NCBI GenBank assembly: GCA_964016885.1 | Contig: OZ024742.1 | Location: 178,250,001-178,314,000 of the forward strand | Length of the DNA stretch: 64,000 nucleotides | Reading direction: 5' to 3' | Origin: Eledone cirrhosa | Lineage: Eukaryota | In this document: positions 1-64,000 of the stretch, piece after piece | Layout of the letters: each line of letters opens with the position of its first letter | Position numbering within the stretch: the first letter of the stretch is position 1 | The notes under the pieces: generated by a model | The model's database searches: none | The model's input: only the letters and a program-made list of their open reading frames with translations | Told to the model about the DNA's origin: nothing | Made by a program: the position numbers and the translations under genes

Positions 1-51
1 GTATGTATGTATGTGTATGTATGTATGTGTATGTATATATATGTATGTATA

Positions 52-102
<51 letters not shown>

Positions 103-311
103 CTTTATTATTATTGTAATATAACTTATGTGTATATGTGTATAAGTGAGGTTGTGTATGTATATATACTATGTGTATATATAAGAGTAATGAAATATAT
201 ATATATATATGTATATGTGCATGTCTGTATTTTATGTGTGTGTGTATATATATATGTGTATGTGTGTATATATGTATGTATATATACATATATGTGTACG
301 TGTGTGTATGT

Positions 312-348
<37 letters not shown>

Positions 349-458
349 TGGGTGTTTGTATGTGTTTTTATGGTGGTATGAGTGTGAGGATATATATGTT
401 TGTATATGTGTATGTATATGTATGTATATATATGTATGAGTCTATGTGTGTGTGTATA

Positions 459-497
<39 letters not shown>

Positions 498-680
498 ATG
501 TGTGTATGTGTTGCGCGTGTGTGTGTGTGTATTTATATCTTTTTATATGTGTATGTGTATGTTCGTGTAAATGTATGTGTGTGTATGACAGTATAGGTAT
601 GTGTGTATGTATGTATGTGTAGATATCTCTATGTGCGCGTACATGTATGTATGTGTATGTATATCTGTATGCGTATGTAC
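1..680. repeat. Compound (TA)n/(TG)n/(TATG)n microsatellite
   Basis: Directly visible; the Y/I/V/C-rich ORFs here are translation artefacts. Confidence 0.95.
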
Positions 681-1099
681 ATTATATTATATGTATTATA
701 TTTTATTGTTTTCATTTTTTTATTTTTCTTAATTTATAGATACATTTATATTAGGCTGTCTGGTCTGACAATCTAATACTGACCCCTCCCCCCCCCCTCC
801 CACCTAATTTCTGTATCTTGATCTTGAAATGTGTGTACCAGTGTTTTTATGTGAGTGACTTAATTTCTATTTGCTTATGATTTTATATCCACATATATAA
901 ATGTGAGTGGGGGAGTGTGTGTGTTTGTATGTTCGTGGTTATGTGTATATTTATACATATACGCACATGTATGTGTGATTATACTGATATGTGTGAGTAT
1001 GAAAAAAATATATTTATATGCTTGACTCCATAAGTATCATTGCGTATCTTATCAGCGCATTAAGCTTACAGAGATATTAACCTTGAAATTTTGTATTTA

Positions 1100-1607
1100 C
1101 ATCCATCTTTTTAGTATGCACATACAAATTATACACACATTATTGTAAAATATGTGTAAGGTTTTTACATGTATATACACACACCAAACTGTTTTTTAAC
1201 CCTTTGTGTTTTCATTGGTCAATTTTGAACTGATATTTTGAATTGTTGTTATTATCAATAAATATACTTCATTATTTCTGAAGACGGCGTATATATGAGT
1301 TAGGTATGTATATTTAATCTTGATAATTTGTATAATTTTGTATAATTTTGTACATAGATCTGTTAAATATGCATACCAATTATAACACATATATACCCTA
1401 GAAACGATCGTTAAATAGTGAACTTTTTTTGTTTAATATAAGGAATTGTTTGTTCATTATTTGTTTAATATTTTATCTTGACTCTGTATACCGTTTATCT
1501 TTCACCGAAATTGGATTTTCATTACATCTCTTCTTTCCATGATATCCGGAATACATTGAGTTCTTCATACGGATTGGACACTACCGTAAACTCTTGGTAG
1601 ATTTATC

Positions 1608-1610
<3 letters not shown>
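1100..1610 (+). mobile_element. Non-coding PLE pLTR-like remnant (same family as 28785-29305); left boundary uncertain
   Basis: 1271-1610 is homologous to the reverse complement of 28785-29112; ends at a (TA)n tract; carries a hammerhead motif. Confidence 0.6.
1268..1422 (+). ncRNA. Type I hammerhead ribozyme with long stem II
   Basis: ttcattattt-CTGAAGA-[long hairpin]-GAAA-CGATCG-TT-aaatagtgaa: 10-bp stem I with one G.U, palindromic stem III, GUU cleavage triplet. Confidence 0.75.
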
Positions 1611-1647
<37 letters not shown>

Positions 1648-1779
1648 GAGGTTATATTTAATTTGTTGGGATACAACAAGCAAAATATTTTTATAACTGA
1701 TATAAAGCACTCAACAAATTATTGGAGTAAATACACAATATATTAACAAATGCAAGCTATATTTATAAAACCATATTTA

Positions 1780-1841
1780 TTTCATTATACATATTTCAAG
1801 GACCACCAAAGCAGATTATGGTGCGCTTTCATCAGATAAAA
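1780..1841 (-). ncRNA. Type I hammerhead ribozyme (inverted copy of 1983-2044)
   Basis: Minus strand reads ttttat-CTGATGA-aagcgcacca..tggtggtcctt-GAAA-TATGTA-TA-atgaaa. Confidence 0.65.
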
Positions 1842-1982
1842 TGTAATATACATTAGTTTTATAAATAAATATTGACATACCCTGAAAACTCCAACCGTGA
1901 CATACCCTGGAGACTCCAACCGTGAAGGTTGCATTTTTTCAGGGTATGTCAATATTTATTTATAAAACTAATCTATATTACA

Positions 1983-2044
1983 TTTTATCTGATGAAAGCG
2001 CACCATAATCTGCTTTGGTGGCTCTTGAAATATGTATAATGAAA
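1983..2044 (+). ncRNA. Type I hammerhead ribozyme
   Basis: ttttat-CTGATGA-aagcgcacca..tggtggctctt-GAAA-TATGTA-TA-atgaaa; stems I, II and a near-palindromic stem III all form; AUA triplet. Confidence 0.7.
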
Positions 2045-2092
2045 TAAATATGGTTTTATAAATATAGTTTCCATTTGTTAATATATTGTGTA

Positions 2093-2152
<60 letters not shown>

Positions 2153-2156
<4 letters not shown>

Positions 2157-2348
2157 AGGTCACTCTTGAGTGCTACTGGTAACATGTAAACCAGTACAAC
2201 CTGTTGTCGCATGGTCGGGTCGTCGGCGACTAAACTGGCAACCCACCAAGTTTACTTGGTGAGGAGGGTGATTTTGGACACCCTGCAGGACAAAAAACAA
2301 AACCTGACAAAGGGCGGAAGAACTGATGAGTCAACGGCCATCCAAAAA
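2153..2348 (+). mobile_element. SINE-like fragment with RTE-like 3' end (possibly Ceph-SINE related)
   Basis: GC-richer island between microsatellites; 3' end ...acggccatccaa resembles the adjacent RTE end ...atggacatccaa; family assignment is from memory only. Confidence 0.4.
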
Positions 2349-2407
2349 TGTGTAAATATGTATATACACATGTACATATATATGTGTATGTATATACGTA
2401 TGTATAT

Positions 2408-3079
2408 GCCTGGGGTGTCATGGAGGAGCATGTACCTCTGTAGGGGGTGGAGAAGCCATTCCCTTTTCAGGACAGCTCGTCCTGCATTGGGTCCCACCTG
2501 ACACTCAGCTCTCACCTGTGGCCCCAAGAAGCTGAGTTAGATAGAGAATGCCTGCCCCTGCATGCGAAGACTGGACTCGGCGGAGTGAGTGGAGGGGGAC
2601 AAAATCGTCTTAACAGTCACGAAGGCGGCGACAGCAAGCGGTGTGGAGCGTTAGGGCATGGCAAGGCACTACAGACGTCGCGGCCATCCACTGCAGCCAA
2701 GGAACTCCGTGGTCGTGACGGTCCTTCGTACCACCGGATTCTGGCTTCTGCGGCCGAGTGAGCGGGACCGTCACTGTGCACTGGCCCTCCTACTATAAAC
2801 CTTTCCCGCACAGGTTTCTTATTTAGCGTGCACTCCCAAAGCCCTGGGAATTAGCTCGCTACCGGATCGACATAGCCGCCCTCAGCGAGACTAGACTTGC
2901 CGAAGAAGGATCAGTAGCAGAACCGAAAGGAGGCTACACCTTCTTCTGGAAGGGCAATGCAAAGGACGATTCCCCGGACCTGCAAGTCAAGGATCGGCCT
3001 CCACAGCCACCTTCGTGCCCATGGCAGACGGGAGCTAAAATAAATAAGATGTCATCATCGTTTACGATGGACATCCAAG
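2408..3079 (+). mobile_element. Internally deleted RTE-clade LINE (5'UTR + APE fragment fused to extreme C-terminus and 3'UTR)
   Basis: 2848-2970 encodes ELARYRIDIAALSETRLAEEGSVAEPKGGYTFFWKG (RTE endonuclease), followed out of frame by RTCKSRIGLHSHLRAH..* (RTE C-terminal C2H2 motif). Confidence 0.85.
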
Positions 3080-3141
3080 GATATATATATATATACACAC
3101 ACACACATTCATTTACATACATATACATTTATATAAATGTG

Positions 3142-3211
<70 letters not shown>

Positions 3212-3261
3212 TGTATATATAAATATATACAATGTCAATTAGATTCCTAGGGATTTTTGTA

Positions 3262-3725
3262 CACCCAAATGATTTACAAATCGACCTTAAGTAGGAGCAA
3301 TAACTAAGAAAGACATGATCGACACCACATCATTTTGTACTGAAAATGTTGAAAGTAGGTTTATAAGTATAAATTTTCATAAGCTTTTCGTAGTTGGCTC
3401 AGTTGCCTAGCGGTAGGTACCAGAGACGGTGGAGATTCTGACCTTGAGTTCAATCCTGGTCAAGAGGTACATGTAATCTTTTTCAGTTTTTATTTTACAT
3501 AGAAAAAAACTGGAATGGTTTACCGGGAACCCTCATCCCGACCAGGATCGAACTTCAGACTAGGATCACCATCGTCTATGCTTTCTCCAACTAGGCCCCC
3601 GAGACAGCTACAAAAGTATCATGAAAATTTATAATTATAAACCTACTTTCAAAATCAAAGTTAAAAAGATGTGGCATTCCTAGAGCTATTAGTGATACTT
3701 AGTGTCGACTTGTCAATCTTCTGGC
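3262..3725. mobile_element. Fold-back (MITE-like) repeat with inverted tRNA-like halves, copy 1
   Basis: Imperfect palindrome (ttgaaagtaggtttataa / ttataaacctactttcaa; gttcaatcctggtc / gaccaggatcgaac); second copy at 4906-5372. Confidence 0.65.
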
Positions 3726-3821
3726 TCTTTGTTAAGAACCTTATTATTCCTATGTGTGTTTAACTGTTGAATTAATTTAATTTGATTCTCTTAACCAACA
3801 AATAATATATATATATATATA

Positions 3822-4600
3822 TAATTAGGAATATACTCAGGTATTTCCTAATGTGTGTTGAGTGAGTTGGAATTTGGCCGGAGTATCGCTATTAGCTTTC
3901 TCCGATTATGTATTTATATATTTACTCTTGGAGCAACAGATATGAACTTTCCCGATATAAGGTATGACTCTCTTTGTTTATTTTTTATATGAATATTGAT
4001 TGTTTGTTCTTGTATCTCATTCTGTTATTTTGCCCGAGAAAATATCTGTGTCATCAAGCGATGCGCACATATGGTTATTTTTTCATATCCAATTGAATTC
4101 TAGCACGTGGCTTGAATTCTTTTCAGAATTCATTGACCTGCGCATGTATTGTTTTTTGGTGGTAGTCTCCTTCCTCCTATTTTCGAGACAGTGAAATTTT
4201 CTTTAGAACTGTTGGACTAACAACCTAGCAGCTCCCTCAAGCACTGATGGTGATTATCGCTAAATATTGATGTTGATTTGGTTATCAATATTAATATTAT
4301 TGGGCACCCACTGAAGAATTATAAGAGCCCACTTGAATAAGTATCTGTTGATCTTATACAAGCTTCTACATAAATTGGTATAATTTCACCCAACTTGTAG
4401 AAATCTTATAGTGAAACGAGTCGTCTGGGAATTGGGAATTGATATATTTGATATATCTCATATGAAATGATACAGCCAATTTTCCACACAATACAATTAG
4501 TTAGCACCCGGAACGTTTAATTAGGAATATACACAGGTATTTCCTAATGTTTGTTGAGTGAGTTGGAATTTGGCCGGAGTATTAGCTTTCTCCGATTATG

Positions 4601-4610
<10 letters not shown>
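3822..4610 (+). mobile_element. Non-coding retrozyme-like or non-autonomous PLE unit, ~696-nt monomer with ~95-bp terminal direct repeat
   Basis: 3822-3921 recurs at 4518-4610; (TA)n on both sides; internal hammerhead; no recognisable ORF. Confidence 0.7.
4307..4429 (+). ncRNA. Type I hammerhead ribozyme with branched stem II
   Basis: ccca-CTGAAGA-attataaga..tcttatagt-GAAA-CG-agt-CG-TC-tggg; canonical GUC triplet. Confidence 0.8.
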
Positions 4611-4646
<36 letters not shown>

Positions 4647-4726
4647 GCAATTTTGAACCTAACTGACATGCAAAAACATATATATGTGAATAAGGTTAGC
4701 CCGAATCATTGTAGATTCAAATATCA

Positions 4727-4727
4727 C

Positions 4728-4806
<79 letters not shown>
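4727..4806. repeat. (GA)n microsatellite
   Basis: Direct. Confidence 0.95.
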
Positions 4807-4809
<3 letters not shown>

Positions 4810-4905
4810 GGGTGGAGAAATGAGTGCAACAGAAATGAATCATGGATTACAGGTTAAAATACATTCTAGATAGATGAGAAACAAAACGAGGGTGTAGTTT
4901 ATGGA

Positions 4906-5372
4906 ACACCCAAATGATTTAGAAGTCGACCTTAAGTAGGAACAATAACATTAAGAAAGACATGAACAACACCACATCATTTCGTACTGAAATGTTTGAA
5001 AGTAGGTTTATAAGTATGAATTTTTATAAGATTTTCTGTGGCCTAGCGGTAGGTTCTAGAGACGGTGGGGATCCTGGTCTTGGGTTCAATCCTGGTCAAG
5101 AGGTACATGTAATCTTTTTCAATTTTAATTTTACATCACATAGAAAAAAAACTGAAAAGGTTTACCGGGAACCCTCCCGACCAGGATCGAACTTCAGACT
5201 AGGGTCACCATCGTCTATGATTTCTCCAGCTAGGTCACCGAGACAGCTACAAAAGTATAATGGAAATTAATAATTATAAACCTATTTTCAAAATCAAAGT
5301 TAAAAAGATGTGGTGTCGTTCATGGCTTTCCTAGAGCTCTTAGTAATATTTAGAGTCGACTTCTGGTCATTA
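4906..5372. mobile_element. Fold-back (MITE-like) repeat, copy 2
   Basis: Colinear with 3262-3725; terminal arms agaagtcgac.. / ..gtcgacttct. Confidence 0.65.
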
Positions 5373-5589
5373 TTGAAAGTCTCTGGATTTCGCAAAATAC
5401 ATATTTTTTATTGGAGAATGTAAGATATATTTCCGCCAAAATTTGATTGCAGTTTTTTTTTCCACTTATGTATTTTTTGAAAATGTTATTTATTCATTAT
5501 AAAAATAAATGATAGCATTCTATATGTAGGTGGGCCATCTTCATTTCCTAGCAACCAATATTTTTAGACCCAGTTAGCCATTGTATGTT

Positions 5590-7075
5590 TATCTCTTTCT
5601 CTTAATTTCGAGTACATTTTTTTGACCGGCCACCTTCCTGGTGGCAAGGTTGTAAAAAAAAGAAATTGTCATCCCTTGAATCGCAAGAATGTTTTGCAAA
5701 TTTTGAAGGTGCCAGCTATCGCAGCCATTTGTAGACTATGAATTAGGGAGCTGCGCTTTTTGTCCGAAAATCCAAGTTCAGTCATACTTTGGTCCAAGCG
5801 GGTTGGTATATAACCCGTAGCTCCAATCATGATGGGTATGAAGCTAAAGGTGTATTTTGGATACTGGATTTGTAAACTCCTCATCAATGGTCCGTAGATG
5901 TCCTCCTTCTCCTGTATTTTTCTGACAACGTTTACATCAAGTGGGCAGCTGATCTCCACAACAGAACACGTTTTCAATGTGTGGTCCCAAACAACAATAT
6001 CAGGCCGGTTGTGCTTTAATTTGGTGGCAGTTTTTATTTTCAGGTTCCACCAGTATTCCTTAGTGCCATCTGTCTCAATATATTCTTCCTCGTTTGTTGT
6101 TAATTTTGTTTTCCGAAGTGCATTCCAGATGGTTCTAGCTATCCCATCGTGTCTCATGGGGAGGTAGTAGCGAGATGACATTATTTCGCAGCTGGCAACA
6201 ATGTGGCTTACATCCTCGATCTTTGTTTTTCATAGCCTACATTTATTGTCAGCTGCTGGCCCTCCTCTTTTGTGCAGCAGATATTTGGTAGGGAGTTCTT
6301 GTTCCTGTATTGCACCTCAAGGTGTGATGTCATAAACTTGTCGGAACTCCATGCCAGGCTTTTTGAGTGGTTTATCCCCTCTATGGTCTGTGTTTTACGC
6401 CTCAAGTATCCATGCACAACTTTTTCTGTAAATTGGTCAATTTTTTTATCTTGTTTGAACATTGCATAGGATCTTCCGATTTCTCTGGGTGAGAGATTTA
6501 TATCAGGCTTTATTCCATATCTCTTCTCCAGATCAGTCGCTATTCTAATGATATTTTTTTCTTCATGCTCATAAACCTGGGCAAGATGGTTGCCAACCTT
6601 TTTCCTCTGTTGAAGGTGTTGCTTCAGTGTTACTATCCGGGTCTCATATGATGTTAATATTGATTTTAGACCCCGGCCACCTTCCTTGCGTGAGAAGTAT
6701 AGCCTATCCACATCACCATTGATGTTAAAGTTCCCAGTAACACTGAGAAGTTTTCGAGTTCTAACTTCCATCTCATTTAGTTCTTGCAATGACCAGTTCA
6801 GCAGGCCAAATGTTGGCGTTAGAATTGGCACAGCATAAGTATTGTGGGCAATGTATTTGTTGTACGCTGACAGTTCTGATGACCATATTTTCTTTACTCT
6901 TCTGAGGTATTCAGTTCTGGTTCTCTCCTTATTTATGGGTCCATCATATCTGACATTCTCATCCTGTCTAAGATATCTGTAGTTGTCACCTGACTGCAGA
7001 GGTTGTATTGTCAGGCCGTTCATCTCTAGATTTCTAGAGGAGGGCACAGCTCTTCCACGTTCGGGAAACATTTAC
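5590..7075 (-). mobile_element. 5'-truncated RLE-type non-LTR retrotransposon (R4/Dong-like)
   Basis: RT thumb region, zinc knuckle and restriction-like endonuclease, plus short 3'UTR. Confidence 0.85.
5669..7071 (-). pseudogene. Disrupted C-terminal half of R4/Dong-like pol (thumb, CCHC, PD-(D/E)xK endonuclease)
   Basis: YRYL, DVDRLYFSRKEGGRGL, CRL*..EDVSHIVASC..YLPMRHD, NRPDIVVWD..VVEISCP..KEDIY; frameshift and stop near 6200-6320. Confidence 0.85.
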
Positions 7076-7177
7076 AGCTGACGATAGAAACTCCTTTCTT
7101 CCTTTCTCCTCTTGTTCCGTCCTAACCACCATCCTAAACCTTGTTTTTAGTAACCACACAGCTCCTTTCGTTTCATA

Positions 7178-7210
<33 letters not shown>

Positions 7211-7330
7211 ACAGGGAGAGAATGTGAGAAAGACAATCAAACAGGGTCAGAAACACAGATAGAGAGGCAGGCAGTTGAACAAGTGAGGGTGGAGAGAAAG
7301 GTATTTGAGAAATTAAGAGTGAGAAGTAAG

Positions 7331-7382
<52 letters not shown>

Positions 7383-7773
7383 GAGACAGACACACAGACA
7401 GATGGGCAGAATTAAAACAATACGACAGAATATATGGCTTACCATATCTACTCTAAACCAGCAATTACACAGTTGAAGAAATGTCGAAATATTTACATTG
7501 GTTAGACAAAGAATTTCAAGCAAAGATAATATTATTGTAAATGCAATATTGATATTCTATAATATTTTACTGTCATTTCTAACTGACTAGAGCTATATAT
7601 TCAGTTATTTCATGACAGATACACTTTTCTCTCTGTGTGCTTTGTTTTGCAGTCGCCATATTTCAACATATTTCTACTGAGACATTATTGATCTATCTAT
7701 CAACATCTGGGTTTGTCCACAAGTTCTTCGGAAAAATGACAAAATGATAAATCAAATACCTTAAATTATACAT

Positions 7774-7846
<73 letters not shown>

Positions 7847-7938
7847 ATAGATATATATACATTATATATACAAACATACACATATATATACATATGTGTG
7901 TGTGTGTATGTGTGTGTGCGTATAAATATATACATATA

Positions 7939-7972
<34 letters not shown>

Positions 7973-8019
7973 CACACACACATATGTATATATTTATACG
8001 CACACACACGCACACAGTT

Positions 8020-8430
8020 TTATAATGCATATAAAATATAACCGATTTCGATGTATCAGTGTAAACCATCTTATCAAATAATTGTTTCTACTTTAGGCAC
8101 AAGGCCAGCAATTACCAGTGCATTACTGGTACTTTATTTTATCGACCCCGTAAGGATGAAAGGCAAAGTCAACCTCGGCGGGATTTGAACTCAGATGGTA
8201 AAGGGACGTAACTATGCTGGAAAGCATGGCGTCCGACCCTCCACCGATACTGCCAATCCACCGACCATCTTATCAAATAATGAATATTACAATTAAAAAG
8301 AATTAAAAAGAATCCAAAATTAAAAATGTTTATTAGTGATCATCTTTCTTGTTGCGAAGACTGGGTCTAAAATGGAACCTTATATACAGTGAGATAGGTA
8401 GTCATAGTAGTAGTAGTAGAAGTAGTGTTG
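8020..8430 (-). repeat. Inverted partner of 14215-14435 (leader/pLTR of an older PLE), interrupted by a SINE
   Basis: Reverse complement aligns with 14215-14435 once 8083-8281 is removed. Confidence 0.65.
8083..8263 (-). mobile_element. tRNA-derived SINE (short subfamily) with 18-bp TSD
   Basis: A box TGGCAGTATCGG and B box GAGTTCAAATC on -; TSD accatcttatcaaataat at 8065-8082 and 8264-8281. Confidence 0.9.
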
Positions 8431-8458
8431 GTATATATATATATATATATATATACAT

Positions 8459-8561
<103 letters not shown>

Positions 8562-8675
8562 TAAGAGGAATTCCAACTTTGTCTGATTTACTCGTTTTAT
8601 TTACAATCCTTTAAAATATATATAATGGTATTATAATGAAATAGTATGATAGAATATTAAATTCTAAGTGTTAAT

Positions 8676-8714
8676 TGAACAAGTACTTTCATGCTTTCGC
8701 AATCTTCAGGTTCA
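8676..8714 (-). ncRNA. Minimal hammerhead ribozyme in 3' pLTR
   Basis: UGAAC-CUGAAGA-uUGC-gaaa-GCAu-GAAA-GUAC-UU-GUUCA. Confidence 0.75.
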
Positions 8715-9099
8715 TGATATGTGGTGACAGTCGAGTTTGCAATTTTCAACTGTAATGAAATGGGTAAATTTCCTACCTTTTATACATTTTATACAGAGAA
8801 AAGTGGCTCCAGAATGCAAAGCCCTGTAAACTGTATTTCGACCAATCAGTGTGTAGTTTCACTGAATTACTACAGCTGATTGGTTTAAGCGTCACGGCTG
8901 GTTGAGCATGCTAACGACCAATAGTCATACCCAACGTATCAATTGTTTTGCTTTTTGAAATGATGAAAATAGCATTTTCTATTAATCATCACCATCAACA
9001 TCACTTTTATTATTATTATTATTGTTGTTGTTGTTGTTGTTAGTGGTCGTGGTCATAGTTGTAGTAGAAGTAATACCCCTAGGCGTTATTATTGTTCAT

Positions 9100-11409
9100 T
9101 TAGCTTGGGTTTGAATTTATCAATAAAATTCTTTCTTTGATTTTTCTCTTGATTTCACTTGGGTTGTGTAATTTGTAGAATGGGAATATTATAAATATTC
9201 CCTGACCACATGTTGCCAGGTGGCCGCTTAGGGGTATCTGACGGACATTTGGGTCTCTGATTTGTTGACGGTGTACCCGTGCACGTTCCGATAGTGCATT
9301 TCCAGTTTGACCGACATATAGTTCTTCACAATTCGGGCATTTAATGCAGTAAATTAGATTTCTGCTTTTGCAGTTCATATTTGCATTTGGGAATATTTTT
9401 CCAGTTTTTGTTTTCATATATTGACCGGCGTGTATGGATTGACATGTGCCGCATCGATTATCATTGCATTTAGATACAGTGAATGATTGGTCTTTGTTGT
9501 TAAGGTCAAACTTTGCTTTTGTTAGCAATTGCTTCAAATTTTTTGGCTGTCTTTTACTAAGAGTCAAAGATCGATCTGTGATTAAGCCTTTTAATTCATT
9601 ACTTTGAGCAATGATCGGTAGGTTTGCTTTGGCAGTGTTGAATATATTCTGGTGACATGGGTTGTGTGTCATTATAAATGGTATGACCAGTTCTTGGTTT
9701 CTTCTTCCTTGGGTTGTTCTAAGTTGTTGTATAGGTATTTTTATAGCCCGCTGTATGCCATTTTCTATAAGTAGAGATGAGTATTTTTGTTTGAGCAAAA
9801 ATTCTCTTAGTTCTGTTAGGCGTTTGTACCTGGTATTCGTATCTTCTACAATGGTACAAATTCTTCTGGCTAGGCAGTATGGGATGTTGCGTTTTGTATG
9901 AGGTGGATGGCACGACTTAAAATTCAGATATTGATGGGTGTCTGTGTGTTTATAATATATATCCGTGGTAATGGTGGTGTCGTTTTTGATTATCATTATA
10001 TCTAGGAATGGTAATTTGGTCCTACTCATCTCTTTTGTGAATTGGAGAGATGGGTGTAGGTTATTCAGGAGGATATTGAACTCATCCAGAGTATCTAGAG
10101 ATTCTGTCCAGATGATGAAACAGTCGTCAAGGTATCTCTTCCAAGATTTTTCAATGTACTTTCTAAAGTCAGTACTATATTTTTCCTCTATTTTTTGGTA
10201 GAGTTGTTGTTCTAAGTATCCCATTACAGAGTTCGCGTAAACGGGAGCAAACTTCGTTCCCATCGCTGTGCCTCTAATTTGGATGTAATGGATGTAATTC
10301 TTTCCATTGAAGAAGAAAGTGTTGTTTTCCAGAATAAGTTTAACTGCGTCTAATATAAATGGCGCTGTGAATCTAATGGGAATCACTTCTCTGTGTTTTT
10401 CCACCCAGTATTTAACCGCCTTTATTCCTAAATCATGTGTAATGTTGGTGTAAAGGCTTACCACATCAAAACTGAGTAGAAGTGAATTCGTTTCCGTGGT
10501 TTTGGGAAGATGGGACAGGAAGTCGATATCATCCCGGATGAAACTGGGTATGTGAATACATAGTGGTTTCAAAATAATGTCAACAAAATTGCTGAGACGG
10601 TGGGTGGGGCATGTTGGACCAGCTATAATAGGTCTAAGTTTTAAGTCTTTTGGGTGTAATAATTTAATGTACTCACTGTTTTGTTCTCTTACTGCCAGTT
10701 GTATTTCTTTTGACTTATGAACTTTCGGTAGGCCATACATGTTGCTGGGTCTCGGCTCAAAATTGGTGATGTAGTCTCTTTCCTTATCAGTAAATGAGTT
10801 GTGGTATTTTGAAGCCAGGTTGTTGATCTTCTTCATGATGTTGTGGTCTATATTTGACGGTATTTCATGATAGAATGTTGTGTCTTTCAGTTGTTCCTCA
10901 ATCAAATCCTTGTAGTATTCAGTATCCATTATAACAACTGCACCCCCTTTATCTGATTCTTTAATTATTATTGTTTTATCATTTTGTATACGTTTAAGTG
11001 CAGACATTTCTGATTTGTTAATGTTTGGCCTAACATTAGTATTATGTCTAAGAGGAAATTTAGACAGGATGTCAATGTATTGGTCGAGATAGATATTTCT
11101 TCCTTTTGGCGGAGTGAAATTTGATTTATTCTTTACTAGTGATTCATCACTCTCATTATTTTTATCCGCGAAGAATTCTACAAGACGTAATTTTCGACAG
11201 AATTCTTGGGTATCCTCCTTCAGTTCTTGGTGGTTGACTGTTGGAGTCGGTGTGAATTTCAGTCCTTTTGACAGAATTTGCATTTCATAATTGTCAAGAT
11301 CTCTTTTAGATAAATTAATTATTTTAGGATCTACGTGTACAGCTGTTTTGGGTATGTTTCCTCCTGGAGTCTTTCTTTTTCCGGTTTTTGTTGTCCTGAC
11401 GTTAAAAAA
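9100..11409 (-). CDS. PLE pol: reverse transcriptase + Cys-rich linker + GIY-YIG endonuclease (frame is open upstream of the first Met at 11283)
   Basis: IINLS..LSKGLKFTPTP, DKG, YGLPKVHK, LRPII, SFDVVSLYTNI, GTAMG, RYLDD, FLD, CNDNRCGTC, NLIYCIKCPNC..YVGQT..R..H; the last ~12 codons are frameshifted by a 1-nt deletion relative to the inverted copy (KEKNFIDKFKPKLNEQ*). Confidence 0.93.
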   Translation of the reverse strand, partial: FFNVRTTKTGKRKTPGGNIPKTAVHVDPKIINLSKRDLDNYEMQILSKGLKFTPTPTVNHQELKEDTQEFCRKLRLVEFFADKNNESDESLVKNKSNFTPPKGRNIYLDQYIDILSKFPLRHNTNVRPNINKSEMSALKRIQNDKTIIIKESDKGGAVVIMDTEYYKDLIEEQLKDTTFYHEIPSNIDHNIMKKINNLASKYHNSFTDKERDYITNFEPRPSNMYGLPKVHKSKEIQLAVREQNSEYIKLLHPKDLKLRPIIAGPTCPTHRLSNFVDIILKPLCIHIPSFIRDDIDFLSHLPKTTETNSLLLSFDVVSLYTNITHDLGIKAVKYWVEKHREVIPIRFTAPFILDAVKLILENNTFFFNGKNYIHYIQIRGTAMGTKFAPVYANSVMGYLEQQLYQKIEEKYSTDFRKYIEKSWKRYLDDCFIIWTESLDTLDEFNILLNNLHPSLQFTKEMSRTKLPFLDIMIIKNDTTITTDIYYKHTDTHQYLNFKSCHPPHTKRNIPYCLARRICTIVEDTNTRYKRLTELREFLLKQKYSSLLIENGIQRAIKIPIQQLRTTQGRRNQELVIPFIMTHNPCHQNIFNTAKANLPIIAQSNELKGLITDRSLTLSKRQPKNLKQLLTKAKFDLNNKDQSFTVSKCNDNRCGTCQSIHAGQYMKTKTGKIFPNANMNCKSRNLIYCIKCPNCEELYVGQTGNALSERARVHRQQIRDPNVRQIPLSGHLATCGQGIFIIFPFYKLHNPSEIKRKIKERILLINSNPS

Positions 11410-12680
11410 TGAATTTTTCTCTGTTCAGGATTTATATTCCTGTTGGTGTTCGCTTGATGAACTTTTGGTCGTGATATTATATTTGGTTTCGTTATGTATT
11501 TTGTCCTATTTTTGGTATTCTGTATATTATTTTTCTTCCTGTTAGCATTATTTTTAACAATCTGGGAAAATGACCTAGGTTTGCTTTCAGGTTTAGATCG
11601 TTTTTTCGTCCAGTTTCTTGTGGGCAATCTCTGTTGAGATCTTGAGAGTGATCTGGTTATTCTACGTTTTGTTTCCACATTCCTTGTTGGTAGTCTCTGT
11701 TGAGATCTTGAGAATGATCTCCTGGTTTTACTACTTCTCATGGTCTGGTCAAAGGAATACCTATCGTGTTTGTGCTTTTTGTTCATGTTGTGTGCGATAG
11801 GGTGTTTTTGTAGAAAAAGCGAAGAGTTATTACCGTAGTTCTTCTTTGATTCAAGGTAAGGTGAGTGTTTGTGTTGGCACGTGTTCTGGCGTATGTTGTG
11901 TTGATGAGATTGTCCACTTTTAATGCTTTTTATCAGGGTTCCAGAGTCTTTACCGTAATTTGCAGCATATTCATCGAGAAATAATTGTTTCTGCTGCCAT
12001 ACCTTTCTTGATTTGTTTTCTTCTTTTGAGATATCTCCGATCCATAGTTCTCGTAGTTTTTCAGCTATAATACCAGTCGTTAGCTTTGAAATTTCAACTT
12101 CAATTTGGTCATCAATAGCTTCATATTTGGCTTTGTAGCGGGATTGTTTACATTCAGAAATGGAGATGTCGGTCCTGAATGTTTTCAATGTAAGTGCCCA
12201 TCGGAGTTTTGTTTGTTCTTCTGGTTCTCCTGCAATTTCTGTAATTAGGTATTTACGAGGGAGTATGGGTGCCGTTAGAGAGAGCCATTTCGAATGTGTT
12301 TCGACATATTTTTCGCATCTGTATGCTTACCAGAAGTTTTGTTTTCTTATGTTATGGAATTTTTTCCATGTCTTCCACATTTCTTTTCTTATTCGATGTG
12401 TTTTGTTTTCCAAATTTCTTTCGTTTATTTCTGACATCCAAGGGGGTTGTGGTAGGCTTTCTCTTGTATCTTTGATAACTGTTGGTATAATTTCAGCTAA
12501 ATTCTTAATTTCAGAGTTTATATGTTCAGTTATAAGTTTTCCGTCTGTAGATTGTTTTTCTATTTCCTTTAAAATAGAGGATTGTGTGTCCATCATCGTG
12601 ATAAGTGTTGATAATTTCGATGATATCTCCTTTAGAATTCTTTCTGATTCTGTTGGTTTCATTTGTTGCTTTCCAGACAT
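11331..12680 (-). pseudogene. PLE upstream ORF (helical N-part, basic R/S/K-rich tail) with one in-frame TAA at 12327-12329
   Basis: 12680-12327 and 12188-11331 are the same frame with no other stop between them; a homologous remnant lies at 14636-15330. Confidence 0.75.
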
Positions 12681-12767
12681 GTTGGCATATACACAATAGG
12701 AATATATATATAGATATAGATAGGTAAATATACACGGGTGTGTATGATTGTGTATAGAAGATTATAT

Positions 12768-13007
12768 TAATAAGAGGAATTCCAACTTTGTCTGATTTAC
12801 TCGTTTTATTTACAATCCTTTAAAATATATATAATGGTATTATAATGAAATAGTATGATAGAATATTAAATTCTAAGTGTTAATTGAACAAGTACTTTCA
12901 TGCTTTCGCAATCTTCAGGTTCATGATATGTGGTGACAGTCGAGTTTGCAATTTTCAACTGTAATGAGATGGGTAAATTTCCTACCTTTTATACATTTTA
13001 TACAGAG
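12768..13007 (-). repeat. Partial 5' pseudo-LTR (direct repeat of 8559-8798)
   Basis: Near-identical sequence. Confidence 0.92.
12885..12923 (-). ncRNA. Minimal hammerhead ribozyme in 5' pLTR
   Basis: Identical to 8676-8714. Confidence 0.75.
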
Positions 13008-13320
13008 CATTTATAATATTCCCATTCTACAAATTACACAGACCAAGTGAAATCAAGAGAAAAATCAAAGAAAAGAATTTTATTGATAAATTCAAACCCA
13101 AGCTAAATGAACAATAATAACGCCTAGGGGTATTACTTCTACTACCACTATGACCACGACCACTAACAACAACAACAACAACAATAATAATAATAATAAA
13201 AGTGATGTTGATGGTGATGATTAATAGAAAATGCTATTTTCATCATTTCAAAAAGCAAAACAATTGATACGTTGGGTATGACTATTGGTCGTTAGCATGC
13301 TCAACCAGCCGTGACGCTTA

Positions 13321-13460
13321 AACCAATCAGCTGTAGTAATTCAGTGAAACTACACACTGATTGGTCGAAATACAGTTTACAGGGCTTTGCATTCTGGAGC
13401 CACTTTTCTCTGTATAAAATGTATAAAAGGTAGGAAATTTACCCATCTCATTACAGTTGA
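13321..13460 (+). promoter_or_regulatory. Putative pLTR Pol II promoter (inverted CCAAT pair, tandem TATAAAA)
   Basis: ccaatcag..ctgattgg, then gtataaaatgtataaaagg ~65 nt upstream of the ribozyme; motif evidence only. Confidence 0.4.
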
Positions 13461-13491
13461 AAATTGCAAACTCGACTGTCACCACATATCA

Positions 13492-13530
13492 TGAACCTGA
13501 AGATTGCGAAAGCATGAAAGTACTTGTTCA
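13492..13530 (+). ncRNA. Minimal hammerhead ribozyme in inverted pLTR
   Basis: tgaac-CTGAAGA-ttgcgaaagcat-GAAA-gtac-tt-gttca. Confidence 0.75.
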
Positions 13531-13702
13531 ATTAACACTTAGAATTTAATATTCTATCATACTATTTCATTATAATACCATATTATATATATTTTAAAGG
13601 ATTGTAAATAAAACGAGTAAATCAGACAAAGTTGGAATTCCTCTTATTAATATAATCTTCTATACACAATCATACACACCCGTGTATATTTACCTATCTA
13701 TA

Positions 13703-13741
<39 letters not shown>

Positions 13742-13747
13742 GTAGTT

Positions 13748-13785
<38 letters not shown>

Positions 13786-13936
13786 CCCCAAAAATATCCT
13801 TCTAAGTTTTGACCCTATCACACTTACAATAATACACACATATATATATGTTTATATACACACTCACACATACTCTCTAAAACCATATTCCTAAAATAGA
13901 ATTTCTTTTGACAATCCCATATGCCTCTCTCATTTA

Positions 13937-13939
<3 letters not shown>

Positions 13940-14022
<83 letters not shown>

Positions 14023-14023
14023 G

Positions 14024-14088
<65 letters not shown>
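13940..14088. repeat. (TC)n microsatellite
   Basis: Direct. Confidence 0.95.
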
Positions 14089-14091
<3 letters not shown>

Positions 14092-14214
14092 AGCAATTGT
14101 CTCTAGCTAACATTTCCACCCTTCGCCACATCTATCTGAACTCTTGACCAATCCTTTAACACAATTGAGACTATTCCTAAAAATAATTTTGTTCTGTAAA
14201 AAGACACAACTAAC

Positions 14215-15710
14215 AACACTACTACTTCTACTACTACTATGACTACCTCTATATATATATATATATATAAGTTTTCATTTTAGACCCAGTCTTAAAACAA
14301 AAAAGATGCACAGATCTTTTCAGCACTTAATTTCAAATTTTTAATTCTTTTTAATTGTAATATTCATCATTTGATAAGATGGTTTACACTGATACATAGA
14401 AACCGGTTATATTTTTATATTTTATATACATTATAAAACTCCTTTTTTTTTAAAGAATTGTTCCTCTCATTTTTTTCAATAATGTCACTTTGGCGAATCA
14501 AAGAAGAAAGAAGAAAAACAGATCTTTAAATATATTTTCCGTGCTATTTCCAATTCCACTTTTTCTCTATAACCCCTGTTTTGTATAAAACATTACTCCT
14601 TTTTCAAATATCTCAAAATATACAAATCCGGAAAATGGCACTGGAACTCGACAATACAACTACAAATATAAATGAGGGAATCCTAAATGTACTTCAAGAG
14701 ATAAACGGAAAACTCACAATTCTTACAGAAAAACTTGATAAACCACAAAACCCCAACACTGGTTGATAACAACGAAGACAATATTATAACAACCAATAAC
14801 CAATTCAACCTAAACATACAGCACTTATGCAATTCCATGGAAAAACTTATAAATGTTAAAAACTGAACAAGAAACCTCACACCACATTAAAAACAAAATT
14901 GGACACTTTTGGAAAAAAACAACTGAAAACAAGAAAAATCACTTTTTGGAATATGGTGAAAAATATTAACAAAGCGGGAATCTATGAAAAATGGATCAAC
15001 TCTACACAAATAAAACCCATAACTAATGAACCTGAACAACAACGGAAACTACGAGAACAAATGTCACTCAACAAAATGAATATGGAACTAGAACGCTTAA
15101 AATTAAGAGCCACCTCCAATGAATAAAAATACCAGGATATCGACCAACAAATGGAAATAGAATGTGCTAAAAACGCTGAAGGACCAACCCTACAGCATTT
15201 AATTAAATCCTGGAAACAGGACTGCGAGAATGCAGAACTAATTTCACTTAAACGATGGAAAAAATCTGAAAATTGATTTCTTAAATATGAAAAGGATTTC
15301 AAAAGAATACATCACACAGATAACCCCTTTATAAAGAAATTAAACACGACAAGAACCCTCACAGAAACATTCATACCACCAACGCCAACGCGCATAAACT
15401 ACAGACAAAATCCCACTCAACACAAAACAAATTCAACCAACCACAGCAGAAGAAACATACCCAACCACAACAACATAAGTATCCTCAAAAATATCTCCTA
15501 CAGAAACCAACCCCAAAACAACATAGAACCAACCCGCAACATAAATGCCATACACTTCAGAAGAAATCCACCCAGACTACATGAAATTCCAACAAAACCT
15601 TCCCACATTAACAACTACAACACGTATCACCCCCAACATTACAAAAAAGAACCCTATAACATCAACACTATTTATTCCAGAAAATATCCATCCAGACCAC
15701 ATGAAATTTG
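14215..15710 (+). mobile_element. Decayed second PLE: leader plus upstream-ORF pseudogene, RT part absent
   Basis: ILNVLQEINGKLTIL ~ ILKEISSKLSTL; RKITFW ~ RKQNFW; EPEQQRKLR ~ EPEEQTKLR; KYQDIDQQME ~ KYEAIDDQIE; several stops and frameshifts. Confidence 0.75.
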
Positions 15711-15744
15711 AATGAAAGCGAAAGTCGAATAAATCAGCAAAATC

Positions 15745-16520
15745 TCTGCGGGATTTGAACTCAGAACGTTGCCCGACGATCTTCCGATATTTCCAACCCA
15801 CCGCCTTCGTTTATTTAAATAATGGTTTCTGAAATAGGCACAAGGCCAGCAATTTTTGGGGGAGGGGAACGCCGATTAAATCGACCCCATTGCGTTACTG
15901 ATACTTTACGTTATCGACCCCGTAAGGATGAAAGGCAAAGCTAACCTTGACGTGATTTGAATTCAGAATGTGAAGAGCCGTAATTATATGCCACAAAGCA
16001 TAATGCCAGACGTATCCACTGCCTTTGTAACTTAAATAATGGTTTATGTTTTAGGCACAAGGCCAGCAATTTTGGAGGGGAGTGAAAAGTCGATTAAATT
16101 GACTGGTACTTTATTTTATCGACCCCGCAAGGATGAAAGGCAAAGCTATAACCCCGGCGAGATTTGAACTCAGATCATAAAGGACCGTAACTGTATGCCG
16201 CAAATCATGTTGTCCGACGCTCTATCAATATTGCCAATCTACTGCTTTTGTTAACTTAAATAATGGTTTCTCATATAGGCACAAGGCCAGCAATTTTGGA
16301 GGAGAGGAAAGTCGATTTAACAGACCCCGGTGCGTGACTGGTATTTTATTTTATCTACCCCGTAAGGATGAAAGGCAAAGTTAAACTCACCGTTTTTTTA
16401 ACTCAGATCATAAAGGGCTGTAACTCTATGCTGCAAACCATGACGTCCGACCCTCTACCGATACTGCCAATCCACCGCTCTTTTTGTTAACTTAAATAAT
16501 TGTTTCTACTTTTGGCATTT
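15745..16520 (-). mobile_element. Head-to-tail array of tRNA-SINEs (long subfamily): ~15745-15806 partial, 15821-16023, 16040-16245, 16262-16478, stub at ~16500
   Basis: Repeated aataatggtttct..ggcacaaggccagcaat..tcgaccccgtaaggatgaaaggcaaag..gatttgaactcaga..ccaccgcc. Confidence 0.88.
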
Positions 16521-19500
16521 TTGGCAAATTAACACGAAATATTTCTATTTCGTGTTAATTTTTAAGAATGTAAATTACCAAATACAAAATACAAACTTCT
16601 ATTTAATCAGTTAATTATTAAATAATTCAAACTACATAAATGATTAAATATACTGTACCAACCACAATTTTATCCATTAATTGGTATATAATCTTAACGA
16701 CACAAAAAATACACTAGACAAAACACACTTTATATTGAGAATAAGATGTTCTTTAATTCCATGTTTAATTCTAACTACATAAATTATAAACTACACTAAA
16801 TCAACCGCAACTTTATCTGTTAATTATTAAATAATTTTAACCACAAAATTTACAAAATATACCGTATCAACCATAATTTCATCTGTTAATTAATGTACAA
16901 TTTTAACAACATAAAATACACTATACAAAATACACTTTAGATTGTTAATTAATCATTTTTTTTTTATAAACACAAATTCCAGAATACAAAATGAAGACAG
17001 TTTTATCTAGATATTATTTATTTATTATAATTAAAGATAAAACTGAAGTTGAAGAAATATTTCTAGTACATTCGTCGTTAATATAAAAATGTAATGAACA
17101 AACTATCTATATTTGCTTTATTTTTATATTTGGCAATTGGCCATGTCTCTACCTATCTTAGATGGAATCTCGGCTTTCACGAGATTAATAGAGTCCAGTG
17201 AAGCTAAAAAAGTAACGCAATCTGAACCTAAATTTCAATACAGAATCTGAACACACTACGTACTGTAAAGTATGGAATATAAAATTCAATTAATGTATCC
17301 ATAATGAAACAATACCCTTTATCCATAGCGTTCGTCCATTTAAAAGGTGGTTGGGTTTGTAATTTGCGAGAAAATTCGGTACTACTGTCGAACACTAGCA
17401 TCATGGTAATGAATTTTAAATATGAAAAGGCATGAGAGATGAAAACATGTTTGTACATACTTTCGATTGTAAATCCTTTCCTTATTAAAGACTTAAAATT
17501 TATCTAATATATTTTCTCTATGAAACATTGTTTTTATCCAATACAAATATATATACTGGATGTGAGGATTATTTTTGAAGTAACACGACATACTATCAAC
17601 TTTACCAATGCGTGACATTTTCTTCAAAGCAATAGCCAAGGTGAAGGCTAAAGGTATTAACAATGTCGATTATATTTCCATAACGAGAGTATTTAAAGAA
17701 AATAAGTATTGTGTAGAATGAGTTTTAAAGCAGTTCTTTCTCTTCTAAATTCCACTCAACCGGAGGCTATGTTAAATTACAATTCTAAATATTTCAGAAT
17801 TATGTGGTTGCGAAGCGAACTTCTTAACCATACAGTTATAACTGCACTAATGGTATATACGAGAACATACTAGAATGGAGTGATTTGTCCCTCATCTATT
17901 TAACACCACAGAAATGTGTGTTAAGTACCATGACAACCAAGAGAGGATTAACCTTTGAGTGTGAGCATGTGCAGCCTGTTAAATCTTGGGAACGTTGTTT
18001 CAGATGGATTCTAATTTATAGTGTTGTGTATCAAAGAAGAAGGCAGAGTCTCAGACAGATCTATTGCACTTCGTGATAGATATTATATGCTGTGTATTGA
18101 TAAATCTGCTTTCTTAAGTGTTTTTACTGTTAAATACATCATTTGGTTGACATAAAATCAATTACCATTACTCTGCTTGTTTTAATCAACCTAGCAGTTT
18201 CGTGGAAGTTTCGTGGAAGTAAAGCAAATGTCTTGTTTCAAGACTACAAATCAATGTTTGTCACAAGGTGTGAAGGAATTGTAAAGATTGACCTATGTTC
18301 TATTAGTTCAATGCATTAACCTCACCACAGGCCATCATGCAGCTTCAGTGGGCAGTAATTTGGTGTTAATGTAAGTATCAAACAACAATATTCGGTAAAT
18401 ATTACGACATGATACGATAGGAAGTATTGACAAACTTAATTTTACATCTTTATGTTTAAATCTAAATCTAAATAACTTGTTTTCTGCTGTCATATGTAGC
18501 TCAAACGTTTGACTTCTGTTGACATCTTCAATAGAATCTATTCTCATATTCTATCTTATAACATATCAACTTTTCTAGTGTCATTTGCTCTCGGATATGT
18601 TTCAGTCACAGCACTGTTGCAGTCGTGACCTTTCTTTAAGTACTTTAAAACTTGTCCCTATGCTGAAATTTTCAACAATTTTCAATGTATTTCATGCTAA
18701 ATGTTATGACCATTTCATGCCAAACTTGCTAACTTTCTATTTAGCAAATGAACACATTCTAAACGTTGCTTCATTATACATGTCGGTAAAACTGGTTTAG
18801 CAGTAACAAATGTGTTGTTGGACTGTTTCAGTGATATAAAGATATTCTGGTTTCTTCTCTGAAAAAGACCATTCCAAATTCACTGATTGACTCCTTACTA
18901 TATCTGTTCAAGTAATTTTTCTACGTGACTGATTATAAATATCCCAGTGTGTAATAAGTATGATACTTTCTATTGGTTAACAATTTACTTCTTAGTTCAT
19001 TAAGTGCATGCTTCATTGACTAAGAAAATGGTTAATTAGTAATTTACTAAGTAGGCGTAAAAAGTTGCCTTTAGCAAAATATACATTTTCTCTTCGATGT
19101 TTCTGGAATTTTCTATAAAAGTATTTTTCAGGAAATCAGGCCACTCTACCAATAAATGCCAGAGGCAACTGTCTTTATTTAGTCATTATCTAATGAAAAA
19201 GCTGGTAATCTTCTGTGATAAATAGTAGATATTAACACATGAAGTGCTTTCTCATTGTAAGTTGAACAGAGTCAAAGATATATTCAGGCAGAATAATATG
19301 ACAAACTTGAGGTTTTCTGGTTAATCTCGCTGCGTCTATCTGATTAAGGAAAGCACTGTTGTCAAACGAATCACTAACTTCAAGAAAAACCTGAGCTTCT
19401 GTTTTGATTTGTTTCAAATAGCTTCAACTCTCTTGAACCACAGAGTTTCACAAATAATAATATCATTTGGGAAAACATGTCAAAGTTGAGTAAATTATAT

Positions 19501-19664
19501 GCTGTGATCACAAGATATTATGGTTAAGAATATAAAACTGACAGTTTTTGCTTTGTATCAGCAAAATGGATTTATGTAAATTCTCCACAATGAATGAGTT
19601 TTGCGGCAGTTGATTTAACATTGAATAGATCAAAACATATTTTGGTGGCTAAGTGCCAGTCAAA

Positions 19665-19810
19665 GGGCGGTGGATTGGTGGAATTATTAAAGAATCGGAC
19701 GAAACGGTTTGCAGTATCACTGATCCAGTTCTGTGCATAGTGAGTTCAATTCTTGCTGATGTTAACTTTGTCTTTCATCCTTTCAAGATCGATGAATAAA
19801 TCAATAAATA
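19665..19810 (+). mobile_element. Diverged tRNA-SINE, followed by a further head fragment to ~19900
   Basis: ggcggtggattgg..gagttcaa..tttcatcctttc..gatcgat. Confidence 0.7.
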
Positions 19811-19921
19811 CACGGTCGGTCGGTGGTTGGAATTGTTATATAGTCGGATGTGATGCTTTGTAGTGTGTGATCCAGTACTATGCCGACTGAGTTCAATGAC
19901 AACTTCCTTCAGTTAGAATTT

Positions 19922-20160
19922 ATTGGTTATGGTGTTGGACTTACGATCATACAGGGTGCTGTGTTGTTTTCTGGAGAAAACACTTCATTTCCCGTTGCTC
20001 CAGTATAATCAACTGAAAATGAGTACCAACAGTAACCGAGGGTTAAACCATGCGATCAACCAGCATCCTTGCCAGAGGGTAGTTTTATATTCTCAGTCAC
20101 TTAACGCTAAAGAAACCGGGATAAGCATCTGCCTGATAAGCCTCCGGGCTTGAGACAGAC
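19922..20160 (+). mobile_element. Diverged SINE of a second family
   Basis: tggttatggtgttggac head, cacttcatttc..ttgctccag core, gaaaccggg tail; recognised from memory only. Confidence 0.5.
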
Positions 20161-20479
20161 TAACAATATATATGATAGTATTAACAATGGAAAATCCAAT
20201 GGAAAAATTATTTGTTTGATCCGATCTAACCATCGGTTCCTTTCTTTGTTTCTTTTACTGATGTCGTACAAAAATAGCATAACTTGTGTGAAGTTTAAAG
20301 TTAACAGAATTTATGAAAAAGGAACATTTATTTGATACGTAATGTAAATTCAACAAATACAGACAACTCCACTGAAATATATTCCATCTGTTCATTATTA
20401 ATATACACAATAACAGTGAGTAACTATCTCCCATTTTCTCTATAACTCTATATGAGTCCTTATCATATTTATCTATCTA

Positions 20480-20586
<107 letters not shown>

Positions 20587-20845
20587 TTGTCCGTGTCAAC
20601 ATGGAAGACATTCCATTAATTCAATTTCTCTGACAAGAATATGTGTAACTCGGCCAGAAATAGATGACATATTTAAAATTTAATACGTTTGTCAAGTATT
20701 TTAACGACATGACACAAGAAACAATATCAAATAAACAACATCAACAACAACAATCAAATACAAACATAATTCAACTACATAGTATAAATATTTGAAAACT
20801 ATTTAGAAAACCGTCATCTGAAACAAAAAAAATTTATAATAATAA

Positions 20846-21054
20846 TTGTTTCAACTTTTGGCACAAGGCCAGCAATTTGAAGGAAGGAATAAAGTCGATC
20901 AAATTGACTCCAATGCTGTACTGGTATTTTATTTTATTGACCACGTAATGATGAAAAGCAAAGCTAACACCGATAGAATTTGAAATCAGAAGGTAAAGGG
21001 CCATAACTCTATACTGTGAAGCATGGTATACGACGCTCTACCAACCCACCGCCC
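20846..21054 (-). mobile_element. tRNA-SINE flanked by AAT repeats, abutting the Tx1 3' end
   Basis: Same family motifs; aataat run on the left and (AAT)n 21055-21106 on the right. Confidence 0.85.
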
Positions 21055-21073
21055 TAATAATAATAATAATAAT

Positions 21074-21107
<34 letters not shown>

Positions 21108-21352
21108 TTTTCTTTATTAACCACAAGGGTTTACATAAAGTAGACATTAAGGACAGTACAGGACAATACAGGGCGGTACAAATGCGCATTTTTGCGTGTA
21201 AAAAAACAGAGGATGTAATAAAAAAATAACGATGAAAAATTCCCCAATAGAGGGGAGACTTCCGAGGGACATTTGTGGAGAAAGCCCATTAAAAGGCCAC
21301 AGTGACCCTGACCACCAGGGCAAGTGCCCTCTCCCAGTTTTCCACCTTTAAT

Positions 21353-24300
21353 TTACAGACACATACTCAGAGTAGGCCCATTCACTCGGGCCATACTTGC
21401 TTCTCTCACCCATCTTTCAACAAAATGCTGGGAAGAGAGCACTTCCCTCTCTACCCTGATTTTCTTTTTCAAATGAAATTTGAAAAAGTTAATCAGGGCA
21501 TCACCGAAGAGGTACGTGCTCGTCTTCAACCTCTTCAAACGTGTCCACCATACTATCTCTTTCGCCATGGCCACCAGACAGATAAAAACTGCCTGCCCTT
21601 CCCGGCTAAACGAAGAGTGCAGGGCAATCGTCACGATGGACTCAGCTGATAGCCGGATCCGTCCTACACGTGACAGCAGGTGTTCGACATAAACTCACAA
21701 GTCAGCAATGCTCGGACACTGGACGCGTGCGTGCAGGACGGTTTTGTCGCCCTGCGCGCATCTCGGACATGCCCGGCTGACGGCACCTCCATGCCTGTAG
21801 AGTTTATCCCGAACTGGCAAAGCTCCTCGGTAGCACTGCCAGGCCAGGGATTTCTGGAAGTTGTCCATAGGCCCCGGCCCGAAAGTCCTTCCAAAGAGAT
21901 TGGCTAGTTGATTTTCGTCGACGCCTAGAGTTTCTCCAAGTACGTCGTCGCTCTTCCCCTCCACTAATACTCTATAGAACGCCAAGGTGGAGTTTCCACC
22001 GATCACATTGCCCGATTGGTCGAGGGCTGTGAGCGCCTGAAGACATTCCAGTCTCCAAGCGCTCCCTCTCGGTCTTCGCTTGACCCAGGACTGCAGCTCC
22101 GTCAAGGAGACGAGCTGGGGAAAGACGTGTCTAGCAAACGGCGACCACACCTGATCACCGTCGAGGAAGAGGTGGAGATGTCGTAGCCTGAGCGCGTGTC
22201 TGCGCCTCATCAGCCACGGCATGCCCCGCCCTCCACGTAGCGGGTGTTGACAGCAGATGGACCGCCTGACCATCGGAGCGCGTCCCTTCCACAAAAAGCG
22301 AAAGAGCAAACGCTCCAGCGCAGTCAGGCGGGGCTTAGGACAAGGTACGACGGTCAGGCGGTAGTAGATGACGGACGTGATGTACGCGTTAGCCACCTCC
22401 GCTCGACCTTTCAGGGATAGCTTCCTCTCCGCCCATTTCTGGGTGAGGGAAGCCACCCTCTCGTCACCTCGTCCCAGCTTTTGTCCGTCTGGAGGTCCGG
22501 ACCGAACCAGACCCCTATAAATTTAACCGGACCGTCCGTCCAGCGCCCGACGATGCTGTTGGGCGGCATGGACCTGCCTCTCCAGATGGCGAGCTGCAGA
22601 CCCACTGACTTTTCCTGGTTGATCATTGCTCCTGTCACCGCTTCGTATTCTCTCAGTGTAGTGCCGATCGCCTCGATGTGTTTGGCGTTCGACACCACGA
22701 CGGTGACATCGTCCGCATGTGCTGACACGGATCTTCCGCATCCTAGTTCGCGCGGGACCCCCTCAACGTCTTCAGTTTGTGCAGTAATGACTCGAGAGTC
22801 AATACGTACAAGAGGGACGAGAGGGGACATCCTTGCCGGACCGAGCGCATGATGTTGAACGATTCCGAAAGGTGACCGTTCACTCTCACCACAGAGCAGA
22901 TGTCGCTGTGCATGGCAGCGATTCAGCCTGTGAGGTCGGGGCCAAAGCCAGACGCCTTCAGGACTGCCGCTAGGTAACGATGGTCGACCCTATCGAAAGC
23001 TTTCGACTGATCTAAATTGATCAAGGACCCACCCGCGCCAGGTTCCCTAGCTACCCTCTCTACGAAGTATCGCATGAGATGGAGGTTGTCGTGGATGGAT
23101 CTGTCGGCAATGGTGCATGTCTGCGCCTCTCCCCCCAGACCACCAACGACAAGCCCAACCTCTTTGCTAGCACCTTGGCCAAAATCTTGAACTCTGTGTT
23201 TAGCAGAGTTATGGGCCTGAAATTATCTATGTTATCACCCTTGTTCGGATCCTTTCTCAGCAGCGCCACCGCTCCTCGGCTCACAGAACTGGGAATTCTC
23301 CCGTTCTGTTGCCAGTTGCAGTAGACGTTCGCCAAGAGGCCTCCGAACAAGTCTGGCATCTGTACGTAAAGTTCATAGGGCAGACCATCCAAACCAGGCG
23401 ATTTACTCCTTGTTCAGCCAGTCATTGCCTCCCATACTTCAGCGGCCGTTATCGGATTTTCGCAACACTCCGCCTCAGTGGCCGAGAGCCGCGGTAGTCC
23501 GTCGAGGTAGACACTAAAGTCTATCCCTCGATCCCGCCGCCGCTGCCCCCGAACAGTTGAGCGAAGTGTCGCTGAAAAGCTTCACACATTTGCCAGGGAT
23601 CGAGTAGCATGCGCCCGTCGTGGTCCACCAAAGACCGGATCGTGGCTTTGTTGCCACGACGCGCATCCGCCATTGACCGGATTTCGTCCCCTCGTGTCTG
23701 AGAGCACGCACCCTAGCTCTGACAACGCAGCCTTCGTGCTTTGCATTGAAGAATTGATCAAGGGCCAATTTCGCCGCAAGTACGTCGGTCGTGATGCCTT
23801 TGCTAAGCGCCTCGTCTAATTTTCTAACTAGTTCACCCTCTGCTCTATTTTTCTCTATAGCTAAAGCATTACTAAACCTAATGGCCTCTATTCTAATCGC
23901 TCTTTTCAGAGCAAACCACCACTTGTTGTTGACGATGGCCCCCGTCAACGCTCGCTTAACTAGTTCGCTAATCCGGTCTCTGTAGGCCTTGCGCGCTGGT
24001 AAGGACGCGTTTAGCTTCCAGTAGTCAGGTCCTCGTCTATGAAGCCTATCTAAGTCAAGCACACAGATCACAAATTTGTGGTCCGTGTAGCTAACTATCT
24101 TGTGGACAGCCTATGCTAGACCTATCTATTTCCCTACAAAATACTCTAGATATGATCTGGATGACCCGATACGGTTTGTCCAAGTCCACATTGGCACATT
24201 CGGGAAATCCAATCGCTACCTGTCAGACAGTTCAAAACTCCTGAGCGGGTTGGTGAGGCTCTTTCACCCTCCTCCCCTATCCGCTAATCCCACACATTCC

Positions 24301-24754
24301 CAGCGTGCATCGAAGATCCCGTTCCAGTCGCCCACTAACACTAAAGTGCGGGACGTTCCTAGAAAGGTTTCCAGACGCCGGAAGAAATCAGGCCGCCCTG
24401 CTCCTGTCGGGGCATAGACAGCCACTAGCCTGAAAGCTTGCCCGTCTCCGCTGGTCACGTCCAGCACGACCAACTTACCTTCTGGGTCCAGGAAGATGGC
24501 CCGTATGGCGAGACCCAAATCTCTCCGAAAAATCACAGCAACTCCCCCCCCCCCCCAAATCCAGGACGGCTGGGAGATGCGTACACATCGTAGCCACCGA
24601 AGATCTGTGCGAAGGCCCGTGCTTCGGAGATTCTAGTCTCGCTGATGGCCACTACATCTATGTTTAGTGACCTGATGTCGTTGAGCAGGTGGCCCTGCTT
24701 CCATGACGACCCCAAGCCACGCGCATTTATGCTGCCTATTCTGAGTGAGGTCAT
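21353..24754 (-). pseudogene. E1 ORF2 (APE-RT-CCHC), frameshifted
   Basis: INARGL, SET, GDWN, DHK, GLDGLPYE, NFRPITLLN, HADD, CPRC..T..H...C. Confidence 0.92.
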
Positions 24755-24788
24755 GTTGAAATGGAGTGGAAAAGATGGGAAGACCACT

Positions 24789-26520
24789 TACCTTACTTCT
24801 CGTAGCGGAAGGATGGTTTCTCCATCCCTTTTCACTTGATCATCTGGTGAAGGGACCGTTGAATCGTCCCTTCGGCTGGTCGTCGGCTCTTCTGTGAGTA
24901 TATCCGAATATACTCTCCGGTTGAGTGTCCCTCCTAGGTCTCTGAAATCACCAACTGCGTTGGGGAATTTCGTTTTAATGTTTGTGTATTGTTTCTGTGC
25001 TATTCTTACCAGTCTTGTTCGTTGGTGTTTTGATTGGTGCTGGTATTATGCTGAAATGTATGTGTGTTCAATTATGTAAGTCATTAGTTTCTTGTGTGTA
25101 TTCATTGCTGTGCATTTGTTTTTCTGGGGTGGGTGTGGTTCTGCTATTTTCTTGTCGTTGTTGCTGGATGTGTGTGTTTTGTTGTTGTGTTTGCGATGTT
25201 GGTGCTTGTGGTGGTGGTGTTGAAGGTGTTGTTGTTGTTTGCGGTGGAGTTGCCGCCGGTGGTGATGGTGGTGCTAGTGTGAGTGGTGATGGTGTTGGTG
25301 GTGTTGCTGCTGTAAGTCTCTTTGCAGTAGCCTTTACCCTTTTTTCATTTCTTTCCTCCCTTTTCGAAGGCGACGATGCGCTGCTTCTGCGTTTGTGCCT
25401 TCTTACGACCTTTTGCCATCCCTCTCCCACCTCACACTCCATATCCGATTCTGTGAGGTCGGAGAGGGGTACCAGCTCCACTCTTTCCTTTGTTGTTGTT
25501 GGTGATGTTTGCAGTGGAGTCTCTGTTGCAGTTGCAGTTGATATTACTGTTGTTGTTGTTAATACTTCCACTGCTGCTGCTGTTCTTGATTTCTGTGGCG
25601 TGGGTATGGGTGCCACGGACCTATCTTTCCTGCTTGCCACCTGTCCTGTTGCTGATAGCAGTGGAGCCGGTTTCGGAAGGAGGGGGGTTTTCTCCTTTCT
25701 CAGTGTCTTCTCATTGCAGAAGTCCCTGAGGTGAGTCTTCGATCCACAGCGAAAATATTTCGGGCGTTTTCCCTCAACACTTATGGGCAGTTGAGTGCCG
25801 TTATAGAAGTCTATCACATCCGGGATAGCTTCGATGCACTCCTGGTTGGTTTGGATTAACATCTCAATGGAGGTGCCTACCCAATCTTCTCGTACTTTTT
25901 TCTGTACTTGCAGTACAGTTGTTTTGTCCTCGATTCCGATGAGGACAGACGCGGCCAGCCAAGAAGGGGCCATCCCGGGGGGGGGGGATGTGGGTCAGTT
26001 TGACCCTCACAATTTTTTGCCCGCAGTAGGAGGGCACCAACACCATTTCCTCGCTCCTTAGGGTCACTAAGGATTGAGCCTTTGCCTCCTGGGGTGTGGC
26101 AAAAAGCACGTCCACGGTGGCATATTTCTTGCCTCGGGTGATATGCGTTTTCCGCTGCCACACAGACCCTAAGGCTTTTTGTATGTGAGCCTCTGTGGCT
26201 CTTTCAACCCTACGTGATTTTGTGCTTACTGTACGGTACGTGACCGTACAGTGCTGTTGGGTTTCGAAAAAATTTTCGGCTGCCTTGCAGATTGCTCGGT
26301 GTCCGGTTTTCGTCACCATCTTCTTTGCTTCCTGTAATTCCTCATTTGTTATAAGGATGGTTTCCATGGAAAGAGGCGACACCACATTTAGAGAAGGGGG
26401 GTGAGAGACAATTTTCTCTCTGGTGTAGTGACGATTGAGGAATGAGTGCGAGTGACTTGTGAAAATTCTTTTTTGTAGCCATGTTTTTTTTTTTTTGTTT
26501 AAAATGAATATTGGGCACAA
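24789..26520 (-). pseudogene. E1 ORF1 (RRM-like, degenerate zinc knuckle, T/P-rich tail), frameshifted
   Basis: VDVLF..PSYCGQKIVRVKLTHIPP; YFRCGSKTHLRDFC; frameshift in a poly-G run near 25976-25988. Confidence 0.75.
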
Positions 26521-26724
26521 AACCCCAATAAGCGGTTATTTAACCCCGAAGGGCCAAATAACGGGCCGAAATACCCCTCTCGCGAGAAGGAGGGTGTTTT
26601 TATCTACAATTTGGTTAAAGTTTTAAACAATTTACAATTGTTATAGCGGTTAAAAATTACTATACCTTACAGAGCCGAGCCTCCGTCAACCATGGTATTC
26701 AATAATAATAATAATAATAATAAT

Positions 26725-26820
26725 ATTTATTTTCGCACAAGACTAGCAATTACCCCAGTGCTTTACTGGTGCTTTATTTATCAACCCCGTAAGGATGAAA
26801 GGCAAAACTAACCTCAGCTT
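26725..26820 (-). mobile_element. 5'-truncated tRNA-SINE whose AAT tail abuts the E1 5' end
   Basis: gcacaagactagcaattacc..ccccgtaaggatgaaaggcaaa. Confidence 0.8.
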
Positions 26821-26829
26821 TTTTATGTT

Positions 26830-27056
26830 GATTTCATTATTAACCTCGCAGGGCTCGTTTTAAGAAATCATTAAAGACGACGCGGGAAGGTACAGTGTGG
26901 ATTTTGGTATGTAAACAATATTTAATAAAAACAAGAAAAAAATAAAAATTCAAACAAAATAAATTCACAAATATGGGGGTCTTCCGATGGTCATACATGG
27001 AGAAAGCCCACAAAAAGCCAAACGACCTCTTTCGCCATGACCACCATTCAAATAAA
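26830..27056 (-). mobile_element. Short decayed Tx1 3'-end derivative
   Basis: ggagaaagccca..aaaagcc and ctctttcgccatgaccacc match the E2 3'UTR and ORF2 end with an internal deletion. Confidence 0.55.
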
Positions 27057-27083
27057 AAATGAATATATATATATATATATATA

Positions 27084-27488
27084 AAGAAAATGCGAAGTAG
27101 TTTCAGATGTTAAAATCCTCTAATGATAATGCTGTGATACATATTTCAATGACGCCTGCGCAAACTGGTGGGAGGGTGAATTGGGACTCACAAGGGAACG
27201 GACGAAGGATTCAAGAACACCTGCTTTGTCCGTTCCCTTGTCGATTCAATTTGGATTGCCTCGGGAACATAACCTTATTATGTAAGAAGCTGTCTGATGA
27301 TGTCACGGCACTGGATACACCAAAGAGTGTGGCCACTGTCGTCATTGAAATATGTATCACAGCATTATCATTAAAGGACTTTAACATCTGAAACTACTTC
27401 GCATTTTTTTTTTCTAAATATACTCCGTCACTCCTATATGGAAAAAGTACGTTGAGTGCTTGAATTGAATTGCAACGAAGTTGCAAAT
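27084..27488 (+). mobile_element. Non-coding PLE-like unit with inverted 5' arm, in (TA)n
   Basis: 27088-27154 is the reverse complement of ~27340-27406; internal 18-bp hairpin; hammerhead. Confidence 0.65.
27289..27363 (+). ncRNA. Type I hammerhead ribozyme
   Basis: gctgt-CTGATGA-tgtcacggca..tgtcgtcatt-GAAA-TATGTA-TC-acagc; AUC triplet. Confidence 0.75.
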
Positions 27489-27614
27489 ATATATATATAT
27501 CAAATATTTAAAATTTGTTCGATCATATTCATATTGAATAGATTGGTTTTTCAAATATTAATTTCTTTCTTTTTAATTATTCCATAATGTATCACAGTAT
27601 TGTAAGGAGAAAAA

Positions 27615-27765
27615 TGAGCAGAGTCGTTGGAACGTCAGACAGTATGTTTGGGGAGATCCATTCCAATTCTCTGCACTCTCAGTTCAGATTCTTCCGAGGT
27701 CAACTTTACCTTTCATCCTTCCGAGGACGATAAAAAAAAGTGCCAGCCCAGTATCAGGATCGATT
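27615..27765 (+). mobile_element. Diverged tRNA-SINE
   Basis: agttcagattcttccgaggtcaactttacctttcatccttccgagg. Confidence 0.65.
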
Positions 27766-28975
27766 CTTCCTCTTTATCTTTTTTTCTCACTTTTCTGTCT
27801 CACACTGTCTTTCCTTACTCTGGAAAAAATTGGCCGCTTTCAGACCTGGCGAAGTAATGGGCTTGGCAAGGGCTAAACGAAAATAACCAAGAAACACCGC
27901 TCGTCGCTACAACGCCTATACGATTCTACACGGAGTTACTGGTCAAGAGAGAGGACCATAGCTGCAGCGTGTGTTAATCATATTGATATCAGTGATAATA
28001 TTATGTGAAAAGTTAATAGAATATATCGTTTCACTGAAGAGGAAAACAAAACAATATTTCGTTTTTTGTAAGAGAGATGTTACGCGTATGATGGTCTTCT
28101 GTAGTGAAAATGGTTGAGATAATTTCATTGAAAAATTATTTTAGTAGTGTGGCCCGCCTGATAATGAGCCATGTCACATACGGCTCGCTTCCCAAAAACG
28201 TTTTCCCACGCTTGGATTAAAGACATCAAGATAGAATAAACTTTGGATATGTTTCAAAATAGATGAACGCATGAGTCATTTGATTCATAAAAGCAGAAAG
28301 CTTACAAAAAAAGCAAACAAAAACAAACAAAAACAACCCCCCAAAAAAACAAAATGAAAAACGAAAACCCAAAAGAAACAAACAATTCAATGCAAAAGAA
28401 CGTGACATGGTAGAGAGAAAATTTGCAGATTGGCTGGAAATTTGAATTCAAAGGTGATGAAAAATTGTATGATGACCAGGCAAAAACAAAATCCATTTTT
28501 AAAGTCATGATTTTAAAGATTATATAGATTTCTCTGTAAGAACTTTATAACGACATGAATATCAAAGGAAAAACAAGAAAGATTATCTTTCTTCTCGTCA
28601 TTTCTTCGAAGCATGGTGATCATATAATAGGTTCTCATCTCACTACACAGCTTTTCGTATTTTCATTGATGTCTTCCAGGTCTTTTTATCTACAGAGATT
28701 GGGTAGCAAAGAGAAAACAAGGAAGTGCTCCGTAGTCTTGTTTGCTTTTCTACATTGATATAAATATATATATATATATATATATGTAGATAAATCTACC
28801 AAAAGTTTACGGTAGTGTCCAATCCGTATGAAGAACTCAATGTAATCCGAATATCATGAAAAGAGAAGATGTATTCAAAAACTACTTTCGGTGAAAAATA
28901 AACGGAAAATAGAGTCAAGATAAATTAATAAAATAATGAATAAACAAAGAAACAGTTCCTTATATTAAAAAAATT

Positions 28976-29112
28976 CATCATTTTACGATCGTTTCTAGGA
29001 TATATATGTGATAGAGTTGGTATGCATATTCTATAGATCTATGTACAGTATTTATACAAACTATCAGAGGGAATATACATACCTACACATATATATGCTG
29101 TCTTCAGAAATA
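28976..29112 (-). ncRNA. Hammerhead ribozyme, inverted copy
   Basis: Reverse complement of 29112-29249 with stem I shortened by the inversion axis. Confidence 0.6.
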
Positions 29113-29249
29113 TTATTTCTGAAGACAGCATATATATGTGTAGGTATGTATATTCCCTCTGATAGTTTGTATAAATACTGTACATAGATCTATAGAATAT
29201 GCATACCAACTCTATCACATATATATCCTAGAAACGATCGTAAAATGAT
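29112..29249 (+). ncRNA. Type I hammerhead ribozyme with long stem II
   Basis: attattt-CTGAAGA-..-GAAA-CGATCG-TA-aaatgat; GUA triplet. Confidence 0.72.
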
Positions 29250-29300
29250 GAATTTTTTTAATATAAGGAACTGTTTCTTTGTTTATTCATTATTTTATTA

Positions 29301-29337
<37 letters not shown>

Positions 29338-30681
29338 TAAATTTAGCGAGAATCGCATTTCGGCGGGTAGAAAAGGCGAAACGCAAAAATCAGAAATAAT
29401 GCTGGCAAGCGCTCCATAGTTAAAAAACCAGAGCTAAACAATATGTTAAGAGGCCATACACAACTGAAGTAGTGGTCAAGAAAGCATCAACCACCTAAGC
29501 CAAAAAGCAAATCAAGCTAAACAGGTCAAAATAAAATAAATGATAAAAAAAAACACAGACCTGGACCCGTTGGAATTGATGTTAAAATCCAAATGCAGGT
29601 TTTCTATGACACCTAAATCAAAATACTGTCTGCTTAAAATTATAAGCTTTAGGTATAATGATCGAACAAGGAATATCACGTTATCAACAGGTATTTTGCT
29701 CTGTACCAAATTTGTAAATGACACAGAAGCCCGTAAAAGCACATGTGGAATTCACAAGGGGAAAAACCCCAGATTTTGGCAAATGAATTCAGTATGTGTA
29801 TACCATGCAAAAAATTGCATAAATAGCACAAATTGAATAAGCTCTAAACCGGGTAGTTTTTAAAATAAACTTATACAATTAACCTGTTAATAAAAATTAT
29901 TAACAAGTTAATTGTAAGATACGGGAGATTAATACAAATATATATATATATATATAATAAATCATGTCTATAGAATTATTAGATAAATAAAATATATATC
30001 ATTTCCTCTGCCAATCAGCATAATTAACCATATAAAAAATCAATTAGACCAAGCTATAAGGATAAAGGCTCCTATGAAGAAATCTCCGACAAACAAACGA
30101 AAGTGGCCTCTTCGCGGTGGCCTCAATAGAGTATTTATCCAACATTTCGACAGCATGTAGAAACTGACCAAATATACAATCAACCATACACAATTTGGTG
30201 TAAATTCAAACTTAGAAGAAATGTATACATACCGTAACTATATCTCTACCATGGTTTCATCCGTATTTTTAGATATCCAATTAATAGGAAATCCACAGAG
30301 TTCGGATTCATCAGGAGACAAACTCAAAAATAGATACTTAGTATTCCAAAGCGATCGCGCCAAAATTAGATTCGAAAATGGCTTAGAATCAAAATATGGC
30401 CGTGGTCAAGTTGGAAAGAATGTGATTGGTTGCTTACGGCGGGTAGGCTTGTTGCTAGAAAGCGCAGCCAAATATCGCCCTCTGGTGATGTCCAGCAGAA
30501 GCAAGGGGGACAAGCGTCTATGCATTTCAGACTTAACTGGCCATCGTCAGGACGGTCCCTCCCACCGCTTGCGACTGCTGGACTAGAAGACAGGCGAGAA
30601 TATATACTTTTCTCGTCTGTGTAAATGAGGTGATTAATCTCATTTGCATATGAAGCTGCATAAGTTGGCTCAGCTTATAAT

Positions 30682-30800
30682 AAAAAAGAAATAGGATTTC
30701 GCTTCAAGCATAGCTTTATACAATATGTATAAATATTTCGTATCTCCAAAGAAATACGGTTTTAGGAAGCCGTAGCTATGCTTGAAGCGAAATCCTATTT

Positions 30801-30808
<8 letters not shown>
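30682..30808. repeat. ~33-bp inverted repeat ending at a (TA)n tract (possible PLE inversion scar)
   Basis: aaaaaagaaataggatttcgcttcaagcatagct / agctatgcttgaagcgaaatcctatttctttttt. Confidence 0.75.
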
Positions 30809-30848
<40 letters not shown>

Positions 30849-31105
30849 TTCGATATTTGCTTACTGAAGAAAAGCTACAAAATATCCTAATATTAGTATT
30901 GATCCTTCTATTAATCTTCCTTTCATTTTCTGAGGTCTTCCTCTCCCTCTTTTGTATTTCTCTTCAACGTTACCTTTCATTTCCTCTGTTTCACCTCACC
31001 ATTTTATAGAACAGCTGTAGAGTTATCTCTCTCATACACCTATTCAGTGATTTTCCGATCTTCTCACCAAAGGAGCCCGCCTAAAACGGATAGATAGTAA
31101 AACAT

Positions 31106-31167
<62 letters not shown>

Positions 31168-31724
31168 TTTTATTTATTGCCACGAGGGCGCAAAAGAAGG
31201 GGACAAATAGAAGGAAGGGGAGTTTACACAAAAAGGCGAGTAAAGAAAATAAATGACAAATATAAAATTAACAATAAAGTCCTCAATAGGGAGGAGACGT
31301 TTTGGGAGGTCGCACACACTCCCAAAAAAAGTGTGCAACCCTTCTCCTCAGGAGCACAGACAGAGGGTGCTCCCTCGTTCCTTCATCTTTTCCACCTACA
31401 GGCTGATGTAGAGAGAAGGCCCTTTCACATGGGCCATTCTCGCCACTTTCACCCACCTTTCATAAAAACGACTGGGGTGGAGCACCTCTCTCTCCATCCT
31501 GATCCTTCTTCCGAAATGATATCGGAAGAAACGGATCAGTTGTTGGTCAGAGAGAAAGGTGCCTGACCTCAGTCTTTTCAGACGCGTCCACCATACAACC
31601 TCTTTCACCATGGCTATTACGCACAGAAACACCGCCTCTCCTTCATTTTTGAAGGGGGGAGGCGGCTTAATCGTTACAATGGCCTCGGTGCTCAACCGGA
31701 TCGATCCCACCCGTGACAGCAGTC
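31168..31724 (-). mobile_element. Tx1 copy A, heavily 5'-truncated, in (GATA)n
   Basis: Encodes the ORF2 tail RLLSRVG..GPSLYISL* plus 3'UTR. Confidence 0.9.
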
Positions 31725-31791
<67 letters not shown>

Positions 31792-32024
31792 TTCTTTATT
31801 AGCCACAAGGGCGCACAAGAAAAGGGGACAATATAAAGACATGTCGGGGATTTTACATACAGTCGTATAAAAAATATAAAAACAAACAATTACAACAATC
31901 GAAATCCCCAATAGGGGAGAGGCGCCACAAATGGGTTGTTTAATACCCCGTCGATAGAACAAACCTCAACTCCATGAGCGTGTTGTGCAAGTGCTCCTTT
32001 CTTCCTTTTGCTCTCTTCTTCAAC

Positions 32025-35000
32025 CTACAGGCTTATAAACAGAGAAGGCCCAATCATTCGGACCATTTTCGCTTCATTCACCCACCTTTCAGTAAATTTA
32101 CTGGGGTGCAGTGCCTCTCTCTCCACCCTGATTCTCCTTCTAAAGTGATACTTAAAGAAGGGAATAAATTGTTGTCCGGAGAGAAAGGCATCTGTCCTCA
32201 GTCCTCTCAACCTCTTCCACCATATAACTTCTTTCACCATAGCCACCGTACAGAGGAAAACCGCCTCTCTTTCGTTTTTGAAAGAGGCTGGCGGTTTGAT
32301 CCTTACTATGGACTCGGCAGTCAACTGTATTTGTCCCATACGCGACAGCAGTTGTTCTGCATAGTTCCACAGGTCGGTTACGCCCGGGCAGTGTACAATT
32401 GCGTGCAGGACTGTTTCAATGTCCTGCGCGCATCTTGGACACGTCCTCTTGGAAGGATCCCTGCCGGGGCGTCCGTACCTGTAGATCTTGTCACGAACCG
32501 GTAGAGCTCCTCGGTAGCACCGCCAGGGACTTGTGGAAGTTGTCCATAGGTCCCGGGCGGAAAGTCCTACCAAACAGACTGGTGAGCTCATCGTCTTCGA
32601 CCCCCAGAGTCTCTCCGAGCACGTCGTTGCCCTTGTAACGTACAATCCCTCTATAAAATGTCGAAGTGGAGTCTCCACTGATTGCTGCGCCCGCTTGCCA
32701 GAGGACTGTGAGCGCCTGAGCGCATTCAATGTGCCAGGCCCCCATCGTTTTCGGTCTTTTCTTGACCCAGGACTGCAGCTCCGTCAGCGAGACGAGCTGT
32801 GGGAAAGCCTGTCTCACAAACGGTGCCCACACCGGTTGGGGGTCGGTGAGGAATACCTGGAGATGCAGCACCCTCAGCGCATATTTGCGCATCATCAGCC
32901 ACGGCATTCCCAGCCCTCCGTTGGAAGGGTGCTGACAGCAGACGGATCTCCTCACCAGCGGAGCCTGCTTCTTCCACAGAAACTGGAAGAGCATGCGTTC
33001 CATCTTGGCGGGGTGTTCACGGGGACAAGGCACGACAGTCAAGCGGTAGTAGATGACGGACGCTATGAAAGTGTTCGCCACCTCCGCTCGACCTTTCAAG
33101 GACAGTTTGCACTCTCCCCACTTCTGGGTGAGTGCAAACACCTTGGCCGTGACCTCGTTCCAGTTTTTCTCCACCTGGAGGTCTGGACCGAACCAGACCC
33201 CGAGCAATTTCACCGGTCCGTCCAGCGTCAACAACGCTGTCGGACGTCATCGGTTTGCCTCTCAACGTACTGAGTTGCAAACCGACAGACTTGATCGGGT
33301 TTAGTTTTGCTCCCGTCAGCGTTTTGTATTCTTTCAGTAAGTTGCCGATCACCCCGATTTCCGAGATGCTCGACACCATTACCGTCACGTCATCGGCATA
33401 AGCCCGACGCCACTTTGCGCAGTCCCGCTTCTAGAGGGATGCCCTGCAACAGCTCCAATTTCCGCAGTAGTGGCTCTAGAGTCAATACATACAGAATGAA
33501 GGAGAGAGGGCACCCCTGTCGAATGGAACGCGTGATTGCGAACGGCTCCGATAGGTAGTCGTTCACCTTGACCCTCGAGCAGATGCTGGTGTACATCGCC
33601 TCGATCCATCCTCTGAACACGGGACCGAAACCGGCCGCCTTGAGAACCGCTTCCAAGTATCGAGTATCGATGGTCGACCCTATCGAATGCCTTAGACTGA
33701 TCCAAGTTGATCAGAGCCCCACCGAAGCCGGGTTTACTACCCACCCTCTCTATGATGTATCGCATGAGGTGGAGGATGTCGTGTATGGACCTGGTCGGGA
33801 TTGCACACGTTTGCGCTTTCCCTACCAGGTTCTCGACGACAAGCGCCAACCTCGTCGCTAGCACCTTGGCCAAAATCTTTAACTCTGTGTTGAGCAGAGT
33901 TATGGGCCTGAAGTTGTTAATTTCGTCCCCCTTGTTCTCGTCTTTCCTGATAGGCGTTACTACGCCCTTGCCTGCAGAACTGGGAATTCTCCCGTTCTGC
34001 TGCCAATTGCAGTAGACGGCTTCGAGGACGCCAGAGAACAAGTCCGGCATGCCTATGTAAAACTCGTAGGGTAGACCATCTAGACCGGGTGACTTGCGTT
34101 TCCCGCAGCGGCCCAGAGCGTCCCGTGTCTCAGTGTCCGTGATCGGTCTTTCGCAGAACTCGGCTTCCGTGTTCGAGAGACGCGGCAGGCTGTCGAGGTA
34201 TGAACTAAAGTCCATTGCCCCGTTCGGCTCACCGTCGTTCTGCTCAAACAGTCGCGCAAAGTGCCGCTGAAAGGCCGCACACATTTGCTTGGGGTCAAGT
34301 AGCACGCGTCCGTTTTGGTCTTTCAAAAACCGAATCGTGGACTTGTTGCCACTTTTTGCCTCCGCCACTCGGGCCCAGCTGACAGCTTTCGCTCCTTCGT
34401 TTCCTAGAGCACGTGTTTTGCTTCTGACCACGCAGCCTTCGTGTTTTGCATCGAAGAACTGGTCCAGTGCCGTTCTCGACGCTAACACTCTAGCCGCGTT
34501 GCCACTTCTAAGTGCCTCCTCTACCTTGGCTACTAGTTCTCTTTCTATTCTGTTTATCTCTAAGGCTAACTCTCTGCTATACCCTATCGATTCTATTCTA
34601 ATTGCTTTCTTGAGAGAGTACCACCATCTATTGTTGACGATGGCTCCCGTTAACTGTTGCTTGACTAGTCTACTTATCCGTTCACTGTAAGCTTTACGTG
34701 TCGGCAACGACACGTTCAGCTTCCAGTATCCGGGTCTCTGTCTATGTATTCTATCACGGTTGAGTAAGCAGACGACTGACTTGTGATCTGAATAGGCAAC
34801 CATGTGCATTCGTGGACAGCTTAACATCTCCTTGTCCCTTTCTCTAATGAAGAACCTATCTAAATACGATCTAGATGTCCCACTGCGGTTTGCCCACGTC
34901 CACTGTGGTGCAGTCGGGAAATCCAGTCGATACCTATCGGCCAGTTGTAATTGGCCGATTAAAGTTTTGAGGCTGTTGCACCCTGCTCTACTGGGACATG

Positions 35001-35439
35001 CTCCCACATAGTCCCATCGTGCATCTAGGATACCATTCCAGTCCCCCACTAAAAGTAAGGAGCGAGACGTTCCTAGAAAAGACTCTAGACGCTTAAAGAA
35101 GTCTGGCCGTGATTGCGATTTCCCGGTCGGGGCATAAACGGCCACCAGTCTGAAGGCTCCACCTCCAATACTGTTCACGCCTAGGACTACCTGTACTTGC
35201 TGTACTTCGACGTCCAGGTTCTTCCGAAACATGACAGCCACTCCACCTCCACCTCCTGGCTGACAGAGAGATGCGTAGATCTCAAAGTCGTCGAAGATAG
35301 GGGTTAGTTGCTGCCTGTTGTGGATCCTGGACTCGGTGATGGCTATCACATCCATACTGTGTGACCTAAGGTCGTTTAAAAGTTGGCCCTGTTTCCCTAG
35401 GCCACGCACATTCACGGTTCCAACTCATAAACTAGCCAT
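32025..35439 (-). pseudogene. Copy B ORF2 (APE-RT-CCHC), several frameshifts
   Basis: NVRGL, GDWN, SDHK, KSPGLDGL, DQSKAFDRVDH, SIRQGCPLS, YADD, CPRC..H...C. Confidence 0.92.
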
Positions 35440-35480
35440 GTTGGTGAAGAAAATTTGGAGAAAAAGGACGAAAGGTGCAC

Positions 35481-37371
35481 TTACCTTTTCGTTTCCTGGA
35501 GATCGGTTTGTTCAATCTCCATTTGGGTGCTGGATGGGATGTTGGGTGGGGGAGGGAAACATTTTAACAGGACGCGGTTGATGGGTTTGTGGCAGGGGTT
35601 GCCCACGTCCTGTGAAAATTTATTTTTTAGGTCATTATAGGTTTCCATAGAAACCCTTATAAGTTTAAGGTGTGGAGACGATTATGCCTTGACGAAAGTT
35701 TTGCCCTCCGTCTCCACCTTGGGGTTTTGGGAGATGACCTCCATCAAACTCTTGTTGTTTGTGTTGATGTATGCATATTGTTGTTTGTGTTTTTGTTGTG
35801 TTGTTTTAGTTTATTGTTCGTCCGGGAGTTTTCTTTTTATGGTGGGTGCTTGTGTTTGGGTGGTGTTGGTGCTGGTTTTGCTGATAGGGGGATGTTTGAC
35901 TGTGGTGTTGTTTGTGTCTGTGGTTGTGTGTTAGTGTTGGTGATTGAAGTTTTGGGGGTTTTGTGGTGTCTCTTTTTTTGTTTTTTAGATTTCCGCGGTT
36001 CTCCCTCTTCTTCACTTAAAGAAGGAGAAGCAGCTTCATCCGTCGAAGAATAATCATCGTCAGGTGTGTGGGGTAAGGGTATGGTGTGTGGTGGTGGTGT
36101 TTCGGTGTGTGTGTTTGTGGTAGTGTTTGATGGAGTGGGATGGAGTGTGGCTGTGTTATTCAGGGGTGTTGTCTCTGTTTTTTCTGTTGTTGTTGGTTGA
36201 GTGCCTGTTTGTTTTGGTGTGGTTGCTCGTTTCGTCTGTCGTTGTACTTGTGGTGGTGGTGGTTGTTTTGGTGTTGGTAATAATGTTTTTTAATGATGTT
36301 GTTGTTGTGTGTTTGTGGACAAGAGGCTTTTAGGTGTGCTGTGCTACCACAGCGAAAGCAATGAAATTTTCGTCCTTCTACCGAAATGTTTATTTTGTTG
36401 TTATTATCGATTACGAATCTTTCGGGTATTTTGGAGATTCTCTCCGGCTCCATTTGTAACAGAATCTCCAAATCTGTACCCGCCCACCTTTGTCGAATAG
36501 ATTTTCGTATCGAAAGAATCATATCAGTTTCTGGCTCTACGAAGCCAGCCAAGATCCACCAGATGTTAATGTTTGGAGGTATGTTTTTTATTTTTATTTT
36601 TTGTGTCCTTTTTCCCATGTATGTAGGGGAAAAGGTGTATGCTTTTGACACCATTGGTGTCACAGAGTGTTTTTGTGCGAGTGCCTCGCTTTTAAACAGT
36701 ACGGAAACACTTCCGTACTGTTTTCCTCGCTGGAGAAAATCGACATTTGCTAGAATTTCCTTGAAAGTATCTTCTATATCTGCTTTGTTAACAAATGTCG
36801 GCTTTCTTGTGGAATTTGACACAGTCCTAAAGGTGACTGATCTGCGAATTGTGTCTTCCTTTATTTCAAGGGGTGAGTTAATTCTAAACCCACCTCTTTC
36901 TTCGAAAGTTACAAATTTTTTCCCTTGCTGGAGCATATCTCTTGCGTTGGAGATATCAAGATTTATAAAATCTTGTTTTTTGTTCACTGTTTCAGCGAGG
37001 ACATTTTCTTTTTTTTGTGTGGTGTTGCTGTTGTTGTTGTTGTTATCGTTGTTAGCCTCGGTGTTAGAAATCTCAGTTCCTTGTCGAGGTGAAACATTAT
37101 GTGTAGATGTAGATGTAGAGTTGTTGATGTATTTTTCATGTGTATGTATGTTAATGGGTTTAATTCCTGTGTTTTCCTGTGTTATTGTTATTTTTCTCCA
37201 CTTCGACGGTAGAAATTTTAAAATCTTCAAGTGGTAATACTTTTTTTTTTCTTTGTTGACAGTCGTATCTATGGCGTCGTCCATAGTAGCAGAAGCAGAT
37301 ATAACGTTAATATCTGCCTCTTTCTCTCTCTTTTCTCTATTAACGTTCTCCAGCGTTCTTGTGTTGCTCAA
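35481..37371 (-). pseudogene. Copy B ORF1 (RRM-like + CCHC knuckle)
   Basis: 403-aa open stretch with CFRCGSTAHLKASC; C-terminal part disrupted. Confidence 0.75.
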
Positions 37372-37618
37372 GTGATTTAGTTTGTAAAATCTGATATTTT
37401 AAAACAAAGTTTTAAAATAAAATATTCGCCCCTACAGGGGCGAAAAATGAGATTACCACCCAGCTGACAATTCAGCTTGGGGGTTAATCTACAAAATGTT
37501 ATGTTTTTTCAAACAATTAGTTCGGTTTTTTGTATAGAAATTAACAAAAAAGCTTACCGGCGATGTTCCACGCGTCAGACAGGAAGAGAGATAGATAAAT
37601 AAATAGATAGATAGATAA

Positions 37619-37669
<51 letters not shown>

Positions 37670-40600
37670 TATTTCTTTTATTTGCCACTAGGGCATCAAA
37701 AGTGGGACAAGTACAAAGGGGGGAGTTTACACAAAAAGGCGTCCTCAATAAGGAGGAGGCAATAACAAAATATAAAAATAAAATAAGATATAACAAAAAA
37801 TAAAATTTTTAACAAAATCCTCAATAGAGAGGAGGCGCCTTGGGGGGTCGCACACACCCCCGAAAAAAGTGTGCAACCCTTCTCCTCAGGAGCACAGAGA
37901 AGGGGTGCTCCCTTGGTCTTTCATCTTCCTCACCTATAGTCTGATGTAGAGTGAAGGCCCATTCACACGGGCCATTCTCGCCACTTTCACCCATCTTTCA
38001 TAGAAACGGCTGGGGTGCAGCACCTCTCTCTCCATCCTGATCCTTCTTCCGAAATGATATCGGAAGAAACGGACCAGTTGTTGGCCAGAGAGAAAGGTGC
38101 CCGACCTCAGTCCTTTCAGACGCGTCCACCATACAACCTCTTTCGCCATGGCTATTACGCACAGAAACACCGCCTCTGCTTCATCTTTGAAGGGGGGAGG
38201 CGGCTTGATCATTACAATAGACTCGGTGGTCAACCGGATCGGTCCCACCCTTGACAGCAGTTGTTCGACATAGCCCCACAGATCGGCTACGCCCGAGCAG
38301 TGTACTAATGCGTGTGCAACGGTTTCCTCGTCGCACACGCATCTGGGACAGATCTTTTTGGCGGGGTCCCTACCCGGGCGCCCGTGTCTGTAGAGCCTTT
38401 CTCGAACGGGTAAAGCCCCTCGGTAGCACTGCCAGGCCAGGGACTTCTGGAAGTTGTCCATAGGTCCCGGGCTGAATGTCCTACCGAAAAGGCTGGCCAG
38501 TTCGTCCTCCTCCATGTCTAGGGCTTCTCCGAGGGCGTCGTCGCACCTGCTGCGTACCAGCCCTCTATAGAATGTTGCGGTGGAGTCTCCACTGATAACC
38601 GGATCCGCCTGCCAGAGGGCGGTGAGCGCCTGGGCACACTCAGTGTGCCAGGCGCCCAGTTTTCTCGGTCTTTGCTTGACCCAGGATTGCAGCTCGGTGA
38701 GTGAGACGAGTCTGGGAAAGGTTCGTCTCACAAACGAGGCCCACACCGGTTGTCCGGTGAGGAATACGTAGAGGTGCCGTAGCCTTAATGCGTGTTTACG
38801 CATCATTAGCCACGGCATCCCCAGCCCTCCTTTCGAAGGGTGTTGACAGCAGATGGATCTCCTCACCATAGGAGCCCGCCTCTTCCAAAGGAATTGGAAG
38901 AGCGCGCGCTCCATCTTGGTGAGGGTTTCCCTTGGGCAGGGCACTACGGTCAGGCGGTAGTAGATGACGGACGCTATGTAGGTGTTCGCCACCTCCGCCC
39001 GACCTTTCAGGGATAGTTTGCAACTGGCCCACTTCTGGGTCAGTGCAAACACTCTGTTCGTAACCTCCGCCCAGTTTTTCTCCACCTGGAGGTCCGGTCC
39101 GAACCAGACCCCGAGCAACTTCACCGGGCCCTCCGTCCAGCGTCCGACGACGCTATCGGAGGGCATCGGTCTGCCCCTCCACGTGCCGAGTTGCAAACCG
39201 ATCGACTTGTCCCGGTTCAGCTTAGCCCCTGTGAACTTTTCGTACTCCTCCAGTAAGGTGCCGACCGCCTCGATTTCGGAGGCCGTCGACACCATTACTG
39301 TCACGTCATCGGCGTAGGCCGACACCGCTTTCCGCAATCCCGGTTCCAAAGGGATGCCCTGCAACAACTCCAACTTCCGCAGTAGTGGCTCGAGAGTCAA
39401 TACATACAGAAGGGAGGAGAGAGGGCACCCTTGTCGGATGGACCGCGCGATTTTGAACGGCTCCGAGAGGTAGCCGTTCACCTTGACCCTAGAGCAGATG
39501 CGGCTGCTGTGCATAGCAGTGATCCAGCCCCTGAAAACGGGTCCGAAGCCTGCCGCCGCTAGCACCGCATCCAGGTAACCATGGTCGACCCTATCGAACG
39601 CCTTAGATTGATCCAAGTTGATCAGAGCCCCACCAAAGCCGGGTTCGTTCCCAACCCTCTCTATGATGTATCGCATGAGGTGGAGGTTGTCATGGATGGA
39701 CCTGGACGGGATAGCGCATGTCTGCGCATCTCCCACCAGGTTGCCCACGACAAGCGCCAACCTCTTTGCTAGCACCTTGGCCAAAATCTGTAACTCTGTA
39801 TTTAGCAGTGTTATGGGCCTGAAGTTACTTATTTCGTCCCCCTTGTTCTCGTCCTTCCTCACTAGCGTGACTACGCCCTTGGTCACAGTACAGGGAATTC
39901 TCCCGTTCTGTTGCCAGTTGCAGTAGACCGCCTCGAGGAGATCGGGGAACAAGTCCGGCATAGCTAGATATAATTCGTAAGGAAGACCATCGAGACCCGG
40001 GGATTTGCGTTTGCCGCATTGGCTCAGCACGTCCTCTATCTCAGCGGCCGAAATCGGCTCCTCGCAGGACTTCGCCTCCCTGTCCGAGAGGCGCGGCAGG
40101 CCGTCGAGGTATGGACCGAAGTCCACGTTCCCAACCGGCTCCCCGCCCCTCCCGAACAGTCGGGCAAAGTGCCTTTGAAAGGCCTCACACATCTGCTTAG
40201 GCTCAAGAATCGCCCGTCCATCCAGGTCTCGCAAAGACCGGATGGTGGATTTAGTTCCACTGTTGGCCTCTGTCACGCGGGCCCAGCTAACAGCTTTGGT
40301 CCCCTCGTTCCCTAGAGCACGTATTTTACTTCGGACAACGCAGCCTTCGTGCTTCGCGTCGAAAAACTGGCTCAAAGCCGTTCTCGACGCTAGCACTCTG
40401 GCCACGTCGCCGCTTCTAATTGCCTCTTCTACTCTATCTATTAGCTCCCTTTCCTTCCTATTCCTATCCGCAGCTAGACCCTTACTAAATTCTATCGAGA
40501 CTACTCTAATCTCTCTCTTTAGAGATACCCACCACCTGCTGTTGACGATCGCTCCAGTCAACCGTTCCTTAACTAACGTACTAATCCGATTCCTGTAGGC

Positions 40601-41395
40601 TCTACTTGCCGGCAAGGACAAGTTGAGCTTCCAGTAACCGGGGCCCTGTCTATGAGTTCTGTCAAGGTTGACCATGCAGGTCACTAATTTGTGGTCTGAA
40701 TAGCCAACAATGCGCATTTTTGGACAACTTAAAAAGTCCTTATCCTTAATTCTAACTAAGAACCTATCTAGGTACGACCTAGATGATCCGCTACGATTTG
40801 CCCAAGTCCAGGTTGGCGCAGTCGGAAAATCTAGTCGATATCTATCGGCCAGGTCAAATCGACCGATTAACCCTTTGAGGCTATTACACCCCTCTCTATC
40901 GGGGCAGGCCCCTACGTAGTCCCAGCGTGCATCTAGGATACCATTCCAGTCCCCCACTAATAGCAAGGAGCGGGACGTCCCTAGAAAAGTCTCCAGACGA
41001 TGGAAGAAGTCCGGCCGCATTGACCCGAAAGGGCCGTAGGCGGCTACCAACCTAAACGCTCCGCCTTTACCACTGCCAAGGTCCAGAACCACTAGTCGAC
41101 CCTCCGGGTCCAAATGTACCATCTGTGTTGCGAGACCCAGATGTTTTTGCAGCAGAACGACAACTCCACCCCCACCTCCAGGCTGACAGAGAGATGCGTG
41201 CATCTCAAAGTCATCAAAGGTGGGGGCCAGCTGTCGCACGTTGCTGATCCGGGCCTCGCAAATAACCATCACATCTATACGTTGTGACCTGAGGTCATTT
41301 AGAAGCATTGCTTGCTTCCAAGTTGAGCCCAGGCCACGCGCATTTAAACAGCCTACTCTTAGCATAGCCATGTTGGTGGTGAAGAGAAAAGGCAC
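37670..41395 (-). mobile_element. Tx1 copy C, ORF2-only, in (GATA)n
   Basis: 5' end lies 24 nt upstream of the ORF2 ATG. Confidence 0.93.
37934..41371 (-). CDS. Intact Tx1-type ORF2 polyprotein (1145 aa from the ATG at 41371): APE endonuclease, RT, CCHC finger
   Basis: LNARGL, CE, GDWN, SYLDR, SDH; KSPGLDG, FRPITLLN, DQSKAFD, RQGCPLS, YADD, LLG; CPRC..ETVAHALVHC; no stops. Confidence 0.95.
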   Translation of the reverse strand: MAMLRVGCLNARGLGSTWKQAMLLNDLRSQRIDVMVICEARISNVRQLAPTFDDFEMHASLCQPGGGGGVVVLLQKHLGLATQMVHLDPEGRLVVLDLGSGKGGAFRLVAAYGPFGSMRPDFFHRLETFLGTSRSLLLVGDWNGILDARWDYVGACPDREGCNSLKGLIGRFDLADRYRLDFPTAPTWTWANRSGSSRSYLDRFLVRIKDKDFLSCPKMRIVGYSDHKLVTCMVNLDRTHRQGPGYWKLNLSLPASRAYRNRISTLVKERLTGAIVNSRWWVSLKREIRVVSIEFSKGLAADRNRKERELIDRVEEAIRSGDVARVLASRTALSQFFDAKHEGCVVRSKIRALGNEGTKAVSWARVTEANSGTKSTIRSLRDLDGRAILEPKQMCEAFQRHFARLFGRGGEPVGNVDFGPYLDGLPRLSDREAKSCEEPISAAEIEDVLSQCGKRKSPGLDGLPYELYLAMPDLFPDLLEAVYCNWQQNGRIPCTVTKGVVTLVRKDENKGDEISNFRPITLLNTELQILAKVLAKRLALVVGNLVGDAQTCAIPSRSIHDNLHLMRYIIERVGNEPGFGGALINLDQSKAFDRVDHGYLDAVLAAAGFGPVFRGWITAMHSSRICSRVKVNGYLSEPFKIARSIRQGCPLSSLLYVLTLEPLLRKLELLQGIPLEPGLRKAVSAYADDVTVMVSTASEIEAVGTLLEEYEKFTGAKLNRDKSIGLQLGTWRGRPMPSDSVVGRWTEGPVKLLGVWFGPDLQVEKNWAEVTNRVFALTQKWASCKLSLKGRAEVANTYIASVIYYRLTVVPCPRETLTKMERALFQFLWKRRAPMVRRSICCQHPSKGGLGMPWLMMRKHALRLRHLYVFLTGQPVWASFVRRTFPRLVSLTELQSWVKQRPRKLGAWHTECAQALTALWQADPVISGDSTATFYRGLVRSRCDDALGEALDMEEDELASLFGRTFSPGPMDNFQKSLAWQCYRGALPVRERLYRHGRPGRDPAKKICPRCVCDEETVAHALVHCSGVADLWGYVEQLLSRVGPIRLTTESIVMIKPPPPFKDEAEAVFLCVIAMAKEVVWWTRLKGLRSGTFLSGQQLVRFFRYHFGRRIRMEREVLHPSRFYERWVKVARMARVNGPSLYIRL

Positions 41396-41438
<43 letters not shown>

Positions 41439-41439
<1 letters not shown>

Positions 41440-42286
41440 TTCTTTATTAGCCACAGGGGCACAAAAGAAGGGGACAAATACAAAGGGGGAAGTTTACATA
41501 CAATAAAAACGTGTAAAATGTTATCACAAATGGAATTTAAAAAGTTAGTCGATTTTCCCCAATAGAGGGAGACAGTTTATATAGGTAACACATACCCCCG
41601 AAAAAAAATGTGCAACCCTCATCTCCAGGAGTACGAAGAGTTTGTACTCCTTTCCTCTCCTCCTTCTTTTCCTCAACCTACAGGCTGATATAGAGAGAAG
41701 GCCCATTCACTCGGGCCATTCTCGCCACTTTCACCCACCTTTCATAAAACTTGCTGGGGTACAGCACCTCTCTCTCCATCCTGATTCTTCTTCCAAAGTG
41801 GTATTTGAAAAAAAGAATCAGTTGTTGGCCGGAGAGAAAGGTGTCTGACCTCAGCCCTTTCAACCTTGTCCACCATACAACCTCTTTCGCCATAGCTATC
41901 ACACAAAGGAAAACCGCCACTCCTTCGTTTTTGAAGGAGGGTGGCGGTTTGATCATGACAATGGACTCGGTGGTCAACTGGATTGGTCCCACCCGCGACA
42001 ATAGTCGTTCTACATAGCCCCACAGGTCAGTGACGCCCGGGCAGTGTATGAATGCGTGCGCGACGGTTTCTTCGTCTCGCACGCACCTCGGACAGATCTT
42101 TTTTGCAGGGTCCCTGCCCGGGCGCCCATGTCTGTAGAGCTTGTCTCGAACTGGTAGAGCTCCTCGGTAGCACTGCCAGGCCAAGGACTTTTGGAAGTTG
42201 TCCATCGGTCACGGGCGGAAGGTCCTACCGAACAGACTGGCCAGTTCATCTTCCTCTACGCCTAGAGTTTCACCGAGCGCGTCGTC

Positions 42287-42287
<1 letters not shown>
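41439..42287 (-). mobile_element. Tx1 copy D, 5'-truncated, in (GATA)n
   Basis: ORF2 C-terminus (41678-42287) with CPRC..H...C plus 3'UTR. Confidence 0.9.
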
Positions 42288-42343
<56 letters not shown>

Positions 42344-43447
42344 AATGCAATCTAATTTCTCTGCTGACCATTCAAACAAATTCTATCTAAATCAAATATT
42401 TCAGTTTGTTCTTACCTTTGGACTAAAGAGCAAGATCATTAATCAACATTAGATAGTTCGTTCCTTTATTGTGTAGAAGCTTCAAAGACCTTCGTTTTCA
42501 TAATATATCAACAGGAGGGTCAAAGATGTAACTAAGAGAAGAGAAAATAAGGAATTCTATGGGAAAATCACTATATTAAATTCAATTTCACCCATGGCCT
42601 CTTGGCTGCGTGTGAGCTCATTTCTCCAAGACCTAATATTCATCTTAATATTATATACTTCTTCCTGTGTCGATAAATAAAGTACCAGTACTGTACTGGT
42701 GTCGATTTAATCGACTTTCGCCTCAACCCAAATAGCCCGTTATTTCAAATACGGTTGAAGAAGACGGAGTAGAAGTTCAGATTTACCATCTAGTTTAACC
42801 GTTCTGTTACCATTTTTCTAACGAAAAACACTGCCTGTATTTTCAAATACTTTTGGAATATAAACAAGAATTTGGTGGGATTTAGTAATATAACTAGCTG
42901 TCTTATTATTAAGTTACTGTTTAGAGCATAACTTAACAAGAGATTCTTAAATAGAATTATGATGAAAGATATTGAGATACCTTTAAGCACTTTAAAACAA
43001 ACAGTTTTGTATGATAAAACCATGGGTGGTCAGATGGTTTAGTATGAAAAGAGTAAACAAACGAGGAGGGGTAATACGATCTAAGTATAGCAATAAAAGA
43101 TTTTAGAGACATCTTGTTAAAACAAGACAAAACGTTGTGGAAGTAATTACAAATTATTTATGATGTATATAAAGTCGGCTTTATTCATATACATCGTGAC
43201 ATTTCATTTGATTTAATAATAAATTATCTCGTAAAATATTCTATCACCATACTTAGCTCAAGCTACCTCCCACTGGTTTGTTAAACTTGGTGGATTCTAT
43301 ATCCATTTAATTTAAGCCAATTTTAATTTGATGTTCAATTACTCTGTTTCTTCTGTATCCAAATCAAGGCGGTTTTATGGCCACTTCCATTTCAAAACAT
43401 TCCTGGCGTTCCTCTCTTATTTTCTAAGTCTTATTTTTCTTTTCTTC

Positions 43448-43595
<148 letters not shown>

Positions 43596-43794
43596 CACAC
43601 ATATATCCTCACAGTATTTATGTTAAGAGTTGACTTATCTCTTCTTTCGTTTGTACCTACACCCATATATATGCTTTAGACATTGCCTGCCGTTTCGGCC
43701 CGATCACTGACCAGGAAATAAATGTAATTATGCATGCCTGAAAAAAAAAATACTATTTTCAAACCACTCTACTTCTGTTAAGAATTCAAACCTA

Positions 43795-44410
43795 GGTTAC
43801 CCATTCGATGGGTCGTGCGGCTGCTGTTATCGGCTTTTCGCAGCACTCCCCATCATTCATCGAGAGTCACGGCAGGCCACCGAGTGCGCTACCTTACTCC
43901 ACCCCGTCTCTCCCGGTAGTGCAAAGTGCTGGCAAAAATCCTGAAATCGATCAGGATCCATCTCGGGCCTTCAAAGTTCTAAGATTGGTTTTGTTGCCAC
44001 GCTGCGCCGCTGCCACTCGGGCCCATGGAACAGCTTTCGTTCTGTCGTTTCTTAGAGCACGCGCCTTAGCCCTGACAATGCAACATTCGTGTTTCGCATT
44101 GAAGAAATTGTAGTTATTGTTGTAGGCTTTGGCCGTTGCCGTTGTTGCGTGTACTGTTATTGCTGTTGACGACGGTGACTTTGTTGTCTGTAGTAGTGGT
44201 AGTGGTAACAGTGGTGTCGTTGGTGTTGGTGGAGGTGGTGACGATAATGTCGACATTAGAGTCAATGTAAGCGCAGGGGCGTATCTCCTCGATGTTTTAA
44301 CGCTTGTAAGCGTGAAAAATAACAAAAAAGTTTAAATATGTGGGCCTCTGAATGTTATGTAAACACGCAAAAATTAACAAAACTTACGGAGCGATACGCA
44401 CATGCGTCTT
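43795..44410 (-). mobile_element. Internally deleted Tx1 relic (5'UTR-like segment joined to the ORF2 EN-RT linker)
   Basis: FFNAKHECCIVRAKARALRN..KAVPWARVA matches the Tx1 linker; 44380-44410 resembles Tx1 5' ends (cttacggag..gcgtc). Confidence 0.7.
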
Positions 44411-44437
44411 CATTGACTCAACAACAAAAATGATAAT

Positions 44438-44815
44438 AATTGTTTCTACTTTTTGGCACAAGGCAAGCAATTACCCAGTACATTACTGGTACTTTATTTT
44501 ATCGACCCCGTAAGTATGAAAATTAAAGTTAACCTCGGCGGGATTTGAACTCAGAATGTTTGAACAAAAATGATAATATTAATGATAATAATAATAATTT
44601 GAACAAAAATTATAATAATAATGATTTCTACTGTTGGCACAAGGCCAGTAATTTGGGGATAGGGGAAAGTCGATTAAATTGACACCAGTTGTTACTGGTA
44701 CTTATTTTATCGACCCCGTAAGAAGGAATGACAAAGCTAACTTAGGCAGCATTCGGGATAAGCTTTGTGTTTTAGTACCAGTAAGGAACTGAGGTCGATT
44801 TTAATCGACTTTCTC
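44438..44815 (-). mobile_element. Cluster of truncated tRNA-SINEs with AAT-like tails
   Basis: 44438-44560, 44620-44750 and a further fragment. Confidence 0.8.
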
Positions 44816-45077
44816 ACTCCTTCAAAAGGAATCCAGGTATGAGATCAAACACGGATGAAAGCAAACACGCAAATGTATGAAGAGATATTCTATGAAACAA
44901 GAGAGTAACAGATGCAGAGTTGAATGAAATTAAGAAGAATGTTGAAAAAGATTTGGAAATATCAATATCGCAAATGGATAAACATGAATATGTGACAAAA
45001 GCGAAACCAGGTAATTTATTGACTAAGTTGTTCCCGGGAGAAATTTCACAAAAAAATTGAAAATGTTTAGCATTCAG

Positions 45078-45262
45078 TAGGTGGTTTGGCAGTATCGGTA
45101 GAGGATCGGACGCCATGCTTTCAAGCATAGTTACGTCCCTTTACGATCTGAGTTCAAATCCCGCCGAGGTTGACTTTGCCTTTCATCCTTACGGGGTCGA
45201 TAAAATAAAGTACCAGTAATGCACTGGGTTATTGCTGGCCTTGTGCCTAAAGTAGAAACAAG
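45078..45262 (+). mobile_element. tRNA-SINE (short subfamily)
   Basis: tggcagtatcgg, gagttcaaatc, tail ccttgtgcctaaagtagaaac. Confidence 0.9.
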
Positions 45263-45396
45263 TAATGAGAAGAAGGTAGGTAGATATAACAGCCAAACTC
45301 GCTATCTTCTATTAGGTATTCGTACTAACATTTACCTATCGTGATGTATCTTGGATAATGACCGAAACAATATGATTGCGAATACAAGCAGTCATG

Positions 45397-45470
<74 letters not shown>

Positions 45471-45655
45471 TGTTTCTACTTTAGGCACAAGGCCAGCAAT
45501 TACACAGTGCATTACTGGTACTTTATTTTATCGACCCCGTAAGAATGAAAGGCAAAGTCAACCTCGGCGGGATTTGAACTCAGATCGTAAAGGGACGTAA
45601 CTATGCTGGAAAGCATGGCGTCCGACCCTCTACCGATACTGCCAATCCACCGCCC
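45471..45655 (-). mobile_element. tRNA-SINE (short subfamily) with long (AAT)n tail 45397-45470
   Basis: Full head to tail. Confidence 0.9.
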
Positions 45656-45940
45656 TCCTATTAAGCCTTTGATGTAGATATATAATTATTAATAATAATA
45701 ATAATAATAATGCTTTCTTTATTAACCACAAGGGTCTACATGAAGTAGAGATTAAGGACAGTACAGGACAATACAGGGCGGTACAAATGGGCATTTCTGC
45801 GTGTAAAAAACAAGAAACAGAGGATGTAATAATAGAACAATGAAAAAATTCCCCAATAGGGGGGAGACTTCTGAGGGAAATTCGTGGAGAAAGCCCATTA
45901 AAAAGCCACAGTGGCCCTCTCCCAGTTTTCCACCTTTAAT

Positions 45941-48900
45941 TTACAGACACATACTCAGAGTAGGCCCATTCACTCGGGCCATTCTTGCCTCTCTCACCCA
46001 TCTTTCAACAAAATGCTGGGAAGAGAGCACTTCCCTTTCTACCCTGAATTTCCTTTTTAAATGAAATTTGAAAAAGTTAATCAGGGCATCACCGAAGAGG
46101 TAAGTGCTCGTCTTCAGCCCTTTCAAACGTGTCCACCATACTATCTCTTTCGCCATGACCACCAGACAGATAAAAACTGCCTGCCCTTCCCGACTAAAGG
46201 AAGAGGGCGGGGCAATCCTCACGATGGACTCAGCTGATAGCTGGATCCGTCCTACACGCGACAACAGGTGTTCGACATAAACCCACAAGTCAGCAATGCT
46301 CGGACACTGGATGAGTGCGTGCACGACGGTTTCGTCGCCCTGCGCGCATCTCGGACATGCCCGGCTGACGGCACCTCCATGCCTGTAGAGTTTATCCCGA
46401 ACTGGCAAAGCTCCTCGGTAGCACTGCCAGGCCAGGGATTTCTGGAAGTTGTCCATAGGCCCCGACCCGAAAGTTCTTCCAAAGAGATTGGCTAGTTGAT
46501 TTTCGTCGACGCCTAGAGTTTCCCCAAGTACGTCGTCGCTCTTCCCCTCCACTAATCCTCTATAGAACGCCAAGGTGGAGTTTCCACCGATCACATTGCC
46601 CGATTGGTCGAGGGCTGTGAGCGCCTGAAGACATTCCAGTCTCCAAGCGCTCCCTCTCGGTCTTCGCTTGACCCAGGACTGCAGCTCCGTCAAGGAGACG
46701 AGCTGGGGAAAGACGCGTCTAGCAAACGGAGACCACACCTGATCACCGTCGAGGAATAGGTGGAGATGTCGTAGCCTGAGCACGTGTCTGCGCATCATCA
46801 GCCACCGCATTCCCAGCCCTCCACGTAGCGGGTGTTAACAGCAGATGGACCGCCTGACCATCGGAGCACGTCCCTTCCACAAAAAGCGAAAGAGCAAACG
46901 CTCCAGCGCAGTCAGGCAGGGCTTAGGACAAAGTACGACGGTCAGGCGGTAGTAGATGACGGACGCGATATACGCGTTAGCCACCTCCGCTCGACCTTTC
47001 AGGGATAGCTTCCTCTCCGCCCATTTCTGGGTGAGAGAGGCCACACAGCTCGTCACCTCGTCCCAGTTTTTGTCCGTCTGGAGATCCGGACCGAACCAGA
47101 CACTGAGCAATTTAACTGGTCCGTCCGTCCAGCGCCCGGCGACGCTGTTGGATGGCATGGACCTGCCTCTACAGGTGCCGAGCTGCAGGCCTACTGACTT
47201 TCCTGGTTGATCATTGCTCCTGTCACCGCTTCGTATTCTCTTAGTGTAGTGCCGATCGCCTCGATGTGTTTGGCGTTTGACACCACTACGGTGACATCGT
47301 CCGCATATGCTGACACGGATCTTCCGCATCCTAGTTCGCGCGGGACCCCCCTCAACGTCTCCAGTTTGTGCAGTAATGGCTCGAGAGTCAATACGTACAA
47401 GAAGGACGAGAGAGGACATCCTTGGCGGACCGAGCGCATGATGTTGAACGGTTCCGAAAGGTGACCGTTCACTCTCACCACAGAGCAGATGTCGCTGTGC
47501 ATGGCAGCGATCCAGCCTATGAAGACGGGCCCAAAGCCAGCCGCCCTCAGGACTGCCGCTAGGTAACGATGGTCGACCCTATCGAAAGCTTTTGACTGAT
47601 CTAAATTGATCAAGGACCCACCCGTGCCAGGTTCCCTAGCTACCCTCTCTACGATGTATCGCATGAGGTGGAGGTGGTCATGGATGGATCTGTCGGGAAT
47701 GGCGCATGTCTGCGCCTCTCCCACCAGACCACCAACGACAAGCGCCAACCTCTTTGCTAGCACCTTGGCCAAAATCTTGAACTCTGTGTTTAGCAGAGTT
47801 ATGAGCCTAAAATTATCTATGTTATCCCCCTTGTTCGGATCCTTTCTCAACAGCGCCACAGCTCCTCAGCTCACAAAGCTGGAAATTCTCCCGTTCTGTG
47901 CCAGTTGCAGTAGACGTTCGCCAAGAGGCCTCCGAACAAGTCTGGCATCTGTACGTAAAGTTCATAGGGCAGACCATCCAAACCAGGCGATTTACCCCTT
48001 GTGCAGCTAGTCATTGCCTCCCGTACTTCAGCGGCTATTATCGGCTTTTCGCAACACTCCGCCTCAGTGGCCGAGAGCCGCGGCAGTCCTTCGAGGTAGA
48101 CACTAAAGTCCATCCCTCGATCCGGCCCGCCGCTGCCCCCGAACAACTGAGCGAAGTGTCGCTGAAAAGCTTCACACATTTGCTCGGGATCGAGTAGCAT
48201 GCGCCCGTCGTGGTCCACCAAAGACCGGATCGTGGCTTTGTTTCCACAACGCTCCTCCGCCACTCGGGCCCATTGAACGGCTTTCGACCCCTCGTGTCTG
48301 AGAGCACGCACCCTAGCTCTGACAACGCAGCCTTCGTGCTTTGCATTGAAGAATTGGTCAAGGGCCAATTTCGCCGCAAGTACGTCGGTCGCGATGCCTT
48401 TGCTAAGCGCCTCGTCTAATTTTCTAACTAATTCTCCCTCTGCTCTATTTTTCTCTATAGCTAAAGCATTACTAAACCTAATGGACTCTATTCTAATTGC
48501 TCTTTTCAGAGCAAACCACCACTTGTTGTTGACGATGGCCCCCGTCAACGCCCGCTTAACTAGTTCGCTAATCCGGTCTCTGTAGGCCTTGCGCGCTGGT
48601 AAGGATGCGTTTAGCTTCCAGTAGCCGGGTCCTCGTCTATGAGGCCTATCTAAGTCAAGCACACAGATCACAAATTTGTGGTCCGTGTAGCTGACTATCT
48701 TGAATTGTGGACAGCCTATGCTAGACCTATCTATTTCTCTACAAAATACTCTATCTAGATATGATCTGGATGTCCCTATGCGATTTGTCCAAGTCCACAT
48801 TGGCACATTCGGGAAATCCAATCGCTACCTGTCAGACAGTTCAAAACGCCTGAGCAGGTTGGTGAGTCTCTTGCACCGTCCTCCTCTATCCGCTAATCCC

Positions 48901-49350
48901 ACACAGTTCCAGCGTGTATCTAAGATTCCGTTCCAGTCGCCCACTAACACTAAAGTGCGGGACGTTCCAAGAAAAGGTCTCCAGACGCCGGAAGAAATCA
49001 GGCCACCCTGCTCCTGTCGGGGCATAGACGGCCACTAGCCTGAAAGCTTGCCCGTCTCCGCTGGTCACGTCTAGCACCACCCACTTACCTTCTGGGAAGA
49101 TGGCCCGTATGGAGAGATCCAAACCTCTCCGAAAAAGCACAGCAACTCCTCCCCCCGATCCCGGACATCTGGGAGATGCGTACACATCGTAGCCGCCAAA
49201 GATCGGTGCGAAGACCCGTGCTTCGGAGATTCTGGTCTCGCTGATGGCCACTACATCTATGTTTGACCTGAGGTCATTGAGCAGGTGGCCCTGCTTCCAT
49301 GACGACCCCAAGCCACGCGCATTTATGCTGCCTATTCTGAGTGAGGTCAT
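45941..49350 (-). pseudogene. E2 ORF2 (APE-RT-CCHC), frameshifted
   Basis: Very similar to E1 ORF2; YADD present. Confidence 0.92.
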
Positions 49351-49384
49351 GTTGAAATGGAGTGGAAAAGATGGGAAAGACCAC

Positions 49385-51290
49385 TTACCTTACTTCTCGT
49401 AGAGGAAGGATGGTTTGTCCATCCTTTTCACTGCTTGTGGCCTCCTCCGGAAGGATGTCCTTATAAATCCTCCTGGAGAGTGTTTGTCGGAAGTCTCCGA
49501 TGTCTTTGGGGAATTTTTGTTTTAGTGTCGTGTACGTTTCCTGTGTGATGCGAGTGATTTGTATGTGTGGAGGTGGTGTGAACTTTTGGGTTGTGTCGTC
49601 TTTTTCTCTGATGCTGGTGTTGTGTTGCATGTAGTGTAATAATTGGTTGTTCAAATGTAATGCTGTGTAGTGTTATCGTTTGGGTTGTTTTGTTTTGTTT
49701 GCGTTTGTTGTGGGTTTGTTTCTGTTACGCTTTTTGGTGACTTTTGTGGTGTTGGTGATGGTGGTGTTGGGGTTAATGATGGTGATGGGGTTGGTGTTTG
49801 TGGTGATGGGGTTGGTGATGCTGATGTGGATGGTGGCATATCTTTCCTAATTTTTTTGTTTGTTAATTTATTTGTTTCCCTCTGTATTTTGTTTTTGGAG
49901 GGGGAAGGAAGAGAATTTTTTCTTTTTGGTTTCTTTTTTTTCTTTTTTCCTGATACCGTTTCCCATTCCTCGTCGTCACAATCTGTCTCCAGTTGCGATA
50001 GGCCGGGGAGTGGAAATTCCTCCACAGGCGTTGGTTTTGGTTGTGGCGTGGTGGATGGTGTAGGCGCTGGTGATAGTTCTGGCGCGTTGGTTGGTGGTGG
50101 TGTTGGTTTTGCTACTGTTGCCGGGGTTGTTGCTGTTACAGTTGCTTCTGTTGTTGCTGCTACATTTGTTGCTGCCATTTCTGCTGCTGGTGGTGTTGAT
50201 GGTTGAGTCACTGGGGTGGGTAAGAGAGGTGGCCTCAACCTTTTAGCTTGAAGGCAGAAAGCCCTTAGGTGGGTTCCTTCACCACAAACGACACACCTAA
50301 GCCTTCTGCCCTCGACGATTACGGTGAGGTGGCTGCCGTCAGTGAGGTCTATTACCTTTGGGATCTCCTCAATGCTTTTATGGTCCGCATGGATCAGGAG
50401 CTCCATCCCAGATCTGGACCAGTTCTCCTGCTTTTCTTTCGCTATTTCAATTATCTTGGTGTTGGCCTCGATGCCGGCGAGGACGGCAGCCATTAGCCAG
50501 GGAATTTCGATGGCCGGAGGAACGTGGGTCACCCTGATCTTCACAAGACTCTGGCCACAATAGCTTGGTACGAGTGTAAAGTCATCACTTCTTAATGGGG
50601 CCATGGAGTGTTCTCTGGCCTCCTGTGGTGTTTCAAAGAACACGTCCACGGTTCCATACTTCTGCCCACGTCTGATGTGGGGTTTTTTTGCCCACACATG
50701 TCCCAAAGCTTTTTCGGCGCGATTTTATGTTAATTGTCCGATAAGACACGGTGCATAGGCGACGTTGCTCCATTTTATTAGGTGGGGTGAGGCTGACCCT
50801 GTACCCATCTTTCTTTACCAGTCCTTTGGCTTCTTCTAATTCCTCCTGAGTTACCTGGATCGCTTCGCACGTTTTTGCTACTCTGGCAAAACTCAGGGTA
50901 GTTTTCTTAATTTCATTGTTGCTGTTGTTGTTATCGTTATTTTTTGCTATTGTTAATTTTAGTTTCAGTTGTGGTGGTGGTGGCGTCAGTGGTGTTCGGT
51001 GTGGAAGAGTTCATTTTGGTTGAATTCATTTCGATATCACGAGTTAATTTATTTTTTTCTTTTGTTTCTGTTGTCGCTGTGGTGGTGGTGGGGGTGGGGG
51101 TTGTCGCGTGGTGGTGGTGGCGGCTTTAACACCTGCAGTCATTGGTAATGGCGGGAAATGAACGTCTGCCTGAGACAAATTTAAAATATTGCTACTGCTT
51201 ACATTTCCAGTGTTGGCAAACGTAGTAACATTTACAATTGTGGTGTCGGTGTTAGATTGTGAGGTAAGAGTGACTCTGAGACATCCATGA
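49385..51290 (-). pseudogene. E2 ORF1 (RRM-like, CVVCGEGTHLRAFC knuckle, T/P-rich)
   Basis: ORF fragments 49385-49654 and 49651-50706; start uncertain. Confidence 0.72.
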
Positions 51291-51793
51291 TTTTTCAAAG
51301 AAAAATTTTTGTTTGATAATTATAAAAAGTTTTAATTTTGGACTCAAGGCCCCAATATTTTTTAGTGTCCTTTTCAGAAATCAATGTATGTGCACTTATA
51401 TACAGTTAACAATAAAAATTTTCCATAAATGGCAATTTTAAACAACTGAAAATAACAAACCTTTGCGGAGCTCACGATGATACGATTTACTACGTAGGTC
51501 GCCAATAATAATAATAATAATAATGGTTTCTTTATTGGCCACAAGGGCTGACATGAAGAAAAATATTAGAGACGGCACAGAACAGTACAGGACGATACAA
51601 AGTGGGTTTTGGTCGTGTAAATAGGTTATAACAAGATATAAATCGGGATAGAAATCAAAAAAATTCAAACAACAAAAATTCCCCCAAAAGGGGGAAACCT
51701 CCGAGGTTCACTCGTGGTGAAAACCACACAAAAGACCTCGGCCACCCTGACCACCAGGGCAAGCGCCCGCTCTCACTTTTCCCACTCCTCAGT

Positions 51794-54700
51794 CTACAGG
51801 CGCATACTCAGAGCTGGCCCGTTTACTCGGACCAGACTTGCCACTTTCACCCACCTTTCAACAAACTTACTAGAAGACAGCACTTGCCTCTCCACCCTGA
51901 TTTTCCTCTTCAAGTGAAACTTGAAAAAGTTAATCAGGGATTGGCCGAAGAGGAAAGTGTCCGTCTTCAACCCTTTCAACCTTGTCCACCACACAATCTC
52001 TTTCGCCATGGCGACCAGGCAGATGAAAACTGCCTGCTCATCCTCCTCTTTAAAGGAGGATGGCGGGGCTATCTGTACAATGGACTCAGTCGATAACCGG
52101 ATCCGTCCTACACGCGATAACAGCTGTTCGACATAGCTCCACAAGTCAGCAATACTCGGGCACTGAACGAGTGAGTGCAGGACGGTTTCGTCGCCCTGCG
52201 CGCATCTCGGACAGGCTCAGCTGACAGCACCTCTGTACCTGTAGATCTTATCCCGAACTGGCAACGCTCCTCGGTAGCACTGCCAGGCCAGGAATTTCTG
52301 GAAGTTGTCCATAGGCCCCGGTCTGAAAGTTCTCTTGAAGAGAGCGAACAGCTGATCGTCTTCGACGCCAAGGGTCTCCCCGAGAACGTCGTCGCTCTTT
52401 CCCTCCACTAGCCCTCTATAGAACGCCGAGGTGGATGTTCCACCGATACTAGTGCCCAGCCAGTAGAGGTAGGTGAGCGCTTGGAGACATTCCAGCTTCC
52501 AAGCGCTATCCCTCGGTCTTTTCGTGATCCAGGACTGCAGCTCCGTCAAGGAGACGAAGTCGGGAAAAGCGCGTCTGGCAAACGGCGACCACACCTGTTC
52601 ACCGTCAAGGAAGCACCAGAGATGTCACAACCTCAGCGCATGTCTGCTCTACGTAGTCCTCCACGCAACGGGTGTTGACAGCAAATGGTCGTCTGACCAT
52701 GGGAGCACGTCCTTTCCACAAAAAGCGGAAGAGAAGGCGCTCCATTTTGGTCAGAGTTGGGCGGGGGCAAGGTACGACGGTCAGGTGGTAGCAGATGACG
52801 GACGCTATGTACGCATTCGCCACCTCCACCCGACCTTTCAGAGACAGCCTCCTCTCGGGCCATTTCTGGGCTCGTCACCTCGCTCCAGTTTTTCTCCATC
52901 TGGAGATCCGGACCGTACCAGACCCCAAGCAATTTAACCGGTCCTTAGGTCCAGCGCCCCACAACGCTGTCGGACGGCATGGAATTGCCTCTCCAGGTGC
53001 CGAGTTGCAAGCCCACCGACTTTTCCTGGTTTATCTTTGCTCCTGTCACCGCTTCGTATTCCTTGATAGCGGTGCCGAGCATCTGGACGTGTTTGGTGCT
53101 CGACAGCACCACGGTGACGTCGTCAGCGTAAGCTGACACGGATCTCCCGCATCCCAGTTCGCGTGGGATCCCCCTCATCGTCTCCAATTTGTGCAGTAAC
53201 GGCTCTAGGGCTAGTACGTGCAAGAGGGACGAGAGGCGGTAACCCTAGCGGACCGAGCGCATGTTGCTGAAAGGCTGCGACAGGTGACCATTCACCTCAC
53301 AATCGAGCAGAGGTCGCTGTGCATCGCGGCGATCCAGCCCCTAAAAATGGGCCCGAAGCCGGCCCCCTCGAGGTACCGATGGTCGACCTATCAAATGCTT
53401 TAGATTGATCCAAGTTGATCAGGGCCCAACCCGTGCTAGGTTCCTTAACCACCCTCTCTATGATGTACCGCATGATATAGAGTTTGTCGTGGATGGATCT
53501 GTCCGAAATGGCGGATGTCTGCGCCTCTCCCACCAGCTCACCAACGACAAGCGCCAATCTCTTTGCTAACACGTTGCCAAAATCTTAAACTCTGCGTTTA
53601 GCAGAGTTATGGGCCTGAAGTTGTCTATAACGTCCCCCTTATTCGGGTCTTTTCTCAGCAGCGCCACCGCTTCCCGGCTCACAAAACTGGGAATGCTTCC
53701 GTTCTGCTGCCAGTTCATCTGCCAAGAGGTCGCCGAACAAGTCTAGCATATACGCATAAAGCTCGTAGCGCAGACCATCCAAACCTGGAGATTTACACCT
53801 CGTGCAGTCAGACATCGCTTCCCGTATTTAACCTGCTGTAATCGGCTTTTCGCAGTACTGCGCTGCGGTCGTCGAGGGCCGCGGCAGTCCGTCGAGTTAT
53901 TCACCGAAATCCATACTCCGATCCGGCCCGCCGCCGCTCCCGATCAATTGAGCAAAGTGCTGTTGAAAAGCCGCACACATCTGCTCGGGTTAGAGCAACA
54001 TGCGCCCATTTTGATCAGGCAAAGAACGAATTATGGACTTGTTGCCACGTCGTGCCTCCACCACCCGGGCCCATTAAACGGCTTTCGTCCCCTCGTTTCT
54101 TAGAGTACGCTCTCTAGCTCTGACAACGCAGCCTTCATGCTTTGCGTTGAAGAATTTGTCGAGTGCCAATCTCGCCGCAAGCACGTCGGTTGCGATGCCT
54201 GTCCTAAACCCCTCTTCTAGCTTTCTAACTAACTCTCCCTCTACTCTATTTTCCTCTATCACTACTCCTTTGCTAAACCTTATCGATTCTACTCTAATAG
54301 CTCTTTTCAGGGTAAACCACCACCTGTTGTTGACGATTGCACCCGTCAACGCACGCTTAACTAATTCGCTAATCCGGCCTCTGTAAGCTTTTCGCGCCGG
54401 GAACGACGCGTTCAGCTTCCAGTAGCCGGGCCCTTGCCTATGGAGTCAATCTAAGTCAACTTCACAGATCACAAATTTGAGGTCCGTGTAGTCGACTACT
54501 TTAAATTGTGTTCAACCTACACTAGCCTTATCTGTTTCCCTACAAAATACCCATTCTAAATACGATCTGGATGACCCGATGCGGTTTGCCCATGTCCACA
54601 TTGGCACATTCGGATAATCCAATCTATACCTGTCAGACAGTTCAAAACGTCTGAGCAGGTTGTTGAGGCTTTTACACCCTCCTGCCCTGTCTACTAGCCC

Positions 54701-55132
54701 CACATAATCCCAGCGTGCATCTAAGATACCGTTCCAGTCGCCCACTAATACTAAAGAGCGGGACGTTCCAATAAAGGTCTCTAGACGTCTGATGAAATCT
54801 GGTCGCCCTGCCCCTATTGGGGCGTAGACGGCTACTAGCCTGAAAGCATTGCCTTCGCTGTCGGTCACATCCAGCACCACCGACTTACCTTCTGGGTCCA
54901 AGCCTCTCTGAAAAAGCACGGCAACCCCTCCCCCCGATCCTGGACGGCTGGGAGATGCGTATACATCGTAGCCGCCGAAGGTCGGTGCGAAGGCTCGTGC
55001 CTCGGAGATTCTGGTCTCGCTGATGGCCACTACATCTATGTTTAGTGACCTGAGGTCATTGAGCAGGTGACCCTGCTTCCAAGATGACCCCAGGCCACGT
55101 GCATTTATACTGCCTATTCTGCGTACGGCCAT
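51794..55132 (-). pseudogene. E3 ORF2, many disruptions
   Basis: INARGL, SET, GDWN, DQSKAFD, YADD, CPRC. Confidence 0.9.
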
Positions 55133-55164
55133 GTTGGATGAGAAACGGGGCAAGTGAGAAAGGG

Positions 55165-57010
55165 TCACTTACCTTGATCGTGTGGTGAAGGGACAGTAGG
55201 ACCGTCTCTTTCGCTGGTCATGGGTGTTTCCAAGAGGATGTCGGTGTATATCCTCTTGGTAACCGACCCTCTGAAGTCTCCAACTGCGTTGGGGAATTTT
55301 TGTTTTAAAAGTTTGTAATGTTCTATTTTGATTTCAATGATGTTTATGTTTGTCGGGAGAGTTCTTGGTGTTGGTGGGGTGTAGTATTTTTTTCTGTGAT
55401 GTCTGTGTACTGCTTTATATATTGTAAGAGTTCTCTATTTGCCATGTTTATGGCTGTGTACTTTTTGGCGGAAGGGGTGCTTTTGTTGCTGTTTTCTTGT
55501 TGTTGCTGTTGGGTGTGTGTGTTTTGTTGTGTTTGCGATGTTGGTGTCTTTGGTGATTCTGGTGATGGTGTGGTTGTTGTTGGTGGTGATGCTTTACCCC
55601 TCTTTGCCTGCCTTCACTTTTGGAGGGTGAAGCTAAAGGGTTTTTCCTTTTTTGTTTTTTGTGGCAGACCGTTTGCCACTTCCCTCCCGCCTCATACTCC
55701 ATGTCAGATTCCGTGGCATCTGGGAGGGGTATGAACTCCACTGCTGTTGGTGGTGGTAGTGGGGCCCGCTCCGGCGATTTTGCCGCCGGTGTAGCTACTA
55801 CGACTGTTGGTGTTGCCTCCACAGCTGCCGCTGTTTAGTTGTCCGTGGCCTTGGTATGGGTGCCACGGACGTTGCCCTCCTACTCGCCATGGAAGAGTCT
55901 TCTGCCTATGTTGCCTGCCCTGCTCTTGGTAGCAGCTGATCAGGCGTCGGAAGGAGGGGGCCCTCTTCTTCGCTGTCTTCTGCGGGAAGAAGGCCCTGAG
56001 ATGACCCTTCTGCCCACAGATATAGCACTTTGGGCGTCTTCCTTCCACGCTTATAGGGAGTTGGAGCCCTTCTTCGAGGTCTATGATATCTGGGATGGCC
56101 TCGATGCACTCCTGGTCAGTCTGTATTAGCATTTGCATGCCTATTCCTGACCAGTTCTCTCTTCCCATTCTCTGCATTTGCCAGCCAGTACAGACGCGGC
56201 CAGCCAAGGTATGGGCACGTCGGCAGGATCTGGGTCACTTTGACCCTCACAATTTTCTGCCCGCAGTAGGAGCGCACCAAAACTATCTCCTCACTCTTTA
56301 GGGTTTCCAAAGAGTGAGACTTCGCCTCTTGGGGGTGGCGAAAAGTACATCTACTGTGGCGTACCTTTTGCCTCGGATGATGTGGGTTTTGCGCGCCCAG
56401 ACGCACCCCAAGGCCTTTGGGATTTGAGCTCCGTGGCTCTCTCCACCCGATGTGACATATTGCTTACGGTGCGGTAAGTCACCGTGCGCAGCTGCTGGTC
56501 TTTGAAGAAATCGGGTGGAGGTTTCAGGGAAACTATATTGTCGTTTCTCGACACCATGGTTCTTGTGACTGCCATATCCTCTTCCGTGAGTAGCACTGTC
56601 TCTATATTTCGGGCCACACCTGCGAAAGAAATGGCCCCTTTTTCAGCGGCACCATTATTGCTGCCGCTACTGCTGTTACTGGTCTTGTTGTTGGTGCTGT
56701 TGCTGTTGCTACTGCTACAAACGGTGGTGTTGGTGTTGTTGCTGTTATCACTCTTGTTATTGGTTGTGTTTTTGGTGCCACCGTTGTTGTTGTTTTCGGT
56801 GCAATTTGTATTGTTGCTGTTGGTGTTGTCGTTGTTTATTTTCTTGTTAGTGGTGTTAATATCGTTGTTGCATTTGTTGTCATTTTTTTTCTGTTGTCTG
56901 TATTTTGGTTGACGCTGTTATTGTTGTAGTTGGAGTGGTAATTTTTTCAAAATTAGTGTTCTGTGTTGTTGTCTTTGTTCACGTTGTTTGTGGTGGTATT
57001 TGTTGTATGA
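55165..57010 (-). pseudogene. E3 ORF1 (CYICGQKGHLRAF knuckle)
   Basis: Fragments similar to E1 ORF1; start uncertain. Confidence 0.7.
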
Positions 57011-57322
57011 ATTTCACTAACCCTCCTCTCAACTTTTACGCCGTTGTCTCACGACAGCAGACGTATTGCTGGGGGGGGGGGCGTGGTTCAACCATGTTTT
57101 TTTTGTTTTTTTTTATTTTCAAAAGTAAAATGTTCAAATATTGTTCAAATATTTGGGCCAAAAGGCCCAAATATTATACTTTCCCCTTCACAGGGCAAAG
57201 TCTAAGGGCTTATATCCCTTACACAACAAGAAAAATTAAGCAACAAATAATTATAACAGGTAAATAAAGCGACTTACTGGGAGTGAGTAAAAAGCATCCG
57301 AACAGACCAATAATAATAATAA

Positions 57323-57508
57323 TTGTTTCTACTTTTGGCACAAGGCCAGCAATTACCCAGTGCATTACTGGTACTTTCTTTCATCGACCCCGTAAGGATG
57401 AAAGGCAAAGTTAACCTCGACGGGATTTGAACTCAGAATGGCAAGGGCCGTAACTCTATGCGTCAAATCATGCTTCTGATCCTCTACTGATACTTCCAAT
57501 CCACCGCC
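57323..57508 (-). mobile_element. tRNA-SINE whose AAT tail abuts the E3 5' end
   Basis: Full head to tail. Confidence 0.88.
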
Positions 57509-58019
57509 GAAGAAGAAGAAGAAGAAGAAGAGGAAGTAGATGTTGGCGAAACTGAAACTATGTGCTCAATGGGAGCAAAAACTAATGCATGGGCAGTATG
57601 TTCTCCATAGCAAATAATCTGATCAGTGGCTGGGGAATTATAGGCTAAATGCAGAAAGTGAGTGTTTCATTTGGCTGCACAAGACCAGTGTCTTTCAACG
57701 CGCAACTTTCAAGCCAACATGCTCAGAAATAAAACTGATCTAAAGTGTCAATTTTGCGATAAACAAGTTGAGATTATTGTCTACGTGGTTCCAGACTGCA
57801 AAGTATTTGTGGGAAAGGGAAAATCAACCCCGTAAGGATGAAAGACAAAGCTAACCTCGGTGGGAATTGAAATCTGAACGTAAAGGAACGCAATTCTACG
57901 AAAGATTTATGATAATGATTTCTGGTGATTTCTTTAATAAACTCAATTAACATATTTCGCCAATATTGCTTCTTTATTTTACTGTGGCGCATCTTCGATT
58001 AATATAATCATAAGATCTT

Positions 58020-58125
58020 TTATATATTTATCTATATGTGTGTATATGCGTGCATGTGCGCGTATGTAGATGGGTATATACATATATATGTATATGTAGA
58101 TATATACATATATGTACACATGCAC

Positions 58126-58174
<49 letters not shown>

Positions 58175-58335
58175 TATACATGTATATGTATATACATGCA
58201 CATGTATATATATACATATATACACACATATATACATATATGTATGTATATATATGTATATATATATATATATTAATCATATATATATACATACATATAT
58301 ATATATATATATACATATATATACATACATATATG

Positions 58336-58366
<31 letters not shown>

Positions 58367-58368
58367 AA

Positions 58369-58422
<54 letters not shown>
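58020..58422. repeat. Compound TA/CA/TG microsatellite
   Basis: Direct. Confidence 0.95.
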
Positions 58423-58423
<1 letters not shown>

Positions 58424-59099
58424 TGAGTATACGTAAAATTATATTATATTGTAATTTTACTTCATGCATTTTTTATTTTTATCTCTTTATTAATTTTCAA
58501 ACATTTTTGTTGTTATTGTTGTTATTGCTGTTATTTTTTCTTTGTTTGCTCTTGTGTTGCACAAAATATCTATCAAGCAATGCCATCTGGTGGCAAAACT
58601 GGGTCTATAATTTCAGTACGCTAAAAAAATATTACTGCTCTTCAATTTCCCATCTATAATCTGATTTTTTTGCTCTTTAAAGATATTCTAAACTAAGTTT
58701 ATTAGAGATGATAATACGATATCAAGCTTTTACAAAAGCTTTTTTCTCTTTTTGTTTCTTTATTCTTTTTCCATTCATATTTTCGGTTCCCGTGCCATCG
58801 TTCATTTCTAATGGCAATTTGATTAATACTGGCAAGTATTTCACATCGATATTTTGGTTGTGGAGGTTGGGTAGATATATATATAGCAGGCACACAGGCA
58901 GACAGAAAGAAATTCTGTTTGAGAACGCTCGGAAGGTTGTGGTTGTTAGCCAATGAAAACAAATATTTTTAGTTGGATCTGGTTAATTTCATTGGAAAAT
59001 TTAGTGAGAGAAAGAAGCCTAACAAAGATAAAACCGAAATACAAACACTAAAGATTATTTTTTTATGATTTCAAGTTTTTTGTATTATTTTAATCATTA

Positions 59100-59260
59100 C
59101 GGCTGTGGATTAGCTGAATCGTAACCGCATTAAGATAAAATGCTTTGAGGCAGCTTTGCGTTTTGAGGCAGCTTTGCGCTTTGCGTTTTGAGTTCAAATC
59201 TCGCCGAGGTCAATTTTGCCTTACATCCTTCCGTTATCGGTAAAATAAAGTACTAGTTAA
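59100..59260 (+). mobile_element. Diverged tRNA-SINE with an internal tandem duplication
   Basis: gagttcaaatctcgccgaggtc..catccttccg; tttgaggcagctttgcg occurs twice. Confidence 0.75.
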
Positions 59261-59309
59261 TCAACTTCACGGCCTACACTGAACTCTCTCTAATCCACAC
59301 TATATAAAC

Positions 59310-59760
59310 TCTATCATGCCCCAGTGACAGTTTCCTGTCAAACCACACTATCACAGCATACATTGATGGAGCTGTGTATAACCCCCATTTTATAAATTCT
59401 GGTATGCCCCAGTGACAGTTTACTGGGAAATCACACTATCAGGACCTATATTGATGAAACTCTCTTTAACTCAGACTTTATAAACTTTTGTGTACCTCGG
59501 TGTTCGGTTCTGTCCCCAACGCTTCTTCCTATATATTAACGACTTACTTGCTTGGCGAGATTCTTGATGTGAAATCCTATGTTGAAACAGATGTCATCTT
59601 TCAACCATCATCTCTAGAATATGGGTGGTGGGTGTGTGTTGATTTGTCCATAGCTGTCAAAGTAAATACCCCATTCACCACCACCCCTAACAATGTCCAC
59701 CCATACACAGATGATACTACCCTTCATTCATCCCTAACTTTCCTTGCCCAAGCATCTCCT
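59310..59760 (+). pseudogene. Decayed LINE RT fragment (CR1/Jockey-like)
   Basis: INSGMPQ, SVLSPTL..YINDL, VHPYTDDTTLHSS; internal duplication. Confidence 0.65.
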
Positions 59761-59764
59761 CTTG

Positions 59765-60360
59765 TATATATGTTTTATTTATATAATCAATTTAAACATC
59801 CGTATAGAGCTAGTAAGCCTTGACAGACTAGGGAAAGTATCGAGTACACCTTACAGTTGGTAATCAAAAAGAGCTAATGAGACAAGCAATTAAAAAAAAA
59901 AAATAAAAAAGGGGAAAATCAGAAAAAAAAAAAAAAAAAATTTCAAATATTAAAGGCTAATGGGACGCAGATTATGCATAAGAAAACGAAAAAGAAAAGG
60001 AAAATATGAAGAAAGAGAAGTTGTAAAACAGCTAGAAGTGTCTGTTGTCGAATCTTTTCGTAGCTTCCATATGCTCAAAGATTTTGTTTATATTTGGTGG
60101 ACCTTTAATCATATATTGAACTTCCAATCTTGATAGTTTTTTAAGATTGGTTTCAATATGGCATCTCTCTCAGACTGATAGTTTCTACATTGGAACAAAT
60201 AGTGCCAAAGAGTTTCTGAAGAGTCACCACAAGAACATAGAGGGGAATCTCTACGACCTGTTATTGATAGAATGTAACCTAGACACCCCACACCAAATCT
60301 ACACTGGCTCTATGAATTCCATGAACATCCTCCACTGGATTCATACTTATCTTGGCTCGA
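59765..60360 (-). mobile_element. LINE 3' fragment with C-terminal CCHC finger (I/Jockey-group-like)
   Basis: DSPLCSCGDSSETLWHYLFQCRNYQSER; T-rich 3'UTR. Confidence 0.65.
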
Positions 60361-60459
60361 TCAACAGCAAAAGATACAAGCACTGCTAGGTGTGTTCATC
60401 CTTTTTTCTTCTTTCAGATTTATTATCCAATGCGTCCTTCCGTTTGCTAAAACACTGAA

Positions 60460-60970
60460 ATGTAATTTTAGTGAGGTTTGACTTGTTTTTAGCACATAAA
60501 TCGACCACGTAGAATCTCTCTTGTTGTTTAACCACCAATATGGCACTGACAAAGCAGACCCATAATTAATGGCGTTCCAGCCATGGCCATTCATCCTTAG
60601 TTTTATTTCATTTTATTTTAAGACAGTATATCTAGGACTGCATTATTCAATGTATCCTATCTTATTTAAGATGTTAAAGTTGTGATTTGAAGGAGATTTG
60701 GTTGTTAATTTTAGTACATCAAGCGACCACATAGAGTCTCTCTTTTGTTGTTGTTGTTGTTATTTAGCCTGAGGTTGGCCCTGCCCGAGGAGATATATAT
60801 ATATAATCAAAGACGTTCTTGCCATGACCATCCCAATGTTTCTTTTTTTTTCAGACAGTAATTATCCAATGTATCTTTCTTTTTTGATGAAAATGATAGA
60901 GTTATGATTTGAGGAAGTTTTGGCTGCTGTTTTTAGCAAATTGTGTGACCACATAGAAGCTTCCCTCGAT
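60460..60970 (+). repeat. Three degenerate copies of a ~65-bp motif at ~220-bp spacing
   Basis: ..ttttag..gaccac(a/g)taga..ctc at ~60465, ~60682, ~60902. Confidence 0.6.
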
Positions 60971-61982
60971 GGTTTTGATTTCCCTATTGTTATAATTAAT
61001 TGCATGTTTAGTAAATCACATTTCAACATCGTCCAAACAATTCGACAATATTTTGCCACGTAGAAAAAAAAAAAAACTTGATGTTTTCCAGGTATCAACC
61101 AATCCTTATTTATTTATTGATTAGTTTATTAAATTGTTTATTTATTTATTCATTTAATTCGAAAATTTCACACGCTACATAGCCTCGCTTGTTAATGAAA
61201 ATGCAAACGTGAAAACTAATTGGAAAACATTTTCGCAATCAGATGTATTGTTTGAGCAAAATTAATTAGATCAACTAATGTTTAGATGATATCAGGATAT
61301 CGAGTTATAATATCACGCTGCTTTCTTAACGTATAGTCTGTTTATTAATAGCTTTACTATGTTAACACCTTGGTTTATATTTAATTGTTGGAATAATAGA
61401 ATGTTGCTGTTAGTGGTGGTGCTTATGGTGGTGGTGGTGGGTGGGTTGGGGGATCGTGGTCGTCATCATCGTCGTCGTGGTAGTGATTGTGGTCGTGGTC
61501 GTGTTCGTGCTGCTGGTGGGGGGGTGCTGCTGCTGCTGCTGTTGCTGGTAGTAGTACTGGTGTTTACTGGCTTTTGCTATTTTGATTTTAATTTACTGAG
61601 GTCAATGGAGTGCTAAATGAACTTACAGAGGTCATTCAGAGAACTGAGTAACATAGCCGTATAAATGTACAAATGCATGGATGGATGGATGCATGCATGT
61701 ATGTGTATATGGGTATGCAGAAGTGTATATGTAACTGAAAAATGACCACACGTGTTATTTTCATCGCCATTTTCCCCTTTTGTGCCCCCCTTCTTTTGTC
61801 GTATGTCTTACTTTCCCCCACCCCACTCCACAAAATACTCCTCTCTTCTGTTTGGCTTTTCCATTTCGATGAAGGACTATCGTCCGAAATCTCAAGACTC
61901 TTATTGCGTTGCCTCAGCATAAAGACAGAAAAGACAGTATAAAGACAGAAACCAGTAACAGTTTAAATGAATAATAGCCAAA

Positions 61983-62072
61983 AATATACACTTTAATATA
62001 GAAATGACTTCCACAGGACTAGAAACAGTTCTAGTCCTGTAGAAACCATTTCTATATTAAATTTTGTATATA
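61983..62072. repeat. ~40-bp-arm imperfect palindrome
   Basis: tttaatatagaaatg..acaggactagaa / ttctagtcctgt..catttctatattaaa. Confidence 0.75.
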
Positions 62073-62095
62073 CTCTATTAATGTATTGAGTAAAT

Positions 62096-62160
<65 letters not shown>

Positions 62161-62523
62161 CAATGAAAAACATATGAAGGCCGGATTCTAATAACCTCTT
62201 TTGGCATAATACGTATTTCTGATGCCAACCTGTTACGTCTTCAGACCATGGCACAATACAATATCCGACTTCATCAGATGATATGAACATAATAAACAAT
62301 TCTTACCGAGATACAGCAAATATAAGAACAAAAACAAAGAATTAATGATACGGGGGCAGCCGAGCTAACGTTGTTATCACTAGAGTAGTTTCCCTCTGTA
62401 TTCTTACTGTGATATACAATGCTTTGCATTATATTCTAGTAGGCGTGGTCAAGAAGTGGAATGCCTATTTGACCAGTAACAGTAGTCCTGCTAAAATGTC
62501 CCTTTTCATGGGTTAATATATAA

Positions 62524-62706
62524 TTGTTTCTACTTTAGGCACAAGGCCAGCAATTACCCAGTGCATTACTGGTACTTTATTTTATCGACCCCGTAAGGAT
62601 GAAAGGCAAAGTCAACCTCGGCGGGATTTGAACTCAGATCGTAAAGGGACGTAACTATGCTGGAAAGCATGGCGTCCGACCCTCTACCAATACTGTCAAT
62701 CCACCA
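62524..62706 (-). mobile_element. tRNA-SINE (short subfamily)
   Basis: Near-identical to 45471-45655. Confidence 0.9.
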
Positions 62707-63161
62707 ATGCTATCAATTACAGCTTATCGCACACCCACCGCAAAACCTTAGTTTAATATCGGCAATCAAGTTCGGGTGGCGCCAATGGGGCTGTGATAGA
62801 CATTTAAGTGGTTGGCCGTAACCAGCCTTTCACAACGGCGAACACATATGAAACAATAAGGCATTAAAGTGATACATTGCTATAGAAAATTGGAAGATAA
62901 AAAATATGAAATATCATAATAATAATCATAATAGAGAATAATTATACTGCACGATTCGCATACACACATATACACATGCATGAGTGGTGATGAAAATGTC
63001 TATGACGCACCTTTGTTACACACACACACACATACACACACGCACGCACACACACACACACACCTATATATATGTGTGTGTGTGTGTGTATGTGTATGAA
63101 ATATATCTAAATGCTAGAAATAAACCCCACTGTATCACTTATCTGTGTTAATCCTTTTTTT

Positions 63162-63208
<47 letters not shown>

Positions 63209-64000
63209 TAACACGGGATCGGTTGGTCATCCCTGTATCAAAATTGGTTCTATTTTCTATTCTCTGTTTGTGGTCGCCAAAATCCTGTTTTCTTATATAA
63301 CTAATTCTGCAATCAACTTACCTTTCATCCTTTTACATTCGAAAAAAGATACCAATCCTCTATATCTCTTTTTCGTTGCCTCTCAATCACTCCCTACCCT
63401 TCTATGGAAAAAAATCGGCTGTGTTCAGTCCTGAAGAGAAAATAGACACCACCAGGTTTTAAAATTGCCAAAGAAACTCCGTATTTCAATGCGACACTAC
63501 TACAACTCTACCAGTTACGAATACATACATACAAAGTTTGCGAAAGATAACATTTGGCTGTTATTTCTAACAGAGCAATTCGGGTGACTTGCATAAAAAT
63601 CCTTTTTATTAGCTCGTTACTTCATGTTTATTCCACAGATGGCGTCTCAGAATTACATATATAACTACTAGTTACAATCAACCAGATTTCGAAAAGTAAC
63701 TAATGATTGTTTTGACTTCATAGAAAGCACAAGTAAAAACAAAATACCAAACACTAGAAAATACATCTCAAAAATCTCAAAATTCTTGCAATTGTTAACA
63801 ACTTTATTTTTTTCTGTTAAAATATTAGTTTTCAAAATAAATGTATTTTTGTTTCAAATTTTGATAATACGTTTCAAATTTTCTGCTCTTTGAATATACT
63901 TCTAACGTGTGTTTAAGTGAAATCAAAAATAAACGCGATCTGTTCTGCTCTGTAATAGAGATTATTATGTATGTCGTCATGTTGTCAAAATGGTAGTCAA

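Follow-up and report, generated by a model that had tools for sequence, protein, structure and literature searches.

The window, the whole 64,000-nt stretch of DNA analysed here, belongs to a 3.0-Gb eukaryotic assembly and contains five related LINE copies (E1–E5), all on the minus strand. The main features, in window coordinates, are as follows.

21107–26700, minus strand: E1, a decayed full-length copy of the chimeric family C, an L1/Tx1-like LINE, with (ATT)n flanks on both sides
24835–26700, minus strand: P-derived 5′ UTR and ORF1 of E1 (ATG at 26482), ending at the P donor exon boundary GATCAAG
24834–24835, minus strand: the junction between the donor end of P and the E2 sequence that follows CAG, with AG microhomology of 2 nt
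24792–24834, minus strand: E2-derived ORF1 tail of 43 nt, repeating the homologous P tail, with an extra G in the run at 24826–24828
24786–24794, minus strand: E2-type donor motif AAG|GTAAGT with the ORF1 stop TAA (24790–24788) inside it
21352–24754, minus strand: E2-type ORF2 of E1 (APE endonuclease, RT, zf-RVT), interrupted by stops and frameshifts
35479–35487, minus strand: E4 donor motif AAG|GTAAGT at the ORF1 end; the E4 ORF2 is only ~70% identical
37606–41378, minus strand: E5, with an open ORF2 of 1,134 aa; 5′ truncation four bases past its family's donor position
45712–51503, minus strand: E2, from the family that supplied ORF2; its 3′ boundary is approximate
49431–49433, minus strand: CAG in E2 that putatively served as cryptic acceptor, in a tandem AAG-CAG with a weak pyrimidine tract
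51525–57307, minus strand: E3, from a cousin family of P, immediately upstream of E2 and not the parent of E1
55167–55175, minus strand: E3 donor motif AAG|GTAAGT, with the ORF1 stop TGA at +6 to +8

Compared with its family, E1 lacks ~400 nt of the 5′ part of ORF1. The intact ORF2 of E5 matched Pfam Exo_endo_phos, RVT_1 and zf-RVT, the last under its cutoff, and its best PDB match was human L1 ORF2p (E 3e-47), with R2 behind at 1e-19. ORF1 carries a CX2CX4HX4C pattern and gave no significant Pfam family; its Atlas look-alikes (0.88–0.93), a lead only, include CCHC and ZCCHC3 RNA-binding clusters. In a flank sample whose loci were partly picked because they lay in arrays, (ATT)n precedes the 5′ end in 40 of 41 C/P and 27 of 29 E2 cases, and the 5′ end directly abuts the 3′ end of another element in 17/41 and 12/29, respectively. 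These (ATT)n counts bear out the proposal of an earlier, sequence-only reading that the arrays are imposed by the target, and they lie above the share of flanks (>20%) that PMC4494074 sets as the Tx1-clade criterion of target preference. Classified by domains and target preference, the clade combines L1-group anatomy with Tx1-like targeting. It is comparable, by targeting alone, to Kibi and Koshi, the Tx1 families of fish described in PMC4494074, which also belong to the L1 group and target one simple repeat each, (TC)n and (TTC)n in their case and (ATT)n and (ATCT)n here; PMC13282606, as far as it bears on the group, gives L1-Tx1 counts only. For E4 and E5 the surrounding repeat is (ATCT)n, not (ATT)n.

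Other repeats share the window. A Penelope-like element (9100–12326, minus strand) has RT and GIY-YIG matches that both fall slightly below the Pfam cutoffs. A SINE-like repeat of ~200 bp with (ATT)n at its end occurs at 44420–44555, 45450–45654, 57309–57508 and 62514–62705, and its (ATT)n tails stand before several C copies, where they appear to seed arrays.

The three junctions of the sequence-only reading were reread directly on the minus strand and lie where it had placed them, at 55173/55172 in E3, 49431/49430 in E2 and 24835/24834 in E1. The E1 join has GT-AG precision: the P exon ends AAG|GT and the E2 side follows CAG|. In translation, the ORF1 tail of P ends TTSRRDDSTVPSPDDQGK*, that of E2 ends ATSSEKDGQTILPLREVR*, and that of E1 ends TTSRRDDSTVPSPDDQ-VKRDGETILPLREVR*, so that the staggered double tail claimed for E1 is present. 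The argument that homologous recombination would be ill-suited to produce this join also holds, the breakpoint being non-collinear and the ORF1 tail duplicated in C. Relative to E2, E1 has one G more, eight bases past the join; this G is a trait of family C, with 4 copies lacking it versus 2,244 junction-pattern matches. It restores the terminal ORF1 frame of E2 and brings the stop back into the second donor motif, which is followed in E1 by a pyrimidine tract and then CAAC-ATG.

A genome search with the ORF1 tail of E1 returned the E1 join in 28 of the best 30 loci. The other two of these 30 read on as GTAAGTGA into a different ORF2, and the same continuation followed in 60/60 fetched loci of the family that we call P. 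Because P continues AAG|GTAAGTGA into another ORF2, the breakpoint is fixed to the base. ORF1 identity to E1 was about 90–93% over ~1.5 kb for P and 65–69% for E3. The sequence-only reading had called the ORF1 of E1 E3-like while cautioning that it was only moderately similar to this E3 copy; the caution was apt, and the description stands insofar as the donor is a relative of E3, with P and not E3 as the parent. E3 does lie directly upstream of E2 in head-to-tail order, with nothing but (ATT)n between them; this local pair was nevertheless not the source, the ORF1 parent being a family found elsewhere in the genome.

On the ORF2 side, identity between C and E2 is 99–100% across the first 1,300 nt (compared column-wise, 22 copies each). 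Separate trees of 30 copies are incongruent in the manner expected of an ORF1 swap with E1 derived: in the ORF1-tail tree C groups with P (support 100/100), and in the ORF2 tree C groups with E2 and F7 (100/99) while the ORF2 of P groups with E3. Since E3 has the donor-intact end of P, and the tail of E2 is homologous to that of P through the join, C is the derived form. Family C is thus a hybrid of P and E2, joined exactly at the P donor motif and after the E2 CAG. Exact-pattern counts over the genome put the C join at 2,244 copies or more, donor-intact P at 65 and the E2 form at 2,055, all of them lower bounds because any mutation within the pattern conceals a copy; the reversed junction pattern, used as a genome-wide control, gave 0 matches. 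The E1 junction therefore marks an amplified family, which outnumbers its ORF1 parent about 35 times.

The C copies examined share 25 ORF1 alleles that are rare in P, together with the extra G, and family C therefore has a single origin; independent, repeated formation of the same join was not encountered. In a younger C subgroup, ORF1 is open for ~705 aa across the join. At loci of this young subgroup (L152:5835-7955; L193, L194, L217), residues of the tail past the join are altered while the frame and stop position are retained. C copies also form homotypic head-to-tail arrays with a ~6.05-kb period, five of them consecutive at G000:C1:55423000-55453400. Contigs from four sequencing runs at a P–E2 locus contained the join in X4 and X5, a result that speaks to presence only.

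The motif at which P was cut closes ORF1 across the clade. AG|GTAAGT stands at this position in P, E3, E2/C, E4, the E5 family, F6 and F9, with the variants CAG|GTAATT in F7 and AAG|GTAGCT in the single F8 copy. A donor-like motif containing the ORF1 stop is thereby retained in all nine lineages read directly, in two reading frames, the stop lying at +2 to +4 relative to the donor in some lineages and at +6 to +8 in others. ORF2 divergence among the lineages that keep it reaches 36%, and several of their ORF1 tails can hardly be aligned. Because the lineages are so diverged, the tails barely align and the stop falls at differing positions, it is the nucleotides and not the residues that are under constraint. 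The motif lies 30–55 nt before the ORF2 ATG and is followed by a pyrimidine tract; MAG|GTRAG occurs just once or twice in the entire P element. The remainder of the motif was present in two further families, in copies chosen for an altered first base. Among distant relatives, the motif was found in 0 of 17 clusters that have an ORF2 start, drawn from 80 metagenome loci. A second AG|GTAAGT at ORF2 +309 is judged incidental, since E4, E5 and F6 do not keep it.

In contrast to the donor, the putative acceptor is poor. The CAG has 8–9 pyrimidines per 20 and ranks 91st–120th by pyrimidine count among 179–189 YAG sites, in agreement with the earlier caveat that it lacks a clear polypyrimidine tract. 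The donor of E2 itself (49389/49388) follows 42–43 nt further downstream. The parental order that splicing in cis requires, P followed by E2, exists in the genome: at 9 of 65 P loci an E2 5′ end lies on the same strand within ~400 nt downstream, and at 13 within a 10-kb stretch. In the three P–E2 pairs measured, the distance from the P donor to the E2 CAG was 5.8–6.2 kb.

No source locus for family C was identified among the P–E2 pairs examined, because L128, the sole pair with the extra G in its E2 half, has just 1/22 of the C-diagnostic ORF1 alleles in its P half; C copies share its array. A second candidate (L117) has 12/22 C alleles in its P half, but the downstream E2 is without the extra G. 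Among E2 copies the extra G was found in 1/63 of the first set (L128) and in 4 copies genome-wide versus 2,055; at least one other such copy bears the neighbouring allele of the other subfamily, and the extra G is therefore recurrent. Six P copies (L117, L129, L132, L162, L167, L168) carry 9–17 C alleles in a mosaic, and may represent the donor sub-lineage or back-recombinants. Many C copies in turn hold runs of P alleles, and the mosaics in both families suggest frequent exchange between copies.

We then considered other joins in the clade. Donor searches, each pattern of which covers only part of the possible joins, recovered no spliced join for P (0 and 21 matches), E3 (5), the E4 group (44), F6 (6), the E5 family (5) or F7 (1). 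At the E2/C donor, the deviant copies (4 + 46) included none that were spliced and showed point changes or small local losses; at the acceptor site, 37 deviant copies held no foreign exon and were E2 variants or, in one case, an internal deletion. E2–E2 and C–E2 pairs are far commoner than P–E2 pairs, and a splice to the same CAG in them would be in frame. Both remaining ORF1 swaps crossed over in collinear fashion within ORF2. In F7, ORF1 and the inter-ORF region are the family's own, and identity to E2 rises to 98–100% beginning near ORF2 +130; in P, identity to E3 reaches 97–100% beginning near ORF2 +800. The F7 loci concerned are L155:6150-6560 and L326–L355, with the crossover to E2 near ORF2 +100–130. 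E4b, considered as a further chimera, proved to be a separate family (~80%). The sequence-only reading had envisaged read-through and splicing as a general means of shuffling ORF1 modules, with breakpoints concentrated at the donor. Neither expectation was borne out: the other swaps break within ORF2, and no second donor-bounded product appeared in any family searched. Splicing is not supported as the clade's general route of ORF1 shuffling, and that part of the proposal falls; as an account of family C, with its base-exact donor join, it remains the best available.

The background of junctions was surveyed in the fetched copies, where 266 candidates yielded 188 well-resolved junctions after 78 were dropped; some of the 188 are small indels or reference switches. 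Their microhomology has its mode at 2 nt (47/188), and several connect neighbouring elements. GT-AG boundaries fit 5/188, of which one is the C join, two are 5-nt slips located at the E2 donor and the last two have poor donors, and only the C join connects a consensus donor with a distant AG. The same join also bears the commonest deletion signature, because 2 nt is the modal microhomology among these junctions. At two loci, L411 and L412, E4-type copies break at the donor, and both cases fit background deletion. At L411:3054, an E4-group ORF1 ends exactly at the donor exon end and is followed by a satellite of ~20-bp units; at L412, a 120-nt loss lies one base away from an AG.

These observations make cis-splicing across a P–E2 tandem pair the best origin for family C, with a probability that we put at about 0.5. 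A transcript would have started in a P copy and continued by read-through as far as an E2 copy that had inserted into the (ATT)n tail of P; it would have been spliced from the donor at the end of the P ORF1 to a cryptic acceptor in the E2 ORF1 tail, and the spliced RNA would have been retrotransposed by the E2 ORF2 protein, all in one event. The donor of E2 itself, 42 nt further downstream, may have aided the weak acceptor through exon definition. The extra G was presumably selected because it returns the ORF1 stop into the donor motif. That the spliceosome took part at all, in cis or in trans, is the somewhat safer statement, and we regard it as probable. Under a random join weighted by the observed microhomology spectrum, with viable windows that are an assumption of the analysis, the chance of striking the donor is 0.7–4.0%, the donor plus AG 0.4–2.3%, and the donor plus YAG 0.04–0.12%; the base-exact coincidence at the donor would then correspond to a likelihood ratio of roughly 25–250 for spliceosome involvement. 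Against this, the prior for splicing is lowered because no other spliced copy was found and deletions are abundant, and the join is a single event, selected for its splice-like look, with a poor acceptor in a setting where 2-nt microhomology deletions are common. The probabilities assigned to the five origins, in figures or in words, are matters of judgement and not of computation.

The most serious competitor, possible though clearly behind cis-splicing in our estimate, is a microhomology join made without the spliceosome, either by a ~6-kb DNA deletion over a P–E2 pair or by an RT template switch at AG, with the donor struck by chance and the product surviving thanks to the viability of joins close to the end of ORF1. 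The frequent deletions in these copies, modal at 2 nt and in several cases bridging adjacent elements, are what such a process would leave; it also needs no good acceptor and no further spliced copies, and strand switching is the mechanism mainly credited for recombinant L1 families in PMC3600994. The chance of hitting the donor, or the donor together with a YAG, is nonetheless as small as given above, and the family-founding crossovers here that look homology-guided are collinear, not staggered. A crossover guided by homology had better sites available, with 10 identical bases at the donors of the parents and ORF2s that are 80–94% identical. Alternatively, the spliceosome may have set the P side only, through trans-splicing of P and E2 RNAs or through an RT jump onto a donor-cleaved P exon. 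Such a route, which we hold to be unlikely, accounts for a perfect donor beside a weak acceptor and for the absent source locus, and trans-splicing is among the proposals made for L1 chimeras (10.1101/2025.02.02.635956); yet a CAG still precedes the join, and the cis precursor exists at P loci. Splicing in cis is, moreover, generally far more efficient than splicing in trans.

The remaining two origins are improbable to differing degrees. A switch at the 5-mer AGTGA, which P (+3) and E2 (−2) do share, could have been followed by loss of GTAAG between AAG repeats, and 2 copies have undergone an identical 5-nt loss at the E2 donor. That donor, however, contains a perfect tandem repeat of 5 nt, which is missing from P; the loss was found in 0/60 P copies, the intermediate had 0 matches genome-wide, and two rare events plus the extra G would be needed, which makes this sequence of steps very improbable. 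We give still less credence, indeed hardly any, to the insertion of a 5′-truncated E2 into P at the ORF1 end. Nested insertion is a route proposed in PMC4120745 for ORF1 shuffling in the Jockey group and would yield a staggered hybrid; but E2 follows (ATT)n in 27/29 cases and the P donor is no such site, the remainder of P from GTAAGT onward stood after the E2 tail in 0/40 C copies (3′ flanks partly covered), and the exact coincidence with the donor would again be due to chance.

Cis-splicing of a P–E2 transcript has several partial precedents. In SVA_F1, a MAST2 exon spliced into SVA founded a subfamily of at least 84 copies (PMC3287187). As in family C, a splice placed a foreign 5′ piece on a retroelement and the product was amplified; SVA, however, is described there as a non-autonomous SINE-like element that received a host exon without a coding swap, whereas in C the ORF1 of one LINE family replaces that of another in an autonomous element with at least 2,244 copies. 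The 5′ chimeras of L1 at splice donors, such as RAP1GDS1/L1PA2, often have a weak or absent acceptor in the LINE (10.1101/2025.02.02.635956), and they share with C the donor junction, the weak acceptor, a new promoter and the proposal of cis or trans splicing. They differ, on that account, in involving host exons and in remaining at one or two copies each without a new family; in C, both donor and acceptor are LINE sequence, juxtaposed by target-made arrays. The SpIREs of human L1 are likewise retrotransposed spliced LINE RNAs with a GT-AG-bounded loss, within a single element, and are described as dead ends in PMC5860796; C spans two elements, has outgrown its ORF1 parent and, at its copy number, is no dead end. 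The recombinant mouse L1 families Tf and Gf, which acquired a new 5′ end and ORF1 by exchange (PMC3600994), and ORF1 shuffling in the Jockey group (PMC4120745) resemble the F7/E2 and P/E3 swaps. Unlike C, they have breakpoints in ORF2 as reported in these sources, which invoke strand switching, heteroduplex or nested insertion, and 'splic' is absent from the main texts of both. In the open-licence text searched, we found no splice that moved ORF1 between LINE families and no conserved donor over an ORF1 stop.

The origin of new LINE promoters and ORF1s is an old question, and breakpoints are mostly too old or too homologous to show the mechanism. Here one genome keeps both parents, the precursor arrangement and the base-exact join, and the splice route is therefore directly testable. 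If cis-splicing is the origin, a single splice carried a promoter and ORF1 onto the ORF2 of a neighbour, and the product now exceeds its ORF1 parent by ~35:1; spliced LINE RNA would then not always be a dead end and could found a dominant family. The broader proposition, that a new autonomous LINE family owes its existence to the host spliceosome and that a donor over the ORF1 stop, combined with microsatellite stacking, makes ORF1 a portable exon, we consider about evenly balanced.

What maintains the donor motif is a separate matter. The motif is a predicted U1 snRNP site, and it likely serves to produce an ORF1-only RNA or to guard the full-length RNA against early termination. Our working model is the switch outlined in PMC5580714 for the Ty1/copia element EVD, where a conserved U1-type donor ends the structural gene and provides both a structural-protein-only RNA and a block to early termination; EVD is an LTR element with a demonstrated intron, whereas the motif here is a putative donor in a LINE. 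If the model is correct, the conserved donor would represent a hitherto undescribed way for a LINE to balance ORF1 against ORF2 output, and its position over the ORF1 stop bears on how the protein ratio of a two-ORF LINE is determined. Two other uses of the site were rejected. Truncation of copies at the donor, suggested by the 5′ end of E5, did not occur in any of 3 matches. An intron of 50–60 nt from the donor to an AG just within ORF2 would be in frame for E2 and not for P, and its removal was seen in 0/46 deviant E2/C copies. The F7 inter-ORF region resembles a 48-nt GT...AG mini-intron before CCAAC-ATG, and it is retained in nearly all of 30 copies.
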